Of a DNA stretch of 64,000 nucleotides, positions 1 to 64,000 are shown in pieces. The DNA is taken from positions 19,686 through 83,685 of IMG/VR virus record IMGVR_UViG_3300034197_000017; one strand, 5' to 3'. Source of the DNA: a virus. Its lineage: Duplodnaviria > Caudoviricetes. Numbering within the stretch: the first letter of the stretch is position 1; the number at the start of each line of letters is the position of its first letter. The position numbers and the translations under genes are program-made. The notes under the pieces are model-generated. The model did not search any database, was not told the DNA's origin, and worked only from the letters and a program-made list of their open reading frames with translations.

Positions 1-1
1 C

Positions 2-610
2 GTTGCTGGTTATGCTGAAGTTACCTTTGGTGGAACTATTGCTTCAGGTGATGTATTTACCCTAGAAATTGCAGGTGTAAACTACTCATTCACTTCTGGT
101 AGTAATACGGCTGCTGCTATTGCTGCTGGTCAAGTCACTGATAATGCTGCTGCTCTCTTAGCTGCTGGTGTTACCATCACTCAAAAAGCTAGCACTGGTA
201 CTTTGATTATTAGAGCTAACGATAGCTACACCATCAATACCTACTGTTCTAGTGGTGCTGCAACTGCAACGGTTAATACTACTGAAGCTGGTTACTTGGG
301 CGATATGGTTCTACCTCTCGGTACGATTCTATCTATCGGTAGTGTCAATGCTGCTGGGGAAAGAGCTATCACTCTAGCTGCTAATGCTGCTTATGCTCTC
401 CCTGCTGGTTCAAACATCGGCGTTAAGGTTAATAAGTATCTTGGTATTTATCCTTATAACTTAGATTTAAGTGAAGAACCAATGGCTCATCTAGCTCCTA
501 TTTGTGAAGCTGATGGTGTCTACGAGCAAAATCTTCCGTACATTGACCTACAACTGAAACGTAGATTCTCTGACCTACGGATTGACAAGCGTTTCTATAG
601 AGCTATTTAG
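2..610 (+). CDS. Head decoration/capsid-stabilising protein, 5' end outside window
   Basis: Frame of ORF 203-610 stays open back to base 2 (VAGYAEVTFGGTIASGDVF...). Ala/Gly/Thr-rich and directly upstream of the major capsid gene. Confidence 0.6.
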   Translation, partial: VAGYAEVTFGGTIASGDVFTLEIAGVNYSFTSGSNTAAAIAAGQVTDNAAALLAAGVTITQKASTGTLIIRANDSYTINTYCSSGAATATVNTTEAGYLGDMVLPLGTILSIGSVNAAGERAITLAANAAYALPAGSNIGVKVNKYLGIYPYNLDLSEEPMAHLAPICEADGVYEQNLPYIDLQLKRRFSDLRIDKRFYRAI

Positions 611-639
611 ATTTATATAATAAGGAAAATATTTATACT

Positions 640-1809
640 ATGTTTATTGAAAGTTGGTTAAAGGGACAACGTGAGTCCCGTACCGCTGATTTAGTGGTAG
701 ATAATACCCTGAAACAGTTGAAGGAACGTAGTCGTGTATTGGACAAGTATGTTCCAATGAAGACTAAAGAAGGTAGAGATTGGCTTGCTTATATCACTGA
801 GCAGATTGACCCTATTGCTTCTTTGGTAAGCACTGGTCAAGAATATCCTAGCACCACTAAAGGTAAATTCCGCCAAGTTCAAGCTCGCATGTTCAAAGCT
901 GCTCTGAGACATGAGTGGAATGAAGACCTGCAATGGAGAATGAAGGAAGTTAAGGAATTTGCCCAAGCTAAGGGTGTATCGGTTCAAAATATCTCTGTTG
1001 GTGATGGCAAGATTCAAGTTGGTCAAGATAATAGCTTGGCTGAATTGATTTTTGGTACAATTCAATCGCTGGTTCGAGGTCATGTGAACCTCTTGGACTA
1101 TCTTGCTTGGCAGGTCATCCAAACAGGTGCAATGCAATATAGCGATAGTCGGACTGGTCTAAATATTAATTTAGATTGGAAGCCAGCATTGACCAATGTT
1201 AAAAACCATTATCCTGCTGCTCTTACCGATACTAGACGTTGGACTGAGTTTACTACCGCTGACCCTATTCAAGACTTAGTGGATATGCACTCTGTCTATA
1301 AGTACAGCAATGGTTTTGGTGCTGATGCTGTTGCAATGTCTGAGCAGCTACTTCAACTAGTTCTACGTTGTAAGAGTACTAAGGAAGCTGTTGTAAGTTC
1401 GATGACGGTCGGTTATACCATGACTGGAACTCCCAGCATGGAACAAGTCAATGACCTTCTCAGACGTAGATTCCTTCCACCTATCGAGTTGGTTGATGAC
1501 CATTTCCAACTAGACGGTGATAACACGGGTAATAACATTCCTACCAGATTCCTTGACCCTACTAGAGTCGCTTTCCTAAAGACTGGGATGGGTGAAAGAG
1601 TGTTAGGTGGAACGCTGGAAAATAACGGTAAAGCTGGTATTTATCAACGTACCTACGAAAAGAGCAAAGAACCACCTCTGGATATCTCTGCTACCGCATC
1701 CATGTTGATTGTGACTGCTCCTACCATCTCTAAATATGGTATGTGTCGTAAGGTCTGTGACCAAATAGACCTGAATTCAGTGACCAATGTGGCTGACTTT
1801 GAATTCTAG
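640..1809 (+). CDS. Major capsid protein (HK97 fold, phage major capsid protein E-like)
   Basis: 389 aa. LDKYVPMKT, ASLVSTGQEYP, LAWQVIQTG and ADPIQDL segments resemble the capsid-E family. AAGGA RBS, high-expression codon bias, followed by a terminator. Confidence 0.85.
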   Translation: MFIESWLKGQRESRTADLVVDNTLKQLKERSRVLDKYVPMKTKEGRDWLAYITEQIDPIASLVSTGQEYPSTTKGKFRQVQARMFKAALRHEWNEDLQWRMKEVKEFAQAKGVSVQNISVGDGKIQVGQDNSLAELIFGTIQSLVRGHVNLLDYLAWQVIQTGAMQYSDSRTGLNINLDWKPALTNVKNHYPAALTDTRRWTEFTTADPIQDLVDMHSVYKYSNGFGADAVAMSEQLLQLVLRCKSTKEAVVSSMTVGYTMTGTPSMEQVNDLLRRRFLPPIELVDDHFQLDGDNTGNNIPTRFLDPTRVAFLKTGMGERVLGGTLENNGKAGIYQRTYEKSKEPPLDISATASMLIVTAPTISKYGMCRKVCDQIDLNSVTNVADFEF

Positions 1810-1834
1810 ACCTTAAAAGTCTAAATTTACATTT

Positions 1835-1867
1835 CCCGTTAGAAAATTTTCTAGCGGGTTTTGTTTT
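1835..1867 (+). terminator. Rho-independent terminator after MCP, containing two inverted copies of the GTTAGAAAA-type motif
   Basis: CCCGTTAG-aaaatttt-CTAGCGGG followed by TTTTGTTTT. Confidence 0.8.
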
Positions 1868-1914
1868 ATCAGAGTGGTATTATTGGAATATATAAATAAT
1901 TAATTAATATCACG

Positions 1915-2970
1915 ATGACTGCAACAACTACTTTAGAGAATTTTCTAACGACTATTAATGAAAAAATAGCCATTACTACTGCTGAAGAGGCATTGGCTAA
2001 TTTAGCAGAAATTAGAGCTGATATATACGATGCTTTAGGGTATAACTCAGGTGTTGGAGGTACATATTCAGGTGCTACAGCTTCTGAAGTTATTGATTCT
2101 ATAGATGCTTCTGTAGATATTGAAGCAATTAAAGATTCCCTAGCTAGTATAGATACGTATATTCAAGATTTAGCTGGATATGTAGATACTGTAGAGGCTA
2201 AATTAACAGATGTAGCTGGCTCTACTAATAATCTTGGGGATATACTCACAGCTAATACTTCAAGCCTTGCAACAATTAATGTTACCTTAACTGCTATTAA
2301 AGGATATATTGACGGTGTTGAAGGGTTTACTGATGGATTAGAGACTCTAATTGGAAGTACTAATTCCAAGTTAGATTCTATTATCTCTTTTGTAGATGGT
2401 CTAGAAGGATATACTGACGGAATTGAGACATCAATTGGAACTACTAACTCTAGATTGAGTACCTTAAGTACAAATTTATCTGATGTAGAAACTCTAATTA
2501 CTGCTGGAAATGTAAGTTTAGAATTATTGGTATCTACTTTAGAGACTGTAGAAACTAATACAGACCAGTTAGAAAATTTAATCGCTGCTGGCAATACGTT
2601 ACTGACTGGAATTAAATCAGCTATTGATAAATTAGCTCCCACTGTTACTACATATAGATATATGGGTACTAGTGCTGGTGCTAATGTTAAAGTTTCAGCA
2701 GGAAAGATTTACTCTCTATCCTGTAGTAACCTTTCAACTAATCCTAGATATTTTCAGCTATTTAACTCTTCCTCTACTCCCTCAGCAAATCAGACTGCAC
2801 TTGAATCTTATCCTATTACTGGTGGAGGTTCGATAATTTTGGATTGTAATTATTTCGATAAGACTTCAAATGAATTTTCTAGCGGGATTAGTTGGGGATT
2901 CTCCACCTCTGCTCTTACCTATGTTGCTGGAGATTCAACTACGGCTATTGTTGTAATTAGGGCTATCTAA
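1915..2970 (+). CDS. Virion structural protein with long coiled-coil region and C-terminal beta domain
   Basis: Heptad-like repeats (IDGVEGFTDGLETLIG / VDGLEGYTDGIETSIG) in the structural operon. Confidence 0.5.
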   Translation: MTATTTLENFLTTINEKIAITTAEEALANLAEIRADIYDALGYNSGVGGTYSGATASEVIDSIDASVDIEAIKDSLASIDTYIQDLAGYVDTVEAKLTDVAGSTNNLGDILTANTSSLATINVTLTAIKGYIDGVEGFTDGLETLIGSTNSKLDSIISFVDGLEGYTDGIETSIGTTNSRLSTLSTNLSDVETLITAGNVSLELLVSTLETVETNTDQLENLIAAGNTLLTGIKSAIDKLAPTVTTYRYMGTSAGANVKVSAGKIYSLSCSNLSTNPRYFQLFNSSSTPSANQTALESYPITGGGSIILDCNYFDKTSNEFSSGISWGFSTSALTYVAGDSTTAIVVIRAI

Positions 2971-2971
2971 G

Positions 2972-3400
2972 ATGCCATCTAAATTAACTAAAACCTCACT
3001 AGATGAATTCCTTACTTCATCAGATATTTTAGATTTTGACTCATCTGTACAGTCAATAATCAGTAATTCAAGCGTTGGGGAAGTTATCTGGAATGTAGTG
3101 ACTTCAGATACTGATTTAGTTCCTGGAAATGGTTATATCTGTGCTTCAGAATCCAGAATCTTATTAACCCTACCTAGTACAGCAAATGTGAATAGTAGGA
3201 TATCTATTTACACTGTAGGTATTGGAGGATGGAAAATTCAACAGCAAGAGGGAGGTCAAATTCAAGTAGGACATCTCTTCACTACTTACGGTGCTTTAGG
3301 GTATATAGAATCTCTATATGTAGGAGACTATTTACCGTTAGTATTTGCTAATAATATGTGGATTGAGATAGGAATGAGAGGGAATATTAACGTAATATAA
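2972..3400 (+). CDS. Small fibre-associated structural protein
   Basis: C-terminal domain (NGYI..LTLPSTA..GIGGWKIQQ..GQIQVG) is paralogous to the C-terminus of 3429-4511. Confidence 0.55.
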   Translation: MPSKLTKTSLDEFLTSSDILDFDSSVQSIISNSSVGEVIWNVVTSDTDLVPGNGYICASESRILLTLPSTANVNSRISIYTVGIGGWKIQQQEGGQIQVGHLFTTYGALGYIESLYVGDYLPLVFANNMWIEIGMRGNINVI

Positions 3401-3428
3401 TAAAAGTACATAAATCTTAATAATTAGT

Positions 3429-4511
3429 ATGGTTTTTCAAAATAGTTTTGGTAATAGATTAGTAGATGGGTTAAGGATAGATTTTAGTAATTCAGCTACT
3501 GGAGATATTTACTATAGAAATTCTGCTGGTGAACTAACCAGATTAGGAATAGGTAGTGAAGGACAGGTACTAATTTCTGGAGAACTTACTCCTTTTTGGG
3601 GAGATAATATTGCTGGTGGTGATGCTGGTGGTGATTTTACAGGAAGTAGCTTTCCTAATCCAGTTCTAGCTAATGATGTTGTAACTTTTCCAAAAATTCA
3701 AAATATTTCTACAGGGACATTTCTAGGTAGAATTGATGCTGGTTCAGGTAATGTAGAAGCATTAACCGCTAGTCAAGTTAGAACTGGATTACAGTTAGGA
3801 ACTGCTGCACTAGTAAATACTGGTAGTAGTGCTGGAGATATACCTTTATTAGGTGTAGGAGGTGTTATTCCTGCCTATATGCTTCCTTCAATTGCTATTA
3901 CAGAGGTTCAATGGGTAGCAAATCAAACAGCTAGACTTGCCCTAGATATCAATATTGGCTCTGTAGCTAAACAGACCGATAATGGTATTGCTTACATGCT
4001 AGCTAGTCTTCCTGCTAGTGATAATGCTAACTGGATATCAATTGGAGATACATCTATTGATGCTGGTGAAATTGTTAGCGGTATTATTGACCCTACTAGA
4101 TTAGGAAGTGGTACGGCTAATAGTACTACGGTCTTATTTGGTGATGGTACATATAAAACAATAAACTTTATATTTCCTTGGACTAAAGTTACTGGTACAT
4201 CTCAGACTATATCCGTAAATAATGGGTATGTCATAAATAATGCCTCTTTATGCACGTTACCGTTACCTAGTACATCTGCAATCGGTGATGTAATTAAGCT
4301 AATGGGTGAAGGTATTGGGGGATGGAGAATATCTCAGAATACAGGCCAATCTATCAGAGTAGGAAACCTAGTCTCCACTACTGGTACATCTGGTAAGATT
4401 GAATCATATACAAGTACACCTCAAGCTACAGTAGAACTTGTATGTACTGCAACTAATACTACCTGGCAAGCCCTTAACTATACAGGTATCATAAATGTCG
4501 TTAACACATAG
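3429..4511 (+). CDS. Fibre protein
   Basis: GDIYYRN..LTRLGIGSEGQVL and LGSGTANSTTVLFGDGT segments typical of phage fibres; Gly/Ser/Thr-rich. Confidence 0.6.
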   Translation: MVFQNSFGNRLVDGLRIDFSNSATGDIYYRNSAGELTRLGIGSEGQVLISGELTPFWGDNIAGGDAGGDFTGSSFPNPVLANDVVTFPKIQNISTGTFLGRIDAGSGNVEALTASQVRTGLQLGTAALVNTGSSAGDIPLLGVGGVIPAYMLPSIAITEVQWVANQTARLALDINIGSVAKQTDNGIAYMLASLPASDNANWISIGDTSIDAGEIVSGIIDPTRLGSGTANSTTVLFGDGTYKTINFIFPWTKVTGTSQTISVNNGYVINNASLCTLPLPSTSAIGDVIKLMGEGIGGWRISQNTGQSIRVGNLVSTTGTSGKIESYTSTPQATVELVCTATNTTWQALNYTGIINVVNT

Positions 4512-4520
4512 ATTTATTTA

Positions 4521-6119
4521 ATGGCTACTCAAAACTCTATAGGTTCTCAAATTCTCGATGTTTTAGATAATTTACTAAAATTTGGGAATAATACTATTAC
4601 TGGACTAAGAACTCTTAGATTAGTTAATAGTGCAGGATTTATTGACATAGCTGGAACTCCAACTAATCCAGATGGAAATGTTATTACAGTTAGACCTATA
4701 ACAGATACTATGTCAGTTCTAGGGGATTTTGCTTCTCCCCCTTCAATTGGTAGTACTCTAGCTAATACTGGAAGATTTTCTAGCGTGGTGGTTGCTGGTA
4801 CTAACATGCAATACACTCTATCTCCTTCTGGTGGATATTTAGCTCAAGAGCTAGTTAATACTTCCGGTGGTATTTATAGAGATATGTCAATGGATGGGAA
4901 TGACTATAACTTCAGAGAAATCCAAGTAAGTACCACGGAGTTACAGTTTAATGGTAGTGCTAATGCCCATCATCAATATAATCTTCCATTATATTTTAAT
5001 TCTCCTGTTTACTCCACGACTCCTAATGCATTTATACTGCAAAATAGTTCGGTATCTGGGCAGTTAATTAAATGGAGGACTTCAGCAGATGTAGATAGGT
5101 GGGCATTTGGTAAAACTGGAGAAGATAGAGAAAATCTAGGTTGTTATGCTTTTAATGATGCAGGAGCATTATCTTTTACTGCATTTACAATAAACAGAGA
5201 TACTGGTATCTTCCAACCCTATAGATTTGCTTTGGCTTATGGTGGATATTCAATGGAGTTACAGTTTACATCTGGAACTGCTAATAGAACCGCTATATTT
5301 CCTGATAAAACAGGTACTGTAGCCTTTACTTCAGATATATCGTCTAATGCTCCATCTGAAATTACCTCTTCTAATGTTTTCGATGATTATTTAAGAGTTT
5401 ATAGTTCCTCTAATACTGCCGATAGAAAAATATTAGGTAGGAATTTAGCTCCGTTTAATCCTGCTACCTTATATTGGGCATATGATGATTTTGTAGGTGG
5501 TAATACTTTTATTACAGGATTTGGATATTATCCTGTAGGTTCTGGTTCTGGAGTTACATCTGTAAATAATGGCTATAGTGATGCTTTTGGAATAGCGTCT
5601 ATTACTGCTGGAAATACTTCCTCATCTCTATGTCATATGTACATTACTAACCAAAATATTGTAGTGGGAGGTGGAGGTAGATTTTATATTAAATCTAGAG
5701 TAAGAATTCCTGTATTGTCAGATGGGACTAATAGATTTATTTGTTTTTCTGGACTTAGGGATAACTGGGATACTGATGGTACAGACGGTATTTTCTTCAA
5801 ATATAGTGACACCTTAAATAGTGGTGCTTGGCAGTGTGTAACCAGAAGTAATTCAGTGGCAACAACAGTGAATACTAATGTTACTATAGTTGCGGGTACA
5901 TGGTATAACTTAGAAATTCTTACTGATGCTGCCTTTACTTTTGTATGGTTTTATATTAATGGTACTCAAGTAGCTACTAGTAATTCCAATGTATTGACTG
6001 GTTCATCTAGAAATACATCAATAAGTCCAGCTTCTATAATGAAAACATTGGGAACAGTGGCTAGAAGTATGGATATTGATTATTTTGTAGTGTTAAAAGA
6101 ATTCTCTACACCTAGATGA
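4521..6119 (+). CDS. Fibre / receptor-binding protein with C-terminal lectin-like (LamG-type) domain
   Basis: DRWAFG..FTINRDTG fibre motif; YDDFVGG..GTWYNLEI..FYINGTQVAT lectin-like C-terminus. Confidence 0.6.
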   Translation: MATQNSIGSQILDVLDNLLKFGNNTITGLRTLRLVNSAGFIDIAGTPTNPDGNVITVRPITDTMSVLGDFASPPSIGSTLANTGRFSSVVVAGTNMQYTLSPSGGYLAQELVNTSGGIYRDMSMDGNDYNFREIQVSTTELQFNGSANAHHQYNLPLYFNSPVYSTTPNAFILQNSSVSGQLIKWRTSADVDRWAFGKTGEDRENLGCYAFNDAGALSFTAFTINRDTGIFQPYRFALAYGGYSMELQFTSGTANRTAIFPDKTGTVAFTSDISSNAPSEITSSNVFDDYLRVYSSSNTADRKILGRNLAPFNPATLYWAYDDFVGGNTFITGFGYYPVGSGSGVTSVNNGYSDAFGIASITAGNTSSSLCHMYITNQNIVVGGGGRFYIKSRVRIPVLSDGTNRFICFSGLRDNWDTDGTDGIFFKYSDTLNSGAWQCVTRSNSVATTVNTNVTIVAGTWYNLEILTDAAFTFVWFYINGTQVATSNSNVLTGSSRNTSISPASIMKTLGTVARSMDIDYFVVLKEFSTPR

Positions 6120-6156
6120 TATACTTTAGTTATAAATACTAAATATAAATAAAGTT

Positions 6157-6639
6157 ATGGCGGATTATAAGGTACACATCGCATATATTACCCCTAATGG
6201 AGAGATTATTTTACCGGGAATATATAGCGATACTAAAATAGATTTACATATCGCTAGAAGTAAATCCATCGTTACAGCAGTAGACGCAACTGTAGAAGTT
6301 AAAACAACTTCTCTAACAGATGAGTCATTGACTATTGTAAACATGGAACAAAGATTTTCTACCGAGGATGTTTTGACTGTCTTTAAGGGTGAATCTATTC
6401 AAGAGATAGTACAGATTGAAAGAGTACAAATTAATTACGCTACAGCAGAACAGTTAGAAAAACTAAAATATATCGGTAAGGCTACTGCTAATAAGGTTAT
6501 TCAGTTAAGACCTTTTACTAGCTATGACCAATTAAATTCTAAAGTCCCATTAAAAAATCGTAGATGGGAAGATGTAGCAGTTATTGATTTCAAAACTGTT
6601 TCTGAGATAACAGCAGAAACAAACGTTATACTTAGTTGA
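6157..6639 (+). CDS. Helix-hairpin-helix (ComEA/HHH_3-like) DNA-binding protein
   Basis: VQINYATAEQLEKLKYIGKATANKVIQLRPFTSYDQL matches the HhH consensus. Confidence 0.75.
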   Translation: MADYKVHIAYITPNGEIILPGIYSDTKIDLHIARSKSIVTAVDATVEVKTTSLTDESLTIVNMEQRFSTEDVLTVFKGESIQEIVQIERVQINYATAEQLEKLKYIGKATANKVIQLRPFTSYDQLNSKVPLKNRRWEDVAVIDFKTVSEITAETNVILS

Positions 6640-6646
6640 GGTAATT

Positions 6647-7225
6647 ATGACGTATCAGGGGATATTACCTCAAGTAATCAAACAGAATGAACTCATCAGT
6701 GAAGGAAAGCGTTTTTCTAACTCGGTTCCTCAGATTCCCTTTAATGGGATTACCTCACCAAAAATTAAAAGAGCTGGAGTGGCTAAACGCTTATCACCGT
6801 CTATGTCTAAAGAAAAAACATTCGTAAAACACGGTAAGTTTTCCTATATGGAAGATACGGCTGATTTTGCAGGTGAAATGCCTTACTCCTATCCCTACAA
6901 TCCAGCTCCATTTGACCCTAGACAGTCTCCTTATTACACTAGACCTCAACCTAATCAACCATTGCCGTATCCTCAACCATATTCAGGAAATTACCCAGAA
7001 GAACAATATCCTAAACCCTATATATCTACTCCTGAAGTCTATTCACAGACAGAGGGAAGACGTAAATTTGACTCCAGACGGCAAGCCTATAACTCAGGGG
7101 TAAATACCTCTAGAGAGGCTAGAAGATGGATTACAACAGCAAATACCTCTAATAATGAACTTAGAAGTAACTTAAAATTCTTAGGAATTAATGGTAGACA
7201 ATTAGTAGGTGGCTCAAGTGACTAA
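6647..7225 (+). CDS. Hypothetical basic, Pro/Tyr/Gln-rich protein (possible internal virion protein)
   Basis: 192 aa ORF with low-complexity PY/QP repeats; overlaps the next gene. Confidence 0.45.
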   Translation: MTYQGILPQVIKQNELISEGKRFSNSVPQIPFNGITSPKIKRAGVAKRLSPSMSKEKTFVKHGKFSYMEDTADFAGEMPYSYPYNPAPFDPRQSPYYTRPQPNQPLPYPQPYSGNYPEEQYPKPYISTPEVYSQTEGRRKFDSRRQAYNSGVNTSREARRWITTANTSNNELRSNLKFLGINGRQLVGGSSD

Positions 7226-7889
7226 CTTAAAGTATGCCAAGATTGACTCCATAACTCGTAGATTAGCAGGAAGAATTACTGTAGTAGATTTAACTGACTA
7301 CGGAATTACGGGTATTACTGGTACTGAAATAGGTACTGATATTATAGAAATTATTGGTCTAGAAAAAGAGGAGTTCATAGATATGTACTTATCTATGATT
7401 TATGTCTTCCCCTTAATAAATGAACATCCTTTTCTGCAGGCTATTGTAGAAAAATTAGTTATTAGCGACGTATATTACACTTATTTTCCTACTATGGCTG
7501 AAAATAGTGAAAATACAGATACTTTCGCTGGTATTATGAGGCAGCAAGCCTTAAATGATTTCCAATCTCTCTTTAATGGTCTAGGTATATTCATTCCTGG
7601 TAGTAGTAATCAAGCTAATTCTATCCAGAATGATGAAAATAAATATCAAATGGCTAATAAAGCCGTAATGCTTATGGGAGAGAAGATTAAACCTTATATC
7701 GGATATGATATGGATGGAGATGGGACTGCTGATAGTGATTTATATAAATTAAATACTAATGTATCTCCTAGTTTTTATAGTCCGGGGGATATGAGTTTGT
7801 TAGGGGAGGGTGAAGATATAATAGATGGTATAAGAGTTAGACCTAGATATACGACAGCTAGAAATAAAGCAGATATTAATTTTTGGTAA
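7209..7889 (+). CDS. Head-tail adaptor, Mu gp36/DUF1320-like
   Basis: EEFIDMYLSMIYVFPL...PFLQAIVEKLVISDVY...QQALNDFQ resembles the gp36-like pattern; position fits. Confidence 0.6.
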   Translation: MAQVTNLKYAKIDSITRRLAGRITVVDLTDYGITGITGTEIGTDIIEIIGLEKEEFIDMYLSMIYVFPLINEHPFLQAIVEKLVISDVYYTYFPTMAENSENTDTFAGIMRQQALNDFQSLFNGLGIFIPGSSNQANSIQNDENKYQMANKAVMLMGEKIKPYIGYDMDGDGTADSDLYKLNTNVSPSFYSPGDMSLLGEGEDIIDGIRVRPRYTTARNKADINFW

Positions 7890-8053
7890 TGGAATTAGCA
7901 GATATCGGAAAAGAGATAAGACGGTTAGTTTTGGAAAGTTTGAAAGAGACTGTCCCAGAAGCTACGGCTAATTTCTCTAAACTAAGCAAACTTAAGGATA
8001 GTTCAACTAAAGCTTTAGGATACTCAAAATTAAAAACAAACTATACCCCATAA
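7889..8053 (+). CDS. Small hypothetical protein (54 aa, below ORF-track cutoff)
   Basis: ATG overlaps the upstream TAA (TAATG); MELADIGKEIRRLVLESLK...NYTP*. Confidence 0.55.
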   Translation: MELADIGKEIRRLVLESLKETVPEATANFSKLSKLKDSSTKALGYSKLKTNYTP

Positions 8054-8057
8054 CGTA

Positions 8058-8540
8058 ATGCTAATTGATACTCCAAATTATCCAGAAAAATTTGATTTTG
8101 TAGATGCTGACTGTAAAGCTATTGTGGAGTATTTATATAACACAGTTAACTATACATTTTCTAACACGAAGCAGAAGTTAATTAAGACCTATAGGGCATG
8201 GAATGATATAGAGATTCCTACAGTAGATTACCCAGTATTAAAGGTATATGCTGAATCTGAAACAGTATTTGAAAATGCACCTTTTCTATCGACTTCTTTT
8301 ACTATTGCCTATGGTTTAGCCTATACTACTAAGCCTAAAGTTGGGGATGTTAGTAGGTTTGTTACTAAGGAACTAATTAGAGCCTTAATTAATGCTCCTT
8401 TAGAGGAGTTTATGTTTCAAATAGATTGGAGAAATCAATTTAATGTTCAATATGAAACATTAATTTCTCCTGGTAATGTTATCTATAGATATTCAACAAT
8501 AAACTGTAATATTTTCACAAGGATGGATTTACCAGAATAG
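8058..8540 (+). CDS. Putative tail terminator / completion protein
   Basis: 160 aa, DYPVLKVY..E pattern; position between adaptor and tail genes. Confidence 0.45.
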   Translation: MLIDTPNYPEKFDFVDADCKAIVEYLYNTVNYTFSNTKQKLIKTYRAWNDIEIPTVDYPVLKVYAESETVFENAPFLSTSFTIAYGLAYTTKPKVGDVSRFVTKELIRALINAPLEEFMFQIDWRNQFNVQYETLISPGNVIYRYSTINCNIFTRMDLPE

Positions 8541-8592
8541 AACCGTTAGAAAAATTGATATATAATTAAATTAATAAGATATACATATAAAT

Positions 8593-9426
8593 ATGAGTAC
8601 AGTAACCTTTAAACGAGCTTTGCAGACATTAACCAGTACCTATACTGCAAGTGTAATTGCTGGAATTATTTCTGAGACTGCTGGTAAAATCTATCTTCCA
8701 TTAAGTTTTGATTCATTTGATGCTCCAGATATTTCTATTGATGGATGTACTTTGACATCTACTCAAACTAAAATTTCTGGTGCTGCTGGTGCATTTGATA
8801 ATGTTAGAGTCGGTGATATTGTCACAAGTACTTCAACAGGTACATTAACGGCTAAGAGTGCTGTAACAATCAATACTTGCTATGTAGCTAAACTTCTCCC
8901 CTATATCATCTATCCTGACACTGCTGATATTTCTGGTATTAAAGCTGGAGATGCAGTTACAGGTACTGGTATCGGTGCTGATTGTCTAGTAGATAAGATA
9001 GATACAGTAAGCCGTATAATCTATCTCACTGTAGCTAATACTGCTGCTGGAGCAAATAACATCACCTTTACACCTCCTGTTAGAGTGACTGCTGTTAGAC
9101 CCTCTACTGCACTCTCTAACGCTAATCAGATTGATATTGATACTACGATTGCTACATCTGGAGCTGCTAGTACTATAGTAATCACTCCTGGTGCTGGTGA
9201 GGCTATATTTGCTGTTCTTAGAGTTGAACCACTATCTAACTCGACTGGTGGAAGATTAAACGTCGCTCTATCTGTCTATTATGGGGATGGTGCTGATGTT
9301 AAAGGCTCAACCACTGGATATAGTGAATTGACATTTTCTACCCTGTCATATAGTTCACTATCTACCTTTGGTATTGATGCTGATACCTTCCTGGTGGATG
9401 CTAGATTACCTAGACCTACGAGCTAA
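8593..9426 (+). CDS. Abundant virion structural protein (tail tube or decoration candidate)
   Basis: Thr/Ala/Gly-rich beta protein with internal repeat (VRVGDIVTSTSTG / IKAGDAVTGTGIG); own TATAAT (8561) and a downstream inverted repeat. Confidence 0.5.
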   Translation: MSTVTFKRALQTLTSTYTASVIAGIISETAGKIYLPLSFDSFDAPDISIDGCTLTSTQTKISGAAGAFDNVRVGDIVTSTSTGTLTAKSAVTINTCYVAKLLPYIIYPDTADISGIKAGDAVTGTGIGADCLVDKIDTVSRIIYLTVANTAAGANNITFTPPVRVTAVRPSTALSNANQIDIDTTIATSGAASTIVITPGAGEAIFAVLRVEPLSNSTGGRLNVALSVYYGDGADVKGSTTGYSELTFSTLSYSSLSTFGIDADTFLVDARLPRPTS

Positions 9427-9449
9427 TATTACTTAATATTTTAATATTG

Positions 9450-9480
9450 ATATACTAGGTGATATGTTTACCTAGTATAT
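9450..9480. terminator. Perfect inverted repeat, probable terminator
   Basis: ATATACTAGGT-gatatgttt-ACCTAGTATAT followed by TTATTT. Confidence 0.6.
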
Positions 9481-9484
9481 TTAT

Positions 9485-9808
9485 TTGAGCATAATGGATA
9501 CACAAAATACTGAATATGACACTATATTAGATTCCCTTAAAAAGATTCATATAGCAGCTAAATCTAGCAGAATAGCGATTAGAAAAGATATTAAAGGGTT
9601 ACAATCTCTTATGCTCCTCTGCATTGCAGTAGTTTTACTTGTAACTCAAGCTAATAAAGATGATAGGGAGGGGTTTGTTTCTAAATATGGAGATACCCTT
9701 ATGACATTAGCTTTAACAGGAGCTGCTGGATTTAAAACTTTTACTGCACAGGCTGAATCTGAAAAAGAAGAACCAAATGATGATGATGATGAAGATGCAA
9801 CTAAATGA
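9485..9808 (+). CDS. Small membrane protein, possible holin (likely ATG at 9494)
   Basis: Two hydrophobic stretches (LMLLCIAVVLLV; LMTLALTGAAGF) and a highly acidic C-terminus. Confidence 0.4.
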   Translation: MSIMDTQNTEYDTILDSLKKIHIAAKSSRIAIRKDIKGLQSLMLLCIAVVLLVTQANKDDREGFVSKYGDTLMTLALTGAAGFKTFTAQAESEKEEPNDDDDEDATK

Positions 9809-10404
9809 ATTTCAATCAAATCATTTTAGATATCCTAGATTGGATTAGAAGGAGTTTATGGACTGAGGAAATACATAATAAACCTTATCAGGTATTAGAT
9901 ACTAAAATAGGTACTACTGGCATCATTAAACGAGTGCAAAGGGATACTCCTAGAGCCGTAGCTACCTATATCCTAACTCCAGTACATAATTCTGACTCTA
10001 TTAAGGATTTCACAAAACAAAAATCAATAAAAGATATTCATATTTGTCTTGACCATTTATGGACAATTGAGCTGACTACACATTACCCACAAAAAACTAA
10101 ACATTCTATAAAAAGTAGACGGTTTAGTACTTCCGGGAAATCGCACACGGTAACAATACTTGAGGCTAGTAGATGGTTAAATAGAGAAGGTAATTACTCT
10201 AGCAATGTGATATTTACAAAAGAATATGATTTCTTAGGCTCAGATTTTAATGCTACTAGAGATAAGTATGCCATACCTATAATTACTGATATGGCTAATT
10301 TACTGCTTTATAGGAATTTGAAAACTATAAACTGGGAAATTGAAATTGAAATGAGCCAAAAGAGATTTATGGGTAGACATTATAGTTCAAAACATATGCA
10401 ATGA
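9805..10404 (+). CDS. Hypothetical protein (tail module)
   Basis: ATGA-coupled 199 aa ORF. Confidence 0.5.
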   Translation: MNFNQIILDILDWIRRSLWTEEIHNKPYQVLDTKIGTTGIIKRVQRDTPRAVATYILTPVHNSDSIKDFTKQKSIKDIHICLDHLWTIELTTHYPQKTKHSIKSRRFSTSGKSHTVTILEASRWLNREGNYSSNVIFTKEYDFLGSDFNATRDKYAIPIITDMANLLLYRNLKTINWEIEIEMSQKRFMGRHYSSKHMQ

Positions 10405-10817
10405 TTACTATTTTTGGTAAGAGATATAAAGCAATTAGTAACTTATTTGTAACTAATATAGAGGGAGAAAATCTTGTATTTCCTTCACCTATATCTATAC
10501 GTGCTATTATCGAAGATGAACAGAAGAACCTAGCAAATGAGTTGGAACTTAAGGTCAAATCTTACGAAGACTCGATGTTAATTCTAAATGGAAATTTTAG
10601 TTTATTTTTCTACCTATTGACTTATACTTTCCAAATAGAATGTTTTTATGTTTCCAATTTGACTAAAGATTCAACTAACCAAGAAGTTGATGGATTTAGA
10701 GGGCTATATAAATTTGTAAATACAAATGTATCTATGAATATAGGTACAGATGAGATTTACGATAATTATATTAAAGTACGAAAACCACTTATAGAATTAG
10801 AAGAGATTACAAGATGA
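10401..10817 (+). CDS. Hypothetical protein (tail module)
   Basis: ATGA-coupled 138 aa ORF. Confidence 0.5.
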   Translation: MITIFGKRYKAISNLFVTNIEGENLVFPSPISIRAIIEDEQKNLANELELKVKSYEDSMLILNGNFSLFFYLLTYTFQIECFYVSNLTKDSTNQEVDGFRGLYKFVNTNVSMNIGTDEIYDNYIKVRKPLIELEEITR

Positions 10818-11257
10818 CGTTAAAGGGAAAACCTCAATATAAAACACTTCCTGTTACTAAGGATGACGGTACTGTAGTAAATGTAACTAGAGTAGCTCTA
10901 AAAGACTTAGAAACTCTACTTGAACTCCAAGAAAAACTCCTAACTAAATATGTTGAAGCTGATGGTAGTTTTGGTCAGCTAATGTCTGATTCTGACCTAA
11001 TTGCAGATTTAACATCCATCTGTTCTCTACTGCCATTAGTGGAAAAGAGTAAAGGTGAAACTCAATATTTGAATTTTGAAGATATTCAAGATAACTGGGA
11101 GCAGCTTATTACCTTATTCTTTAATAGTGGTCTAGATGTAGAAACTAGAGAAGCTGGTAACGTACTTCCTAGCTCAGTTAGTCAACTTCATTTTTTTCCG
11201 TACATGCAGATAATTCAAAGATTAGTACAAGAAAAAGCAGCAAGAGAAGAAAGTTAA
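10814..11257 (+). CDS. Tail assembly chaperone (gpG-like)
   Basis: Acidic helical 147 aa protein upstream of the tape measure gene, containing a slippery site. Confidence 0.7.
   Translation: MTLKGKPQYKTLPVTKDDGTVVNVTRVALKDLETLLELQEKLLTKYVEADGSFGQLMSDSDLIADLTSICSLLPLVEKSKGETQYLNFEDIQDNWEQLITLFFNSGLDVETREAGNVLPSSVSQLHFFPYMQIIQRLVQEKAAREES
11191..11197 (+). other. Programmed -1 ribosomal frameshift site T TTT TTT giving a gpGT-like fusion (10814-11571, about 252 aa)
   Basis: The -1 frame is stop-free from 11191 through the 11314-11571 ORF (FFSVHADNSKISTRKSSKRRKLTALRYFRIKEPEYENTSILLNCLLSSYPENG...). Confidence 0.8.
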
Positions 11258-11313
11258 CTGCTCTTAGATATTTCAGGATAAAAGAGCCAGAATACGAAAA
11301 TACCTCTATATTA

Positions 11314-11571
11314 TTGAATTGTTTACTTAGTAGTTATCCTGAAAATGGGTTAAAACTATATAACTCTCTAGATTACTGGCAATGTAGAGAGTTATTGGAT
11401 ATTTCTAGCAATGGTAGAATTAATCCAGAAGGGAAATTACAACTATTAGAAAATGAAGTATTTAATACTTTTCTAGATAAATATTCCCTCTCTAAATTTA
11501 ATTGGTTGACCTTAGATGAACCAATTAACCTATGGAATATTAAAAATAGGACAGAAGAGATAATTGGCTAA
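11314..11571 (+). CDS. C-terminal (T) portion of the frameshifted tail chaperone
   Basis: Only a TTG start; lies in the -1 frame of 10814-11257; overlaps the TMP start. Confidence 0.7.
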   Translation: MNCLLSSYPENGLKLYNSLDYWQCRELLDISSNGRINPEGKLQLLENEVFNTFLDKYSLSKFNWLTLDEPINLWNIKNRTEEIIG

Positions 11572-14500
11572 TAGTTTTTTGAGTTTAGAAAAGAATTTAC
11601 AGGTATTAGATAAGGCTAGCTTAGACTTATCTGGTAGCTTACGTATGTTTACCTCTGGTAGTAAAGATGCATCTAATGCTATAGGGTCATTAAATGTAAA
11701 TTTAGGTAAACAGTTAAAAACTACAGAACAGAGCATTAAGAATTTCCATTTATTAGGTGTAGCTGTAGGTGGTACAGTTAAAGCCTTATTTGGGTTGACT
11801 ACTGCTGTATTAACTGTTCAATCCCTGGTAGCTCTAGGTCAAGAGGGATATAAGGCGTTTAAGCAGTTCAATTCTGTCTCTAAAACCTTAACATTCTCTG
11901 AAGCTATTACAGGAAGTAGTAAATTAGCGGATAACTTATCGTTTTTAGAGAAAACAAGCGATAGTTTAGGTAATAAATTAGCTCAAGGTTTATCTGTCTT
12001 CACAGATAATGATTCTTTTAATAAATTTGCTAGTACTGCTGTTACTGCATTTAGTGATGTAGAGGAAGCTGCCTATAGATTATCTACTGTTACAGTATCA
12101 GGTAATGAGAGAAGTATTTCTGCCCTAGGTAAAAATATAGAGGGTATGAAAAAGCTCCAAAAGGAGACTAAATATGCTCTAGATTCAGTTACCTTGCTAA
12201 ATGCTCAATATGATGTAGCATCAGCAGGCTTTACATCCTCTAGTGATACTCAAAAGGTAGGTAAATCTAGTGTTAACTTAGCTCAAGCAGGTTTTGGTAA
12301 TCTGGGCGGCTCTACTAACGCTATAGTCCGGGTGTTAAGCTCATTAGGAGAGACTGCTGATAGTTCAGAGAAACGAGCTGCACAGCTCTTTGAAACAACT
12401 AAGGTAGGTCTACTTACACTTGACCAATTATCTGCTAATATCGGCTCTCTATCCTCACAGGGTAAACAGTTAGGGGTTAGTTTTGAAGAAATAAATGCTG
12501 CCTTAGCTGTACTCACTACTCAGGGTGTTTCAGCCGATGAAGCCAGTACTAAATTATCTAGTTTCTTAGGTGATGTAGTCAATGTATCCCCAGAAGCTGC
12601 TAGAGCCTTAGCCCAATTTAGAGATGAGGCAGGTAAACCTATTCAGCTAAACTCAACTACCTTAAAAGAAAAAGGTATTGAGGGAATCATTAAGGACTTA
12701 AAGATAGCTACTAATGGTGAATTAGCCAAAATTCAACAGGTTTTTGCTAACCAAGAATCACAAGAATTAGCTACTCTGTTAATTGGTGCTGGAGAAAAGA
12801 AATTCTCTGGTGCTAAAACTAGAATTAAAAATGCTGATAGTAAAGGGTTAGAGGAAGAGGCAGCAAATAGAACTAAAACCTTAAAAGGAGGATTTGCTTC
12901 TGCCTTTAACCAGTCCCAAGCTCAAGTAGAAGATTTTGGGCAATCCTTCTCAGTATCAGTACTAAAACAACTGGAAGAGTCTAATACTCTACTTGCGGCA
13001 TTCGCTAGTAACTCCTCTGCTGCAATAGGGGGATTCTTAGGTACATTAAATGGGATTCAATCTAAACTTCAAGGGGTAGGTACATTTGTATCTAGCGTAT
13101 TTTCTACTATCGCACCGTTAGCCTTATTTACGGTATTAGGAAAAGGATTTTCTTTTGTTTTTAATAAACTGCAAGCTACTAAAAAAGAAGGTGAAACCCT
13201 ATTCCAAGCCCTAAAACGACAAGCTTTTGATTTTGCTCAAAGTATTGAAGATAGAATTATTAATGCAATAATCTCTATTCAAAAGAAAATAGCTGGAATC
13301 AAGTCTGAAATAGCTACGATAGAGGCTCAGTCAGCTAATCCTACTATATCCACTACTGCTCCCATACCAGGAGTAAACTCCTTAGTTCCAAAACAAAAAG
13401 GCTCTGTAACTGGATTTCTAAAAGATGAACTTTCTCTCCTAAGTTCTGGTGGACTTAAGAATGCCTTTACAGGAATTAAGACAGGTGCTGCAACTGCTGG
13501 TAGTGCCCTTAAATTAGCTTTTACAGGGGCTAGTGAAGTCATTGGTGCTACCGTATCACAATTTGCAGCTTTAGCTACTGGTGGGGCATTAATCGGTGGT
13601 ATGTTTGCCGTTATTGGTGGAGCTGCCGATACATTAGGTAAGTTACTAAACAGAAGTACTATTCCAGAAATAGTTACTCTTAAAGATACACTTAGTTCTA
13701 TAGAAGGTGTACCAGGATTAAAAGAATCTTTACGAGAGTTTGATGAATTTACCGATTCTGTAAATAGAGGTAATTTTGCTCTATCTGTTTATGGTGAATC
13801 CTTAGATAGACTTAAGGGCTTATTCAATAAAGTTACAGGTAAGACTCTAGTAAACGATAATATCCAGCAAGAAATAACAGATAGACAAAATATACTTGCT
13901 AGTTCGGTATCTAAAAGTCTAGCTGCTGGAAAGAATGGTAGATTAGTCGGAAATACTGTAGAAGAAAAGACAGTAAATAAAAAACTAGATTTAGGTTTAC
14001 AGTTAAATCCAGATGACCTTAAAACAGTTACAGATTCTCTTGATAATCAGATTAAAGCTAATAAAACATTAGTTACCTTACAAGAGCAAAAACTATCTGC
14101 TGAAAAAGCTAATGGTGGTGGAAATCCTGAAGTTATAGAGAATTTACAAAAAGAACTCAAACTACTAAAGGAAAAAACAGAGTCTGAATCTGCTGCATTA
14201 GAAAAACAAAAGCAATTCCTACTTTATTCCAGCAAAATCAAGGAATTCAGTAATATTAAGACTGATATTCCGATTAACATCCAAATTTCATCTAACTCAT
14301 TCATTGCTATTGAGAGTCAAATAGATTCTGTATCTAGAGATTTCAATGAAGCCTTTAGTGGAAAAGATATTGACCCTCAAGCATTAGCAACTAAGTTAGA
14401 TAGTATTATTCCAAGAATTAGTCAGTCTCTGGATGCCATTCAAACACAAATAGAGATTGACCCTAGCTCTGCTACTAAGCTTAGAGAACAGTTAGAAAAT

Positions 14501-17341
14501 AAGCTTGGGGTAAACCTGACTAAATATCTGGCTACAGACCCTGCTTTACGTAAAAAATATAACGAAACATTACAGCTAGAGACTACTGGTAGAGTAAATA
14601 AGGCCGAATCTAGGGAAACCGGAAGAGTTACAGCATTTTCTACCGCTCAACAACAGGGGTTAGATAATGCAGTTCTATCAGCAGTTAAATTTAGGGCTGA
14701 AACCGAGTCCATTAATGCTCAAGTAACCGCATTAACGGATGAATTGAGTAAACCTACAGTTCCACTACAGAGACAATTGGAACTACAGGGTCAAATTGAG
14801 CAACTAGAAGCTAAAAGAGTCGCATTAGCTACAGAAAATCAAATTAAACAGGAATTATCGGCTAAAAAGGATATTCAAAATATCGATACAGCCTTACTTT
14901 CCATAGAACAGGCTAAAATTGCCCTATATAGCCAACAAAATAAATTTGACCTATTTTCTATCTCGTTAGCTAGAGCTAAATATGCTGAATCTACAAAACA
15001 GTTACAAATCAGTAAACAGCAAACTGAATTAACGAATAGAGAGAATTTAATTAAAAAAGAACAGGCTGTTAAGGGATTAGAAGGCAAACTAGGTAGGGAT
15101 TCAGGAGCATTAAGTAAATTAGGTGCATTAACTCCATCTTCTACTATTAAACCAACTGCTACTCCTATAGGTACATCATCTCCTACAGTAGACATTCAAA
15201 AAACTTTAAGTGTATTAGAAACTAATAGGAAAAATCAGTTAGCTGGAACCGCAACTGCTAAATATAGCGATGATGAACAAAATAAAATCAGTAATGTTGT
15301 AAATAATATTACCGATGAATTCGTGTCTGGGTTTGCGGGTAAAACCAAAAGGTTATTAGGTGTCAATACTGGAGAAACTAAAGGCAAACTATTTAATTCT
15401 GATGGTGAGCTAGCTATCAGTGTAGATAGACTTCAGAAAATATTAGATAGTGGAATTACTAGTACAAATGGAGGCAGTAAGTTATCTACGCTTAATCGGG
15501 TAGATGCTGTAGAAGCAAAATCTTTAGTTAAGTTTAAGCCTGTAGAACAGGATACAGCTAGAAAAGAGATTAATAGTACTACTGCATCTGCTATTAAATC
15601 TGCTGTTGATAGTGCAACAACTAAAGCGGTTGATTCTACTAACTTAGAAAAAGATAAGAAGTCCAGAGAGTCTGCTGCTAGAAAAGATAGTGGTCAGAGT
15701 AAGACTGCTTTAGATTCAGCTAAAAAAGAACTCCTTTTTGCTCAAGTATTAGCGGATGTATCCAGTAGATTTTCTAACCTGTCTGCTACTATTCAGAGAA
15801 ATATACAGGGAGTTGAACTAGAATTCTCTGTAAGAGAGAAATTTGCTAAGAAAAATGAAGCTTTAGGTTCAGCTCTAGAGGGTATTGGTAGTACCTTAAG
15901 CTCCATTAGTAGTATTCCATTCCTATCTACTATTGGAAGTCAATTATCTACTATTGGAGTAGAGCGTAGTGGTGGTGTAGATAGAGCTACGTTAGATAGA
16001 GATAAGGCATTAAGAAGTATAGATGTAACGGTTCAAACTGCCCAATCTTTAGTAGATGATACTACTAAGGCTTTATCTCTAGCTAAGGCCAATGGTGCAA
16101 GTAAGCCAGTTATTGATAGACTACAACAAACCAGAGATAGTGCAGTTTCCAATCTAGATACCTTAAAGCAGGAATCTGTTATTGATAGAGCTAGGGTAAA
16201 TGAGGAAACTAATCTTTCAATTATCAATGAAAGGTTAAAAGTATTTGCCGCTAAAGTTGGAAATGTAAATGAAGCCTTTAATGCCCTAAAGGAAAAAGTA
16301 TCTAAACAGGCTGAATTGTTTAGTAGTATATTAGACCTAAATCAAAGACAAAAGGATAATGCTGCTGAAAATAATAAGGCTATAGGTACGTTACAGACCA
16401 ATATTCTAGGATTTATAGGTAAAAATAATCCTGCTGCATCTGCTTTATCTCAAAGAATTCAGGTCAGACAGATTGGTGATGAAACTAAGCAGCAAAAAGC
16501 CCAAACAGTAACTGAAGCTAAGAAGGAAGTATTAGATTTAACAGTTCAAAAGAATCAGCTAGAGTTAGATAGCAGAATGTTTGATAACGCTCTAACTCAA
16601 ACTCAAATCTTAGCTGATATTCTCAATGTCTCTCAGGGTGGTGAGGCTACTAATAGTAACACCTCTGAAGCCTTAGCTAGAATCCAGCAAATCCCTGATG
16701 CTATTAGAGCTAACCAACAATTTTCTAACGCTCAAAAAGGACTCATTGACCAAAAATTAGCCTTCATTCCTAAAGAATTGAATGGTAAACTGGCAAGACT
16801 TGAGTTAGATGCTTCCGGTAAGCAATTAAACGCTCTTGGAGGCTCTATAAACCCCTCTAACGTAGATTTGGTAGCTAAGAGTATATCGCGTGCTAGAGAG
16901 GCAGGAAAGGGGCTTAGAAGAGAGGATTACTCTATAGGAAGTCTTCAAGATGGTAATTTTACATCCATGTTGCAGACGATAAATTCTGTTTCAAATGGAG
17001 GTAAGATAAATACCAATGTTGGGCAATATCTAGAGACTCCAAAGAGTAATACATTGAATAGAGAATTACTCAGAACAAGTAGGGACTTACAGAATAATAA
17101 TAGACAGGATACTATAGCCTTACAACGTAATTTAACGAATAATGCAGTTTCAAGTAGGTCTAGTAGTTCCCCATCTTCTATAAACTCTAACTTATACTTT
17201 AATTTCCAAATTACCAGTCAGGAAGCTAGTAGTAGAGGAGCTGACTGGGAGAAACAAATGAGGAGTATTGTTACTAGTGCTGTAAGTGATGGAAATAGAG
17301 CTTTATCTAACCAAGTATTACAATATGCAAAAAGCTTTTAA
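11564..17341 (+). CDS. Tail tape measure protein (TP901-like core)
   Basis: 1925 aa helical Ala/Ser/Leu-rich protein; LDQLSANIG..LGVSFEEINAALAVLTTQG..EAST core motif; follows the chaperones. Confidence 0.9.
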   Translation: MANSFLSLEKNLQVLDKASLDLSGSLRMFTSGSKDASNAIGSLNVNLGKQLKTTEQSIKNFHLLGVAVGGTVKALFGLTTAVLTVQSLVALGQEGYKAFKQFNSVSKTLTFSEAITGSSKLADNLSFLEKTSDSLGNKLAQGLSVFTDNDSFNKFASTAVTAFSDVEEAAYRLSTVTVSGNERSISALGKNIEGMKKLQKETKYALDSVTLLNAQYDVASAGFTSSSDTQKVGKSSVNLAQAGFGNLGGSTNAIVRVLSSLGETADSSEKRAAQLFETTKVGLLTLDQLSANIGSLSSQGKQLGVSFEEINAALAVLTTQGVSADEASTKLSSFLGDVVNVSPEAARALAQFRDEAGKPIQLNSTTLKEKGIEGIIKDLKIATNGELAKIQQVFANQESQELATLLIGAGEKKFSGAKTRIKNADSKGLEEEAANRTKTLKGGFASAFNQSQAQVEDFGQSFSVSVLKQLEESNTLLAAFASNSSAAIGGFLGTLNGIQSKLQGVGTFVSSVFSTIAPLALFTVLGKGFSFVFNKLQATKKEGETLFQALKRQAFDFAQSIEDRIINAIISIQKKIAGIKSEIATIEAQSANPTISTTAPIPGVNSLVPKQKGSVTGFLKDELSLLSSGGLKNAFTGIKTGAATAGSALKLAFTGASEVIGATVSQFAALATGGALIGGMFAVIGGAADTLGKLLNRSTIPEIVTLKDTLSSIEGVPGLKESLREFDEFTDSVNRGNFALSVYGESLDRLKGLFNKVTGKTLVNDNIQQEITDRQNILASSVSKSLAAGKNGRLVGNTVEEKTVNKKLDLGLQLNPDDLKTVTDSLDNQIKANKTLVTLQEQKLSAEKANGGGNPEVIENLQKELKLLKEKTESESAALEKQKQFLLYSSKIKEFSNIKTDIPINIQISSNSFIAIESQIDSVSRDFNEAFSGKDIDPQALATKLDSIIPRISQSLDAIQTQIEIDPSSATKLREQLENKLGVNLTKYLATDPALRKKYNETLQLETTGRVNKAESRETGRVTAFSTAQQQGLDNAVLSAVKFRAETESINAQVTALTDELSKPTVPLQRQLELQGQIEQLEAKRVALATENQIKQELSAKKDIQNIDTALLSIEQAKIALYSQQNKFDLFSISLARAKYAESTKQLQISKQQTELTNRENLIKKEQAVKGLEGKLGRDSGALSKLGALTPSSTIKPTATPIGTSSPTVDIQKTLSVLETNRKNQLAGTATAKYSDDEQNKISNVVNNITDEFVSGFAGKTKRLLGVNTGETKGKLFNSDGELAISVDRLQKILDSGITSTNGGSKLSTLNRVDAVEAKSLVKFKPVEQDTARKEINSTTASAIKSAVDSATTKAVDSTNLEKDKKSRESAARKDSGQSKTALDSAKKELLFAQVLADVSSRFSNLSATIQRNIQGVELEFSVREKFAKKNEALGSALEGIGSTLSSISSIPFLSTIGSQLSTIGVERSGGVDRATLDRDKALRSIDVTVQTAQSLVDDTTKALSLAKANGASKPVIDRLQQTRDSAVSNLDTLKQESVIDRARVNEETNLSIINERLKVFAAKVGNVNEAFNALKEKVSKQAELFSSILDLNQRQKDNAAENNKAIGTLQTNILGFIGKNNPAASALSQRIQVRQIGDETKQQKAQTVTEAKKEVLDLTVQKNQLELDSRMFDNALTQTQILADILNVSQGGEATNSNTSEALARIQQIPDAIRANQQFSNAQKGLIDQKLAFIPKELNGKLARLELDASGKQLNALGGSINPSNVDLVAKSISRAREAGKGLRREDYSIGSLQDGNFTSMLQTINSVSNGGKINTNVGQYLETPKSNTLNRELLRTSRDLQNNNRQDTIALQRNLTNNAVSSRSSSSPSSINSNLYFNFQITSQEASSRGADWEKQMRSIVTSAVSDGNRALSNQVLQYAKSF

Positions 17342-17375
17342 TACCCGTTAGAAAATAGTAAAATAGTATATATTA

Positions 17376-18149
17376 TTGGATAAAAATATGAATATAATAG
17401 TAAAATTTTTAGTAAATAGTTCATTAAAGCAAGGTACAGGTCAAAAGAGTTCACTTTCACCTGATAATTATTTCGATGTAGCTAAGGAGGGGGAAATAGT
17501 AGCTACTGAAGTGCTGATTGCTGAAAATAATCATTATAAGATTAAAGTCAGTCCTACCATTAATTCAAAAACTACTTGGTATGTATTTCAAGACCATGTG
17601 AGATTATTGGATATGAATGGAAAGGTATTCGACGTAGATAAATACGATATTCCTAACTTAGATACCACTTCTCCCCAGTCTGGAGTAACTACAGTTCCAG
17701 ATATAGCTCCTACAGTTAGTAATGATACTGTTTTTATCCTTGGAGTAGGTCAAGTTAGTTTATCTAGCCCTATAACGTCAAAGGGCAATTTTACATGGTC
17801 TGAAGCTACTCATGGGGGAACTAGATTACCTCAATATAAGGAGCATACCGATAATATTATTAAGGTAGCTACGTTACTTCAACCCTATAGAACCAGATTA
17901 AATAGAGAATTTAATATTACTAGCTGGTACAGACCAGAGCCGTTTAATAGTGCTGCTGGTGGTGCTACTAATAGTACTCACTTATATGGTCAAGCCGTAG
18001 ATTTCTGGGTAGATGGGTTTACTAGGGAGCAGCTATACGATTATTTTGACCCTACTTGGACTGGTGGGTTAGGTCTATATCCAAATCTACAAATAATCCA
18101 CGTAGATTGTAGGTCTTATGTGGCTAGATGGTTCGGTATGGGTACATGA
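17376..18149 (+). CDS. Endolysin, peptidase M15A family with N-terminal cyanobacterial-type domain (likely ATG 17388)
   Basis: ITSWYRP..NSAAGGATNSTHLYGQAVD..GGLGLY..IHVDCR zinc peptidase motifs. Confidence 0.85.
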   Translation: MDKNMNIIVKFLVNSSLKQGTGQKSSLSPDNYFDVAKEGEIVATEVLIAENNHYKIKVSPTINSKTTWYVFQDHVRLLDMNGKVFDVDKYDIPNLDTTSPQSGVTTVPDIAPTVSNDTVFILGVGQVSLSSPITSKGNFTWSEATHGGTRLPQYKEHTDNIIKVATLLQPYRTRLNREFNITSWYRPEPFNSAAGGATNSTHLYGQAVDFWVDGFTREQLYDYFDPTWTGGLGLYPNLQIIHVDCRSYVARWFGMGT

Positions 18150-18663
18150 TTTACTATATAAATTAATTAATATTATGGCTTTTCTAACAAAAATATTAAA
18201 ACCCTTAGCCCAGATAGATGTTAAGGCTAAGGTAAAGGGGATAGTAGCTAAGCAGATATCTAAATATATGACTGAGCTTAAAGACCCTGCTACTTACCGT
18301 AGAGGAGGTGTTTTAGGTGTACTTCATAGAGTTAATCCAGAACAAAATGATAGGGTTAATAGAGCTATCCTAGACTTAGATGATTTAGCAAATAATGGAA
18401 CAAATATTATCTCTAGAAGAGAATTTCTAGATAAGGCAGGTAATAGATTATTTCAAAGGCAGAAACCATTCATGAATACGATGGAACACACCCCATTTGA
18501 GAAGTTGAATGATGCTTTGGATAAAACTAAAAAAGTATTAAATGACCCAGTTACAGGGGAGTTAAATGAAATAATCGATGTAACTAAAACTACTAAACCT
18601 AATGCACCTCAAAAGAAAACCTCTAACTTATCTAGAGGTTTTATGTATTTCACTGAAATATAA
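18118..18663 (+). CDS. Hypothetical basic protein (likely ATG 18175)
   Basis: Lys/Arg-rich ORF after the endolysin. Confidence 0.5.
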   Translation: MWLDGSVWVHDLLYKLINIMAFLTKILKPLAQIDVKAKVKGIVAKQISKYMTELKDPATYRRGGVLGVLHRVNPEQNDRVNRAILDLDDLANNGTNIISRREFLDKAGNRLFQRQKPFMNTMEHTPFEKLNDALDKTKKVLNDPVTGELNEIIDVTKTTKPNAPQKKTSNLSRGFMYFTEI

Positions 18664-18679
18664 ATTAATACTTGGTGAT

Positions 18680-19723
18680 TTAAGGTTTAAGCTGTCTAAT
18701 TACTTCTTTCAGTGCTGTCTGAAGAATCTCATCTCTCAGGTAGAAACTATCCTGATAAATGGTCTTAGACTCACCCATAGATGCAATAGCTTTCAGTCTA
18801 TCTAATAGAGTGAGTTTGGGGTAATTAGAGGGCAAAGCTTCACCAGGAAAGCAAACATCTGGTCTATAGCGGTAATAGACTAGATATTCATGGTAACTAG
18901 CTTCTATCTCATTGGAATGGAAGTCAAGGTTTAGCTTTGCTTCCTCTAAAGTCATTGGAGGTCTAACCTGACATGGATATCCATCTCTATTGGTTAAAAC
19001 TGTTTCTCCAATTAAATACTCTACTAATAAAGCTACAGTTTCTTCCCCTATTTCTCGTTGACTTTTATTTTCAGCCAATTTATCTCTGAATATAGGCATA
19101 AGGATAGTACCGAACATTGCATGAACATTCAAAGGTTTATCCTTAAATAATCTATCAGTCAGAGTAGAGGTATCGAAATAGTTAGGTTGTCCTTTAACTA
19201 CATCAGCAAGATAGTGACTTAAACAATCATGGTAATTACACATAGCACTCTCTAAGTTAAGAATTTCATAGATTGTGCTATTATGCATATCCTTATTTTG
19301 TTCCCAATAAGGTGTTAAGAAATAGTGAGATGCTCCTCTAGCATATAAGGCATTCAGAATACCGAATTTAATACTTTCCTGTATCTCTTTCTTATTCTCT
19401 GAGATGTAAGAATTTATAAACTCTTGGTTTTGTACAATATACGGCTCTAGTTTTTCTAACGCCTCTACTGCATCTACAGAAGTGAATAGCAACCCTTTAT
19501 TAAATATAGCCGTACCAATAATTAACTGATATAGAAAATCATTGATAAAACTCTTCTTATCCTTACCTTTATTGATATACCCTGTGGCAAGTCTCAATAC
19601 TTCTCTTTTGAATATAGTAGCCTCTTCATAGAATCTACTCTTATCAAAATGCCGTCCAGAGTAAGGCATTAACTCTGTCCAATATCGATTATTTATTAAA
19701 AAAAGTTCCTGAGCTTGAGTCAT
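18680..19723 (-). CDS. Hypothetical protein
   Basis: 347 aa ORF convergent with the + strand late operon. Confidence 0.6.
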   Translation of the reverse strand: MTQAQELFLINNRYWTELMPYSGRHFDKSRFYEEATIFKREVLRLATGYINKGKDKKSFINDFLYQLIIGTAIFNKGLLFTSVDAVEALEKLEPYIVQNQEFINSYISENKKEIQESIKFGILNALYARGASHYFLTPYWEQNKDMHNSTIYEILNLESAMCNYHDCLSHYLADVVKGQPNYFDTSTLTDRLFKDKPLNVHAMFGTILMPIFRDKLAENKSQREIGEETVALLVEYLIGETVLTNRDGYPCQVRPPMTLEEAKLNLDFHSNEIEASYHEYLVYYRYRPDVCFPGEALPSNYPKLTLLDRLKAIASMGESKTIYQDSFYLRDEILQTALKEVIRQLKP

Positions 19724-19919
19724 AATGTAATAATTTTTTAGTCAATTCTTTGCAAATGTTTTCTTTTAAACAGTAAGCATCGAATAAATCCATCAACATC
19801 TTATCTTTTTCTTCAGGAGGAATCCTATCTAGTGATAGCTCAAGATTTCTTCTATTTAGCTTTTGATTTGTAGTCAATTGGAAGGATTCAGGAGAGAAAT
19901 CTAACGCTGGAGGAATCAT
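19689..19919 (-). CDS. nblA: NblA-like phycobilisome degradation protein
   Basis: LTTNQKLNRRNLELSLDRIPPEEKDKMLMDLFDAYCLKENICKELTK aligns without gaps to the recalled NblA pattern LSLEQQF..........MS.DQA..FL..LY.QM..RE..Y.ELLK; size fits. Confidence 0.6.
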   Translation of the reverse strand: MIPPALDFSPESFQLTTNQKLNRRNLELSLDRIPPEEKDKMLMDLFDAYCLKENICKELTKKLLHYDSSSGTFFNK

Positions 19920-19970
19920 TATTTTAATCTAAAATATTAGACGTGAAATTAACTGAAACTTAAACTTAAA

Positions 19971-20219
19971 TCAAAAGTCTATACTATTTCTATTATACTG
20001 GTCATCTTGCCCCCCTTCTGGGTTTAGGCATGGGCTAATTGGCGTAACTTTTCCAGTAGATATAGCGTATTTACAAATCTTGGTATATACAGCATCTGGG
20101 GGAGCTACCCTACTATCAGGACTAGCGTTAGACCAATAAAATATTCCATCTGTGCGCTTAATCTTACAGAACTTACAGTAAACCGTTGTTTCATTTGTGG
20201 GGGTATTAGGTTCAGGCAT
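19971..20219 (-). CDS. Small Cys-rich protein resembling a cyanobacterial conserved hypothetical family
   Basis: CxxC...ICKY...CLN pattern (4 Cys). Confidence 0.45.
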   Translation of the reverse strand: MPEPNTPTNETTVYCKFCKIKRTDGIFYWSNASPDSRVAPPDAVYTKICKYAISTGKVTPISPCLNPEGGQDDQYNRNSIDF

Positions 20220-20278
20220 TGATTACATTAACTACAGTATTGCCATAGTATAAATAATCTTAATTAAGATGTCAAGGA

Positions 20279-20647
20279 TTATCCTATTCTGCTATTCCAA
20301 TAATCTCTACCCGTAGTCTCTAAAACAGGGTCATCAAACATTCTAGTGCTATGAGGAGGAGTAGAATTACCAGGTCTAGCTAGAAAACCTCCCATTGCAG
20401 ACTGGTTTTGTTTTCCTCTAGATACAGACTTCAAATCCATAATCCCTAATTGCTGTTGTCTATTCTTATAGCCATTAGTTATAGACTTTAGTAATCCCTG
20501 TTTAGGAATTTCACCTCTAACAGCATTTGCCAATCCCTGAGCTACTATTCCAGTGTCATTTGCTACTCTATTCCAGAGCCAACTAGCTCCAGACTGATTA
20601 GGTAATGGAGCTGCAAAATCAGCATATTTTTGTTTGTTAATGAGCAT
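20279..20647 (-). CDS. Hypothetical basic Gly/Asn/Gln-rich protein
   Basis: 122 aa ORF downstream of the portal. Confidence 0.5.
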   Translation of the reverse strand: MLINKQKYADFAAPLPNQSGASWLWNRVANDTGIVAQGLANAVRGEIPKQGLLKSITNGYKNRQQQLGIMDLKSVSRGKQNQSAMGGFLARPGNSTPPHSTRMFDDPVLETTGRDYWNSRIG

Positions 20648-20686
20648 ATAAATTTAATATGTTTTTATATTTATATTCTCGCATAA

Positions 20687-22261
20687 TTAAGCATTAGCTG
20701 GGTAATCCTCTGTTTGTTGTTGTTGCATAGCCTGTTGTTGCATAGCTGGGTCAGTTAACATCTGTGCCTGCTGTTGTACCTGAATATCTGATAATTGGGT
20801 TTGTTTTATCTGATTTTGAATCTGGAGTAGCTCTAATTGAGATTGAACTTCCTTCTGTATTCTCTTATTAATCTCATCATTCTGCTTATCATTCTTATCT
20901 GTCTCAGTAAGAGCTGGTAAGCCTAGATTCTTACGAATTAGACCTAATACCTCAACGTCATTCATATCCAGAATCCCACTGGCAATTAGTGAGCTAATGG
21001 TGGATAGACGACTATTGATGATATTTTGGTCTTCCTCTACATCAAAAATAAATTCTCCATAGTTATTCTTAAACCATTCAAAGGGGAAGTTGAAGTATAG
21101 TAACTTCTTAATTACTTTTTTAGTTAATTCTTCCTTTAATAGCGTAGTAAGAGCAAAAATAGTACTATCAAATACAGATTTATAGTTCTGTGATAGTCCT
21201 ACATTCTGCATTCCATTCATTCCAGAGTCAAATATCCCCACAGGGACTCCGAAACTCATTTGAATGGCTCTATCCAGATAGTTCAGTACGTATTCCCAGA
21301 ATCTCTCATCGTTCTGGACTTGAATTCTATTAATCTCAACATCAATATCTGTAACTACAAAATCCTTCTTATATAAGTCCTGTAGCTGGTAGTGAAGGGC
21401 TAACTGTTTGGTTACTTCAATAGGTTTACCAGTATTGTCCTTCAGCGGTTGCATCTTGCTATCTACTAGCAACGTCCTACCACTATTGGGGGTTTTAGCG
21501 TGGATAATACCTGTGGAATTGTTCTTAGTGGCTAATGCTAGCTGAGTCAGGACAACTCTCTTGAGTTTATAGTAGTTATTTGCCGCAATTCCGTCACCTA
21601 CACCAAATAATTCTTTTTCGTTAAATGTAATACCTGAATTATTAATTAAATGTAGACATTTCTTATATGGAATCTTAATTATATTTCCATTTCCATTGTC
21701 ATATTCTATATAGTCTACTTTTCCACCTTTTCCACAAAAGGAATTTATCTTAGATGGGTCAAGGACATTAAATCTAGCTAATCTCCACTGTCCTCGATAT
21801 CCTCTAATTTTAGAGGAGAATGTAACCTCTATAACACAGAATCCATAGAGGATGGTGTTAGATATAATCTTAAATAATGTTTGCTTAAAGGATTTTGATA
21901 AGGTTTCAATATTTGAGTTAACGAAGCTCTCAATTTCCTTCTTAGGGTGAGTATACTTACCAAAACTGGATACAGCTCTCAGTGCTTTCAATGCAACACA
22001 TTTGGAGGCTACTGGGTCACGTTCAACCATATCTGTCAATTCCTTGATAGATGGTCTAGATTCCCCTGAAGGATAGGCTAGCTGAGTAATTGTAGTGCTA
22101 GTAAGAGCATTTATTTCTGTAGAGTACATCCCCTGTGCAAACACATTTAATGGTTGGGGGGTATTTTCAAATATCAACCTATCATTAGGTATTTTTGAAC
22201 CATTCTTACTGTTCAAGTAAGAGTCGCTTAGTAAGTCTAATAAATCTGTATAATTAGCCAC
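20687..22261 (-). CDS. Portal protein (DUF935 / Mu gp29-like)
   Basis: MVERDPVASKC..., NTILYGFCVIEV, YLDRAIQMSFGVP and LIRKNLGLP match the DUF935 portal pattern; 524 aa with Gln-rich tail. Confidence 0.8.
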   Translation of the reverse strand: MANYTDLLDLLSDSYLNSKNGSKIPNDRLIFENTPQPLNVFAQGMYSTEINALTSTTITQLAYPSGESRPSIKELTDMVERDPVASKCVALKALRAVSSFGKYTHPKKEIESFVNSNIETLSKSFKQTLFKIISNTILYGFCVIEVTFSSKIRGYRGQWRLARFNVLDPSKINSFCGKGGKVDYIEYDNGNGNIIKIPYKKCLHLINNSGITFNEKELFGVGDGIAANNYYKLKRVVLTQLALATKNNSTGIIHAKTPNSGRTLLVDSKMQPLKDNTGKPIEVTKQLALHYQLQDLYKKDFVVTDIDVEINRIQVQNDERFWEYVLNYLDRAIQMSFGVPVGIFDSGMNGMQNVGLSQNYKSVFDSTIFALTTLLKEELTKKVIKKLLYFNFPFEWFKNNYGEFIFDVEEDQNIINSRLSTISSLIASGILDMNDVEVLGLIRKNLGLPALTETDKNDKQNDEINKRIQKEVQSQLELLQIQNQIKQTQLSDIQVQQQAQMLTDPAMQQQAMQQQQTEDYPANA

Positions 22262-22311
22262 TGAAAATATCTATATACTTTAATTAATGCCTATATTATA
22301 ACCTGCCTACA

Positions 22312-23088
22312 ATGACTACTGAGAGCACTATTTTTAGATTGGATACTTATATCTATGCTTCACCTAGATATCATGCTTTTTCTAACCTAGAAACCTACAT
22401 TCTTCCAAATAATTACTCAAATTATGACAATACAAATAGAACCTACGATAAATACTTCCCTTGCTATGTACTTACTAGCTCTGATATCCCTACAATTCAG
22501 ATTACAGACCAAGAAAATAAAATATCTGAGTTAAAGGGGGATATTGTCTTACAGCAAAAGACCCATAAGAAGAATGGTAAAAGAATAGGTAAAAAGACTA
22601 ACCCAGATAGGCCATTTAATTATGGATTAGAGGATAGGACAGTTTATTACTCGGAATTCAGCTCACCTAAACTCCATCCTGGATGGTCTATACTTCAAAC
22701 AGCAGTAAAGACAGTAGATGATGTCACTACCTATACCCCTTATCTACTCATCAGAGCATTAGGAAATAATACCTCGTTAGAAAATTATTTTAGTACCGAT
22801 GTGAAGGATTCAGATACCTCTATAGAGGATTATTCTATTGGGACTATTATAAAAAATAAGAAAAAATACTGGAAATGTATTGGGACTACCAAATCACTTC
22901 CTACTGGAACTACTGACTCTAATTGGGAGCAAATTAATTTACCTACTAACGTATTTAATGCTGATGTCTATGGGGTAATGGGAAATAACATTAAATATAT
23001 GAAACAGGTCACTAGTAAGAGAAAATTCAATCCTATTGGTGATACAACTCTAATTACTTGGAATGTTTCTTACTTTGAAAGTAGATAA
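22312..23088 (+). CDS. Probable virion protein with C-terminal carbohydrate-binding-like module
   Basis: DYSIGTIIKNKKKYWKC...PTGTTDSNWEQI resembles CBM5/12-type modules. Confidence 0.45.
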   Translation: MTTESTIFRLDTYIYASPRYHAFSNLETYILPNNYSNYDNTNRTYDKYFPCYVLTSSDIPTIQITDQENKISELKGDIVLQQKTHKKNGKRIGKKTNPDRPFNYGLEDRTVYYSEFSSPKLHPGWSILQTAVKTVDDVTTYTPYLLIRALGNNTSLENYFSTDVKDSDTSIEDYSIGTIIKNKKKYWKCIGTTKSLPTGTTDSNWEQINLPTNVFNADVYGVMGNNIKYMKQVTSKRKFNPIGDTTLITWNVSYFESR

Positions 23089-23101
23089 ACACAGTAAAAC
23101 C

Positions 23102-23131
23102 AGAGTTAGTAATTAACTCTTTTCTAACGGG
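23102..23131. terminator. Hairpin between convergent genes, abutting a minus-strand CCCGTTAGAAAA motif
   Basis: AGAGTTA-gtaat-TAACTCT followed by TTTCTAACGGG. Confidence 0.5.
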
Positions 23132-23149
23132 AAGAATATTGTATTTATT

Positions 23150-24055
23150 CTATGCTTGGGAGACTGAAAGATTATTTAGTTCACTTCTTCTTCTTCTCAT
23201 AGAAGTAAGAGTATGTAGAGGTTCGTAGATATAGGTATGGAGTTTATATAGTAATCCATCTTTGATAAAGAATTTACCTAAGTCAGTACTATATTCTTCT
23301 CTCATCAATTCTCTATCAATGAAGTTATCTTTGCTAGTGATTGCCAATCTAACCTTTTTAATAGAGCTTTTTCTTAATCTATTTTTAATAGTACTAGGAT
23401 GTCTACCCAACTTGGCAGCAATCCCAGACTGAGAACATCCATATTTAAGAAATGAATAATCAGTCAGCATAGTAATCACTGAACCTAGCTTTTTAGTAAT
23501 TTGAATAAACCCATTTACCCCTGTGCATAGTTCAGAGGGTGTATTATCTAAATTAATATCAGTCTTAGATTCAATATAAGAGTCTACCATAGCAAAAATC
23601 TTCTCTGGACTCTTAAGCTTCTTAAAGAAGTTCTTATATCCAGAGTTAATATATTTCTGTTTGGCGGCATTAATAGAACTAGCTTGTAGAGCTTGTGCTG
23701 TAATCTCAGTGGCTTGTAACTTAAGTGTTTTTAAGTCAGATACTAAAATCTCAGCAGTACTTCCCCAATTACTAATCCCGTAGTTAATACAGACATGGAG
23801 TAGACTTTGTAAATATACAGTAACTCTATCTTTTTCTCTAATATAAGCTCTAAATAAGCCACCTTTTTTACCCTGATATAACCATTTTCTAACGGTTCTC
23901 TCAGAGACTTCTAAAGTGTTACTAATATCAGAGATAGAAAAGGTAGCCTTACCATTATCTGATAAAGCTCTACATACATACCAAAGTTTGCTGATAGAGC
24001 CAACCCTATCAGCAATAATGCTATGTAATCTTACTCCTCTATCCCCTAATAACAC
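23150..24055 (-). CDS. Protein with two helix-turn-helix motifs (regulator or replication initiator-like)
   Basis: SISDISNTLEVSERTVRKWL and SQSGIAAKLGRHPSTIKNRL. Confidence 0.55.
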   Translation of the reverse strand: MLLGDRGVRLHSIIADRVGSISKLWYVCRALSDNGKATFSISDISNTLEVSERTVRKWLYQGKKGGLFRAYIREKDRVTVYLQSLLHVCINYGISNWGSTAEILVSDLKTLKLQATEITAQALQASSINAAKQKYINSGYKNFFKKLKSPEKIFAMVDSYIESKTDINLDNTPSELCTGVNGFIQITKKLGSVITMLTDYSFLKYGCSQSGIAAKLGRHPSTIKNRLRKSSIKKVRLAITSKDNFIDRELMREEYSTDLGKFFIKDGLLYKLHTYIYEPLHTLTSMRRRRSELNNLSVSQA

Positions 24056-24073
24056 TTAATTTTAATTTATATT

Positions 24074-24283
24074 TTAGATATTACTGTACCTGCTATATAA
24101 TACGATATCTTCTAGGGGAATGTCAAGAGTCCACTCTTCCCTACCTCTATGTGCCTGCTGAGCTTCAAAAAATAGATTTCTAGTTGTACTATCATAGATT
24201 TTTTTGATAAATTGCATTTTTTCTTGGAAGTCTAGATAGTAATACTCCTCTTGTGGACTTTTAAGAATATTTAGAATTTCCAT
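24074..24283 (-). CDS. Hypothetical protein
   Basis: 69 aa ORF coupled to upstream tail genes. Confidence 0.45.
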   Translation of the reverse strand: MEILNILKSPQEEYYYLDFQEKMQFIKKIYDSTTRNLFFEAQQAHRGREEWTLDIPLEDIVLYSRYSNI

Positions 24284-26241
24284 GTTTTTACTATAGTTCC
24301 CTCTTCATCGTAAGATGTGGCTAGACATTCGTTGTTAGTAGATATTGTAACATCTAGTAAGTCAGCATCCCAGAATCCATTAGGAAATAAATGAGGAGTA
24401 TTAACTAAGTCTGCCTTCATATTGGGTGTAGGTTCTCTAACTATCACAGATTCTCCATCATTTACCCCTATATTTACCATCCCAATATTGATAGACTGTA
24501 ATGCCCCTCCTCCAAGAGCACCAATCATTTCTGAATATAGTAACTGGTTGGATTGCTGTCTACTTAATTCATCATTACCTAACCCACCACCAGTAATAGA
24601 CCCTCCTGTGTAGCCCGCTAGCTCCATTGCTGAGTCAGAGCCAAAACTCCTATCATAATAAGCTCCTGAAGCTCCTACATTGAATGGATTTAGCTCATAG
24701 TAATACACCCCATCATGACCCATTAGAGGGGGATTTAGATATTGAATTAAAAACTGTAATCTACCTGAAACTATATTGAAAAATCCAGTTTGGGGGTTGG
24801 GTAAGGAATCCCAAGTAGTTACTACTTTATTCCTATCCTGATAGATTTGCCCTAAATCTAACATTTCCCCTATTTGAGCCTTAATTCCAGTACTTTTAGC
24901 GAGGCTATACCGTTTAGTGTCTCCATAAGGAGTAATGCTGAGCACTTTTCCGTAAGAAAACCAGAATTTATAGTAGTCAGAATAGTCATATCCCCTACTT
25001 CCTGCTGATGTCTGTATCTCAAATGGATGGTTTATCTCACCCAGAGCTGAACCTAGCTCAATAGAGATGTAATTGGAGCTATTGAAGCTACTACAGAGGA
25101 TAGGTATAGGTATTCCAGTAGCTTTAGCAGGTCTAATTACGTTAGTATCCATAGAAATGCTGGAGATGGATAGTCTAGCAGCATCTGTACCATAGTCAGG
25201 GGATTGGAAGGGGCTATTTACCTTATAGTTAGTGTTTCCTACATAAGTAGCAGACCCTTTACTATATTCCTGTCTATTAACCTCTTGAATATCACCATTT
25301 TCTACCCTATAGGTCAAATCCAGTTGATAGGAGTGTGTTCTAGTAGTCTTTATCACTCCAGATGATAAAAACTCATTTAGGTCTGTTTTTTGATTAAACT
25401 CTCTAACTCTTTCATTTAGTTTCAAACTACCTCTATTCCAAGTAAAGGAGGAGCTAGGGGTGATTGAGTAAGCTACTATACAAGAGTTTCCTGTCCCTTG
25501 AAACTCATTCCCAGCTACAATATATTCACTTTGTAAATAAGGTTTGACGTTAGAGAATACAGGAATCCTATCTAATGGATTTATATGAGATGCAGACCAA
25601 GTTCCCCCACCTAAATATTTTAAGTTGGAAATATCAAAATTAAATTCAAAATAGCTACTCAAAGCACTGCTATCTAGGACGTAATCCAGTCTAGTAGCAG
25701 TATCTGGAGTTGAATTATCAATATGATAGATTCTCCATTGTTGGGTAAATGAGCCATCAGGAGTAGTCTTTTTGCTAACGCTATGGCAACCAGTAATTAT
25801 CCAATCATCCTTACCCTCTCCTGTAGCGATAACATACCATTGACATAAGGTAGATGGAGATTTGTAGATATAGACTGGTTTTTGAATTCCATACAAATCC
25901 TCATCTATAAAAACACCGTATGTTTGATTTAAGTCATTTTCAGACAGTACTATAGGAGATGGGAAACTTACAGAGAATCCACTCCTAATTGCTGCTGCAT
26001 TAACTCTAGTTTTTTGAGCTTCAATTTGAGCCTGAACTTCCTCGATAGAAAAGTTAGTAAGTTTTCTAACTGTTACTAACTTAAAGTCATGGTTTTTACT
26101 ATCTTTTCTAGGGTTACGTTTAGTGGTAATATCACTTCTGGTTAACGCTCTAGGATTCAGTAAAAATTCTTTATTGTCCTTGTCTCTCATATAGACAGAA
26201 CCTGTATTGTCCTGTCTTAAGGTAGGTCTAATATCAGTCAT
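24271..26241 (-). CDS. Tail/baseplate-associated structural protein
   Basis: 656 aa aromatic/Ser/Gly-rich beta protein in the minus-strand structural block. Confidence 0.5.
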   Translation of the reverse strand: MTDIRPTLRQDNTGSVYMRDKDNKEFLLNPRALTRSDITTKRNPRKDSKNHDFKLVTVRKLTNFSIEEVQAQIEAQKTRVNAAAIRSGFSVSFPSPIVLSENDLNQTYGVFIDEDLYGIQKPVYIYKSPSTLCQWYVIATGEGKDDWIITGCHSVSKKTTPDGSFTQQWRIYHIDNSTPDTATRLDYVLDSSALSSYFEFNFDISNLKYLGGGTWSASHINPLDRIPVFSNVKPYLQSEYIVAGNEFQGTGNSCIVAYSITPSSSFTWNRGSLKLNERVREFNQKTDLNEFLSSGVIKTTRTHSYQLDLTYRVENGDIQEVNRQEYSKGSATYVGNTNYKVNSPFQSPDYGTDAARLSISSISMDTNVIRPAKATGIPIPILCSSFNSSNYISIELGSALGEINHPFEIQTSAGSRGYDYSDYYKFWFSYGKVLSITPYGDTKRYSLAKSTGIKAQIGEMLDLGQIYQDRNKVVTTWDSLPNPQTGFFNIVSGRLQFLIQYLNPPLMGHDGVYYYELNPFNVGASGAYYDRSFGSDSAMELAGYTGGSITGGGLGNDELSRQQSNQLLYSEMIGALGGGALQSINIGMVNIGVNDGESVIVREPTPNMKADLVNTPHLFPNGFWDADLLDVTISTNNECLATSYDEEGTIVKTWKF

Positions 26242-26243
26242 AT

Positions 26244-29200
26244 TTAGCTAATAGGTAAAGGTAGGGTAGGTACATTAAAATCAGAAGTATATCTACAAAC
26301 TCCCTTAGTTATTCTTAAACTCTGTAAATATCCTGTAAATCTACCAATACTATACCCTAAATCAAAATCGGTACTAAATCCCACATTCCTAATCTTATCT
26401 TCCTGCTTGCCATCTATATATAAATAGGTATATTTAGTGGTATTACAAATTGCTATATGTATCCAGCTAAATGCATCTATATCTTCAGCTATAGCAGGCA
26501 TAGAGTAAGCGTCATTCTTATATAATCTAATCGAACTCTCATCTAATACATAATACAATTTAGGATTATTGGCATTGGTCAGTAACCCAGTCATTAATGT
26601 ACCTGTTCCACCAGTAATAGAGTTATCTACTACACCATCCCCTCCACCACTAGGAGGAATTACTTTTTCTAACTGGTCTATATTTCCTACCTCTAAGTAT
26701 TTCAACTCTACAACCCTATCTGTATAGGAATATAGTGGTTTAGTAAATTCTTCATCTAGAGCTACATCTAAGCTATAAACTAAGGCAGGATAATTATATT
26801 CCCATTCAGGAATAAATCCTTTACTTCCAACTAGCTCAGTTTCTTTTAATTTTGGTGAATTTAGAGTAATACCACTGGATATGTCCAAAGTAGTTAGACT
26901 TCCATCAACTATCTTATTCTTATATCCTGGAACATAGTTAGAAAAATTAGATAATGTCGAAATATCCAATAGATAGTTATCTGCCTCTGATACCTCACTC
27001 CAATTTATAGAGAAACTATCAGTAGTGATATTACTTGCGGGTAAAGCAGTAGGATTATTTAACTTTAATATGCTTGATTTATTAATATATAGATAAAATT
27101 CTATGGTGTAGTCAATGTTGTTAGGTAAATTTTGATTTAATGAGAAATTTATACTACTATTAACCCCATTGAAATATAAAGACTTAGCCAATCCAGATGG
27201 ACTAGTTACAGTGCTTATCTCTACATTATTGACTGTAAGACCTATTCCATAATCAGATAAATCTACAATCGAATTGGAAGTAGGTTGAATCAGTAATAAA
27301 ACATTATCCCAGCTAACATCTGGACTATAGCTAGGTATGATTACATCTCTAGTAAGGGTATTACTGACTAGATTTGAATTACCAGCTAAATCCTCTATCT
27401 GACCAGCATCTATTTTTACCGATATCTCCCCATTGCTACTGCCTATAAGCTCTAAACTGTAGGAAATATCTGAGTACTTAATTAAATTACTAACGAATCC
27501 ATTAGTAACAGTGAAATTATCCACTGTAATACCTCTACAAGGCTCTGTAAGCCCTACTATTACTTCTATGTGAGGATTAGTATTGTTAGGTTCTAGTGTC
27601 GTTATAGAGACTTCTAGAGGGCTATTATCAACAAATACCTGACTATTATTTGTAGTCTGAGTAAATGTTGCATTAGGTATACCAGGTTGGTTAGAGATAG
27701 CGATGGAGAATGGTATTTCTTGGTCTAAATCAGATTCTAATACTGTATAGGTAGCGGTATAGGAGTTATACTCCCCTACTGTAACTCCCACAGTAGAACC
27801 TAAAATATGAACTACTGGAGTTTGAGCCAATGGCAGAATAGAAGTGAACTTAAGAGTTATAGTATCTCCAGTAATAGCTACAGAGGAAGTAGAGTTACTA
27901 CTATAGATAGAGATATAGCTTAATAATTCAGTCTCTTCTATAATATTCGGCATTACAGAATAAGGTAAAGAGGGAATATTAACTTGATAGGCAGTATATA
28001 GAGCCTTACCGTAAGTCAATCTAACGTTAGATAGGTAGTAGGCATTATCGTTAACTCTATTTGGATAATATCCTACATATAAATCCCCTTTAGTGATATC
28101 AATAGGGGTATCAGATTGAATAATCTCCTGCCTTATCCCATTCCTATAGAATCTATAGGTATTTCCCTTCTTAGAGATAGCGAAATGAGGGTATTTTTGA
28201 ATTTGACTATATGCATTATTTGTCCACTCTACAAAAGTAGGTGTATCTATATCTTTAATGGTTATAGAGGAGAATATATTAGTAGAGTTACTTATAGTTC
28301 TCTGTACTCTTAGATTTCCATCGTTAGCCACAATACAGAAGCCAGTAGATGCATTTTCTACCGAGAGTATATGTGATACTTTATTGTTTATTTTGCTATT
28401 AATTCTGAGATAGAATTCAATAGTCCAGTCAGTTGATAGTTCTTCGGTAATTAGTGAACCGATAGAATCTAAATTATCGTACTTTAATCCTCCCTGCTCC
28501 AGTAAGGGGTTGACATCTAAACTAGAGCTAGTACCTAGAGGATAGACCACGTTAGAAAACTGAGTGGTATTGGGTACTATTTCCTCTAACTCAAGTCTAT
28601 TTGGACTGAAATCTCCATATAAGACACTAGTATTTAGAGGTAGCTGTAATATATCAAAGGATTCGCTGTAGATTCTTACTAACCTATTACTTTTTACTGA
28701 CAATGTTCCAGTAGCTGTAATACCAGTACCTTCTAGAGCCTGTATTGTAATTACACCATCTTTAATCGGCTCTATAGTTACTTGGTATATATAATTACTT
28801 TCATCTATTATTCTGCTATCAACTAGGAATCCATTCGATATGCCAATATTTTCAGGATTAAACTCACTTATAGCCCCAATAAAACTAATAGTAACTATAA
28901 AGCTATTCCTAACATAAGGATTACTTCCTGAAGTTAATACTGGTATAGGTGCTGCTTTATTAATTAAGTAAGTATCACCTTCAAAATTAAGTTCCCCTGA
29001 TTGATTAGATATAAAGTTATTAGTACCTTTGTATTTAACAGTTTTTCTATCTAGGAAATTTAAGGTCAACGAACCGTTACCTATACCCGAATCTGCTACA
29101 ACTCTATATTCGTAGTCAGATAGTTCAGTAATAGATGTCAAGGTAGCTCCACTGATACCATCCAATTGTACTAAGGTAAAGTCAGCTAAGACCAAGGAAT

Positions 29201-31250
29201 CTACTGGGTTATTGATGTAGACAATCCAAGACACAGACTGAGATGCTGTTGATACATTCAGGTCTGTCTTAGCGATATCAATCACCCTGACTCTAGCAGG
29301 AGCTAATTTATCTACCTCTAAGGCTAATGGCTGTAGTGAGGCATCATAACTAAAAGTATTAGCTAAAATAGTTGAGTATCTAGCAATATTCGTTACCCTC
29401 ACCCCTTTAATACCAAAACCCAGTCTAGCTAGAGATTCACTACCTCTCTTCCCAAAAATAGTTTCGTGGATACCCCCTAGAGTAAGTTCTAGATTATTGG
29501 AACTTTGATAAATAGTATCAGTGAAGGATATAGAGCTAATTACTGAACCATTTCTCAAGAAATATAGTACATTATTATATTTTTGAATTGCAATATGTAG
29601 GTTAGGTTCACTATAAGCAAAATTTACAGGTATAGTCTGATTTTCTAACGAGGGTATTTCATATCCAAATTTCTTATCGTATTGAGGATAGAATTTAATT
29701 TCTGTATCCGGTAAGACCTTAGCGGGAATTGATGTTCCTGAATTCCAGTTGATATTTGCTTGTGAAACATAAGTATTCCAGCTATCTCCATCACTAGATA
29801 TTTTTACAAAGAAATATAGTCCTGATATATACCAATCAACATTAAATTCATGGATTATTTTACATCCAATCTCTATCCCCTTTTTATTGGAAGAATTTAA
29901 CTTTAATAATGTTATTTCTCTTTCAAATTGACCATTAATTCCATCAATATTATAGGTTTCAAAGAATAATTGAATTAAGGATTGTTTGCTGGCATCATCG
30001 GATAGATAATAAGGGGATGAATTAACATATGGAGCTAAGAAAAACTCTAAAGTGAATTCATCTGAGTTAAATGTTACAGGAATATTCTTAGTGGTTAGTG
30101 TATTAATACCATCAATATAGAGAAATCCGGTAGAAAATGGTACTGATTGTCTCAGTAGAGATTGATTCGTAAAATGAGCTAGATTCTGGGAGTAATCATA
30201 CCTATCGTAATTTAGTGGAATATTAAATAAAGTCTCATCGTAATAATCATCAATCTTATTTTGATTTGAGCTATTTAGGAAAGGTAATTTTATTGAGTAA
30301 AAGGATTGAGGATATCTTGCTGCTTTAGTCAGTCTCAGATTGGAAATCCCACCAGAAAATGAGGTATCAATAGATTGTGCAGAACTAAAGTAAGCTGCCG
30401 TCCCATCTCTAGGTCTTAATGCTAGATGACTACCTATTCTCAGTCTATTTTCATAGGTATTCTCATTATTCGCTAATTCCAATGTTAAATCATGGTTGAA
30501 GCTATAGGTATTAGTTAGCTGATTATTTACAAAACAACGTAACTCATTACCGATTCTCTGTAATGCAACATGATACCAAGTTTTTCTAACTATATTGACT
30601 GTATTGATTTTATAGGAAGTACCGTGAGTTATGAATACTAAATCATTTCTATCAAGAAATACTCCATATCCCTTAGCAGACCCTGAATTAGGGGTATATG
30701 GGGTATATACAGTAGCTATATTATCAACATTTAACTGTACTTGAACATACTGTAAGCAACTTCCAACATGGAATATTGTTTGATAGCTCCAAGGCAAACT
30801 CACCTCATCTGCAAAAAAGCTAAATTCTATACTCCACTCACTATTACCTAGAGAATGATAGTCATTACCATTCTGTAATATCTCTAAATAGCTAGGTGTT
30901 ATTGTAGCTGAGGCTATATTTGAGTTAATTTCAGCAATTCTAGAGATATGGTTAGTTCTATTATTGATATAACCATAACTCTCTACTGAGATATCAGAGG
31001 TACTAGGAAATGTAGGATAATTTGCTGTGTTATAGTCAAATATTCTAAAATTTGATTCTATGTTAGTCCCTATTAGCTCTCTGACTTGATATTGATACTT
31101 ACTATAGTCTCTATAGAATGGTAAACCTTTAGTATTAGTTTCTTTGTCAAACTTACATAAAAGTATTACTTCATTCCAATAAGGGTCAGATGTTATAGTC
31201 TCAATAGTTGAACTAGTGAGTAAGAACTGTACTAACTGATTTATATTCAT
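26244..31250 (-). CDS. Giant multi-domain tail adhesin (LamG/ConA-like, Ig-like and FN3 domains)
   Basis: Three LamG-like repeats (WSIEF..WYHVALQR..LRLTKAARY; FTLEF..; WTIEF..LTYGKALY), Ig-like repeats (FIVTISF..ENIGISNG) and FN3-like segments (ASNITTDSFSINWSEV). Confidence 0.75.
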   Translation of the reverse strand: MNINQLVQFLLTSSTIETITSDPYWNEVILLCKFDKETNTKGLPFYRDYSKYQYQVRELIGTNIESNFRIFDYNTANYPTFPSTSDISVESYGYINNRTNHISRIAEINSNIASATITPSYLEILQNGNDYHSLGNSEWSIEFSFFADEVSLPWSYQTIFHVGSCLQYVQVQLNVDNIATVYTPYTPNSGSAKGYGVFLDRNDLVFITHGTSYKINTVNIVRKTWYHVALQRIGNELRCFVNNQLTNTYSFNHDLTLELANNENTYENRLRIGSHLALRPRDGTAAYFSSAQSIDTSFSGGISNLRLTKAARYPQSFYSIKLPFLNSSNQNKIDDYYDETLFNIPLNYDRYDYSQNLAHFTNQSLLRQSVPFSTGFLYIDGINTLTTKNIPVTFNSDEFTLEFFLAPYVNSSPYYLSDDASKQSLIQLFFETYNIDGINGQFEREITLLKLNSSNKKGIEIGCKIIHEFNVDWYISGLYFFVKISSDGDSWNTYVSQANINWNSGTSIPAKVLPDTEIKFYPQYDKKFGYEIPSLENQTIPVNFAYSEPNLHIAIQKYNNVLYFLRNGSVISSISFTDTIYQSSNNLELTLGGIHETIFGKRGSESLARLGFGIKGVRVTNIARYSTILANTFSYDASLQPLALEVDKLAPARVRVIDIAKTDLNVSTASQSVSWIVYINNPVDSLVLADFTLVQLDGISGATLTSITELSDYEYRVVADSGIGNGSLTLNFLDRKTVKYKGTNNFISNQSGELNFEGDTYLINKAAPIPVLTSGSNPYVRNSFIVTISFIGAISEFNPENIGISNGFLVDSRIIDESNYIYQVTIEPIKDGVITIQALEGTGITATGTLSVKSNRLVRIYSESFDILQLPLNTSVLYGDFSPNRLELEEIVPNTTQFSNVVYPLGTSSSLDVNPLLEQGGLKYDNLDSIGSLITEELSTDWTIEFYLRINSKINNKVSHILSVENASTGFCIVANDGNLRVQRTISNSTNIFSSITIKDIDTPTFVEWTNNAYSQIQKYPHFAISKKGNTYRFYRNGIRQEIIQSDTPIDITKGDLYVGYYPNRVNDNAYYLSNVRLTYGKALYTAYQVNIPSLPYSVMPNIIEETELLSYISIYSSNSTSSVAITGDTITLKFTSILPLAQTPVVHILGSTVGVTVGEYNSYTATYTVLESDLDQEIPFSIAISNQPGIPNATFTQTTNNSQVFVDNSPLEVSITTLEPNNTNPHIEVIVGLTEPCRGITVDNFTVTNGFVSNLIKYSDISYSLELIGSSNGEISVKIDAGQIEDLAGNSNLVSNTLTRDVIIPSYSPDVSWDNVLLLIQPTSNSIVDLSDYGIGLTVNNVEISTVTSPSGLAKSLYFNGVNSSINFSLNQNLPNNIDYTIEFYLYINKSSILKLNNPTALPASNITTDSFSINWSEVSEADNYLLDISTLSNFSNYVPGYKNKIVDGSLTTLDISSGITLNSPKLKETELVGSKGFIPEWEYNYPALVYSLDVALDEEFTKPLYSYTDRVVELKYLEVGNIDQLEKVIPPSGGGDGVVDNSITGGTGTLMTGLLTNANNPKLYYVLDESSIRLYKNDAYSMPAIAEDIDAFSWIHIAICNTTKYTYLYIDGKQEDKIRNVGFSTDFDLGYSIGRFTGYLQSLRITKGVCRYTSDFNVPTLPLPIS

Positions 31251-32851
31251 CCAATGTCTCTGTTACTCAATACTATTCTTTTCTTAATTGTACTGGTATT
31301 ATCTCTAGTTAATACAACAACGAATAAATCTATTTTTCCATTACCGCTAAATCCTGGAATAGCTCCACCAGGAAAGAGAAGTGAATTATGAAATTCTACT
31401 ATACCTGTTCTCTGTCTTAGCTCAATCACAATAGATTTAGTAGTATTTTGACCTATTGAGGCAGTTACATTGATTGTAGTAGAATCTCCATCTTCATTAG
31501 GTGTGGTGATAATGAAATAATCATAATCTTGACTATCTAAGTCCAATGTATAGGTAGTACTAGTATTGATGGTAATAGTAGTAGTCTTAATTGAATTATC
31601 CAGTAACGCCAATGTATCGTTACTTAGCTTATCCGGGGTTACAGAGGCATCAGCTAGTACCGAGGATAGAACTAACCATCTACCGATTGTAGGGGCATTA
31701 TTGGGGATTAAAACGGTATCCCCATCATCATCTAGGTCAGAAGAGGAGTCAAACGCATAAATATTCTTCTTACTTTGAACATAACGTGCCTGTCTATTTC
31801 TATATACTGTACTGGGTAAGGCTTTCAGTTCAGATAAATCAGCTACTGGAGAGGAGAAATAAACTACCTCATCAACAAAGGTATAGTCATTCAGTTTAGG
31901 ATAGACAGATATAAAACTACCGTCTAGTAATGTAGTATCTACATCTAAGTCTGGGGTGACTTCTATCACTAACGCTGAATTAACAGGTAAGTTTTTACTA
32001 ATATCAATTACGGTAGCTGGGTAATTTACTACAGTCCCTACATATAAAATATCAGTGGTATCTAACGTATAATTACTTAAATTTAGATATCCAATTACTT
32101 TTACATTGAAGTTTAGAGATATAGACTTATCTGAACAATATGAATTTAAGTCCAACTCTCCAGATTCTAAGGAATTTGACCCATTATTTACTATGTAATA
32201 TTTTATAGACGGGAAGATTAAACCATCTTGAATTGTAGACGATATTAAGTTATCCTCATCTACTGCATATAGCTCTAAATTAGATGTAAAATCTGTTTCC
32301 ACTAAAGTATTAGATTTTACTAAAATCCATCTTCCAGTGTCAGCATCGATAACTGTAATATTATCTACTTCCTCCTCACTTCCCTCTATATACTCATATA
32401 CTTTATTAACTGAGGATATCTTTACCCTCATACCGTTACTTAAATTATCTATAGGTAAATCTGTAGTTACTATTCCAGTTCCAGTAAGTATAAAGGAATT
32501 ATTAAATTCAAAATTAGATAGGGATAGTGCAGTTATCTGGTCTGATTGATATATTTCCTGCTTATAGATAACTTTCCCGTTAGAAAAAGTATTAGTTGTT
32601 GAGGATATGATGATAAATTCTCTCCAATCCTCATAGGAAAACTGACTAAATATAGAAGCATGGATAATTAATTTTGAATCGTCAGGGATTACTAAACTCG
32701 TCATGGAGGATATATCGTTATATCCCGCTCTATTTTTTGCTTTTACCCAGAAGTAATAAGTCTCACCATTTCCTTGAATATCCCCACCAGTTTGAACCGT
32801 AATTTCAGGAGATGGTAATACCTCTCTACCTGATGCATAGCGAGTTAACAT
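31247..32851 (-). CDS. Tail fibre/baseplate-associated protein
   Basis: VADLSELKAL..DDDGDTVLIPN..GRWL fibre-type motif; FN3-like N-terminus. Confidence 0.55.
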   Translation of the reverse strand: MLTRYASGREVLPSPEITVQTGGDIQGNGETYYFWVKAKNRAGYNDISSMTSLVIPDDSKLIIHASIFSQFSYEDWREFIIISSTTNTFSNGKVIYKQEIYQSDQITALSLSNFEFNNSFILTGTGIVTTDLPIDNLSNGMRVKISSVNKVYEYIEGSEEEVDNITVIDADTGRWILVKSNTLVETDFTSNLELYAVDEDNLISSTIQDGLIFPSIKYYIVNNGSNSLESGELDLNSYCSDKSISLNFNVKVIGYLNLSNYTLDTTDILYVGTVVNYPATVIDISKNLPVNSALVIEVTPDLDVDTTLLDGSFISVYPKLNDYTFVDEVVYFSSPVADLSELKALPSTVYRNRQARYVQSKKNIYAFDSSSDLDDDGDTVLIPNNAPTIGRWLVLSSVLADASVTPDKLSNDTLALLDNSIKTTTITINTSTTYTLDLDSQDYDYFIITTPNEDGDSTTINVTASIGQNTTKSIVIELRQRTGIVEFHNSLLFPGGAIPGFSGNGKIDLFVVVLTRDNTSTIKKRIVLSNRDIG

Positions 32852-33027
32852 TATTTTGTAAATCCTTTACTTGAATTTCCTACTATAGTTAGAGGAATTT
32901 GATATTTACTGGACTTAAATTTAATATTCAGGTTATTTCCTTGATAATACAATTTAGGTCTTAGGGCTAAAAATGATTTCTTGAAATTATCTAATGTAGT
33001 AGTGTCAGTACCTATTGTTATCCTCAT
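32851..33027 (-). CDS. Small hypothetical protein (58 aa, below ORF-track cutoff)
   Basis: MRITIGTDTTTLDNFKK...GFTK*; its stop overlaps the next ATG. Confidence 0.55.
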   Translation of the reverse strand: MRITIGTDTTTLDNFKKSFLALRPKLYYQGNNLNIKFKSSKYQIPLTIVGNSSKGFTK

Positions 33028-33045
33028 GTTTATAGTATTACTATT

Positions 33046-35667
33046 TTAATTTATATCTACCCATCTAGCAAAATTAGAGTTAATCTTATCTTTGGATACA
33101 CCGAAATTCTGAGATGTATTCCCCTCAATCTCAATCTTAACTGATTTATTACTACCTGAAGTACTGACATTAGGGACTGTTTTATCTCTTAAATCAATAG
33201 TAGATAGTATTCCAGCATCAAACCCTATCTGTTGAGCAAATGGAATTGAATTAGAGTAATGTACGGATAAGGATACTCTCTTAGTAACCCAGCTTTCCCT
33301 ACTTCCCGGAATTGCTATCTTAGCGTTAACGAGTGAAGGTAGGGATAATGTCTTGAATAAGGTAAAATTCAATATCCCAGATGCCGATGCCCCAGAGCTA
33401 AATATACTCTTTACTAACGAGTTCTTTGCACCTATAATAGCCTGCTGTTTTGTCTTAGCTCCATCTACATTTATAGAAGGAACTACTTTTGAATTAACAG
33501 TAGAGCTACTACAGGATATCAATGTGGTAGTATCAGCATAAACACTCCCATCCCCCTTAACTTCCTCATATAAAGCTTTTCTAACGGTTGCAGATGGAGG
33601 TCTGCCTTGACTTATTGAGTAAGTAGAGTTAGTTACAAAACTCTTATAACTATTATCTTGGGCATTTCTAAATGAGGACTGACTCAGATACATATCCTCC
33701 CTTCTAGATAGGGTAGTGGGATATATATTACTGAATTCCCCCATAGATATAGTTTCAGGATTGACTCCTATGAGTCCATAATCATTAACCGTCATGTACT
33801 CGTGAGGCTTATAGTAAGTCCCACCTATACCTTGAGAGCTATTTACAGAGTTAATTACATCACTAACATTTGTATACTCTTGATAGTAATTTCCAATTGT
33901 ATATTTTGTATTCTTAGATGGAAGTACAGTATATTTAGTAAATTCGTACTCCTCGGAACCTGTAGTAATAGATATTGGGTTGGAACCAAAATAATTTCTG
34001 GCTAGGGGATTATATGCGGGATTTCCTGATACCCCTACAGAAGATTTATATCTACTTTCAGATATCAACATCAATTCAGGCATCCAGTCTACATCTGGGA
34101 ATAGTACCGGAATTACCTCCCCACTTCCACCACCTAAACTAGTGCCCGATTTTGGAATATACTCTATATCCCAATTAACATCATCCCCATCTTTATAAAA
34201 TCTGGAGAATGGTTTTATAGCATAATCTGTCCTTTCAAAAATGGGTATTTTTCTATATAAATACTGTTCTAGACCTACTTTTGCTTGATATAGTGACAAA
34301 TTATATAGCTGTGTAGATTCCTTATCTCCCTGAGCTAATGTATCCTTTAAGTCAATTAAACCTTTTAACTGTAACCAAGCATTAATGCTCCCATCAGTCC
34401 AATTACTAGAATCTTCTTGAGCAAACCGTTTAATTTCCCATCCAACAGTCTCTTTGGCTACCAAAACCTCTATATTAGAGCTAATTACTTTTCTATATTC
34501 ACTATCAATCTCAATAGGTTCTAACGTACCATTTTGATTTCTGATATAAGGAGTAATACTAGGAGAAAATGACTCATAAATATAAGTAGTTTTCTTCAGC
34601 TCAAGACATCTCCAAACCATACCGTTAGAAAAATTAGCATCATCGGGATATCCATACTTCTGAGCCTTAATACTGGAAAGTAATTCTTGATATGCATTTC
34701 CTGTAGTCAATACATCCTCTGCAATACCCTCTAAAACAGTAGAAGATTGAGCATTGGGCTGTTCTGGGTCAGCTACCAACTCTAATGCAGCATGAGCAAA
34801 TCCAAATACACCGCTTAATTCTGCATTAGGCTGTCCATGCTCATATAGAGTTATCTTGAATTGTTTCGTAGTACCAGAATTATCTATCATTACACTCAAA
34901 TCCCTAGGAAATTTAGAGTTATCTGATGTTTCTGGAGGTGCAATATGAGGATTAAAATCTCCCTCATATAAGCAATATTTAGCAGTCCTTAATTTTATAA
35001 CCTTCCTAGCTGAATTAGTCTTACTATCCTCTGCTTTAGTCCAAGTAAGTACCGTATCCTTATATGTATCCTGTATGTTCTTTGTAATTGTTACATTTGA
35101 TGTAGACTTCCAAGGAACTAGACCAGATATACCTAAATATCCAAAAGAAATACTTTCCCTACCAAATATATAGGCTAATTTACCGTTTACAACTCCCATA
35201 GGGTCACATAACTGCTTTAAAGTTACAGTTTCCTCCCTAGATGGTTGCTTTGAAAACTCTACATCAAAGTCATCTACAATTACCGTACCTTTAGCAAAAC
35301 TGATTAACTGACCAATAGAAAATATATAACTATCCTCAGTCTTACTTTTAGCGGTATTTTTCTTAGCTTCTACAAAATCTAAAACTGATATAGAGTCTTC
35401 ATATGTCTTCTTAGAGATATGAACATACGTTCTAGTTACAGTAGTAAGTAAATCCCCTTCCATCATGGTAGGAATGTCATTAGATATGGATTCTAGGTAG
35501 AAAATCATACCTAATAAAGTCAGTCTTTCCCCTATCTGATATTTCTTCTTATTACCATACTCAGCGATAGTTATTTTAGGGTAATCCTCACTGGTCAACT
35601 CAATATTAACTATACCGTTTGATATGGATAACCCTATATTGCCTATTCCGTAATTACTTAATACCAT
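33046..35667 (-). CDS. Large tail/baseplate hub-like structural protein
   Basis: 873 aa ORF in the structural block. Confidence 0.5.
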   Translation of the reverse strand: MVLSNYGIGNIGLSISNGIVNIELTSEDYPKITIAEYGNKKKYQIGERLTLLGMIFYLESISNDIPTMMEGDLLTTVTRTYVHISKKTYEDSISVLDFVEAKKNTAKSKTEDSYIFSIGQLISFAKGTVIVDDFDVEFSKQPSREETVTLKQLCDPMGVVNGKLAYIFGRESISFGYLGISGLVPWKSTSNVTITKNIQDTYKDTVLTWTKAEDSKTNSARKVIKLRTAKYCLYEGDFNPHIAPPETSDNSKFPRDLSVMIDNSGTTKQFKITLYEHGQPNAELSGVFGFAHAALELVADPEQPNAQSSTVLEGIAEDVLTTGNAYQELLSSIKAQKYGYPDDANFSNGMVWRCLELKKTTYIYESFSPSITPYIRNQNGTLEPIEIDSEYRKVISSNIEVLVAKETVGWEIKRFAQEDSSNWTDGSINAWLQLKGLIDLKDTLAQGDKESTQLYNLSLYQAKVGLEQYLYRKIPIFERTDYAIKPFSRFYKDGDDVNWDIEYIPKSGTSLGGGSGEVIPVLFPDVDWMPELMLISESRYKSSVGVSGNPAYNPLARNYFGSNPISITTGSEEYEFTKYTVLPSKNTKYTIGNYYQEYTNVSDVINSVNSSQGIGGTYYKPHEYMTVNDYGLIGVNPETISMGEFSNIYPTTLSRREDMYLSQSSFRNAQDNSYKSFVTNSTYSISQGRPPSATVRKALYEEVKGDGSVYADTTTLISCSSSTVNSKVVPSINVDGAKTKQQAIIGAKNSLVKSIFSSGASASGILNFTLFKTLSLPSLVNAKIAIPGSRESWVTKRVSLSVHYSNSIPFAQQIGFDAGILSTIDLRDKTVPNVSTSGSNKSVKIEIEGNTSQNFGVSKDKINSNFARWVDIN

Positions 35668-36510
35668 TTACTTATTTATTAGATATATAAAGTCAGCATT
35701 CTCTAGATACCCATCTCTGTAAAAATTTAGATAAAAATACAACTGCCCATAGCTATAAATAGAGTTATATATACTAGAATAGTAGGCCACTTCTGTATAT
35801 TCTATATCACTTACAGGCTTTTCAAGTACGGTGACATTCTTTACTATGGGTATAGCTCTATTCATCGCTACCTTACTAGACTTAGCACCTATAGTATATA
35901 AGCTATGTCTCTGCTCTATTGTTAATGCCATATCCTCAGTAAAAGTCAAAGTTCTGAGATAATCGGCAGTGACTTCCTGACTAATAAACTGTCCTGTAGT
36001 TAACTTAAAACTAGTACAGGTAGGATTTATAAAAATATTTATATCCTCAATAGTATCTATATTGGATATAGTAAATCTCAATGTACAGTATATATCCTCA
36101 TCAGTTTCGTTAAAGAGGACTATATCCTCTAATTCAGACCCTATAACCTCACTTTTTATAATATAAGTTCTAGTTGCAGAGAAGTCTGTAATACTGGTTT
36201 CAGTGTAAGCTATATCATCTTCTGTATATATAGATACTAGTTGCTGATAAAACTCTAAGTCATCTCCTGACTTCTTTTTTAGGAGTACGGGTAGATAGGT
36301 ACTATTAAACTGTAAATAAATTAAACATCCATGTAAGTAAGCTGATGGTTGTAAAACATATGCAGTATTTAGTTTTTTAACTAAAAACTGTTTTGAAGGA
36401 GTTTTATCTAGCTTAAAAGAATTCCCTGATTGCCTTACAGTTTTCGATGCTATCCACATCACCCTATACTTACCCTCCCAGATGTAAAACTTACTGCTGT
36501 CAGACTCCAA
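35668..36510 (-). CDS. Hypothetical (tail module)
   Basis: 280 aa ORF abutting the downstream gene. Confidence 0.5.
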   Translation of the reverse strand: MESDSSKFYIWEGKYRVMWIASKTVRQSGNSFKLDKTPSKQFLVKKLNTAYVLQPSAYLHGCLIYLQFNSTYLPVLLKKKSGDDLEFYQQLVSIYTEDDIAYTETSITDFSATRTYIIKSEVIGSELEDIVLFNETDEDIYCTLRFTISNIDTIEDINIFINPTCTSFKLTTGQFISQEVTADYLRTLTFTEDMALTIEQRHSLYTIGAKSSKVAMNRAIPIVKNVTVLEKPVSDIEYTEVAYYSSIYNSIYSYGQLYFYLNFYRDGYLENADFIYLINK

Positions 36511-36815
36511 GATGAGAACTTAGCTATTCCAGCTATTCTAAACTTAGCACCCTCCGTTACGTCTATTACTGTCCAACTTTTTCCCCTAAAGGTGAATGTT
36601 GCTCCAAAACCAGTCTTACCAGGAGCAGGTGTAGGAGCTGTAGTAATACCCTTAAATGTGATAGTTACGGAAGGTAAACTATAATTTCCTGAAATTACAA
36701 TACCACCATGTTCCACTAAAGCCGTTATACCTTGGGCAGATATTTTTCCGAAACTTACACTATCTTCAGGAATAGGGATATCAAATAATTTCTCATTTTC
36801 ATAATGGATAGACAT
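36459..36815 (-). CDS. Hypothetical (first gene of the minus-strand tail block, distal-tail-like size)
   Basis: 118 aa beta-rich ORF. Confidence 0.5.
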   Translation of the reverse strand: MSIHYENEKLFDIPIPEDSVSFGKISAQGITALVEHGGIVISGNYSLPSVTITFKGITTAPTPAPGKTGFGATFTFRGKSWTVIDVTEGAKFRIAGIAKFSSWSLTAVSFTSGRVSIG

Positions 36816-36959
36816 TCTAGTTAGAAAATTACTTACTCTATTTATATCTTAATACTTTTATGTTAATTAAGATTCAGAGGTACTCGTTTCACTGCGTCTC
36901 TGTTCGATTTCTTCCAATAGTGTACCATAGGACAAAAATAGGTAAAAATACCTAATATA

Positions 36960-36989
36960 TTGACAAAATCTAAATTTAGGTGATTAAAT
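36960..36989 (+). promoter_or_regulatory. Sigma70-type early promoter
   Basis: TTGACA at 36960; weaker -10 (TGaTTAAAT). Confidence 0.55.
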
Positions 36990-36993
36990 TAGA

Positions 36994-37326
36994 TTGGAGT
37001 ATATAAGAGTGTATATGGATTTAAGGTTAGAGGAAAATTGGGTAGATAGTGAAGGTAATCCAGATGGAGCTATTTCATGTGGAATTGGATATACTATAGC
37101 TTGGCAAAGAGGCTCACTAGAACATGGAAGAACAGGTGCTTTTCTAATTGAGGTGTTAACGTCTTGTTTTAAACAATTAGAGCGTTATCAAGACGGTAAA
37201 TTCGCTTGTAATGAGAATGAGTTGGCATTATTTCACATAAATCAAGCATTAATTCTTCTAAATCAAAGACTAGACCGTAGAAAAGAACAAGGAACTCTAG
37301 GAACACATAAAACAGATGCTAAATGA
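36994..37326 (+). CDS. tad1: Tad1-like anti-defence sponge for cyclic nucleotide immune signals (likely ATG 37015)
   Basis: IAWQRG..GAFLIEVL..QLERYQDGKFACNENELALFHINQALILLNQRLDRRKEQGTLGT parallels recalled Tad1 [58 protein letters not shown]. Confidence 0.8.
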   Translation: MEYIRVYMDLRLEENWVDSEGNPDGAISCGIGYTIAWQRGSLEHGRTGAFLIEVLTSCFKQLERYQDGKFACNENELALFHINQALILLNQRLDRRKEQGTLGTHKTDAK

Positions 37327-37531
37327 TACTTACTATGTACCAGAAGGAATAATCACTGATACCTCTGAGGAACTTACAGTACATATTTCACCTGATAATG
37401 TAAATAAACTTCAAATTTTAGCCTTAATTCAAGACTGTAATATAGATGAAGTCTTATCGATGGCTATAGACACCGAGTTCACTATCAAACAAGATGTTTA
37501 TCCTACCGGACTTGACACTTTAATCCACTGA
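37316..37531 (+). CDS. Hypothetical protein
   Basis: 71 aa coupled ORF. Confidence 0.5.
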   Translation: MLNDTYYVPEGIITDTSEELTVHISPDNVNKLQILALIQDCNIDEVLSMAIDTEFTIKQDVYPTGLDTLIH

Positions 37532-37548
37532 ACTAAATCTAAATTAAA

Positions 37549-37767
37549 ATGAATAGTAGTATTTATTACAAGACATTTAGATGCCCGGAATGTGGCTCTA
37601 CTGAACCATCTAGTTTGTTTATTAAAGAGTCACCTCTATGTAATGCATGTCTAGCTAATTTTCTATCGGCTCATGTTCCAACAATGGAGATTACCTCTAA
37701 TAAGTATAGAAATCAGCATCAATTGGATATCTTGAAACAAGGTAGTAATGAAGAGGAGTCTGAATAA
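37549..37767 (+). CDS. Small zinc-ribbon protein
   Basis: CPECG...CNAC. Confidence 0.55.
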   Translation: MNSSIYYKTFRCPECGSTEPSSLFIKESPLCNACLANFLSAHVPTMEITSNKYRNQHQLDILKQGSNEEESE

Positions 37768-37997
37768 TGAGTTATCCCTATTTTATTTTTGCTGGAAGTA
37801 ATTTTTATGCTAAAGGTGGATGGAAAGACTATATTGATAGGTTTTATAGTCTTGATGATGCCCGTAGAGCTATTGTTGAAACTGACTCTGCCTTTATTAT
37901 TGGTGGTGTAGAGTATGAATGGTATCAAATTGTAGAAATTGGAGATGGGACTATTGGCTCATCTATCATTGAATCTAAAGGTGAAGCTTGTACATAA
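37767..37997 (+). CDS. Conserved phage hypothetical protein
   Basis: YAKGGWKDY..F.SLDDA..YEWYQIV pattern common in phages. Confidence 0.55.
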   Translation: MSYPYFIFAGSNFYAKGGWKDYIDRFYSLDDARRAIVETDSAFIIGGVEYEWYQIVEIGDGTIGSSIIESKGEACT

Positions 37998-38014
37998 ACT
38001 TTAGATAGGTAAAA

Positions 38015-38040
38015 ATCCCCTACTTTTTCTAGCAGGGGAT
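38015..38040. terminator. Bidirectional terminator between convergent genes
   Basis: ATCCCCT-actttttctagc-AGGGGAT with A/T-rich flanks. Confidence 0.65.
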
Positions 38041-38064
38041 TAATATTTTAATCTAAATTTAAGA

Positions 38065-38523
38065 TTAGACTGAAGCAACAACCAAGTCTGTTAGACAGGT
38101 AACTTGGAAAGAGCTATAGTTGGCACTGCTACTACCAATCTGGATAGTACCACCATCCTGATATGAGAAGGGAATACATTGAACCGTTCTGTAGGTGAAC
38201 ATGCCAGCGCCAGCAGGGTTATTTAGGTCAATCTCACCCAAAGCCAGAGACTCAGCATTAGCATTGCATATTTCAATGATTTCATCGGCCTTAGTGGTAT
38301 TAATACCCTTTAAATCAAACGTATAGGTACGTAGTTGAATGTTAACTGTAGTAACAAAATTACCCATGATAACAGAGGGGCTTGCTAACGATACAGTACC
38401 CTGTGAAATAGCATCAGGTGAGACTGGTACGTTAAATACTTTTGTATACTGAATGTTTAAGTTGGATGCCATATGGATATAAATATAAATTATTTTCTTA
38501 TATATCCATAATATCATTTCCAA
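38065..38523 (-). CDS. Isolated structural-like protein (likely ATG 38472, 135 aa), tail-tube candidate
   Basis: Beta-rich Thr/Ser/Val composition and capsid-like codon usage; inverted inside the early region. Confidence 0.5.
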   Translation of the reverse strand: MEMILWIYKKIIYIYIHMASNLNIQYTKVFNVPVSPDAISQGTVSLASPSVIMGNFVTTVNIQLRTYTFDLKGINTTKADEIIEICNANAESLALGEIDLNNPAGAGMFTYRTVQCIPFSYQDGGTIQIGSSSANYSSFQVTCLTDLVVASV

Positions 38524-38559
38524 ATATGCCCTAAATTAAAATTATTTTTCTAACTGGGG

Positions 38560-38588
38560 TTGACAAATAAATCTAAATAACGTAATCT
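38560..38588 (+). promoter_or_regulatory. Sigma70-type early promoter
   Basis: TTGACA-N17-TAATCT. Confidence 0.75.
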
Positions 38589-38618
38589 ATAAAAAGTCAC
38601 CTGTTATCGGAGAATATA

Positions 38619-39014
38619 ATGTCTAATACATATGATGTGGATTCCCCTCCTTTCTATACACATCCTTCATATATTGGATGTGCTAATGAGTTGCTTCCTT
38701 CTGATGAAAGGCTAGATAAATACGATGCTCAATATAGTCAATATGGTTTTGATGATACCTGTACTTGGAATTTAGACCTAAGTATCGTCAAGTTCATTCT
38801 TCCTAGATTGAAGAGATTTAGAGAAGTATCTAATGGGTATCCAGCAAGACTTAACTCAATGGCTGAATATCACGAAGTACTAGATAAAATCATAAAGTCA
38901 TTTACTATTATGGATAAACAAAACCAATATCTAGTAGCTGAGGAAGAATCAGATAAAGAAGTAAAAGAAGGTCTACACTTATTTGTAGAATATTTAAGTG
39001 ATTTGTGGTGGTAA
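38619..39014 (+). CDS. Conserved phage hypothetical protein
   Basis: TWNLD..ILPRLKRF..GYP..EGLHLF.EY..DLWW pattern widespread in phages. Confidence 0.65.
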   Translation: MSNTYDVDSPPFYTHPSYIGCANELLPSDERLDKYDAQYSQYGFDDTCTWNLDLSIVKFILPRLKRFREVSNGYPARLNSMAEYHEVLDKIIKSFTIMDKQNQYLVAEEESDKEVKEGLHLFVEYLSDLWW

Positions 39015-39017
39015 GGT

Positions 39018-39278
39018 ATGCAAGCCTCATTCAAAATAGAAAATACTAAAACAGAGGAAGGTAAATTTAGGTCAACCTATTGGGTCATAGATAGAATAAG
39101 TCAATTTTCCCCTGAATTACCTGAACATCTATATAGAGGATGGTTATTTTATGAGGAATTTATCTTTATCTCAGATGTAATAACTCCAGAAAACATCACT
39201 ATCAATGAACAAGCTCCTATAGCTGATGTAAAGTTCCTACTAGATTACTTTCAGATTAACTATGGACAATCAATCTAA
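39018..39278 (+). CDS. Hypothetical protein
   Basis: 86 aa ORF. Confidence 0.5.
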   Translation: MQASFKIENTKTEEGKFRSTYWVIDRISQFSPELPEHLYRGWLFYEEFIFISDVITPENITINEQAPIADVKFLLDYFQINYGQSI

Positions 39279-39735
39279 TTTCAGATTAGGATATAGCTCT
39301 GCATTATCTAAGGTAGACTCTATCCTAGGTTCTTACAATTTTGAGGAACCTTATTATGCTACAGAAGCTGATTATGTTTCAGCTAGAGATAGACAAGCAT
39401 TAATTAACGAATTAAGGCAAGAAATGACTCTATTAAATTTCACAACTCCTAGTTTGTATGACCAGTTAAGTAAATACCTTACTGATTTGGGATATGCAGC
39501 AACAGTAAATACAAGAGAATGGAGGATTGAAAGAAGTACACATCTAAATTTCACTATCGGTCTATTTACTAGATTCGTTAGTAATACTGAAGAGATAAAT
39601 CTAGAATTTAACTTTGATGATATCTATAGCAATAAAAAACGTATCACCTACCCAGTGAAATGTTTTTCTGTTCTAGAAGCAGAGGGTTATATCAGGGTAA
39701 TGCATGTTCTCAATGTCCAATTTGATTCTAATTAA
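39262..39735 (+). CDS. Hypothetical protein
   Basis: 157 aa ORF. Confidence 0.5.
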   Translation: MDNQSNFRLGYSSALSKVDSILGSYNFEEPYYATEADYVSARDRQALINELRQEMTLLNFTTPSLYDQLSKYLTDLGYAATVNTREWRIERSTHLNFTIGLFTRFVSNTEEINLEFNFDDIYSNKKRITYPVKCFSVLEAEGYIRVMHVLNVQFDSN

Positions 39736-39753
39736 AATCTAACAGAGGAAAAT

Positions 39754-40749
39754 ATGTACCAACTATTTGTTTACGGTAAAGACTCAGCATCACCTAGCCC
39801 GATGTTCTATGGAAATACAGTAGAAGGTTCTCCAACAGTGGAGAAAATTACTAAACTCCATGACCTAAATTCCTGGATGGCAGAGAAAATCCCTAACTTC
39901 AATGAACAAACTGTTCAAGTAAAGGATAGTTACCATATTAGACGTACTAATGAACTTCCTGAAACTCAATATCACGGAATTATCTTACATCCCTATGTCA
40001 ATACTAGCTATAAGGTAATGCAATACTCTGATGCAGTTAAATGGCTAGACCCATTCCTACAAGAACAGATGCTTACGGTAGATTCATCCTTGATGCTAGA
40101 TAAAGGGGCAAAGTTCTCTGTTCTCTGTGACATCAATGTAGAAGCTAAAATTGCAGAGGGAGATACGGTAAACCGCTATCTTCTACTAGCTCTATCTCAT
40201 GATAAGTCTATGCGAGGTCTATTCTACTGTGATACTAGACCTATATGTGCTAATACTCTAGCGATGGCTAAGATGGAAGGCTTACGTAGTCCAGAAAAGA
40301 ATCTAGTATTAGATGATGCCAATCCAGAGAAGAGTCTAAAACTCGCTAGAAAATTGATTGACCTGACTACTCAAAAATTCCATGATTCTACGGTTCTAGA
40401 ATACAAATCTTTTGCTAAATTGGAACTGCAACCTCAGCAAGTAGATTATATCTTCCGTACTATTCTGAATATGCCACTAGGAACGATTGAAGTGGGGGAT
40501 GTTAGTGATTCTATCTGGACAAGTTATACCGAGCTTGGTGAGGCATATAAAGCCAGTCCTGGCATGGAATTGATTAATGGCGATACTGGTTGGAGAGTAT
40601 TTAATGCAGTAACCTACTTTAATCAAAATCTGGGTAAAACTGAATCTCAAAGCTACCAAAAGAATTTGTTTGGTGCAGGTTCTAGATACCGCAAACAGAC
40701 AACTGAATTGTTAACTCAACTTCTACCCTCATCCGCTATCCCAGTGTAA
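39754..40749 (+). CDS. DUF932/DUF945 phage/plasmid-like protein
   Basis: YKVMQYSDA..LDKGAK..RYLLLALSHD..RPICANTL..TGWRVFNAVTY. Confidence 0.8.
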   Translation: MYQLFVYGKDSASPSPMFYGNTVEGSPTVEKITKLHDLNSWMAEKIPNFNEQTVQVKDSYHIRRTNELPETQYHGIILHPYVNTSYKVMQYSDAVKWLDPFLQEQMLTVDSSLMLDKGAKFSVLCDINVEAKIAEGDTVNRYLLLALSHDKSMRGLFYCDTRPICANTLAMAKMEGLRSPEKNLVLDDANPEKSLKLARKLIDLTTQKFHDSTVLEYKSFAKLELQPQQVDYIFRTILNMPLGTIEVGDVSDSIWTSYTELGEAYKASPGMELINGDTGWRVFNAVTYFNQNLGKTESQSYQKNLFGAGSRYRKQTTELLTQLLPSSAIPV

Positions 40750-40754
40750 TTAAA

Positions 40755-41000
40755 ATGACTACTTTTCTAACTGTATATTTTTCTATCGGACTGTCCTTAT
40801 CTCTATGGATACTATTTAGAGATGTAGTAGTCAAAGATAAAAAATATTGGAAATTAGTTTCGGAATGCCAGAGAGAGTTTGACCTAGATATAGAGTATAT
40901 AGAAAAAGCAATTAAAATTGTAACCTTATTTTTTGCATTATTTCTATGGCCTATTCTCCTTCTTAACGGTTCATTTAACCCACGCTCTAACTCTAAGTAA
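40755..41000 (+). CDS. Small membrane protein
   Basis: Two hydrophobic segments. Confidence 0.5.
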   Translation: MTTFLTVYFSIGLSLSLWILFRDVVVKDKKYWKLVSECQREFDLDIEYIEKAIKIVTLFFALFLWPILLLNGSFNPRSNSK

Positions 41001-41018
41001 AAAACAAAGGATAAAACT

Positions 41019-41219
41019 ATGAAAGTGTATAAAGTACTTATTGCAGGAACATTGACAGCAGTAATTCTTATTGGAGGACTTCTTTATACCATTCCTACCT
41101 ATAAAGTGTGGGCTGCTGAGCAAGACGGAAAAGCTATTTTGGCTAGAGCTGAATCAACTAAAAAAGCTCAAATTCTAGATGCTTCTCCCAAACAATTCAC
41201 TGTCAATACTGCTAAATAA
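41019..41219 (+). pseudogene. Apparently truncated stomatin/prohibitin-like membrane protein
   Basis: TM followed by PTYKVWAAEQDGKAILARAESTKK, like the phage 'membrane protease subunit' N-terminus, but stops at 66 aa. Confidence 0.4.
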
Positions 41220-41231
41220 CCTATAACCTAG

Positions 41232-41258
41232 CTACCCTCAGTCAAGTATTGGGGGTAG
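41232..41258. terminator. Hairpin, possible terminator
   Basis: CTACCCTCA-gtcaagtat-TGGGGGTAG. Confidence 0.4.
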
Positions 41259-41506
41259 TAAACCTACAATTCATGGAAATTAACTATCCCTATATCCAGT
41301 TATCTAAGCATCCTGACTATGCTGGATTCTATGTTGTATCTGAAACTGGAGAACCACTAAAGATAAATTCTATTACCCTGATAGGAGCAGTAAAAGATGC
41401 TCTAAAGTTGGGATATGATATTAATCTAAAACAATGGGTAGATGAAAAAGGGTCAATTTCACCAATTCTTTTTACAGTAGATAAGGATAAGTATGAACGA
41501 AAATAA
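41249..41506 (+). CDS. Hypothetical protein (likely ATG 41273)
   Basis: ORF coupled to the next gene. Confidence 0.5.
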   Translation: MGVVNLQFMEINYPYIQLSKHPDYAGFYVVSETGEPLKINSITLIGAVKDALKLGYDINLKQWVDEKGSISPILFTVDKDKYERK

Positions 41507-42011
41507 AGATAAGATGGTACGGCTACTTGAACTTCTAGATAATGGAGTTCAACCTATCATTCGATGGGTAAAAAATGATTACTATTCTATTGAGGAGTGT
41601 GATGCTTACTCTGTCTCAATGCTTTGTAAAGTTACTCGATATTCTACTTTACCTCCTATATTCGATGGAGATATCCTATATAGAGTCTATACTGATTTTT
41701 CAGAGTTTGAGTCATATAATATAGCCATTTCTAACCAATTCTATACTGGAGAGTATCCACAATGGCATGAAACATCTACTTATCCTGAAGATAAGAAATA
41801 CACTGTCTATATGCAGGTATCAGGAGAAGAATCCCCTGATGAATCATCTGGATGTATGTTTGAGTTTGTAGAAACAGAATCATTAACCACATTTGATGAG
41901 TATAAGAAATCCAACTCATCCGAATCTTATATTTCGTGGTTAGAAGGTATGACTATTCAACATCTTAATTTAGTTAGAGGTTTAATTGACGTTATCACTT
42001 CTGAGATTTAA
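41493..42011 (+). CDS. Hypothetical protein, tandem paralog 1
   Basis: Shares PIIRW, TDFSEFExYN, WHExSxYPxD and SSGCMFEFV motifs with the next ORF. Confidence 0.7.
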   Translation: MNENKDKMVRLLELLDNGVQPIIRWVKNDYYSIEECDAYSVSMLCKVTRYSTLPPIFDGDILYRVYTDFSEFESYNIAISNQFYTGEYPQWHETSTYPEDKKYTVYMQVSGEESPDESSGCMFEFVETESLTTFDEYKKSNSSESYISWLEGMTIQHLNLVRGLIDVITSEI

Positions 42012-42017
42012 TTTATC

Positions 42018-42524
42018 ATGAACGATAATTATACTAAAATGTCTGCTCTAATTGAGTATCTAAAGACAGGATGTTCTCCTATAATTAGATGGATTGACCC
42101 TTTTATTGAAGAGTTTGAATCCTATGATGTAGGTATGATATGTAGAGCTATAGGAATCAAAGAAACTGATTTTGCTCTCAAATCTTCAGGTATAGTTATT
42201 TACGGAATAACTACAGATTTTAGTGAGTTTGAAGAATACAATAAATCTATAGCTAAAGAAACTTGGAATTACTCATCTGATGATTCAAGCAAACAATTTG
42301 TTAAATGGCATGAATCTTCTTTTTATCCTAAAGATAGAAGAGAGGTTATATATTTACAGTTAGCAGAAGAATTTTCAGGGGAGAAATCATCTGGATGTAT
42401 GTTTGAATTTGTGAATACATCTTCTCTAAGTGTGTTTGAGAAATATAAAGAATCAAAGACAGAATTACCTTATGTCGCATGGTTAGAAAAAGCAGTCTTT
42501 GATTCAGATATTTATTTTAACTAA
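42018..42524 (+). CDS. Hypothetical protein, tandem paralog 2
   Basis: See paralog 1. Confidence 0.7.
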   Translation: MNDNYTKMSALIEYLKTGCSPIIRWIDPFIEEFESYDVGMICRAIGIKETDFALKSSGIVIYGITTDFSEFEEYNKSIAKETWNYSSDDSSKQFVKWHESSFYPKDRREVIYLQLAEEFSGEKSSGCMFEFVNTSSLSVFEKYKESKTELPYVAWLEKAVFDSDIYFN

Positions 42525-42541
42525 TCTTTATACTTTTGTAG

Positions 42542-42570
42542 TTGACATTTAGATTTAGTTTAGATAGACT
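42542..42570 (+). promoter_or_regulatory. Sigma70-type promoter upstream of the tRNA cluster
   Basis: TTGACA-N17-TAGACT. Confidence 0.75.
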
Positions 42571-42701
42571 GATAAAGTAAACCTCGTTGAAGGGTTAATC
42601 AAAACTAGGGAAAAACATCTATTATCGTTGAAAGCCAAAATTGTTATATAGCTAGTTAGAAAATATAGATTTATATAATTTAGCTAGCTTTTCTACACCT
42701 A

Positions 42702-42789
42702 GCGGGTAAGAACCAGCGTTCAGAGGAGCCTTATAAACTCTTTGCTCCAGATTAGAGCCTTTGGGATGGGGCAGCACCATCTACCCGTA
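42702..42789 (+). tRNA. trnI: tRNA-Ile(UAU), non-canonical (long variable arm, 4-nt D-loop, GGCAGCA T-loop)
   Basis: Acceptor GCGGGTA/TACCCGT; D GAAC-cagc-GTTC; loop CT-TAT-AA (42730-42736); V-arm GCTC/GAGC; T stem GATGG/CCATC; no encoded CCA. Confidence 0.75.
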
Positions 42790-43022
42790 TAGCACTAGAC
42801 GGTACTGGCTTAGTAAGATAGAGTTCGCCTACTATCACCGTTTACTGCTAATTAACTTGGTTGAGGGCTTAGGCTAAAACTCTTCCAAGTAAAGTGAGAG
42901 TCTTTAATGACTCAACCCTCTTACAGGGGATATAAACTATAGGTGTAAGTAACTATAGATGTTATGGAAAGCTACCTACCAGACTTAGGTGATACGTAGA
43001 GTATCAATAATGAGACTTTCCA
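42790..43022 (+). ncRNA. Unassigned structured RNA modules between tRNA-Ile and tRNA-Arg
   Basis: Three self-closing folds at 42790-42850, 42855-42924 and 42965-43022; no plausible ORF. Confidence 0.4.
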
Positions 43023-43065
43023 CTAAACCCGCTCTAGTAGCTCAGATGGATAGAGCAATTGCCTT

Positions 43066-43718
43066 CAATTGGAGCTTTTATAGCGAAACAAAAGCTATAA
43101 AATGCACAGCGCTATATCGGTGAAACCTTAACAGTTAGGCTGATGGTAATACCGAGGAAACTGACCAACAAATTACCCGTATGTTAGTGTTGTATAATAA
43201 AACTATATTTATAGTTTCTTTTATGCATCATTTTACAAAAAACAAAGGGGATTTAGGTGTATTAAAGGTAAAGGCAGATTTAGTATCTAAAGGCTATACT
43301 GTAGGCTCTTTGGATACCGAACATAGTCCTTTTGATGTGGTGACGTATAGAAACCAAGAATTCAAACGAATTCAAGTTAAATACCGTTCACTAAGGAAAG
43401 GGAAGTTAGAGATACGTTTTTCTTCTAGCTGGGCTGATAAACACGGTTCCCATGTTCGGTTTGTAGATAAATCAGAAATTGACGTATATGCAGTATACTG
43501 TCCCGAAACAGATTGCTGCTATTATTTTAATCCTTCTGACTACAAAAAAAGTTTGACTTTGAGAGTAAATGCATCTCTAAATAATCAGCAGCAAAATATA
43601 CACAACGCTGATGATTTTAGACAGGTTCCGTAGAGACTACACGCGTTGCACCTGTAATGGTGAAGATATAGTCCAGACCACAAACGTTTATGACGGTAAC
43701 TAAAGTTATAGTGGTACG
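43066..43718 (+). mobile_element. Group I intron (653 nt) with homing endonuclease in the P6 region
   Basis: Exon ends in U and intron ends in G; P1 with U43065.G43072; P2 TTTTATAGC/GCTATAAAA; P/Q TATCGGTGAAACC..GGTAATACCGAG; R CCGTAGAGACTAC; S GAAGATATAGTCC; P9.0 ACCAC/GTGGT. Confidence 0.9.
43181..43633 (+). CDS. Intron-encoded PD-(D/E)XK homing endonuclease, I-Ssp6803I-like (likely ATG 43223)
   Basis: TKNKGDLG..LVSKGY..PFDVV..KRIQVKY..EIDVYAVYCPETD.CY; the stop TAG lies within the R element. Confidence 0.85.
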   Translation: MLVLYNKTIFIVSFMHHFTKNKGDLGVLKVKADLVSKGYTVGSLDTEHSPFDVVTYRNQEFKRIQVKYRSLRKGKLEIRFSSSWADKHGSHVRFVDKSEIDVYAVYCPETDCCYYFNPSDYKKSLTLRVNASLNNQQQNIHNADDFRQVP

Positions 43719-43760
43719 CTAAGCAATCGGTCACAGGTTCAAGTCCTGTCTAGAGCGCTG

Positions 43761-43905
43761 TACCTAGACGTAGGTGCAAAACCATTTAGTAAAAGTAGAA
43801 GTGGTTTCAGGCACATTGCCTATGAGGTTCGACTCCTCACTACCAGCGTATTACCGGAAACGCTACTAAGTGATAGTGAGTACATTGCTGAAGCTAGACT
43901 AGGTG
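43761..43905 (+). ncRNA. Unassigned structured RNA with a tRNA-like T-arm
   Basis: Terminal helix TACCTAG/CTAGGTG; T-arm TGAGG-TTCGACT-CCTCA (43823-43839); further hairpins. Confidence 0.45.
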
Positions 43906-44160
43906 ATGTATTCACTGCCAACCTTAATATCCATAGGAGATGACTACATGACTGTATATGATGCGCTAGAAAACCTATCTGCCTTAGCTCAAAAAGGATA
44001 TGGAAATATGGAGTTAGTTAATGTAGATTTAATCTTTGGGTACTCTACTCCAGTAGCTATTTATCAGGATATCTCTACAGCAAATCCTAAAACAGACTCT
44101 GGCTATTTACGTACTGTTGGAGAAGGTCAAGTATTCGTTCCTGTACAGTTTGAATATTAA
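43903..44160 (+). CDS. Hypothetical protein
   Basis: ORF with a likely internal ATG after an AGGAG RBS. Confidence 0.5.
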   Translation: MMYSLPTLISIGDDYMTVYDALENLSALAQKGYGNMELVNVDLIFGYSTPVAIYQDISTANPKTDSGYLRTVGEGQVFVPVQFEY

Positions 44161-44169
44161 ATTAACTTT

Positions 44170-44634
44170 ATGAGCATTAAAAGAGTTTCCCTTCCTATAA
44201 TTATATTAGTAAAGCAGCAAGATATTCCTATTGAACGTCTTAATCCTGACAACGTAACTGTAGAATATGACTATACATTTGACCGTCATATTATTGAAGC
44301 AATTCATAGAGTAGCTTTAGGGGATAAGGAAGTAATTAGAGAAAAAGAAGATACCCACACTTACTATCATTCTGTAGCTGATAGTTTATGGGATAAATTA
44401 AAAGAAACTCTACTTGAATATCCTTTATTTAACTATTTAAGATATGATTTGAACTGGACATGGTTAGACGTAAAGTACAAAAAAATCCCATATTACACTT
44501 CTAACCTTATTACAGAAAAGCATTACCATATCTGCCCTTATCCAGTTAATGATACAAGTAGAGTTATAGAATTTATGACTGCATATCCAACAGCCATACC
44601 TATCGTAACCGATGAAATAGATGCACATTTTTGA
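44170..44634 (+). CDS. Hypothetical protein
   Basis: 154 aa ORF. Confidence 0.55.
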   Translation: MSIKRVSLPIIILVKQQDIPIERLNPDNVTVEYDYTFDRHIIEAIHRVALGDKEVIREKEDTHTYYHSVADSLWDKLKETLLEYPLFNYLRYDLNWTWLDVKYKKIPYYTSNLITEKHYHICPYPVNDTSRVIEFMTAYPTAIPIVTDEIDAHF

Positions 44635-45076
44635 AAAATCAAAATCAAGAGGAGTGCTTGGAGAGGAAATTGCTAGAGAGTTCTTTATATCTAAAGGATT
44701 TGAAGTATCCCCTCTCCTATCTATAGATGAACAGTATAGGAAAGGATATGATTTCAGAGTATCTAAACAGGGTATAGTCAGTAACATTGAAGTTAAAACA
44801 GATTTTCTAGCGGGATTTACTAAAAATATTTTCTGGGAAGTAGAGGTAGATGGTAAACCTGGATGGACTCAAAAATATGGTTCAGAGAGTACTGTTACTA
44901 TTTGTTGGGTTATACCAGATATCTCTCTAATATGCATTTTCCCTGCCAATAAGTTACTAGACATAGAGTATATAGACTATCCAGAGAAGGAAGTAATAAA
45001 TGAACATTACGTAGCTAAAGGTTTTCTAGTTCCACTTTCAATAGTCAAATCTAAATCTAAATCATTTCTGTATTAA
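44621..45076 (+). CDS. PD-(D/E)XK restriction-endonuclease-fold protein
   Basis: GVLGEEIA..GYDF..NIEVKTD..NIFWE. Confidence 0.65.
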   Translation: MHIFEKSKSRGVLGEEIAREFFISKGFEVSPLLSIDEQYRKGYDFRVSKQGIVSNIEVKTDFLAGFTKNIFWEVEVDGKPGWTQKYGSESTVTICWVIPDISLICIFPANKLLDIEYIDYPEKEVINEHYVAKGFLVPLSIVKSKSKSFLY

Positions 45077-45086
45077 AGAGGTAACT

Positions 45087-45359
45087 ATGTCAGACTTTTT
45101 TAACTTGCCCGACTTTCCTAGTATCGATATCCCAGTAACTATATTTGAAAATAGACTAGATAATCTGTCATGGGTATTGGAGTTACAATTAGACGCTAAT
45201 GATTACTTCCTATATAGTAACCATGATGACTTTATGACATGGGTATTAGACGAAATATGTCCAAACCTTACAACAGAACATACCAAAATTCTTATCTACT
45301 GTTGGGGATATATCGATTGTTTGGAAAAATATAGCCATATAATTGAGTCAGTACTATGA
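45087..45359 (+). CDS. Hypothetical protein
   Basis: 90 aa ORF. Confidence 0.5.
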   Translation: MSDFFNLPDFPSIDIPVTIFENRLDNLSWVLELQLDANDYFLYSNHDDFMTWVLDEICPNLTTEHTKILIYCWGYIDCLEKYSHIIESVL

Positions 45360-45523
45360 GCCTACTCAAAGAGCTTTTTGGCTGTAGTGCAGTATTAGCA
45401 CCAATTTGTATATTAACTGTTCATTTCTCAGGTATTCACACTTTCAAGGAAGTAGATATGACTCCTTTTCTGATGGGAAATGGCTGTGTTTTTCTAACTG
45501 GGATTTATTTTTTGGAAAGATAA
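45356..45523 (+). CDS. Small membrane protein (55 aa, below cutoff)
   Basis: ATGA-coupled; MSLLKELFGCSAVLAPICILTVHF...VFLTGIYFLER*. Confidence 0.4.
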   Translation: MSLLKELFGCSAVLAPICILTVHFSGIHTFKEVDMTPFLMGNGCVFLTGIYFLER

Positions 45524-45590
45524 ATACTAGGTATATAAATTTGATATAATTTAGTTATAGAAAAATTTATATCATATTAACTATATACCT

Positions 45591-45887
45591 ATGCCCGCAA
45601 CTAAAGCTCAACTTCAAAAAGAACCAGTTAGATTTTCCACAGTTGGAATCTATAAGGTTACTGCTTATAATTCTGGTACTCATGTATCTACCTGTTTAGA
45701 GTACCCTAACCTAAAACCTAATACCTTACATCTACTTCTGAATATTGTCCCAGAAGTGGATAGCTATTACACTATCGGTGTTGAAGAACAGTATGCTACC
45801 AACCCTAACGATTCAAATGCTGTAGTCCAAAAAGGCACAGTACAAGCTAAAGTAGCTCTGGTAGATACCCTAGTGTTTTTCGCATAA
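45591..45887 (+). CDS. Stand-alone structural-like protein
   Basis: Own extended -10 (TGaTATAAT, 45542) and terminator; beta-rich. Confidence 0.5.
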   Translation: MPATKAQLQKEPVRFSTVGIYKVTAYNSGTHVSTCLEYPNLKPNTLHLLLNIVPEVDSYYTIGVEEQYATNPNDSNAVVQKGTVQAKVALVDTLVFFA

Positions 45888-45918
45888 TTTCAAGTTTCCC
45901 TCTGACTCTCTCTCCCTG

Positions 45919-45950
45919 ATACCTATTAGATTTAATAGGTATTTTCTTTT
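45919..45950 (+). terminator. Rho-independent terminator
   Basis: ATACCTATT-agattt-AATAGGTAT followed by TTTCTTTT. Confidence 0.65.
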
Positions 45951-45989
45951 CTAGTAATAGTAAAGATATATTAAATATATGATTATAGG

Positions 45990-46018
45990 TTGACATCCTT
46001 AATGATTTTATTTAACAT
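45990..46018 (+). promoter_or_regulatory. Sigma70-type promoter upstream of the CAU tRNA
   Basis: TTGACA-N17-TAACAT. Confidence 0.7.
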
Positions 46019-46100
46019 AGGTAACAGATAGAGATATCTGACGGGTAATGGCTAAGTTGAACTATAAGTAAATTAAGATAAAACTTGATTTACTTTTCCT

Positions 46101-46173
46101 GTGCTTTTGGCCGATTGGGGAGGCAACGAACTCATAATTCGTCTTCAGAGTGGTTCGATTCCACTAAGGCACA
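46101..46173 (+). tRNA. tRNA with CAU anticodon (elongator Met or lysidine Ile2; not initiator)
   Basis: Acceptor GTGCTTT/AAGGCAC; ACGAA-CTCATAA-TTCGT; AGTGG-TTCGATT-CCACT; lacks the initiator GGG/CCC stem; no CCA. Confidence 0.9.
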
Positions 46174-46200
46174 TTTGACCAATAACATCTAGTAGAAAAC

Positions 46201-46458
46201 ATGGCTAAGTTAATTGTTGTTAATTCAGAAGTATTTTCCAAAATCACTAAAGGCTATGTTAACTATATATCTCTAACTACTCAGGAAGCTGATTTTCAAA
46301 TAGGTGAAACTTTACTCCTATCTGAATTTAATCAAGAAGTATTTGGTGATATTATCTATACTACTGTGTCAGGTATCATTACCTCTTCTGACTCTAAAGG
46401 AGTAATTGAGGGATACTGCCTAGTAACATTTACAGTTACGGATGAACCTAACTATTAA
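46201..46458 (+). CDS. DUF3850/ASCH-like protein
   Basis: DFQIGETLLLSEF..GYCLV pattern. Confidence 0.55.
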   Translation: MAKLIVVNSEVFSKITKGYVNYISLTTQEADFQIGETLLLSEFNQEVFGDIIYTTVSGIITSSDSKGVIEGYCLVTFTVTDEPNY

Positions 46459-46460
46459 TT

Positions 46461-46766
46461 ATGGATACCTTACGTAAAAAATTGCTGGAAGATGCAGAAG
46501 TGGCTGAGGAATACTTAAAACTATCTCAAGAATTTACATTATCAAAAATTCTTTTAACTCTTATCGCAAAATCTAAATTAGGAAAGATTGATTTATGCAC
46601 TGAGAATCATTTAGATATCACTGATTTCTGCGCTGAGAATAATTTAGATATTAATGAATTATGTGATTATATCAGCGGTAGAAAATCTCCTACATTACAG
46701 CTAATGATGGATTTATGTGAAAAGTACGGATATAAGTTCATGTTCTCTATTCTTAAAGAAGAGTAA
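46461..46766 (+). CDS. XRE-family HTH protein, antitoxin-like
   Basis: LRKKLLEDAEVAEEY..EF.L..; C-terminal SGRKSPTLQLMMDL..YG. Confidence 0.6.
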   Translation: MDTLRKKLLEDAEVAEEYLKLSQEFTLSKILLTLIAKSKLGKIDLCTENHLDITDFCAENNLDINELCDYISGRKSPTLQLMMDLCEKYGYKFMFSILKEE

Positions 46767-46783
46767 TAGCCAGTTAGAAAATT

Positions 46784-46996
46784 ATGGAAAGTGTAGATTT
46801 TACCCCTGACTTTGTATTTGCTGAATTTGAACGTTATGTAGCTAAAACTAAACAGGAATCTAAATCTAAAAGAGCGCCCTGGAGGTTCGATGTTTGGTCA
46901 CATACTCCTATCAAAACTTATCAGGGATTAGGAAGTTTCAATCCAGACTTATATATATTTGATGATGTTATTCCACCTACTGTAGATAATAATTAA
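46784..46996 (+). CDS. Hypothetical protein
   Basis: 70 aa ORF. Confidence 0.45.
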   Translation: MESVDFTPDFVFAEFERYVAKTKQESKSKRAPWRFDVWSHTPIKTYQGLGSFNPDLYIFDDVIPPTVDNN

Positions 46997-47575
46997 ATGA
47001 AAGTAATTGGTTTTTCTGGGGCGATTGGTTCAGGCAAAGATACATGCTGTGAATATATCTACGCCAACCATTACAACGTAAAACATCTTAAATTTTCTCA
47101 TCCTATCCAAGATATTGTAGCTACTATGGTAGGTGAATATAAAGAAGACTTATCTCATAGACAGCTTTTTAATAATAGAAAATGGAAAGAAGAGGCAGTA
47201 GGGATAGTTGTAGATGGTAAAGTCATTACAATTAGAGACTTGATGAAAGGTGTAGGTGAAGGATATAGGGATTTATTTGGAGAAGGAGTTTGGAGTAGCT
47301 ATCTAGATATTGAAATACTATCTATACCAGATAACTATATTATTGTAGTATCAGACGTTAGAAAACAATCAGATGCAGAATGGATTAAAAGTTTCAGCGA
47401 CTCAACTCTAGTCTATATACAAAACGATAAGGCAGAAGACATATTCTATGAGGCTAATCCCCAAATTCATAGAAGTGAAAGTCATTTACCAATAGTTAAG
47501 TCTATGGCAGATGTATTGCTTTTCAATAACTTCGAGTTGAATTATCTATATGATTCTTTGGATAAATTAATTTAA
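46997..47575 (+). CDS. Deoxynucleoside monophosphate kinase
   Basis: P-loop GAIGSGKDT; FSHPI; IRDLMKGVG; VSDVR; HRSE. Confidence 0.85.
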   Translation: MKVIGFSGAIGSGKDTCCEYIYANHYNVKHLKFSHPIQDIVATMVGEYKEDLSHRQLFNNRKWKEEAVGIVVDGKVITIRDLMKGVGEGYRDLFGEGVWSSYLDIEILSIPDNYIIVVSDVRKQSDAEWIKSFSDSTLVYIQNDKAEDIFYEANPQIHRSESHLPIVKSMADVLLFNNFELNYLYDSLDKLI

Positions 47576-47682
47576 TGAATATACAAGTAGGATTATATGT
47601 AAATTTATTTATTTTATTCTGTTGCATCCTTTACGTAGCTTCAAGCCTTTTAGAATACCTCAAAGATAGGAGAAAATAGATT

Positions 47683-47901
47683 ATGTCTAATATGTCTTAT
47701 TGTAGGTTCACTAACACTCTACGAGACTTAGATGACTGTTATGAGCATCTTTATGATACTAACCTATCAGAGTCTGAAAAAAGGGCTAGGAGTTCTTTAA
47801 TTGAGCTGGCTATCACTATTTATCAAGAGACTATAGATAACCATCCAGATGATTATGAGGAAAACTATGAAGAGGATGAAGATGAACGTGAAGTATATTG
47901 A
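47683..47901 (+). CDS. Conserved phage hypothetical protein
   Basis: MSNMSYCRFTNTLRDLDDC N-terminus is widespread in phages. Confidence 0.65.
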   Translation: MSNMSYCRFTNTLRDLDDCYEHLYDTNLSESEKRARSSLIELAITIYQETIDNHPDDYEENYEEDEDEREVY

Positions 47902-48058
47902 TTTTAATTAATATCTTGACTCTAAACATGGAATGACCTATAGTAAGAGAATGCTAGTCGTTCGTTGATTGGCATCCTTTATAAACATCAATAAGAGGGT
48001 AGATAATATTTATCCTCTTTCCTTGGGGGAATGGTGGAATGGTATACACATCAGACTT

Positions 48059-48814
48059 GCTTCTTTAATATAAATTAAGTTATACTATAGGTGTTTTACA
48101 CTTGTAGGAACATGGATTTAATTTGTAGTAAATGTGGTCAATCTAGGGATAAAGGTAGAAAGATATGTAAATCTTGTAATTTAGAAAGAGTGCGAAACTA
48201 TCAAAACGATAAAAACAGAGCAGGAAAAAGAAAAAAGTATGATGTTGTTTGTCTAGCTTGTAGTAAGCAGTATCAATCTTTCAGAAATAAGCCTGTTCTT
48301 TGTGAAGAGTGTAGACTTCTAAAAAATAAAGGTAATGATGTAACAAATACTTACCTTTATTATGGAGATAAAAAATACTTTCACTTACATCGTAAAGTTG
48401 CTGAGCAGTGTATTGATAGAAAACTCAAAACTAATGAGGTAGTACATCACATTAACTGTAAGAATTTAGATAATCGCATAGAAAATCTAATTATTTTAAC
48501 AAGAAGTACACACTCTAAATTACACAGATACCTAGATACACAAAGAGTCATTATAGAGAAATCTATAAATGAGAATCCTGGAAATTGCTGGGATAACCTT
48601 ATAGCTCCCATGACTACAGCATGGTTAGAAATGACTGGTGCGAAAGTTATAAAACTATGGGAGATTGGTCAATCAGCAGCCGAGTCTCTAAAGGAATAGA
48701 TTCCCAAGAGAAAGGTTCAGAGACTACGCTCAGGACACCTTAACTAGAAATAGAAGGTGAAGATATAGTCCAGACTACAACAGGAAACTGGTTAATGAAA
48801 ATTAATGTAGTAAG
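48059..48814 (+). mobile_element. Group I intron (756 nt) with HNH endonuclease gene looped out of L1
   Basis: P1 exon GACTT pairs with GAGTC 48545-48549 (U.G at the splice site); P2 with GAAA loop; P AAATTGCTGGG; Q AATCAGCAG; R TCAGAGACTAC; S GAAGATATAGTCC; P9.0 ACTAC/GTAGT; terminal G. Confidence 0.9.
48091..48699 (+). CDS. Intron-encoded HNH homing endonuclease with N-terminal zinc ribbons (likely ATG 48112)
   Basis: HLHRKVA..NEVVHHINCKNLDNRIENL..HSKLH; three CxxC pairs plus C48-C61 region; 3' end reads through the intron core. Confidence 0.85.
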   Translation: MFYTCRNMDLICSKCGQSRDKGRKICKSCNLERVRNYQNDKNRAGKRKKYDVVCLACSKQYQSFRNKPVLCEECRLLKNKGNDVTNTYLYYGDKKYFHLHRKVAEQCIDRKLKTNEVVHHINCKNLDNRIENLIILTRSTHSKLHRYLDTQRVIIEKSINENPGNCWDNLIAPMTTAWLEMTGAKVIKLWEIGQSAAESLKE

Positions 48815-48885
48815 AAAATCTGACGCTTAATAGCTTGAGAGTTCAAATCTCTCTTCCCCCACTTTTAATTTATATTTAACTGTCT

Positions 48886-49218
48886 ATGGAAGAATCAGAA
48901 TGTAAACCAAAAAGAATTAGAGATAGAACTAGTCAATATTCAGGGGAGAAGAGAAGAAATAAGGCAAAAAAAGAAAAACTCTATACATTTTTATCAGATA
49001 AATGTTGTACAGATTGTGGTATCAGTGATATTAGATTACTTGAGTTTGACCATCTAGACCCTCAAACAAAAACTAAAGCAGTAGCTAGATTTATTAGTGG
49101 GGGATATAGCTGGGATAGGCTTTTAGAGGAGATAAATAAATGTGAAATAGTTTGTGCTAATTGCCATAGACTAAGAACCTACGGAAGAATGACCTGCTAT
49201 AGAAACCAAGCATCTTAG
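48886..49218 (+). CDS. Free-standing HNH endonuclease
   Basis: CTDCG..LEFDHLDP..EINKCEIVCANCHRLRT. Confidence 0.85.
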   Translation: MEESECKPKRIRDRTSQYSGEKRRNKAKKEKLYTFLSDKCCTDCGISDIRLLEFDHLDPQTKTKAVARFISGGYSWDRLLEEINKCEIVCANCHRLRTYGRMTCYRNQAS

Positions 49219-49238
49219 TTTAGATTTATATAAAAACA

Positions 49239-49643
49239 ATGTTAGAAATTACTGAACTTATTAGCTATCAAGTTGGTGACAGAACTTTTTATAATAAAAT
49301 ACAAGCAGAAAACCACTTACTATATCTTACTGGTAGATTAGAGTCTGAGAAAATAGAACATGATTTACTACCTGGAGATATACGATATACAGCAGTAGAA
49401 GGTATTATTCGTAAAGTAGCATTTGTAAGGGAAAGCGAATATACGGAGAATTATTGGGATGAAGAGGAAGATAAATATGATTACACTAGATTGGTTCTAA
49501 AATCAGAATTAATATTCAAGATTATTGAGTCTAGAATCCCATATCCTAGAGATTGTAATGGAAGAGAAGTATATATAACTAGTCAAGAAATTTTCAATAA
49601 TCAAGTTAGTCAAGACTATACTGATTTGCTAGACTTAGGTTAA
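49239..49643 (+). CDS. Hypothetical protein
   Basis: 134 aa ORF. Confidence 0.55.
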   Translation: MLEITELISYQVGDRTFYNKIQAENHLLYLTGRLESEKIEHDLLPGDIRYTAVEGIIRKVAFVRESEYTENYWDEEEDKYDYTRLVLKSELIFKIIESRIPYPRDCNGREVYITSQEIFNNQVSQDYTDLLDLG

Positions 49644-49664
49644 TGGTTTATAGGGGATAGTAAT

Positions 49665-50750
49665 ATGGAACAGTATTCTATTAATGCAGAAACTCTGGCT
49701 AGACTTTGCCGTAACTTTACTGGGATATCTTCCTATACTTACTATCTCTATATCCAATCTAATCAATACTCTTTAATAATTACAGAAGATAATACTAGCT
49801 TTTTATATATAACCATTCCTGAAAATCAATTTCAGCTAGTAGATGTAGGGATTAAGTTAAGTCCAGAATTAATTGAGTTTCTTAAAACTTATCCCCTTAA
49901 AAAATTAAGTGGTGATTTAACCTTCTCGTTAGAAAATGAACAGATAAATGTATATTTTGATAATGAATTAAGATATACTTTTTCTGATGAGAGTGAAACT
50001 GTAGTTACATATTCAACAGTAGTTGAGTCAAATAGAGAATTAGCACATACATTCACCTATGACTATTGGAATCAATTACTAGAATTCTTAGACTATAGGA
50101 AAGTACTAGATAGTATTCATCTATCAACGGGTATAGTAGGTACATCAACTATTCCAGTACAATTTTATTTTAAGAATTTCGATGGATTATCTAAGATTTT
50201 TCTAACGGTTTCCCACTGCAAGTTAATATATGATTGTTATAGTAAGCTGAAGTTATCTCAGAACTTCATGGATATTTATATCTATGATGTAATCTCAGAA
50301 CTATATACTTCTCCTGTAGCTATATTAGAGTTTATGGCTACATTGAAACTATCAGATAAAACTCTAGTAGATTTCAAATGTGTTTATGTAAATGCTAAAA
50401 AAGATGTAGATTTAGCTAAGTATTTGGAAATAAAGACTACGATAGAAAAACTAGGGACATCTGTAGAGTTTACTGAGGAAAAAGTATCTAGGGCATTAAA
50501 TATCTTTAAGGATAAAGGATATACTCCAACTTCTTTATGTACCCTGACAAAAGATACTAAACTACCTCTTTCCTTATTTACAGAATTGTTTAGTGATGTA
50601 TCTAACTTGGAATCAGTATATGTCCTATCCAATAAGTTATTAATTAAATTTAGGGGAAATAAACCAGATGTTTGTTTAACTTTATACTTGCAATCTACTC
50701 AATATCAAGGTAAGATTGAAGATACATCACAGGGTACTTTTGAGGAGTAA
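49665..50750 (+). CDS. Hypothetical protein, possible sliding-clamp-like fold
   Basis: 361 aa alternating alpha/beta, clamp-like size, next to ERF and SSB; sequence similarity weak. Confidence 0.35.
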   Translation: MEQYSINAETLARLCRNFTGISSYTYYLYIQSNQYSLIITEDNTSFLYITIPENQFQLVDVGIKLSPELIEFLKTYPLKKLSGDLTFSLENEQINVYFDNELRYTFSDESETVVTYSTVVESNRELAHTFTYDYWNQLLEFLDYRKVLDSIHLSTGIVGTSTIPVQFYFKNFDGLSKIFLTVSHCKLIYDCYSKLKLSQNFMDIYIYDVISELYTSPVAILEFMATLKLSDKTLVDFKCVYVNAKKDVDLAKYLEIKTTIEKLGTSVEFTEEKVSRALNIFKDKGYTPTSLCTLTKDTKLPLSLFTELFSDVSNLESVYVLSNKLLIKFRGNKPDVCLTLYLQSTQYQGKIEDTSQGTFEE

Positions 50751-50858
50751 ATGTTTTGGACATATCTACATTTGAAAAAACAACTTTGAGGGTCGGTTGG
50801 TCTATGTTGGCACTGGTTTCATTGTTAATGTGTTGGTTAGTTATGGGAGTTATTTGAT

Positions 50859-51170
50859 ATGGTTAATGCAACTCATGAGTTAGTTATTGATTATGCTTTA
50901 GATTATGTAGAGGGTAAATCTGGAGTTACTTATCTTCGAGATAACGTAGTACTTTTTCCAGTTACATTCTATGATGCTAGAAGTTTTATGGATTGTATTA
51001 TCTATGTAAAAGATACTCTACTGTTTAACGCAATAGCAGATTTTAGAAATGATTTAGAACTAGATATAGAGATGGAGGAAATTAATTTATTTAGATTTCA
51101 AGTAGTAGGACAGTTTCCCATTGTGCAAGAAGTAAAACCCTACGAGGTAAGATATGCAGAACCTAATTAA
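50859..51170 (+). CDS. Hypothetical protein
   Basis: 103 aa ORF. Confidence 0.5.
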   Translation: MVNATHELVIDYALDYVEGKSGVTYLRDNVVLFPVTFYDARSFMDCIIYVKDTLLFNAIADFRNDLELDIEMEEINLFRFQVVGQFPIVQEVKPYEVRYAEPN

Positions 51171-51756
51171 AGCCTTAGTAGAGGCATCCAAATACTTTGA
51201 ACCGATAGTAAAGGACAAAGCAAACCCATTCCATAAATCTAAATATGCCACTCTAGATTCAGTTCTAGCATCAGTAAGTCCAGCTTTATTTGCTCATGGT
51301 TTGGTTTTAGTTCAACTATTAGAGAGAAATGAGGATGATGTACTGGTATTAAATACTCAGCTATGGCATACATCAGGGGAATGTTTAGAGTCTAAGCATC
51401 CTCTACCTAATATACAAGACGCCCAGAAAATGGGTATCGCCATAACATACGCTAGACGATATTCTGTCTGTGCAATTCTAAGCGTAGTGGCAGATGAAGA
51501 CACTGATGCTCAAACTGGTAAGGATGGTAGAACTCCTCTAGTAGGAAATACAAAAGGTAAAGCTCCTACAATCAGTCAAGACCAGATAGATGAACTGACT
51601 GAACTAGCTACTACTGCTGGATATACTCTACCAGAGATGGCAGAACAAGTTAAAAGTAGAGGGTTTGCCTCAAGACAATTCATCACTGTGGAAGCCTATC
51701 CAAAGCTGGTAGAATTATTTAGTTCTCCAAAGTCAGCTACATCCGACAAAAAGTAA
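51154..51756 (+). CDS. erf: ERF-family single-strand annealing recombinase
   Basis: KDKANPFHKSKYATLDSVL..GIAITYARRYSVCAILSVVADEDTDA. Confidence 0.92.
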   Translation: MQNLIKALVEASKYFEPIVKDKANPFHKSKYATLDSVLASVSPALFAHGLVLVQLLERNEDDVLVLNTQLWHTSGECLESKHPLPNIQDAQKMGIAITYARRYSVCAILSVVADEDTDAQTGKDGRTPLVGNTKGKAPTISQDQIDELTELATTAGYTLPEMAEQVKSRGFASRQFITVEAYPKLVELFSSPKSATSDKK

Positions 51757-51779
51757 ATCAAAAATAAAAGGACAAAATT

Positions 51780-52229
51780 ATGAGTGTTAATCGAGTAGTA
51801 TTTTCAGGCAAAGTTATTTCTTGTGAGTTCAAAACTGTAGCAGAAAAGCCTCTTCTAGATGTGACTATTTCTGTATATAGCGGCGAAAAAAAGAAGGATG
51901 GCGACCAATATGCTCCATCATTCTTAGTTAAATTCCCTCTCTGGGGTAACTATGCTGCTGCAATGGTAGATGTTATATCTGTAGGTTGCACTATTACTGT
52001 AGATGGAAAAATGTCTGTACCTAATAACTATGTAAATAAAGATGGAGATGCTAAATCAACACTCCAACTTAGAGATGTATCTGTTGAGGAGGTTCACATT
52101 AAAGCTCAAGCTGGAGCAGAAGTAGATGAAACAGCACCTACTACAGCAAAACCAAAAGCCTCTAAAGCACAAAAACCCAATCAAACAGCGGCATTTGAAG
52201 TAGACCCTGACGCTGAAGTACCGTTCTAA
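51780..52229 (+). CDS. ssb: Single-stranded DNA-binding protein
   Basis: VNRVVFSGKV OB-fold; acidic C-terminal tail ending EVPF. Confidence 0.9.
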   Translation: MSVNRVVFSGKVISCEFKTVAEKPLLDVTISVYSGEKKKDGDQYAPSFLVKFPLWGNYAAAMVDVISVGCTITVDGKMSVPNNYVNKDGDAKSTLQLRDVSVEEVHIKAQAGAEVDETAPTTAKPKASKAQKPNQTAAFEVDPDAEVPF

Positions 52230-52250
52230 CCTTTCATAGTTAGCATTCAA

Positions 52251-52290
52251 TCCCCGTTAGAAAATCTCAATATCTTTCGGGGAATTCTTT
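52251..52290 (+). terminator. Terminator-like hairpin whose 5' arm and loop contain CCCGTTAGAAAA
   Basis: TCCCCG...CGGGGA followed by ATTCTTT. Confidence 0.55.
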
Positions 52291-52316
52291 ATCCTTTACC
52301 TTCATCAATACCTAAA

Positions 52317-53036
52317 ATGACTATCGAACTCGAACTAAAGGCATTTCCCGGTCAGCATACCCAAAGTATCATTGATTATTCTGAAGATTTTAAGTTGGTA
52401 TCTACTGAAACTCAACTAAATCATTATTTCAGTGGTTCTCTATCTCCAGCTCAACTTACTTCCCTAAGTGAGTACGATATTGATTGGACTAACGAAAAGC
52501 ATGAAAATCTACTGAACTTCATTCAGAATTTCTCTCAAGCAAAACAATCTATTCGTACTCGGTATAGTTCCTTCTATACCTACCCTCACTCTTCTACTTT
52601 CGTTCTGAAAGCTACTAAGAATGATACATCTTCTGAAAATGGAACAGCTAGAGTTGAACTTGAGTTTGAGATTGGTAGAGTACTTGATAAGCTAGATAAT
52701 TATCTAATTAGTTCCTTAAAGCTCGAATATCTATCTAAGTGGAGTCGTAAGCGAGTTACCTATAAATGGCTTCCAGAAGATATTACAGTATGTGTGGATG
52801 TAAATGCTGGATATGGAACCATTCTTGAAGTTGAGCTTATGACTGAAGAGAAGGAAGATTATTCAGCAGACCTAGATACTCTACGTTATCTACTTCAAAT
52901 CATCGAAGCTAAGGAAATTCCAACATCCCATATGGATGAAATGTTTCAAGTATATAACAAAGATTGGGAGAAATTTTACGGTACATCACTCACTTTTGCT
53001 GACTTTAATGAGTACGCTCATCTACTCTCTGTGTAA
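52317..53036 (+). CDS. CYTH-family (class IV adenylate cyclase / triphosphate tunnel) protein
   Basis: IELELK, TQLNHYF, IRTR, RVELEFE, SRKRVTY, DVNAGYGTILEVE. Confidence 0.8.
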   Translation: MTIELELKAFPGQHTQSIIDYSEDFKLVSTETQLNHYFSGSLSPAQLTSLSEYDIDWTNEKHENLLNFIQNFSQAKQSIRTRYSSFYTYPHSSTFVLKATKNDTSSENGTARVELEFEIGRVLDKLDNYLISSLKLEYLSKWSRKRVTYKWLPEDITVCVDVNAGYGTILEVELMTEEKEDYSADLDTLRYLLQIIEAKEIPTSHMDEMFQVYNKDWEKFYGTSLTFADFNEYAHLLSV

Positions 53037-53040
53037 TTGA

Positions 53041-54174
53041 ATGAAACTACTACCTATTAAGGATAAAATTATGACTCCTAGACTGACTGATGAAGAATTT
53101 GAACTGGTTAATGCTGGATATGTACTAGATAGTAATTACTATCAAGACCATACTCACCCAGAATTTCAATATCTCCGAGCACTTTATGAAATCCTGTCAC
53201 ATGGAGATGAAAAAGCTCTGTTTGATAGCTCTACAAAAAATGAGATGTCAGATAGGAAAATTAAATCTAAATTTGGATATCAAATGAGATTTCCTCTAAG
53301 TGAAGGATTCCCAATCTATACCACTAAGAAGGTTTTCTATCGGGGGGCATTTGAGGAGATGCTGTGGTTTATCAAAGATGGAGGAAATATTACACCACTA
53401 CTTCAGAAAAATGTACATATCTGGGATGAGTGGGCATGGAAATACTTTCAGGGATTAACTGAACGTGAAAAAGATGCCTATGACTATGAAGCTGAAACTA
53501 AAGGGTACTCTACGGATACCCAAGAGGAGTTTATTAATTTTCTAACTAGTACTGGAACTGATTTTAGTATTCCACTTCACTACACTAACTTTACTAGTTG
53601 GAAATATAATAAGTTGGAATTATCTAAAGATTGTTCTGGGTTTGAATATACTGGAAAAACCCTAAACCAAATGAATTGGGTAGTAACTCAACTACCTAAA
53701 CGTCCTGAACGTAAGAGCTATTATGTTACATGCTGGAATCCTACAGAGGCTTACCAGATGGCTGAAGAGTGTGGTAGAGAGTCTGTAGTTATCGTTGCTT
53801 GCCATACAGACCATCTAGTTAATATCAGTGGTGGGAAGCTCAATCTGAGAGTATCAATCCGCTCTAATGATATGTTCTTGGGTAATCCCTTTAACGTTGC
53901 TCAGTACGCCTTACTGACCCATATGTATGCTTTTCTAACTGGATATCCTGTAGGTGATTTAGTAGTCAATATCGACGATGCTCATATCTATTCTAATCAC
54001 TTCGAGCAAGCTAGAGAGCAAATTATCCGTAAACCTCTGCCATTAGCGAATTTCTCAATTGTAGATAGAGGACAGAAACGTATGGAAGATTTTGTCTATG
54101 AAGATTTTCTGCTAGAAAACTATGAGTCCCATAAGCCTATTAAAGGTGACATTACTACAGTAGGAGGATACTAG
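53041..54174 (+). CDS. thyA: Thymidylate synthase ThyA with large insertions
   Basis: FPIYTTKKV, EMLWFI, WDEWA, ACH (catalytic Cys), RSNDMFLGNPFN, DAHIYSNH. Confidence 0.95.
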   Translation: MKLLPIKDKIMTPRLTDEEFELVNAGYVLDSNYYQDHTHPEFQYLRALYEILSHGDEKALFDSSTKNEMSDRKIKSKFGYQMRFPLSEGFPIYTTKKVFYRGAFEEMLWFIKDGGNITPLLQKNVHIWDEWAWKYFQGLTEREKDAYDYEAETKGYSTDTQEEFINFLTSTGTDFSIPLHYTNFTSWKYNKLELSKDCSGFEYTGKTLNQMNWVVTQLPKRPERKSYYVTCWNPTEAYQMAEECGRESVVIVACHTDHLVNISGGKLNLRVSIRSNDMFLGNPFNVAQYALLTHMYAFLTGYPVGDLVVNIDDAHIYSNHFEQAREQIIRKPLPLANFSIVDRGQKRMEDFVYEDFLLENYESHKPIKGDITTVGGY

Positions 54175-54175
54175 A

Positions 54176-54349
54176 ATGAAAGTTACCGCTGACATTAAAT
54201 TAACAGTATCTGACATTATTACTGCTCTACAGCTAGCTGGATTTATCTCTTGTGAAACACTAGAAAAACAGGAGATGTATATCTTAGCTCCTAATATGGA
54301 GGTTCAGGTATTAGATGAGATTGTTCTTTCATTAAAGTATAAAAGGTAG
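54176..54349 (+). CDS. Small hypothetical protein (57 aa, below cutoff)
   Basis: MKVTADIKLTVSDIITALQLAG...YKR* fills the thyA-folA gap. Confidence 0.5.
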   Translation: MKVTADIKLTVSDIITALQLAGFISCETLEKQEMYILAPNMEVQVLDEIVLSLKYKR

Positions 54350-54351
54350 AG

Positions 54352-54897
54352 ATGTTTATTTCACTAATTGCAGCAGTAGATAAATCTAATAACGGAATTG
54401 GATGTAATGGTCGTTTACCGTGGACAATTCCCCTAGATACGCAACATTTCAGGACTAAGACTAGTCAGCATATTGTAGTTATGGGTAATAAAACTTTTAC
54501 CCTTGACTGTAAAGCAGCTCCATTAGACCATCGAGTAAATATTGTCCTTACTGATACTCCAACAGATAGCGATAATCCAAATCTAGTGTTTTTAAAGTCC
54601 AATCCACATGGAACTATTGAGTATATTGAAACTAATTTCAAAACTCTAATAGCACCTATTTCCCATAGTCTATTTAATCTACATGAAGTGTTTATCTGTG
54701 GTGGTTCGTCTATTTACCACCAATTCTTACCTATTGCCAATAAGCTTTATCTGACAGAGATAGAGTTTGATGAACCAGTATCTACAGATAGATTCTTCCC
54801 TGACTATAGTAAAGATGCATGGATGTTATCTAGCACTTCTGAGTACATTACGTTCGATAATGGCAAATTCAAGTTTAACGAATATATGAGGTACTAA
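54352..54897 (+). CDS. folA: Dihydrofolate reductase
   Basis: LIAAV..NGIG..GRLPW..D.QHF..VVMGNKTF..RVNIVLT..FICGGSSIY..LYLTEI..DRFFP. Confidence 0.95.
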   Translation: MFISLIAAVDKSNNGIGCNGRLPWTIPLDTQHFRTKTSQHIVVMGNKTFTLDCKAAPLDHRVNIVLTDTPTDSDNPNLVFLKSNPHGTIEYIETNFKTLIAPISHSLFNLHEVFICGGSSIYHQFLPIANKLYLTEIEFDEPVSTDRFFPDYSKDAWMLSSTSEYITFDNGKFKFNEYMRY

Positions 54898-54902
54898 CTT
54901 CT

Positions 54903-55193
54903 ATGGCACTACTTGAACCTCCACTAAATACATCGAATATATTAACCTTACAGTGTAGAAGCTGTAAACATTGGGAAGTACTATCAGATGCAGGAAGGCA
55001 AACCTCAATGGAGTTATATGGTGATTGGGGTAAATGCAATAGAGTTAATAACGGCACCTTCATTGAATCTACTTTAGATGAACGTACCGAGTTAGAAAAA
55101 GTGATTCATTTTCAGCCGTTTTATGGGGCTAAGCTACTCTACACTAAATTCAAATTCGCTTGTATCAATTTTGAAGGGAAGTCAAAAAAATGA
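54903..55193 (+). CDS. Small Cys-containing hypothetical protein
   Basis: CRSCKHW..WGKC..FACINF. Confidence 0.55.
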   Translation: MALLEPPLNTSNILTLQCRSCKHWEVLSDAGRQTSMELYGDWGKCNRVNNGTFIESTLDERTELEKVIHFQPFYGAKLLYTKFKFACINFEGKSKK

Positions 55194-55708
55194 AGATTTC
55201 AGGAACAGGACATAGACCAGAAAAATTAGTAGGTAAATGGGAGTATTACGATACAAATCTAACTAATTTAGTAGAGCTACTTAGATATACTTTGCGATAT
55301 CTTAATGCGTCTGAAGTCCATTCAGGCATGGCTTTGGGATTTGATACAGCTCTAGCTGAAGCTGCTCTGTTTGAGAATTGTACATTACATTGTCAAATCC
55401 CATTTAAGAATTTCGATTCAAGATGGAACTGGAATCAACGACAGTCATATTTCAAAATTCTAGATAAAGCTGATTACGTCAATTTTGTAACTGATGATGA
55501 AATTTCTGAAAGAGGACAGGCAGCTTTTTGGAATCAGAAACGAAATGAGATTCTAGTAGACAACTGCGATACTTTAGTTGTATTATGGAATGGCAGTACC
55601 GGGGGAACTAATAATTGCCTTGAGTATGCCTCAGATAAACGAAAATATATCGTAAATCTATGGGATTTATATTACACTAAAGCATCTAAAGAATTAAAAA
55701 GTGATTAA
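55190..55708 (+). CDS. SLOG-family (YspA/DUF1273-like) protein
   Basis: GTGHRPEKL, SGMALGFDT, IPF, RNEILVD, WNGSTGGT. Confidence 0.85.
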   Translation: MKISGTGHRPEKLVGKWEYYDTNLTNLVELLRYTLRYLNASEVHSGMALGFDTALAEAALFENCTLHCQIPFKNFDSRWNWNQRQSYFKILDKADYVNFVTDDEISERGQAAFWNQKRNEILVDNCDTLVVLWNGSTGGTNNCLEYASDKRKYIVNLWDLYYTKASKELKSD

Positions 55709-56534
55709 GTATAAAACAGAAGAAACGAACAATGAAACGGGGGAGAGGTTTTATATTGATGATAGCGATATCCGTTATATAAGTAATACCACTCTCCTTT
55801 CTTTGTACGAAAACAAGGAAATCATAAATGCATGGAAGGAAAGAGTAGGGGAAGCTGAGTCAGATAGAATTAGGGATGCTGCTGCTGATAATGGAAAGGT
55901 AATCCATTCGGAAATTGAATCTTATAGCGCTAATCCAGATATCGCATGTTTTGAACAGTATTCCCCGTATAGTCAGATAGCAATTAATGCTTTTTACGGT
56001 AGAGTACAGATTCTATCTTCAGAAGAAACTATCTTTTTCTCCTGTAAGTACAAACCTAAATTAAGATTTGCGGGTAGATATGACTCATTAGTTCATGTGC
56101 CGCATTCCACGTTCAAAGTAGGAGATGGCTTCTATTGGCTACCTGAAGGGGATTATCTGGTTGACCTAAAAACTAAGTTCAAATATAAAACAGGAGGTAA
56201 GACCAAGGGAGGAAATATCCCAAGAATGGATACTGCCGAAATGATTCTAAAGAATCTACTTCAAGGTTCAGCTTACGTTACAGCAATGAATCTTGATGGG
56301 GCTAATATCAGAGGTTTCATACTAGTCTATGCCACTAAAACTAGATGCAAGACAGTCTATATCACCTCCGAAAATATAGCATTTTATTGGGCTTATTATT
56401 ATAAGCTGTTACTGGATTACTATCAGGAAGTCAAATTGGATATTTCTTGGAAAGATTTTATAGTTAAGTGTGATTACTTTTTTGACCTGGAGACTAATAC
56501 TCTAAGTAATCAATTACCTACTGAAATTTATTGA
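55701..56534 (+). CDS. PD-(D/E)XK exonuclease (Cas4/lambda-exo-like)
   Basis: ISNTTLL..NAWKERVGEAE..AADNGKVIHSEIE..FAGRYDSL..LVDLKT..QGSAY. Confidence 0.8.
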   Translation: MIKYKTEETNNETGERFYIDDSDIRYISNTTLLSLYENKEIINAWKERVGEAESDRIRDAAADNGKVIHSEIESYSANPDIACFEQYSPYSQIAINAFYGRVQILSSEETIFFSCKYKPKLRFAGRYDSLVHVPHSTFKVGDGFYWLPEGDYLVDLKTKFKYKTGGKTKGGNIPRMDTAEMILKNLLQGSAYVTAMNLDGANIRGFILVYATKTRCKTVYITSENIAFYWAYYYKLLLDYYQEVKLDISWKDFIVKCDYFFDLETNTLSNQLPTEIY

Positions 56535-56544
56535 TTTACATGAA

Positions 56545-57447
56545 ATGTCATTTAATATACTTGATTGCCTAGAAAAACTCGGTGAATATGGAGATGTCAC
56601 CGATAGAGGTACATGGATTAGCGCTAAATGTCCTATTTGTAACGGAATATTAAAAATATCTAAAAGTAGTAAATATGGGAGTTATGCTTGTTACACAAAT
56701 GAATGTCACAGGCAAAATCCAAACCCCATCAGACAACTTTTATATATAAGGAATTCATTTAATAGGAGGACAAGTTTTGATTACTATAAGCCACTAATTT
56801 CTCTAGAAGAGATAGTTGAACCTCTATACTTTACTGGAACTAGTTCTGAGTTATTATCCACAGTTCCATATATAGAGCCTATAAAAGTAGAAGGTGAGAA
56901 TAAGAGATATACCTATTATGATTATGGTGAATTTAGAGTAGTAAGATTGGATGTATATTTAGATAACCCAGAGAAAACTAAAAAGTATATTTATCCAGAA
57001 TACTTCAATAAAACTACTCAGGAGTTTATAAAAGGAACTCCTGATTTCACCTCTCTACCTATCTATCTAGCTAAATATCTACAGCCTACAGTAGTGTTCG
57101 TAGAAGGGGAGAAATGTGCTGATATAGCCCATAAGCTAGGAATAGCAGCTATCACATTCCCTACTTCCCTATCTGATATCTACCTTCCAAGAGTCATGAG
57201 GCAACTGTATCTATCTGGAATAAGAAATGTTTTATTTCTTCCAGATAATGATGTAATCGGATTCAATAAAGTCTCTAAGTTAGAAAAGCACTGTTGGAAA
57301 AATAATATTTGTACTAAACGATATTACTTAACCGATAGTTTCACAGAATTTTCTAACGAGGATGGATTTGATTTATATGATGCTGTAGATAGAAAATTAA
57401 TTTCAGCGGAAAATCTTAGTCGTTATTTGGATGTGTTTTTAAGATGA
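56545..57447 (+). CDS. DNA primase (zinc finger plus TOPRIM)
   Basis: CPIC..C..EC; VFVEGEKCAD; LPDNDVIG; GFDLYD. Confidence 0.85.
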   Translation: MSFNILDCLEKLGEYGDVTDRGTWISAKCPICNGILKISKSSKYGSYACYTNECHRQNPNPIRQLLYIRNSFNRRTSFDYYKPLISLEEIVEPLYFTGTSSELLSTVPYIEPIKVEGENKRYTYYDYGEFRVVRLDVYLDNPEKTKKYIYPEYFNKTTQEFIKGTPDFTSLPIYLAKYLQPTVVFVEGEKCADIAHKLGIAAITFPTSLSDIYLPRVMRQLYLSGIRNVLFLPDNDVIGFNKVSKLEKHCWKNNICTKRYYLTDSFTEFSNEDGFDLYDAVDRKLISAENLSRYLDVFLR

Positions 57448-59147
57448 TTACTGCCACTGATTTGCCTGATATCTTTTCCAACACAAAGATTGATTTATAT
57501 CTTGAATATTACCAGCAAGACTTAATTGAGTACGTTAAAAAAGTAAACGAAATTCAAGACTCTAACCTAAAACCTCTAATAAAGAAATTCTATGTAAATA
57601 AGTTAGAAGAAAAATGGACTAGGATTTTAGGCTTCAATAAGTCTGATATCCTGAGCGATATTCAAGAACTCCTTACTCCTAAAGTAGATTTCAAACAGTC
57701 TCTAACTCTTAAGGAAGCTTTAGCTTCTTATGTACCAGGTAGCTCATGGATTGTACCTACCTTACTTAGACGTTCGGGATTATATATCCTTGCAGCAGAA
57801 CCTAAAGTAGGTAAAACTATCCTACTAAACTTCCTAATGTTTGCTTTATCAGTTAGCAATGACTTTTTAGGTATGCCTGCTAAACCTGTAAATACCTTAT
57901 ATATTCAGTTAGAAGAATCTCTGGATACTATTGCTGAACGCTTTATGATGACTGGGTTTGGAAATTTAGCTGATGAGGATGCCAGCTTAGCCGTAAATTT
58001 TGGTACTAATATTAGAATCGAACGTAAATTCGATATTAATACAGATATAGATTGGCTAATTAGAACAATTCAAGAATATAACGCAGAAGTTACAATTATC
58101 GATTCTCTACGTATGTCTCAACTAGAATCTGGAGCTGACGAAAATACAGGAGGATACGGAAAGGCAGTCTATAGACTGCAAAGGGTATTCAACTATACAA
58201 ATACCTGCGGAATTATCATTCACCATATGTCAAAACTGGGAAGTAGAAATGTAGACAAAACTTCCCTTATCGATAGATTGTCAGGACATACCTCTATTAG
58301 TGGGGGAAGTGATGGGATTATTGGTCTATTAGCTGAGGATACTAGCGAGGGCAGAGTCATCACCATGAAAACTCTTCCAAGACAAGGTATCCATTTGAAA
58401 ATTAAATATAAGCTAGAAACCAACCAAGGATTATGGCAGTTAAAGAAACTATCAGAAGAATCTCCAGCTAAAAGCGAATACACTAGCAAAATTCTCAGAT
58501 TTCTTGCCCAAGAATCAAATAGAGATAAGTCTTTTACTTCAGACGAACTCGCTAAGGGTATTAACTGTAAGGTAGATGATGAGGGGTTTAAGGATGCTTT
58601 GACCTACCTAGATGCTAGTCAGATTATTATAGGTAAGTATGTCTCAAAACGGTTTGTATATACTCTTCCAGAAGATTCCCTTTGGATTATTAACCCAACT
58701 AAACTTAAGGATAGGTTTTCCTCTACTATCCTAGATGCCAATAATTTAATGAGGTGTCAATCTAAACAAGATATTAGAGATTTAATCCAAGATTGGACTG
58801 ATGAACGTCAAGTAAATGCTAAAAGACTATTAATGTCAGATGAATTACTTAGGTTAATGACATTGGTAAAATCTTATGAATATACTGTTGGAGATGAGGT
58901 TGTTTTTGATGGTAATATCTTTACCATAGACGAGATAATCTACTCTTCACCTAGCCTTAACAATAATGAATATAGATTAAAGAACTTTGAAGAAGTCATA
59001 AAGGAGTGTTTGCTTTCTCCTAGTATGGGTATTGTTAAAAAGCAAGCTACTGTGGACTCCCATTACGTATCTTTACCTAATCCTTTAATTTCTAGTACTT
59101 CCACCACATCCGAGTTTGTTGAATCTACTGATGAGGTTATCTTTTAA
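57444..59147 (+). CDS. Replicative helicase, AAA_25/RepA-like
   Basis: Walker A AAEPKVGKT; LYIQLEE; IIDSL; IIHHMSK; LSGHTSISGGSD. Confidence 0.85.
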   Translation: MITATDLPDIFSNTKIDLYLEYYQQDLIEYVKKVNEIQDSNLKPLIKKFYVNKLEEKWTRILGFNKSDILSDIQELLTPKVDFKQSLTLKEALASYVPGSSWIVPTLLRRSGLYILAAEPKVGKTILLNFLMFALSVSNDFLGMPAKPVNTLYIQLEESLDTIAERFMMTGFGNLADEDASLAVNFGTNIRIERKFDINTDIDWLIRTIQEYNAEVTIIDSLRMSQLESGADENTGGYGKAVYRLQRVFNYTNTCGIIIHHMSKLGSRNVDKTSLIDRLSGHTSISGGSDGIIGLLAEDTSEGRVITMKTLPRQGIHLKIKYKLETNQGLWQLKKLSEESPAKSEYTSKILRFLAQESNRDKSFTSDELAKGINCKVDDEGFKDALTYLDASQIIIGKYVSKRFVYTLPEDSLWIINPTKLKDRFSSTILDANNLMRCQSKQDIRDLIQDWTDERQVNAKRLLMSDELLRLMTLVKSYEYTVGDEVVFDGNIFTIDEIIYSSPSLNNNEYRLKNFEEVIKECLLSPSMGIVKKQATVDSHYVSLPNPLISSTSTTSEFVESTDEVIF

Positions 59148-59495
59148 ATGCCTAAACAACTACAGTCTACCCTTTTAGCTAAAGAAGCGAAATTTGAATT
59201 CCTAAATGGCTGCTTAGTAGCTGCATATGTAGATAAATATAAAGGAATCTCTCCAGAGCTGAACCTAGAAGAAAATATTCCTTTTCTATCGTGGGTTGCT
59301 CCTGCTTCTTTTCATAATCCCTTCATTTCCGAACAAGACATTAAGCAGCTCATAGACGCTTACTATATATTTACAGCTATTGACCCTGCTGAATGTTGTA
59401 TCTATTTTCATCCTTATATCAATACCTGGTGCTTTACTGAAATTGAAAGGATAACTGATGTTCGGAATCTAATTGTAAAATTCAATAAACGGTAA
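59148..59495 (+). CDS. Hypothetical protein
   Basis: 115 aa ORF. Confidence 0.55.
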   Translation: MPKQLQSTLLAKEAKFEFLNGCLVAAYVDKYKGISPELNLEENIPFLSWVAPASFHNPFISEQDIKQLIDAYYIFTAIDPAECCIYFHPYINTWCFTEIERITDVRNLIVKFNKR

Positions 59496-59505
59496 TATTT
59501 CTAAC

Positions 59506-60027
59506 ATGAGAATAAGTGAAATCACTGAACTTAAAAACTTTGGAAACTATAGCTATGACCTTCCATTGCATCACCTACTAGAAACACTGGAAAAATTTAA
59601 GATTCAAGATGGACTGCAACTTTGTCCTGACTTCCAGAGAGGGCATGTCTGGACTGAAGCTCAAAAAATTTCTTTTGTTGAATTTATTTTTAAGAGAGGA
59701 AAGACATCTCCTATTTTATTTAACCATCCAGGATGGATGAGAGACTTTGAGGGTGAGTTTGTTTGTGTAGATGGGTTGCAACGTATCACGGCTATAACTG
59801 ACTTCTTAACTGATATTTTGCCTGTATTTGGCGGATATTACTACAGCCAAATTGAGGATATTTTCTCAGCCAGTCGGCGTATATATATCCAATACTACAT
59901 CAATAACCTAAAAACTAAGAGAGAGGTTCTGGAATGGTATCTCGAATTAAATTCTGGAGGTACAGTACACTCTAAAACAGATTTAGACAAAGTAAGAGAT
60001 TTATTAGAGATAGAGCGAAATGACTAG
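59506..60027 (+). CDS. Stand-alone DUF262 (ParB-like, GmrSD N-terminal-like) protein
   Basis: PDFQRGHVW, PILFN, VDGLQRITAI, YLELNSGGT. Confidence 0.8.
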   Translation: MRISEITELKNFGNYSYDLPLHHLLETLEKFKIQDGLQLCPDFQRGHVWTEAQKISFVEFIFKRGKTSPILFNHPGWMRDFEGEFVCVDGLQRITAITDFLTDILPVFGGYYYSQIEDIFSASRRIYIQYYINNLKTKREVLEWYLELNSGGTVHSKTDLDKVRDLLEIERND

Positions 60028-60151
60028 AAAAGAACAAAAATGTCCATTCTGTAATGGATGGTTTTCAGAGTGGGCTATCAGTTCCCATACCGCTTATTGT
60101 CCAAAGAATCCAGATAATAAGGACTTACCTACACCAGGTAAAAATAAATGA
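60020..60151 (+). CDS. Small zinc-finger protein (43 aa, below cutoff)
   Basis: CPFC..H..YCPKNP. Confidence 0.5.
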   Translation: MTRKEQKCPFCNGWFSEWAISSHTAYCPKNPDNKDLPTPGKNK

Positions 60152-60298
60152 TAGATATCCTATATTTATTGTCTATACTTGAGTTTTATAACTGGATATT
60201 TTATAATGCCATAGAAAACTTAAAGACATCTGAAAGAGATAAATGGAATAACTTTAGGGATTACATAGTAATTAGAGATTAATGAAGTAGGAGATACC

Positions 60299-61090
60299 AT
60301 GCCATTTAGTTTATTACCGTTTAGTTTATTGCCATTCCATGAATCTATGGGATGTATCGCTACTGGAGATGTACTAGATATTATTACTTCAATAGATGAC
60401 AATTCAATAGATGTAATATGTGTTGACCCTCCTTATTTTCTAACTGGACATGCTTGGGATAAGCAATGGAAAACTAAAGAAGAATATTTGGAATGGTGTA
60501 ATTTATGGTTTAAGGAGTGTTATAGGGTATTGAAAACAACAGGTGCGTTTTATACCTTTCAAGACTGGCGATTAGTCAGTAATTATGTTATACAGTTACA
60601 GGAGATATTCCCATATTTCCAAAATTGGATTACATGGGAACGTATTAAGGGTAGAAGTTCTGCAATAAACTGGAAAAGCTCTAAAGAAGAAATCCTCTAT
60701 TTCTCTAAAACTAAAACACCTATATTTTTCGAGCAGAAAAAATTAAGGCCAGTAATTGCTCCTTATAGGAATAAGGATGGAACACCTAAAGGCTGGTTCA
60801 TAGATGAAGAGGGTAATAGGGTAAGGTGGACAGGTACTGGAAATGTATGGCATTATACCCCTCCTACATTCAGCTCCAAAACAGAGAAGCCAGTTCATCC
60901 AACTCAGAAGCCTGTGGCGTTAATTGAAAGGATTCTTAAAGCACATACCCAGCCAGGATATTTAGTTCTAGACTGTTTTGCGGGTAGCGGTACTACTGGA
61001 ATTGCAGCTAGAAATTTAGGCTTAGATTTTATTTTAATTGAAAAAGAGCAGAAATATGTTGAAGAAATCTTAAATAGGTTATATCAATGA
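60299..61090 (+). CDS. Amino (N6-A/N4-C) DNA methyltransferase, beta class
   Basis: DPPY near the N-terminus, HPTQKP, DCFAGSGTT near the C-terminus; no cognate REase adjacent. Confidence 0.92.
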   Translation: MPFSLLPFSLLPFHESMGCIATGDVLDIITSIDDNSIDVICVDPPYFLTGHAWDKQWKTKEEYLEWCNLWFKECYRVLKTTGAFYTFQDWRLVSNYVIQLQEIFPYFQNWITWERIKGRSSAINWKSSKEEILYFSKTKTPIFFEQKKLRPVIAPYRNKDGTPKGWFIDEEGNRVRWTGTGNVWHYTPPTFSSKTEKPVHPTQKPVALIERILKAHTQPGYLVLDCFAGSGTTGIAARNLGLDFILIEKEQKYVEEILNRLYQ

Positions 61091-62961
61091 AATTAAAATA
61101 CTTAACCAATAGAGAGCAAGTACATAGTTTAATTGAATCTATTCCAGAATATTCGTTACTTAAGGTAGCTGGATTTGACCTAGAAACTACAGGTCTAGAT
61201 TGCCATAGTGTAAAAATCCGTACAGCTCAGCTATGTATCGGAGATACGGTTTGGGTACTAGATGCATTTAAGATTAAAGACTTTAATGCTCTCTTGAAAC
61301 TCCTGTTAGAAAAACTAAAGCCTTTATTTATTATTGCAGGTCATAACTGGGTATTTGAAATAAAATTCCTATGGTCTATAGGAATCGATTTAACAGGCTA
61401 CGCTCTCTTTGATACATACATAGCCTCATCTCTGATTACAAGTGGCTTGTCGGGGGTGGAAGAGGCTTTAGATGACGTTTCTCTGAGGTATCTAGGTATT
61501 GAGTTAGATAAGACCTTTCAGAAGTCTGATTGGTCAGTTCCAGAGTTAAGTAAGGAGCAATTAATCTATGCTGCAAAAGATGCTTGGGTAGAGACATTAC
61601 TTCATCCAATTCTATCTAAATTAATAATTGAGGAAGATTTAGAGGAAGTATGTAAGTTAGAGCATAGGGTAATGTTCTGTATTGCTTGCATGGAATTCTA
61701 TGGAGCAAAAGTAGACCTAGATAAACTGGCAGAGTTAAGACCCTATTACGAAAATCTCAGGGATGAGTATACTAATACATTTCTATCCTTTATCCCCAAT
61801 AGATATATCAGATATGACCTATTTGATAATATCTATGACCAAGGAATTAGTATGTCTTCTAACCAAGATATCTTGAAGGTATTACAAGAGTTAGAGGTAT
61901 TAAATCCTGAATGGTTAGATGGGGATAAGGAAAAGCCTAGATTAATTCAGAGTACTGGTGCTGATACGATTAAGCTTTTAGATTGGAATGATTTTCCTAT
62001 CTTAGAGCCATTAAGTAATATTAGAGGAGTATTAAAACTACTATCAAGTTATATCTACTCACTACCTAATCTAGTTAATCCTATTACTGGTAGATTACAT
62101 ACCAGCTATAGGGCTATGGTTAGTACAGGCAGAATGAGTAGCTCTCATCCTAACCTTCAGCAAATACCTAGACCACAAAAAGGTAAACCCTCTGTAAGAA
62201 GTTGTTTTGTTCCTGAAGATGGAAATATTTTAGTTTCCTGTGACTTATCTCAAGCTGAAATCAGAATTATTGCTGAAGTGGCTGATGATGAGGCAATGCT
62301 TCAGGAATTCATTAATGGATTAGACCCTTACGTAGCAACAGCCGCTATGATTTCAGGGATTTCCTATGAGGTTATGATGCAGATGAAGGCAGATGGAAAT
62401 CCTAAATATGGAGAATTGAGACAGAAGAATAAAGCTGTAAGACTAGGATTCAACTATGCAATGGGAGCAGGTACATTCAGAAGAAAAGCAAGACAGAATT
62501 ATGGTCAAATATTTAGTCTTCCAGAATCAAAAACCACTCGTAAACGCTACTTTCATGGATATCCGGGATTAGCACAATACCATGAGTCATTAAACGATAA
62601 ATCCATTACTGAAATTAGGTCATTAGCTCCATTCAGGCGTAGGAGAAAATGGCATTTCTATCCGGGTGTTCCTGCTTTATCTAATATGCCTATTCAAGCT
62701 ACATGCGGGGATTGGGTAAAGTATGCAATGGCTTTAGGATATGAGCGAATGTGGCTTGATGGATATAGCCCAACTCAATCCCAAAAAATGAAAATCCTAT
62801 TGAATATTCATGATGAGATTGTGGGGGAATCCGAACTTGAATTAGGAGAACAATTATGTGACTATATTGAAAGGGCTATGCTAGATGCTGGACAGACTAT
62901 TCTTAAAAAATGTCCGATTGAAGCTGAAGCAAAGATTCTAAATAACTTAGCAGAAAAATAA
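61087..62961 (+). CDS. polA: DNA polymerase family A with 3'-5' exonuclease domain
   Basis: DLETTGL, HN..FE, YAAKDA; TGRMSS..PNLQQIP, DLSQAEIR, K..RLGFNYAMG, NIHDEI. Confidence 0.95.
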   Translation: MKLKYLTNREQVHSLIESIPEYSLLKVAGFDLETTGLDCHSVKIRTAQLCIGDTVWVLDAFKIKDFNALLKLLLEKLKPLFIIAGHNWVFEIKFLWSIGIDLTGYALFDTYIASSLITSGLSGVEEALDDVSLRYLGIELDKTFQKSDWSVPELSKEQLIYAAKDAWVETLLHPILSKLIIEEDLEEVCKLEHRVMFCIACMEFYGAKVDLDKLAELRPYYENLRDEYTNTFLSFIPNRYIRYDLFDNIYDQGISMSSNQDILKVLQELEVLNPEWLDGDKEKPRLIQSTGADTIKLLDWNDFPILEPLSNIRGVLKLLSSYIYSLPNLVNPITGRLHTSYRAMVSTGRMSSSHPNLQQIPRPQKGKPSVRSCFVPEDGNILVSCDLSQAEIRIIAEVADDEAMLQEFINGLDPYVATAAMISGISYEVMMQMKADGNPKYGELRQKNKAVRLGFNYAMGAGTFRRKARQNYGQIFSLPESKTTRKRYFHGYPGLAQYHESLNDKSITEIRSLAPFRRRRKWHFYPGVPALSNMPIQATCGDWVKYAMALGYERMWLDGYSPTQSQKMKILLNIHDEIVGESELELGEQLCDYIERAMLDAGQTILKKCPIEAEAKILNNLAEK

Positions 62962-62979
62962 TGGAGATATACTAAAATC

Positions 62980-63585
62980 ATGGACGCTAATAACATCTTT
63001 TCGGAAATATTTCTAAATCTCATCAAATCCCAACAAGATAAGGCTATGCCTAAAAAATCTCAGAAAACTCTTGAAGATTTATATAAATTAGCTGATAACA
63101 TTCTTGAGTTAAAGAAATCTCAGGTAGAAAATAGTGACTATAATTTAATGCTATTTCAGACTGTAAATGGAGGACAGCCTTCTATTGTAGGAAATCTACA
63201 TCTACCTGTCATAGTAATGACTATCATTAACTCTAGGCAGGGTCAAGGGTATAACGTTGTAATTAACGCTAGGAGACTAGAAGGTGTAGTTGATTTAGAG
63301 GGAGAGCAGATTTATGAGGCGGATAATGGAACCTTATTTACCTATAAATACATACCCAGCTCTATTCAATATCCTTACGATTTTGGGATGTTTTCAATTC
63401 CCAAATTAGATTTTGAAGAATTAAAGGATATTCATTCTACATTTCTAGAAACTACAGAGCAATTATTATCCCCATTTAATTTTGATGAGTTAGCAAAGAT
63501 GGCCTTAGTAAATAGAATCGTAGATTTGCAGAAATTAGCCTATCAACAGGGAAAAGATTCTAATCCTATGCTCGTAAAGAGTTAG
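62980..63585 (+). CDS. Hypothetical protein
   Basis: 201 aa ORF. Confidence 0.55.
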   Translation: MDANNIFSEIFLNLIKSQQDKAMPKKSQKTLEDLYKLADNILELKKSQVENSDYNLMLFQTVNGGQPSIVGNLHLPVIVMTIINSRQGQGYNVVINARRLEGVVDLEGEQIYEADNGTLFTYKYIPSSIQYPYDFGMFSIPKLDFEELKDIHSTFLETTEQLLSPFNFDELAKMALVNRIVDLQKLAYQQGKDSNPMLVKS

Positions 63586-63859
63586 GCTGTAAGTTAGGTG
63601 GTTGGAGTAAGTTAGTTGAAGGTGCTGCTGTCATTACCCCATTAGATGTAGTAGTACCACTAACCATCTCTCTACTTTTACCTAAAGCGTTAGCGATATC
63701 TGGACGCATCTCTAACTTTTTAGTTAGTTTTTGTTGCGCTCTGGTAGTTGCATCTGCTATAAATAGAGGAGCTAGAAAAAGTGGAGTTGTAGCTAGATTG
63801 ACTGCATTCAACCCCCCCATTATTTTCTGACCAATCCCGTAGTTTGAAATTAACTTCAT
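63566..63859 (-). CDS. Hypothetical protein (possible late/internal protein)
   Basis: 97 aa, convergent with the replication block. Confidence 0.5.
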   Translation of the reverse strand: MKLISNYGIGQKIMGGLNAVNLATTPLFLAPLFIADATTRAQQKLTKKLEMRPDIANALGKSREMVSGTTTSNGVMTAAPSTNLLQPPNLQPNSLRA

Positions 63860-64000
63860 GTTTTTAATATATAATTTTCATATTATTTATTAATTATATG
63901 ATATCGTAATGAAACTCTCATCCATTCAATTAAAGCCAGGAAAAATGTATATTCTATTCGGTTACGAGCAACTAACGGTAGATAAAAATATCCTACCTCC

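Follow-up and report, generated by a model that had tools for sequence, protein, structure and literature searches.

In the published structures of CbTad1, the Tad1 sponge of a Clostridium botulinum prophage, the adenine of gcADPR is stacked between F82 and R109, N92 acts as the base reader, and the diphosphate is held by R57, R109 and R113. F87 buttresses the ribose, and the pocket is closed by a C-terminal lid that includes G120 and N122. The same pocket is shared by cGAMP. Cyclic trinucleotides are bound elsewhere, at the three-fold interface of the hexamer, via R90 and T97 in CbTad1 and R88 and T95 in CmTad1; this arginine–threonine pair is a property of the characterised members and not a requirement of the Tad1 family. 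Ten Tad1 homologues drawn from the breadth of the family were assayed and every one inhibited type I Thoeris, and Cyanobacteria are among the hosts, with the Tad1 of a Leptolyngbya sp. PCC 7375 prophage inhibiting Thoeris (Leavitt et al. 2022, 10.1101/2022.05.03.490397). A later survey collected 1,587 non-redundant Tad1 proteins from IMG/VR v3 and tested 20 of them; diverse Tad1 proteins inhibited both Thoeris and CBASS, and about one quarter of the tested sponge homologues showed no inhibition of any of seven systems (Hadary et al. 2025, PMC12393519). The capsid-anchored protein gp184 of phage phiKZ is likewise treated as a Tad1 in the literature.

The locus described here lies in a stretch of 64,000 nucleotides (the window) within an 83,685-bp IMG/VR virus record (IMGVR_UViG_3300034197_000017) with an estimated completeness of 58%. 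The major capsid protein shares 54% identity with those of Pam2 and PA-SR01, two siphophages of freshwater Pseudanabaena, and identity to the same phages is 43% for the DNA polymerase and 36% for the large tail protein. Beyond these two phages almost nothing close was found in the isolate collection, and a megablast of the region against isolate phages gave no matches. A 76-aa ORF on the minus strand (19689–19919) has a full-length, sub-threshold match to the Pfam family NblA (E 0.0019, 19 bits against a cut-off of 25). NblA is a phycobilisome degradation protein, and the match is a hint of a cyanobacterial host. The sequence is present unchanged in three peat metagenome DNA runs, one of which may be the run it came from; the search of sequencing runs listed no RNA run with the sequence and no contig that joins across the gene cassette described below. 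Given the similarity to Pam2 and PA-SR01, the NblA-like match, and the occurrence in peat metagenomes, it is a reasonable inference that the phage is a Pam2-like cyanophage from peat. ARAGORN finds one tRNA in the window, for Met (CAT), at 46100–46174.

The gene of interest is on the plus strand, where a reading frame is open from 36994 to 37326 with in-frame starts at TTG 36994, GTG 37009 and ATG 37015. The preliminary description took the gene to be this entire frame. The open frame is indeed there, but translation most likely begins at ATG 37015, giving a product of 103 aa, rather than at TTG 36994. The protein database’s gene call for the contig is the 103-aa product from ATG 37015, and the start of the closest homologue (87% identity) lies no more than two residues from it; for these reasons we take the gene as 37015–37326. 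TTG 36994 would be located at or before the start of the transcript if the TTGACA promoter considered below is real. The in-frame extension upstream of the ATG (36994–37014, plus strand), which holds the TTG and GTG codons, is probably a 5′ untranslated region, with GGAG at 36997–37000. The protein is predicted to consist of an N-terminal three-stranded sheet (residues 5–30), a two-helix hairpin (helices 44–60 and 66–92), and a C-terminal lid with the sequence G-T-L-G-T-H.

We consider it likely that this gene encodes a genuine Tad1-family sponge, whose ligands and anti-defence activity would, by analogy, resemble those of CbTad1 and CmTad1. When the protein was compared with all PDB chain sequences using phmmer, only Tad1 proteins and phiKZ gp184 were retrieved below E 1e-3, with CbTad1 (7UAV) and the Tad1 chains of the 8KB series at E 2.5e-8 (query residues 6–98 against chain residues 35–123) and CmTad1 at E 5.6e-4. 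A profile built from 75 relatives of similar length, hereafter the clade, matched CmTad1 at E 6.9e-16 and CbTad1 at E 2.5e-15, and the alignment has no gaps between the [FW]Q-x-G loop and the C-terminus. The residue-level resemblance to Tad1 asserted in the preliminary description is therefore upheld by both searches, and the C-terminal R..R..[NG].LGT segment that it singled out is matched column for column: R85-x3-R89-x3-G93-T-L-G-T97 in the phage protein corresponds to R109-x3-R113-x3-N-V-L-G-T in CbTad1. Homologues of the gene product are 47–87% identical to it, and a search of 1.84 billion representatives with close homologues returned 3,197 relatives at E ≤ 1e-3. The clade also has invariant residues of its own (G18, G19, G25, W30, Q31, N40-G41-A42, and C65).

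Family databases were less informative about this protein. Its precomputed Pfam label in the protein database is PF24729.3 (Acb2_Tad1_hairpin), which is marked ‘weak’ for one homologue. A local Pfam-A search, containing version.2 of PF24729 (gathering cut-off 27 bits), assigned no family at E ≤ 10 to the protein and none to its 13 closest homologues. NCBIfam yielded no matches for the protein, and among the PHROGs it matched only families of unknown function.

The predicted fold agrees with the sequence comparisons. An AlphaFold2 model based on the 75-sequence alignment (pLDDT 94.7, pTM 0.82) places an N-terminal antiparallel β-sheet ahead of a C-terminal two-helix hairpin, which is the Tad1 layout. 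Foldseek comparison of this model with the PDB gave 20 entries at E ≤ 1e-3, every one a Tad1 (best E 4e-7, TMq 0.68–0.76), and the best entry from outside the family had an E-value of 0.35. With VIA, the model aligned to CmTad1 over 96 of its 103 residues (Z 10.2, 2.0 Å) and to CbTad1 over 97–98 of 103 (Z 9.8), model residues 1–100 pairing with chain residues 12/13–124; the best match that was not a Tad1 covered the helical hairpin alone (Z 7.3). The preliminary description had named the lack of a structural match to Tad1 as grounds for refutation; the comparison went the other way, the predicted model’s top 20 PDB entries in Foldseek all belonging to the family. A first AlphaFold2 model, built from 14 sequences, had a poor N-terminal half (pLDDT 75) and matched only through the hairpin; it was superseded by the 75-sequence model. 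Membership of the Acb2 family was considered and rejected, as phmmer gave no sequence matches to Acb2 and Foldseek placed it at rank 47 with the first model (E 3.8), which is chance level.

Residues of the ligand pocket were mapped from the HMMER alignments, with roles taken from the published CbTad1 and CmTad1 contacts. Six positions of the adenine and diphosphate pocket are kept: CbTad1 F82 corresponds to Y58, which retains the aromatic character, and F87, N92, R109, R113, and G120 correspond to F63, N68, R85, R89, and G96. The ribose-linkage contacts give a mixed picture. G55 is kept as G33, but R57 is replaced by L35, at a position where CmTad1 also lacks an arginine; R78 by Q54, where 54 of the 75 clade members have R; and N122 of the lid by H98. 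CbTad1 H29 has an uncertain equivalent, either S21 or C22. At the trinucleotide site neither contact is kept, N66 taking the place of R90 and F73 that of T97. The same division runs through the clade as a whole. The columns of the gcADPR/dinucleotide pocket are nearly invariant (N in 74/75, R in 74/75, R in 73/75, and F in 66/75 members), and those of the trinucleotide site carry R in 5/75 and T in 7/75, with positions of the CbTad1/CmTad1 hexamer interface varying across the 75 members. According to the VIA aligned lengths, CbTad1 has about 15 residues more in the β-hairpin that contributes to the pocket.

From this pattern we infer conservation of the dimer’s gcADPR pocket, which may also take dinucleotides, and probable absence of the trinucleotide site, with a predicted loss of cA3/cAAG binding. 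Because N66 and F73 replace R90 and T97 and these positions vary across the clade, the predicted activity is sequestration of the Thoeris signal and of cyclic dinucleotides, probably without cA3 binding. The preliminary description had raised the possibility of a different ligand specificity. That idea survives in part: the cyclic-trinucleotide contacts are missing from the aligned sequence, and a shift in specificity is predicted.

The genomic setting of the gene is that of an insertion. The tad1-like gene leads four tightly packed plus-strand genes, with overlaps at two of their junctions, in an insert of 1.25 kb (36816–38064) flanked by minus-strand genes. The second gene (37316–37531, 71 aa) belongs to no known family and shares its first 11 nt with the end of the tad1 gene. 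The third (37549–37767, 72 aa) has a zinc-ribbon-like CxxC...CxxC motif, with a match to Zn_ribbon_IS1595 that falls below the cut-off (E 0.0044), and the fourth (37767–37997, 76 aa), whose start overlaps the stop of the third by 1 nt, belongs to phrog_1411, a family of unknown function. Genes two to four had no PDB or family matches of note. To the left of the cassette is a minus-strand tail-module gene (36459–36815) homologous to Pam2_34 (E 2e-13), which is 52% identical to gene 5460–5816 of L029, a 146-kb IMG/VR relative; to the right is another minus-strand tail-module gene (38065–38523), homologous to Pam2_33 (E 3e-27). The two neighbours are weak paralogues of each other (31% identity over 59 aa). 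In Pseudanabaena phage Pam2, 6 bp separate Pam2_33 from Pam2_34, and in L029 the homologues of both flanking genes have 21 bp and no insert between them. As the flanking genes are directly adjacent in both relatives, we interpret 36816–38064 as an insertion in the opposite orientation. The claim in the preliminary description that this is the very first early gene is accordingly abandoned: the gene heads an opposite-strand insert between two minus-strand tail-module genes.

A direct-repeat search identified related sequences at the two ends of the cassette. The left flank (36938–36978, plus strand) reads ATAGGTAAAAATACC ... AATCTAAATTTA and the right flank (38005–38061) reads ATAGGTAAAAATCCC ... 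AATCTAAATTTA with a hairpin inside, such that the short direct repeats ATAGGTAAAAAT[A/C]CC (36938 and 38005) and AATCTAAATTTA (36967 and 38050) are common to both. The hairpin at the right end (38014–38041) has folding energies of −18.8 and −21.8 kcal/mol (z −3.3 and −5.4). It is terminator-like for the minus-strand gene 38065–38523, since UUUUU follows it on that strand; on the plus strand it would form a weaker terminator for the cassette. A terminator scan of 36300–39300 reported no terminators; this hairpin was missed because its plus-strand loop is too long, and it was found through the repeats.

Other features of the tail module were observed alongside the insertion. Pam2_38 (9439–9711), annotated as a ‘putative anti-CRISPR protein’, is a lone opposite-strand gene a few genes further along the same tail module, which suggests that the module tolerates small counter-defence inserts. 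In the window, the plus strand carries the tape-measure homologue (11564–17341) and the minus strand the distal tail genes (18680–38523), whose counterparts in Pam2 are Pam2_33 to Pam2_43. In Pam2 and L029 the tape-measure gene lies directly upstream of the distal tail genes on one strand, and the distal tail block therefore appears to be inverted in the window’s phage.

Upstream of the tad1-like gene is a promoter-like site (36960–36990, plus strand) consisting of TTGACA at 36960–36965, TG at 36981–36982 and TTAAAT/TAAATT at 36984–36990, the TG-n-TTAAAT portion following TTGACA by about 18 nt. The preliminary description had placed a TTGACA promoter ahead of the gene. The hexamer is present at 36960, but it is statistically undistinctive: TTGACA-type patterns are not enriched in the window relative to shuffled sequences (8 against 5.8 expected and 7 against 8.35 expected), and a scan for consensus promoters did not list the site. 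This promoter-like site is the one feature from which early expression of the tad1-like gene might be deduced.

The site overlaps one copy (36967–36975) of the 9-mer AATCTAAAT, which has 15 copies in the window where 3.1 would be expected, a count reached in none of 100 shuffles. Its positions include 36967, 37536, 38050, 38570, 42547 (minus strand), 45048, 45054, 46570 and 46857. Several copies are located just upstream of plus-strand genes and two directly follow TTGACAAA, the second TTGACAAA...AATCTAAAT arrangement being at 38560, ahead of a long block of plus-strand genes. The 9-mer may be a regulatory element of the phage, and its distribution hints that the cassette shares this element with plus-strand genes.

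A tblastn search of the protein against 50,697 phage records gave 162 matches, in phages of Bacillus, Pseudomonas, Vibrio and others; the matches included no named cyanophage, and neither Pam2 nor PA-SR01 was hit. Pattern scans of 185,579 species genomes recovered the close subfamily in only five, all of them cyanobacteria (Calothrix PCC 7103, Phormidesmis, and three Nostoc). Of 401 genomes sampled in the phylum to which the Calothrix genome belongs (cyanobacteria), three gave a match; two of these, the Calothrix and one Nostoc, had already come up in the pattern scans. Homologues occur on phage- or prophage-like contigs with unrelated neighbours and on 17 further viral contigs, and one metagenomic homologue adjoins an integrase gene and HetZ in a cyanobacterial contig. 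No shared neighbours of the sponge gene were found across 26 other loci, and at none of these loci is it accompanied by any of the three partner genes or two flanking genes. Such unshared neighbours fit a sponge gene moving on its own, as proposed by Leavitt et al. (10.1101/2022.05.03.490397). Many sponge relatives are tandem-duplicated or, like phiKZ gp184, fused into much longer proteins (up to 781 aa).

A search for Thoeris in the five sponge-carrying cyanobacterial genomes turned up a ThsB-TIR in one Nostoc and demonstrated a canonical system in none of them. In this genome, Nostoc sp. NMS7, which also carries a Tad1-like gene, the locus at 1486–3295 has the ThsB-type TIR gene directly followed by a gene for a SEFIR/TIR-STAND NTPase. 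With SEFIR/TIR-STAND rather than ThsA as the neighbour of the ThsB-TIR, we do not regard the locus as canonical Thoeris.

By analogy with CbTad1 and CmTad1, the phage protein would form at least a homodimer. Pockets at the dimer interface would enclose TIR-made glycocyclic ADP-ribose (3′cADPR / 1″-3′ gcADPR), and might also take cyclic dinucleotides of the cGAMP type, whereby the host’s Thoeris effector, and perhaps a CBASS effector as well, would never be switched on. Binding of cA3/cAAG would be absent from this scheme, in keeping with the lack of conservation of the three-fold-interface residues of the CbTad1/CmTad1 hexamer. We envisage that a Pam2-like, probably cyanobacterial, siphophage from peat took up the four-gene cassette on the opposite strand, between two neighbouring tail genes, and that the cassette appears to bring its own promoter-like site and terminator hairpin.

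The features that distinguish the clade from characterised Tad1 proteins could instead reflect a Tad1-fold sponge whose main ligand is not 3′cADPR, but 2′cADPR, His-ADPR, N7-cADPR or an undescribed molecule that serves as the signal of cyanobacterial TIR, CD-NTase or related systems. Such a ligand would accord with the clade-specific invariant residues, with replacement of the ribose-contact positions (L35, Q54 and H98), and with a β-hairpin shorter than that of CbTad1. Shifts in specificity are known in sponge families (Hadary et al. 2025, PMC12393519), and the ThsB-TIR of the sponge-carrying Nostoc adjoins a gene that is not of the ThsA type. Nonetheless, we consider a different main ligand unlikely, given that the residues for adenine stacking, Hoogsteen reading and diphosphate binding are conserved and that ten of ten diverse Tad1 proteins blocked type I Thoeris in 2022 (10.1101/2022.05.03.490397). 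There is a similarly small chance that the short W-Q-x-G / N-G-A-F clade, marked by its shortened hairpin, the missing trinucleotide Arg/Thr and a His for the lid Asn, is a specificity variant for a differing cyanobacterial TIR or nucleotidyltransferase signal. If this were true, co-crystallisation could identify the signal, as Tad1 did for gcADPR.

Roles outside signal sequestration find still less favour. The domain might act in a virion-associated or regulatory small protein, seeing that in phiKZ this domain is borne by a protein anchored to the capsid, gp184 (PDB 8Y6V), and that many family members are duplicated or fused to other domains. Yet gp184 is itself called Tad1 in the literature and its C-terminus is released and injected, the 103-aa protein has no extra domain, and its most conserved columns are those that contact the ligand, all of which make a non-sponge role very improbable. 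Slightly less probable again is that the ORF is a passenger, silent or in decay, which chance has preserved in the inserted fragment and which is unexpressed during infection. The promoter-like site is weak, as would be expected of a passenger, but the frame is intact with its key residues conserved, homologues of 47–87% identity exist, the gene overlaps the next one in a compact operon, and the sequence is unchanged in the three peat metagenome runs. The reading we prefer is that of a Tad1-family sponge carried on a small insert, and it can be set against the systems already described.

CbTad1 (7UAV, 7UAW, 8SMD, 8KBE–8KBH) resembles the phage protein in fold, pocket residues, and the C-terminal L-G-T lid, but the two are only 24–31% identical, and CbTad1 has about 12 more residues at its N-terminus and a hairpin extended by about 15. 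CmTad1 (8KBB–8KBD) is its best match by both structure and profile (Z 10.2 and E 6.9e-16). The two have in common an N-G loop and a Cys before the E-N motif (C65 here, C87 in CmTad1), whereas the cA3/hexamer residues of CmTad1 (R88, T95, K96, Q98, E99, M102, W103 and K106) are not conserved. The best single-sequence match in the PDB is phiKZ gp184 (8Y6V chain I, E 4.9e-9), which shares the C-terminal hairpin including R-R-K-E-Q-G-T; gp184 has 230 aa with an N-terminal capsid-anchoring part, and the protein studied here is a stand-alone domain. Acb2 (T4 Vs.4, 7UQ2) is a further small phage nucleotide sponge with a helical hairpin in common, and Pfam groups these hairpins as Acb2_Tad1_hairpin, but unlike our protein Acb2 has no N-terminal sheet.

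According to the preliminary description, a cyanophage member would imply Thoeris or CBASS pressure in cyanobacterial hosts. Tad1 in cyanobacteria had already been reported in 2022 (Leavitt et al., 10.1101/2022.05.03.490397), the breadth of the family is likewise published, and the gene is a further member. The Leptolyngbya sp. PCC 7375 Tad1 of that study, as read by eye from the DNA in the supplement, is a 119-aa protein of the classical CbTad1 type with a longer N-terminus, which keeps the Arg of S-C-R-E-N and the Q-W-M interface segment. By the same by-eye comparison, the phage protein differs from it in belonging to the shorter W-Q-x-G / N-G-A-F clade. That clade is itself represented in Table S3 of Leavitt et al., where we found three members, from Mycolicibacterium, an actinobacterial bin and Candidatus Amesbacteria, that bear no ‘tested’ flag. 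To these known systems the present locus adds a likely free-living cyanophage, Pam2-like and from peat, among the phages with a Tad1 sponge, and it offers a clean example of the movement of counter-defence genes between phages, here within a small self-contained insertion into a tail operon. It also yields one testable prediction with respect to CbTad1 and CmTad1, namely that the gcADPR/dinucleotide pocket has been kept and the trinucleotide pocket lost.

Follow-up and report, generated by a model that had tools for sequence, protein, structure and literature searches.

The classical IC3 introns of tRNA genes, such as those in tRNA-Leu(UAA) of cyanobacteria and plastids, tRNA-Ile(CAU) of Azoarcus and tRNA-Arg(CCU) of Agrobacterium, have a small core, contain P2 and lack P2.1, and pair exon and guide over a short stretch in P1; the same characters are found in the intron described here. 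The classical introns are not known to contain an ORF, unlike the present one. The tRNA-Leu(UAA) intron of cyanobacteria and plastids is inserted in the same register (CUU^) as our intron, and that of Agrobacterium interrupts tRNA-Arg(CCU) at a different point of the loop, designated Arg.5Ug (Williams, 2020). With regard to the encoded protein, the tRNA-fMet intron of Synechocystis PCC 6803 is likewise a group I intron of the anticodon loop encoding a small PD-(D/E)XK enzyme, I-Ssp6803I, which has the PF11645 domain, the D...QxK catalytic motif and the fold in common with the enzyme examined here; however, the interrupted gene is Arg-UCU instead of fMet-CAU and the loop position is different.

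The four classical types of tRNA intron were expanded to 21 in a preprint whose seed alignment includes a sequence named 'Rba190.Arg.3Ug', beginning with CUUC-AAUA-GGAG, which is the P1 of the present intron (Williams, 2020). Arg-TCT introns are also reported for the genomes of Beggiatoa ('Maribeggiatoa' BOGUAY) and Thiomargarita nelsonii (as cited in PMC4853749). As to phages, all introns known at the time of a 2014 review were in protein-coding genes, despite the large number of phage tRNA genes (Hausner, Hafez and Edgell, 2014).

Here, we have analyzed a split tRNA-Arg(UCU) gene in a 64,000-nucleotide stretch of viral DNA (the window), which is part of an 83.7-kb IMG/VR virus record estimated to be ∼58% complete. 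Compared with the known Arg.3Ug introns, this one occupies the same gene and the same insertion point (CUU^CUAA, after the third loop base), has the same P1 (CUU plus C/U ... GGAG) and omega-G, and could be aligned over the entire length of its core with 57 bacterial introns. It differs in being carried by a tailed phage, in having a nearest endonuclease of 66% identity, in compensated changes in P2 and P3 and in a UAAA sequence in L9b. On the basis of these sequence comparisons, the element is a further member of a known and common intron class.

The split gene and the fold of its intron

When the two segments flanking the insert were joined, they gave a 74-nt cloverleaf that was identified by ARAGORN as tRNA-Arg(tct). 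The spliced anticodon loop reads C-U-U|C-U-A-A, with the insert between U34 and C35. The gene consists of the following parts:

43031-43065, plus strand: 5' exon of tRNA-Arg(UCU), 35 nt, ending in ...GCCTT; acceptor, D arm, 5' half of the anticodon stem and loop bases C32, U33 and U34 (ARAGORN on the joined exons)
43066-43718, plus strand: predicted group I intron of class Arg.3Ug, 653 nt (exon joining, alignment of 59 introns, covariation and a partial RF00028 match)
43719-43757, plus strand: 3' exon of tRNA-Arg(UCU), 39 nt, starting with CTAAGC...; C35, U36, A37 and A38, 3' anticodon stem, 5-nt variable loop, T arm, acceptor and discriminator G (ARAGORN on the joined exons)

The 3' exon does not encode CCA. 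A homologous 5' exon was found at 59 loci. The base 5' of the intron is U34 and its terminal base is G43718 (omega-G); a G precedes CTAA in all 59 aligned introns. Because neither ARAGORN with default settings (only a tRNA-Met in the window) nor Rfam at the gathering score (no match at 43031-43757, the sole match in the window being another intron at 48528-48794) reported anything here, the tRNA gene is left unannotated. ARAGORN with introns allowed (-i) did detect the split gene, but in a parse shifted by one base that would make it Ser(gct). This parse was rejected because the intron would then end in C, the variable loop is only 5 nt long and all homologous introns show ...G|CTAA. Exon alignment was used to locate the splice points, as a brute-force search had proved too permissive.

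In E-value mode, the Rfam group I model RF00028 gave a partial match of 21.7 bits (E = 0.004; gathering score, 50). As this match covered only the 3' core (J6/7-P7-P3'-P8-P7'), we turned to relatives of the intron for its fold. The alignment comprised 59 introns (the window intron, 57 bacterial ones and one viral one); helices P1, P2, P3, P4, P5/P5a, P6, P7, P8 and P9.0/P9a/P9b were drawn in window coordinates and the pairs were then counted. The assigned elements are:

43063-43074, plus strand: P1 hairpin, with C63-G74, U64-A73, the U65.G72 wobble and C66-G71; guide GGAG at 43071-43074
43076-43102, plus strand: P2 hairpin (43076-84 with 43094-102), loop containing GAAA; 9 of 9 pairs compensatory
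43107-43112, plus strand: 5' strand of P3, partner 43643-43648; 5 of 6 pairs compensatory, 100% paired
43117-43155, plus strand: P4 (43117-22 with 43150-55; the classical P and Q elements), supported by the covariation count
43126-27 with 43145-46 and 43132-34 with 43140-42, plus strand: P5 and P5a, respectively, inside P4, supported by the covariation count
43156-43163, plus strand: 5' strand of P6, partner 43622-43629, with one conserved A/G mismatch; its loop, L6, holds the ORF
43622-43629, plus strand: 3' strand of P6, made up of the final ORF codons (alignment and pair counting)
43635-43673, plus strand: 3' half of the core (Rfam alignment and pair counting)
43635-39 and 43669-73, within the 3' half of the core: 5' strand (R element) and 3' strand (S element, after J8/7) of P7
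43643-48 and 43649-52/43659-62, within the 3' half of the core: 3' strand of P3 and P8 hairpin
43678-43714, plus strand: P9 domain, in which P9.0 (43678-81 with 43711-14) encloses P9a and P9b
43685-88/43692-95 and 43696-700/43705-09: P9a and P9b hairpins

Standard pairs were observed in 95.8% of 3535 cells (60 base pairs in 12 helices across 59 introns), compared with 35-45% when the partners were slid by 1-3 columns. It should be noted that the helix assignment drew in part on the window intron and on the alignment in which the pairs were then counted; this raises the share of paired cells and leaves the number of compensatory changes unaffected. Changes on both sides were found in 39 of the 60 pairs, and the covariation score was 0.418 (0.04-0.08 in the slid controls); none of 500 shuffles reached the observed values. 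The exon part of P1 is limited to C32-U33-U34, paired with the G-A-G of the guide. All P1 pairs were standard in 59 of 59 introns, the splice-site pair U43065.G43072 being invariantly U.G and the flanking C-G and U-A pairs being kept. In P4, the pair 43117/43155 showed a swap between U-A and A-U, and P3 and P7 cross as a pseudoknot. Two earlier hand-drawn helices were dropped: a P1 of GCCUU with GGAGC, a register in which tRNAs with A31 keep GGAGCC and which found no support in the family alignment, and a P5 of CCUUAA with UUAGG.

Thus, covariation confirmed the prediction that 43066-43718 is a group I intron with a full fold from P1 to P9, including the P3/P7 pseudoknot. The preliminary description of this locus, which had placed a group I intron at U^CU of tRNA-Arg(UCU) and had pointed to the exons, a U.G pair in P1, a terminal G and the P, Q, R and S elements, could be followed in all of these points. 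The architecture appears IC3-like (P2, no P2.1, a short P5, and P9.0 with two hairpins). The RF00028 score of an ORF-less relative of the Arg.3Ug intron was also low (24.9 bits), and none of the 12 Rfam seed sequences is bacterial (Williams, 2020). We therefore read the sub-threshold score of the window intron as low sensitivity of the model and not as counter-evidence to the fold, and the support for the fold rests on our own helix assignment.

At helix columns conserved at 90% or more, the window intron departed from its relatives by compensated pairs (43076/43102, 43084/43094 and 43111/43644). The other differences were one base of the L9b loop, two exon positions in the anticodon stem and L6 insertions. 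Such compensated changes give the picture of a ribozyme that would be under selection. The L9b loop reads UAAA, whereas 54 of the other 58 introns have GAAA; this could mean a weaker tertiary contact.

The endonuclease and the phage that carries it

L6 contains one reading frame:

43223-43633, plus strand: ORF of a putative PD-(D/E)XK homing endonuclease (PF11645), 136 amino acids plus stop (Pfam, family alignment and fold match)

Its start was placed at ATG 43223 by family alignment; gene callers chose the in-frame ATG at 43181 further upstream, which gives a version of 150 amino acids. The protein matched PF11645 with 111.4 bits (cut-off 26.1; E = 4.4e-32) over profile positions 3-137 of 138. 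The catalytic residues D38, Q51 and K53 were invariant in 27 family sequences and aligned with YDL...VQVK of 2OST. A profile of the family found I-Ssp6803I (PDB 2OST) with E = 2e-4 and the D...QVK motif aligned, and a search of the AF2 model of the protein (pLDDT 86.9) with Foldseek ranked 2OST chain B first (E = 7.8e-9, TM 0.73 over 134 columns). Identity to I-Ssp6803I was only 15-18%; a single-sequence phmmer search of the PDB gave no match, and NCBIfam gave no family at E ≤ 0.01. Relatives are named 'group I intron-associated PD-(D/E)XK endonuclease' at NCBI. Considering the profile and the modeled structure, the label I-Ssp6803I-like used in the preliminary description is correct for family and fold, with a distant kinship.

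The stop codon of the ORF (TAG, 43631-43633) lies in J6/7, two bases 5' of P7, so that the overlap between the end of the ORF and the R element, which had been noticed before, is real and is kept family-wide. Separate expression of the ORF from a TATAAT at 43193 had also been suggested. This hexamer is present, but the promoter scan did not flag it and found no -35 element, and it falls in the non-conserved, AT-rich part of L6. Neither a Shine-Dalgarno sequence nor a convincing promoter was found upstream of the ORF, and the same promoter and terminator scan detected no terminator.

The contig encodes a major head protein, a portal, a tape measure protein, a primase/helicase and a DNA polymerase, and its nearest cultured relatives by DNA polymerase are the Pseudanabaena phages Pam2 and PA-SR01 (42% identity). 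Three tRNA genes were detected on it: tRNA-Met(CAU) and two split genes, tRNA-Arg(UCU) and tRNA-Leu(UAA).

48025-48058 and 48815-48862: exons of the split tRNA-Leu(UAA), separated by a 756-nt intron at the classical U^AA site with an HNH ORF

Flood et al. describe, for BOGUAY and Thiomargarita, the same pair of introns as in this phage. AGA accounted for 67% of the Arg codons and UUA for 43% of the Leu codons of the contig; therefore, both split tRNAs should matter to the phage. Self-splicing would be required by two of the three tRNA genes detected, and these two read the commonest Arg and Leu codons, which we consider mildly notable. No other tRNA-Arg was found on the contig, and a second intact gene is possible because the record is only about 58% complete.

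These data bear on the possibility that the locus is a decaying relic, in which the ribozyme, the endonuclease or both are dead and the split gene is a tolerated pseudo-tRNA. Decay does occur in the family, as the ORF is broken in some members (five loci) and ORF-less derivatives are known in Bacillaceae and in viral contigs; the UAAA in L9b and an Rfam score far below the cut-off would fit the same picture. However, the ORF of the window is of full length and keeps every family-invariant residue, all helices pair, and changes at conserved helix columns are matched by changes on the opposite strand. The heavy use of AGA, with no other tRNA-Arg seen on the contig, also speaks against a dead tRNA gene. 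We thus regard a relic as very unlikely, and the intron is real and probably functional, with a PD-(D/E)XK homing endonuclease whose activity is suggested by its family.

Occurrence of the site in bacteria and viral contigs

The preliminary description had considered position 34/35 of Arg-UCU as an unusual site. A search of one-genome-per-species bacterial assemblies (GTDB) with a profile of the ORF retrieved 401 relatives, and among the best 80 loci, which were inspected, 57 had the endonuclease inside an intron at exactly this point of tRNA-Arg(UCU). Hosts of the clade included Gammaproteobacteria (within a Pro-Arg-His-Lys tRNA cluster), Bacteroidota, Bacillota and others. Viral contigs were searched with a stringent pattern of the core, 50 nt long and with 33 bases specified. 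It identified 33 IMG/VR contigs, of which 27 had exons that joined into tRNA-Arg(UCU) split at the same site, with introns of 229-654 nt; the number of viral contigs with the split gene is thus at least 27. Many of the long viral introns contained an HNH_3 ORF in place of PF11645, and sampled contigs with the split gene encoded phage replication genes. A search of viral contigs with the single protein found no relatives, whereas the profile search did find some. The closest endonuclease (66% identity) is also intron-borne in tRNA-Arg(UCU), on a phage-like contig of 56 kb.

Hence the Arg-UCU 34/35 site is not new and is among the commonest homes of this endonuclease family. The dataset search that had been named beforehand as the refuting test of the novelty claim found the site to be already common, and the claim fails because the site is common in the literature (the 'Arg.3Ug' of Williams, Beggiatoa and Thiomargarita) as well as in databases. 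On the other hand, group I introns in phage tRNA genes look common in databases and little described: no description was found in the literature searched, and the huge-phage paper does not mention introns. In the unannotated huge-phage record LR756508.1, ARAGORN -i called small inserts in tRNA-Lys(UUU) and tRNA-Arg(UCU); group I core motifs could be recognized in the Lys insert only, and RF00028 gave nothing on this record at E ≤ 0.01. RF00028 also had no match on Pam2 and PA-SR01, both of which have intron-less tRNA-Arg(UCU) genes.

Further investigation of the endonuclease clade revealed several layouts. It was intron-borne at 61 loci and free-standing ∼70 nt downstream of an intact tRNA-Arg(UCU) at 21 loci, all of the latter being from viral collections or short metagenome contigs, for example in Synechococcus phage Sf-FR1 and Acinetobacter phage Herod. 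At seven loci (six in Nocardioidaceae and one in a MAG labelled Sphingomonas paucimobilis) it was divergent from an intact tRNA-Arg(UCU), and in at least four inspected loci of Bacillaceae it lay downstream of an ORF-less intron. In the protein tree, the window endonuclease and its 66%-identity relative belonged to a supported clade (SH-aLRT 98, quick search), which also includes a free-standing copy beside an intact tRNA-Arg(UCU). The whole endonuclease clade is thus tied to tRNA-Arg(UCU), either in the intron or as a free-standing gene. The suggestion that the phage copy reflects retargeting from tRNA-fMet does not hold in that form: because the clade is tied to tRNA-Arg(UCU) throughout, any shift of target is ancient and did not happen in this phage. 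Mobility of the intron is supported, at the level of sequence comparison, by its patchy distribution, the genes of Pam2 and PA-SR01 being intron-less, and by the presence of two unrelated endonuclease families at one intron site. It is plausible that phages have served as vectors between phyla, although the protein tree, which is unrooted and weakly resolved, does not show this.

SegB of phage T4 is a GIY-YIG enzyme and not a PD-(D/E)XK enzyme. The free-standing relatives located ∼70 nt 3' of an intact tRNA-Arg(UCU) resemble the layout of Seg genes in the T4 tRNA region (SegB; PMC13096335), whereas the endonuclease gene of the window is intron-borne. Such layouts raise the question of whether the intron splices while its endonuclease serves mainly some purpose other than homing, that is, as a weapon against the tRNA-Arg(UCU) of the host or of a rival phage, or whether an interrupted anticodon loop protects the phage gene from nucleases of this kind, in which case the element would persist through a competitive advantage. 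In IMG/VR, the clade was mostly free-standing beside an intact tRNA-Arg(UCU) in phage tRNA clusters (19 of 23 loci), and Sf-FR1 and Herod have the same arrangement, suggesting that phages are in conflict over the gene. Potential targets are frequent, as at least 120 contigs of viral collections had an intact tRNA-Arg(UCU) with the identical 23-bp site sequence (some of these may be integrated phages because many come from isolate genomes), and two of the three tRNA genes detected on our contig would be protected by introns. However, ordinary selfish homing predicts the same pattern equally well, and we consider a main role as weapon or shield to be highly improbable.

Finally, an assembly or annotation artefact, or an element of another kind (a protein-spliced intron or a ribozyme-free insertion), could be imagined from the metagenomic source of the contig and the silence of the default tRNA and Rfam scans, but is hardly credible, since the same arrangement and junction nucleotides recur independently at 58 loci and also in additional viral contigs, covariation backs a group I core and the 3' core aligns to RF00028.

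Proposed mechanism and implications

Taken together, we consider it very likely that the tRNA gene of this tailed phage is interrupted by a mobile group I intron of class Arg.3Ug, the class found in tRNA-Arg(UCU), and from this we infer splicing, cleavage and homing. The exons, the splice-site nucleotides, the covariation-backed fold, the family, fold and catalytic residues of the protein and the patchy distribution were seen here and form the basis of this proposal. The pre-tRNA would be transcribed with the intron included, and the intron would fold into P1 to P9. Free guanosine would attack after U34, which would be held as a U.G wobble in P1 by the guide GGAG; omega-G (43718) would then enter the G-binding site and the exons would be joined. 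The product would be a tRNA that reads AGA, the main arginine codon of the phage. The endonuclease encoded in L6 would, by analogy with I-Ssp6803I, recognize tRNA-Arg(UCU) genes lacking the intron, possibly those of co-infecting related phages, and cut them around the anticodon loop; repair would then copy the intron into the cut gene (homing).

A broader proposal would be that group I introns commonly reside in phage tRNA genes, that phages shuttle the Arg.3Ug intron and its PD-(D/E)XK or HNH endonucleases between bacterial phyla and that splicing is a control point or a shield; as a whole, we regard this as unlikely at present.

Our results have several implications. First, standard pipelines (default ARAGORN and the Rfam gathering score) miss the split Arg-UCU gene, and phage tRNA genes often carry such introns, for which the literature searched contained no description. 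Second, one endonuclease clade occurs in three layouts at tRNA-Arg(UCU): borne by the intron, beside an intact gene and beside an ORF-less intron. Finally, the supply of AGA- and UUA-reading tRNAs in this phage would depend on the predicted ribozyme activity. If the broader proposal were true, splicing would act as a point of control, or would shield the phage when tRNA genes are contested with other phages or the host, and the intron would not be a neutral parasite.

Endonuclease genes beside tRNA-Arg(UCU)

In phage tRNA clusters, the PD-(D/E)XK (PF11645) endonuclease family was mostly free-standing and located 3' of an intact tRNA-Arg(UCU) gene (19 of 23 IMG/VR loci), with its start about 20-100 nt downstream of that gene. 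A divergent layout, in which the endonuclease gene is transcribed away from an intact, intron-less tRNA-Arg(UCU), was observed at seven loci, whose endonucleases grouped together with support as a single clade of the protein tree.

Loci with an endonuclease gene beside an intact tRNA-Arg(UCU)
L084-L100, L102, L104, L106, L107, L110-L111: free-standing downstream endonuclease, including Synechococcus phage Sf-FR1 (L106, PV340855.1) and Acinetobacter phage Herod (L107, MW316732.1)
L014, L029, L034, L042, L044, L045: divergent layout, Nocardioidaceae
L012: divergent layout, MAG labelled Sphingomonas paucimobilis

An ORF-less version of the intron (275-292 nt) was also found in tRNA-Arg(UCU) at four inspected loci (L006:1004-1911, L017, L061 and L069), and five others (L009, L023, L024, L051 and L072) were assigned to this type by the ARAGORN call alone; together, these loci represent Neobacillus, Fredinandcohnia, Rossellomorea, Bacillus and Paenibacillus. 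The 3' strand of helix P6 in these introns is the retained last codons of the lost ORF, and the split tRNA is followed, after about 130 nt, by a full-length endonuclease gene. The Rfam score of the ORF-less intron was only 24.9 bits.

Insertion-site sequence and genomic surroundings

On at least 120 viral-collection contigs, an intact tRNA-Arg(UCU) gene contains an exact copy of the 23-bp joined-exon sequence at the insertion site (GCAATTGCCTT followed by CTAAGCAATCGG). These tRNAs are otherwise unlike the tRNA-Arg of the window phage, sharing 56-60 of 74 positions with it. Site-sequence contigs L145-L224 are from IMG/VR, many of them derived from isolate genomes, with a GC content of about 50%.

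On the Logan contig of the closest endonuclease relative (L108:1-5000), the tRNA cluster containing the split tRNA-Arg is adjoined by genes whose Hen1_N, PNKP_ligase, Thg1 and AAA_33 domains are suggestive of a set for RNA repair and tRNA editing. In a MAG labelled 'uncultured Halobacteria archaeon' (L056), the intron lies within a Pro-Arg-His-Lys-Leu tRNA cluster of gammaproteobacterial type and the endonuclease was placed among those of Gammaproteobacteria; the contig is probably mis-binned, rather than a case of a group I intron in an archaeon.

Other split tRNA genes and neighboring features

The window contains a second split tRNA gene, tRNA-Leu(UAA), with a 756-nt group I intron at the classical U^AA position.

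Features of the tRNA region (window positions)
48025-48862: tRNA-Leu(UAA), exons 48025-48058 and 48815-48862
48528-48794: Rfam match of its intron, 73.9 bits
48091-48699: HNH_3 ORF of this intron, extending into the ribozyme core
43759-43905: tRNA-like stretch immediately 3' of tRNA-Arg; its T arm is good (GAGG TTCGACT CCTC)
44621-45076: small nuclease-like ORF, 151 aa, weak NOV_C match (E 0.021)
48886-49218: small free-standing nuclease-like ORF, 110 aa, weak HNH match (E 0.005)

ARAGORN made no call in the tRNA-like stretch, and its only match, to tRNA-Sec, was weak (16 bits, E 4.1).

In a 484-kb uncultured phage (L265, LR756508.1:10705-13777), ARAGORN -i called a pair of split tRNA genes that lack annotation and are separated by 130 nt. 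The tRNA-Lys(UUU) gene has an insert of 193 nt, and the tRNA-Arg(UCU) gene, known from this call alone, has one of 175 nt. The Lys insert has a GGAGCC guide and a CCGTAGAGACTA core, as in the Arg intron family. A search of this record with the group I intron model RF00028 gave no match at E <= 0.01.

HNH_3 endonucleases at the Arg(UCU) intron site

In nine IMG/VR loci (L117, L129, L130, L132, L133, L135, L136, L142 and L144), the phage tRNA-Arg(UCU) has an intron at the identical site in which an HNH_3 ORF of 134-189 aa, assigned by Pfam for five loci and by sequence motif for the remaining four, replaces the PD-(D/E)XK ORF. Thus, one intron site is common to two endonuclease families.
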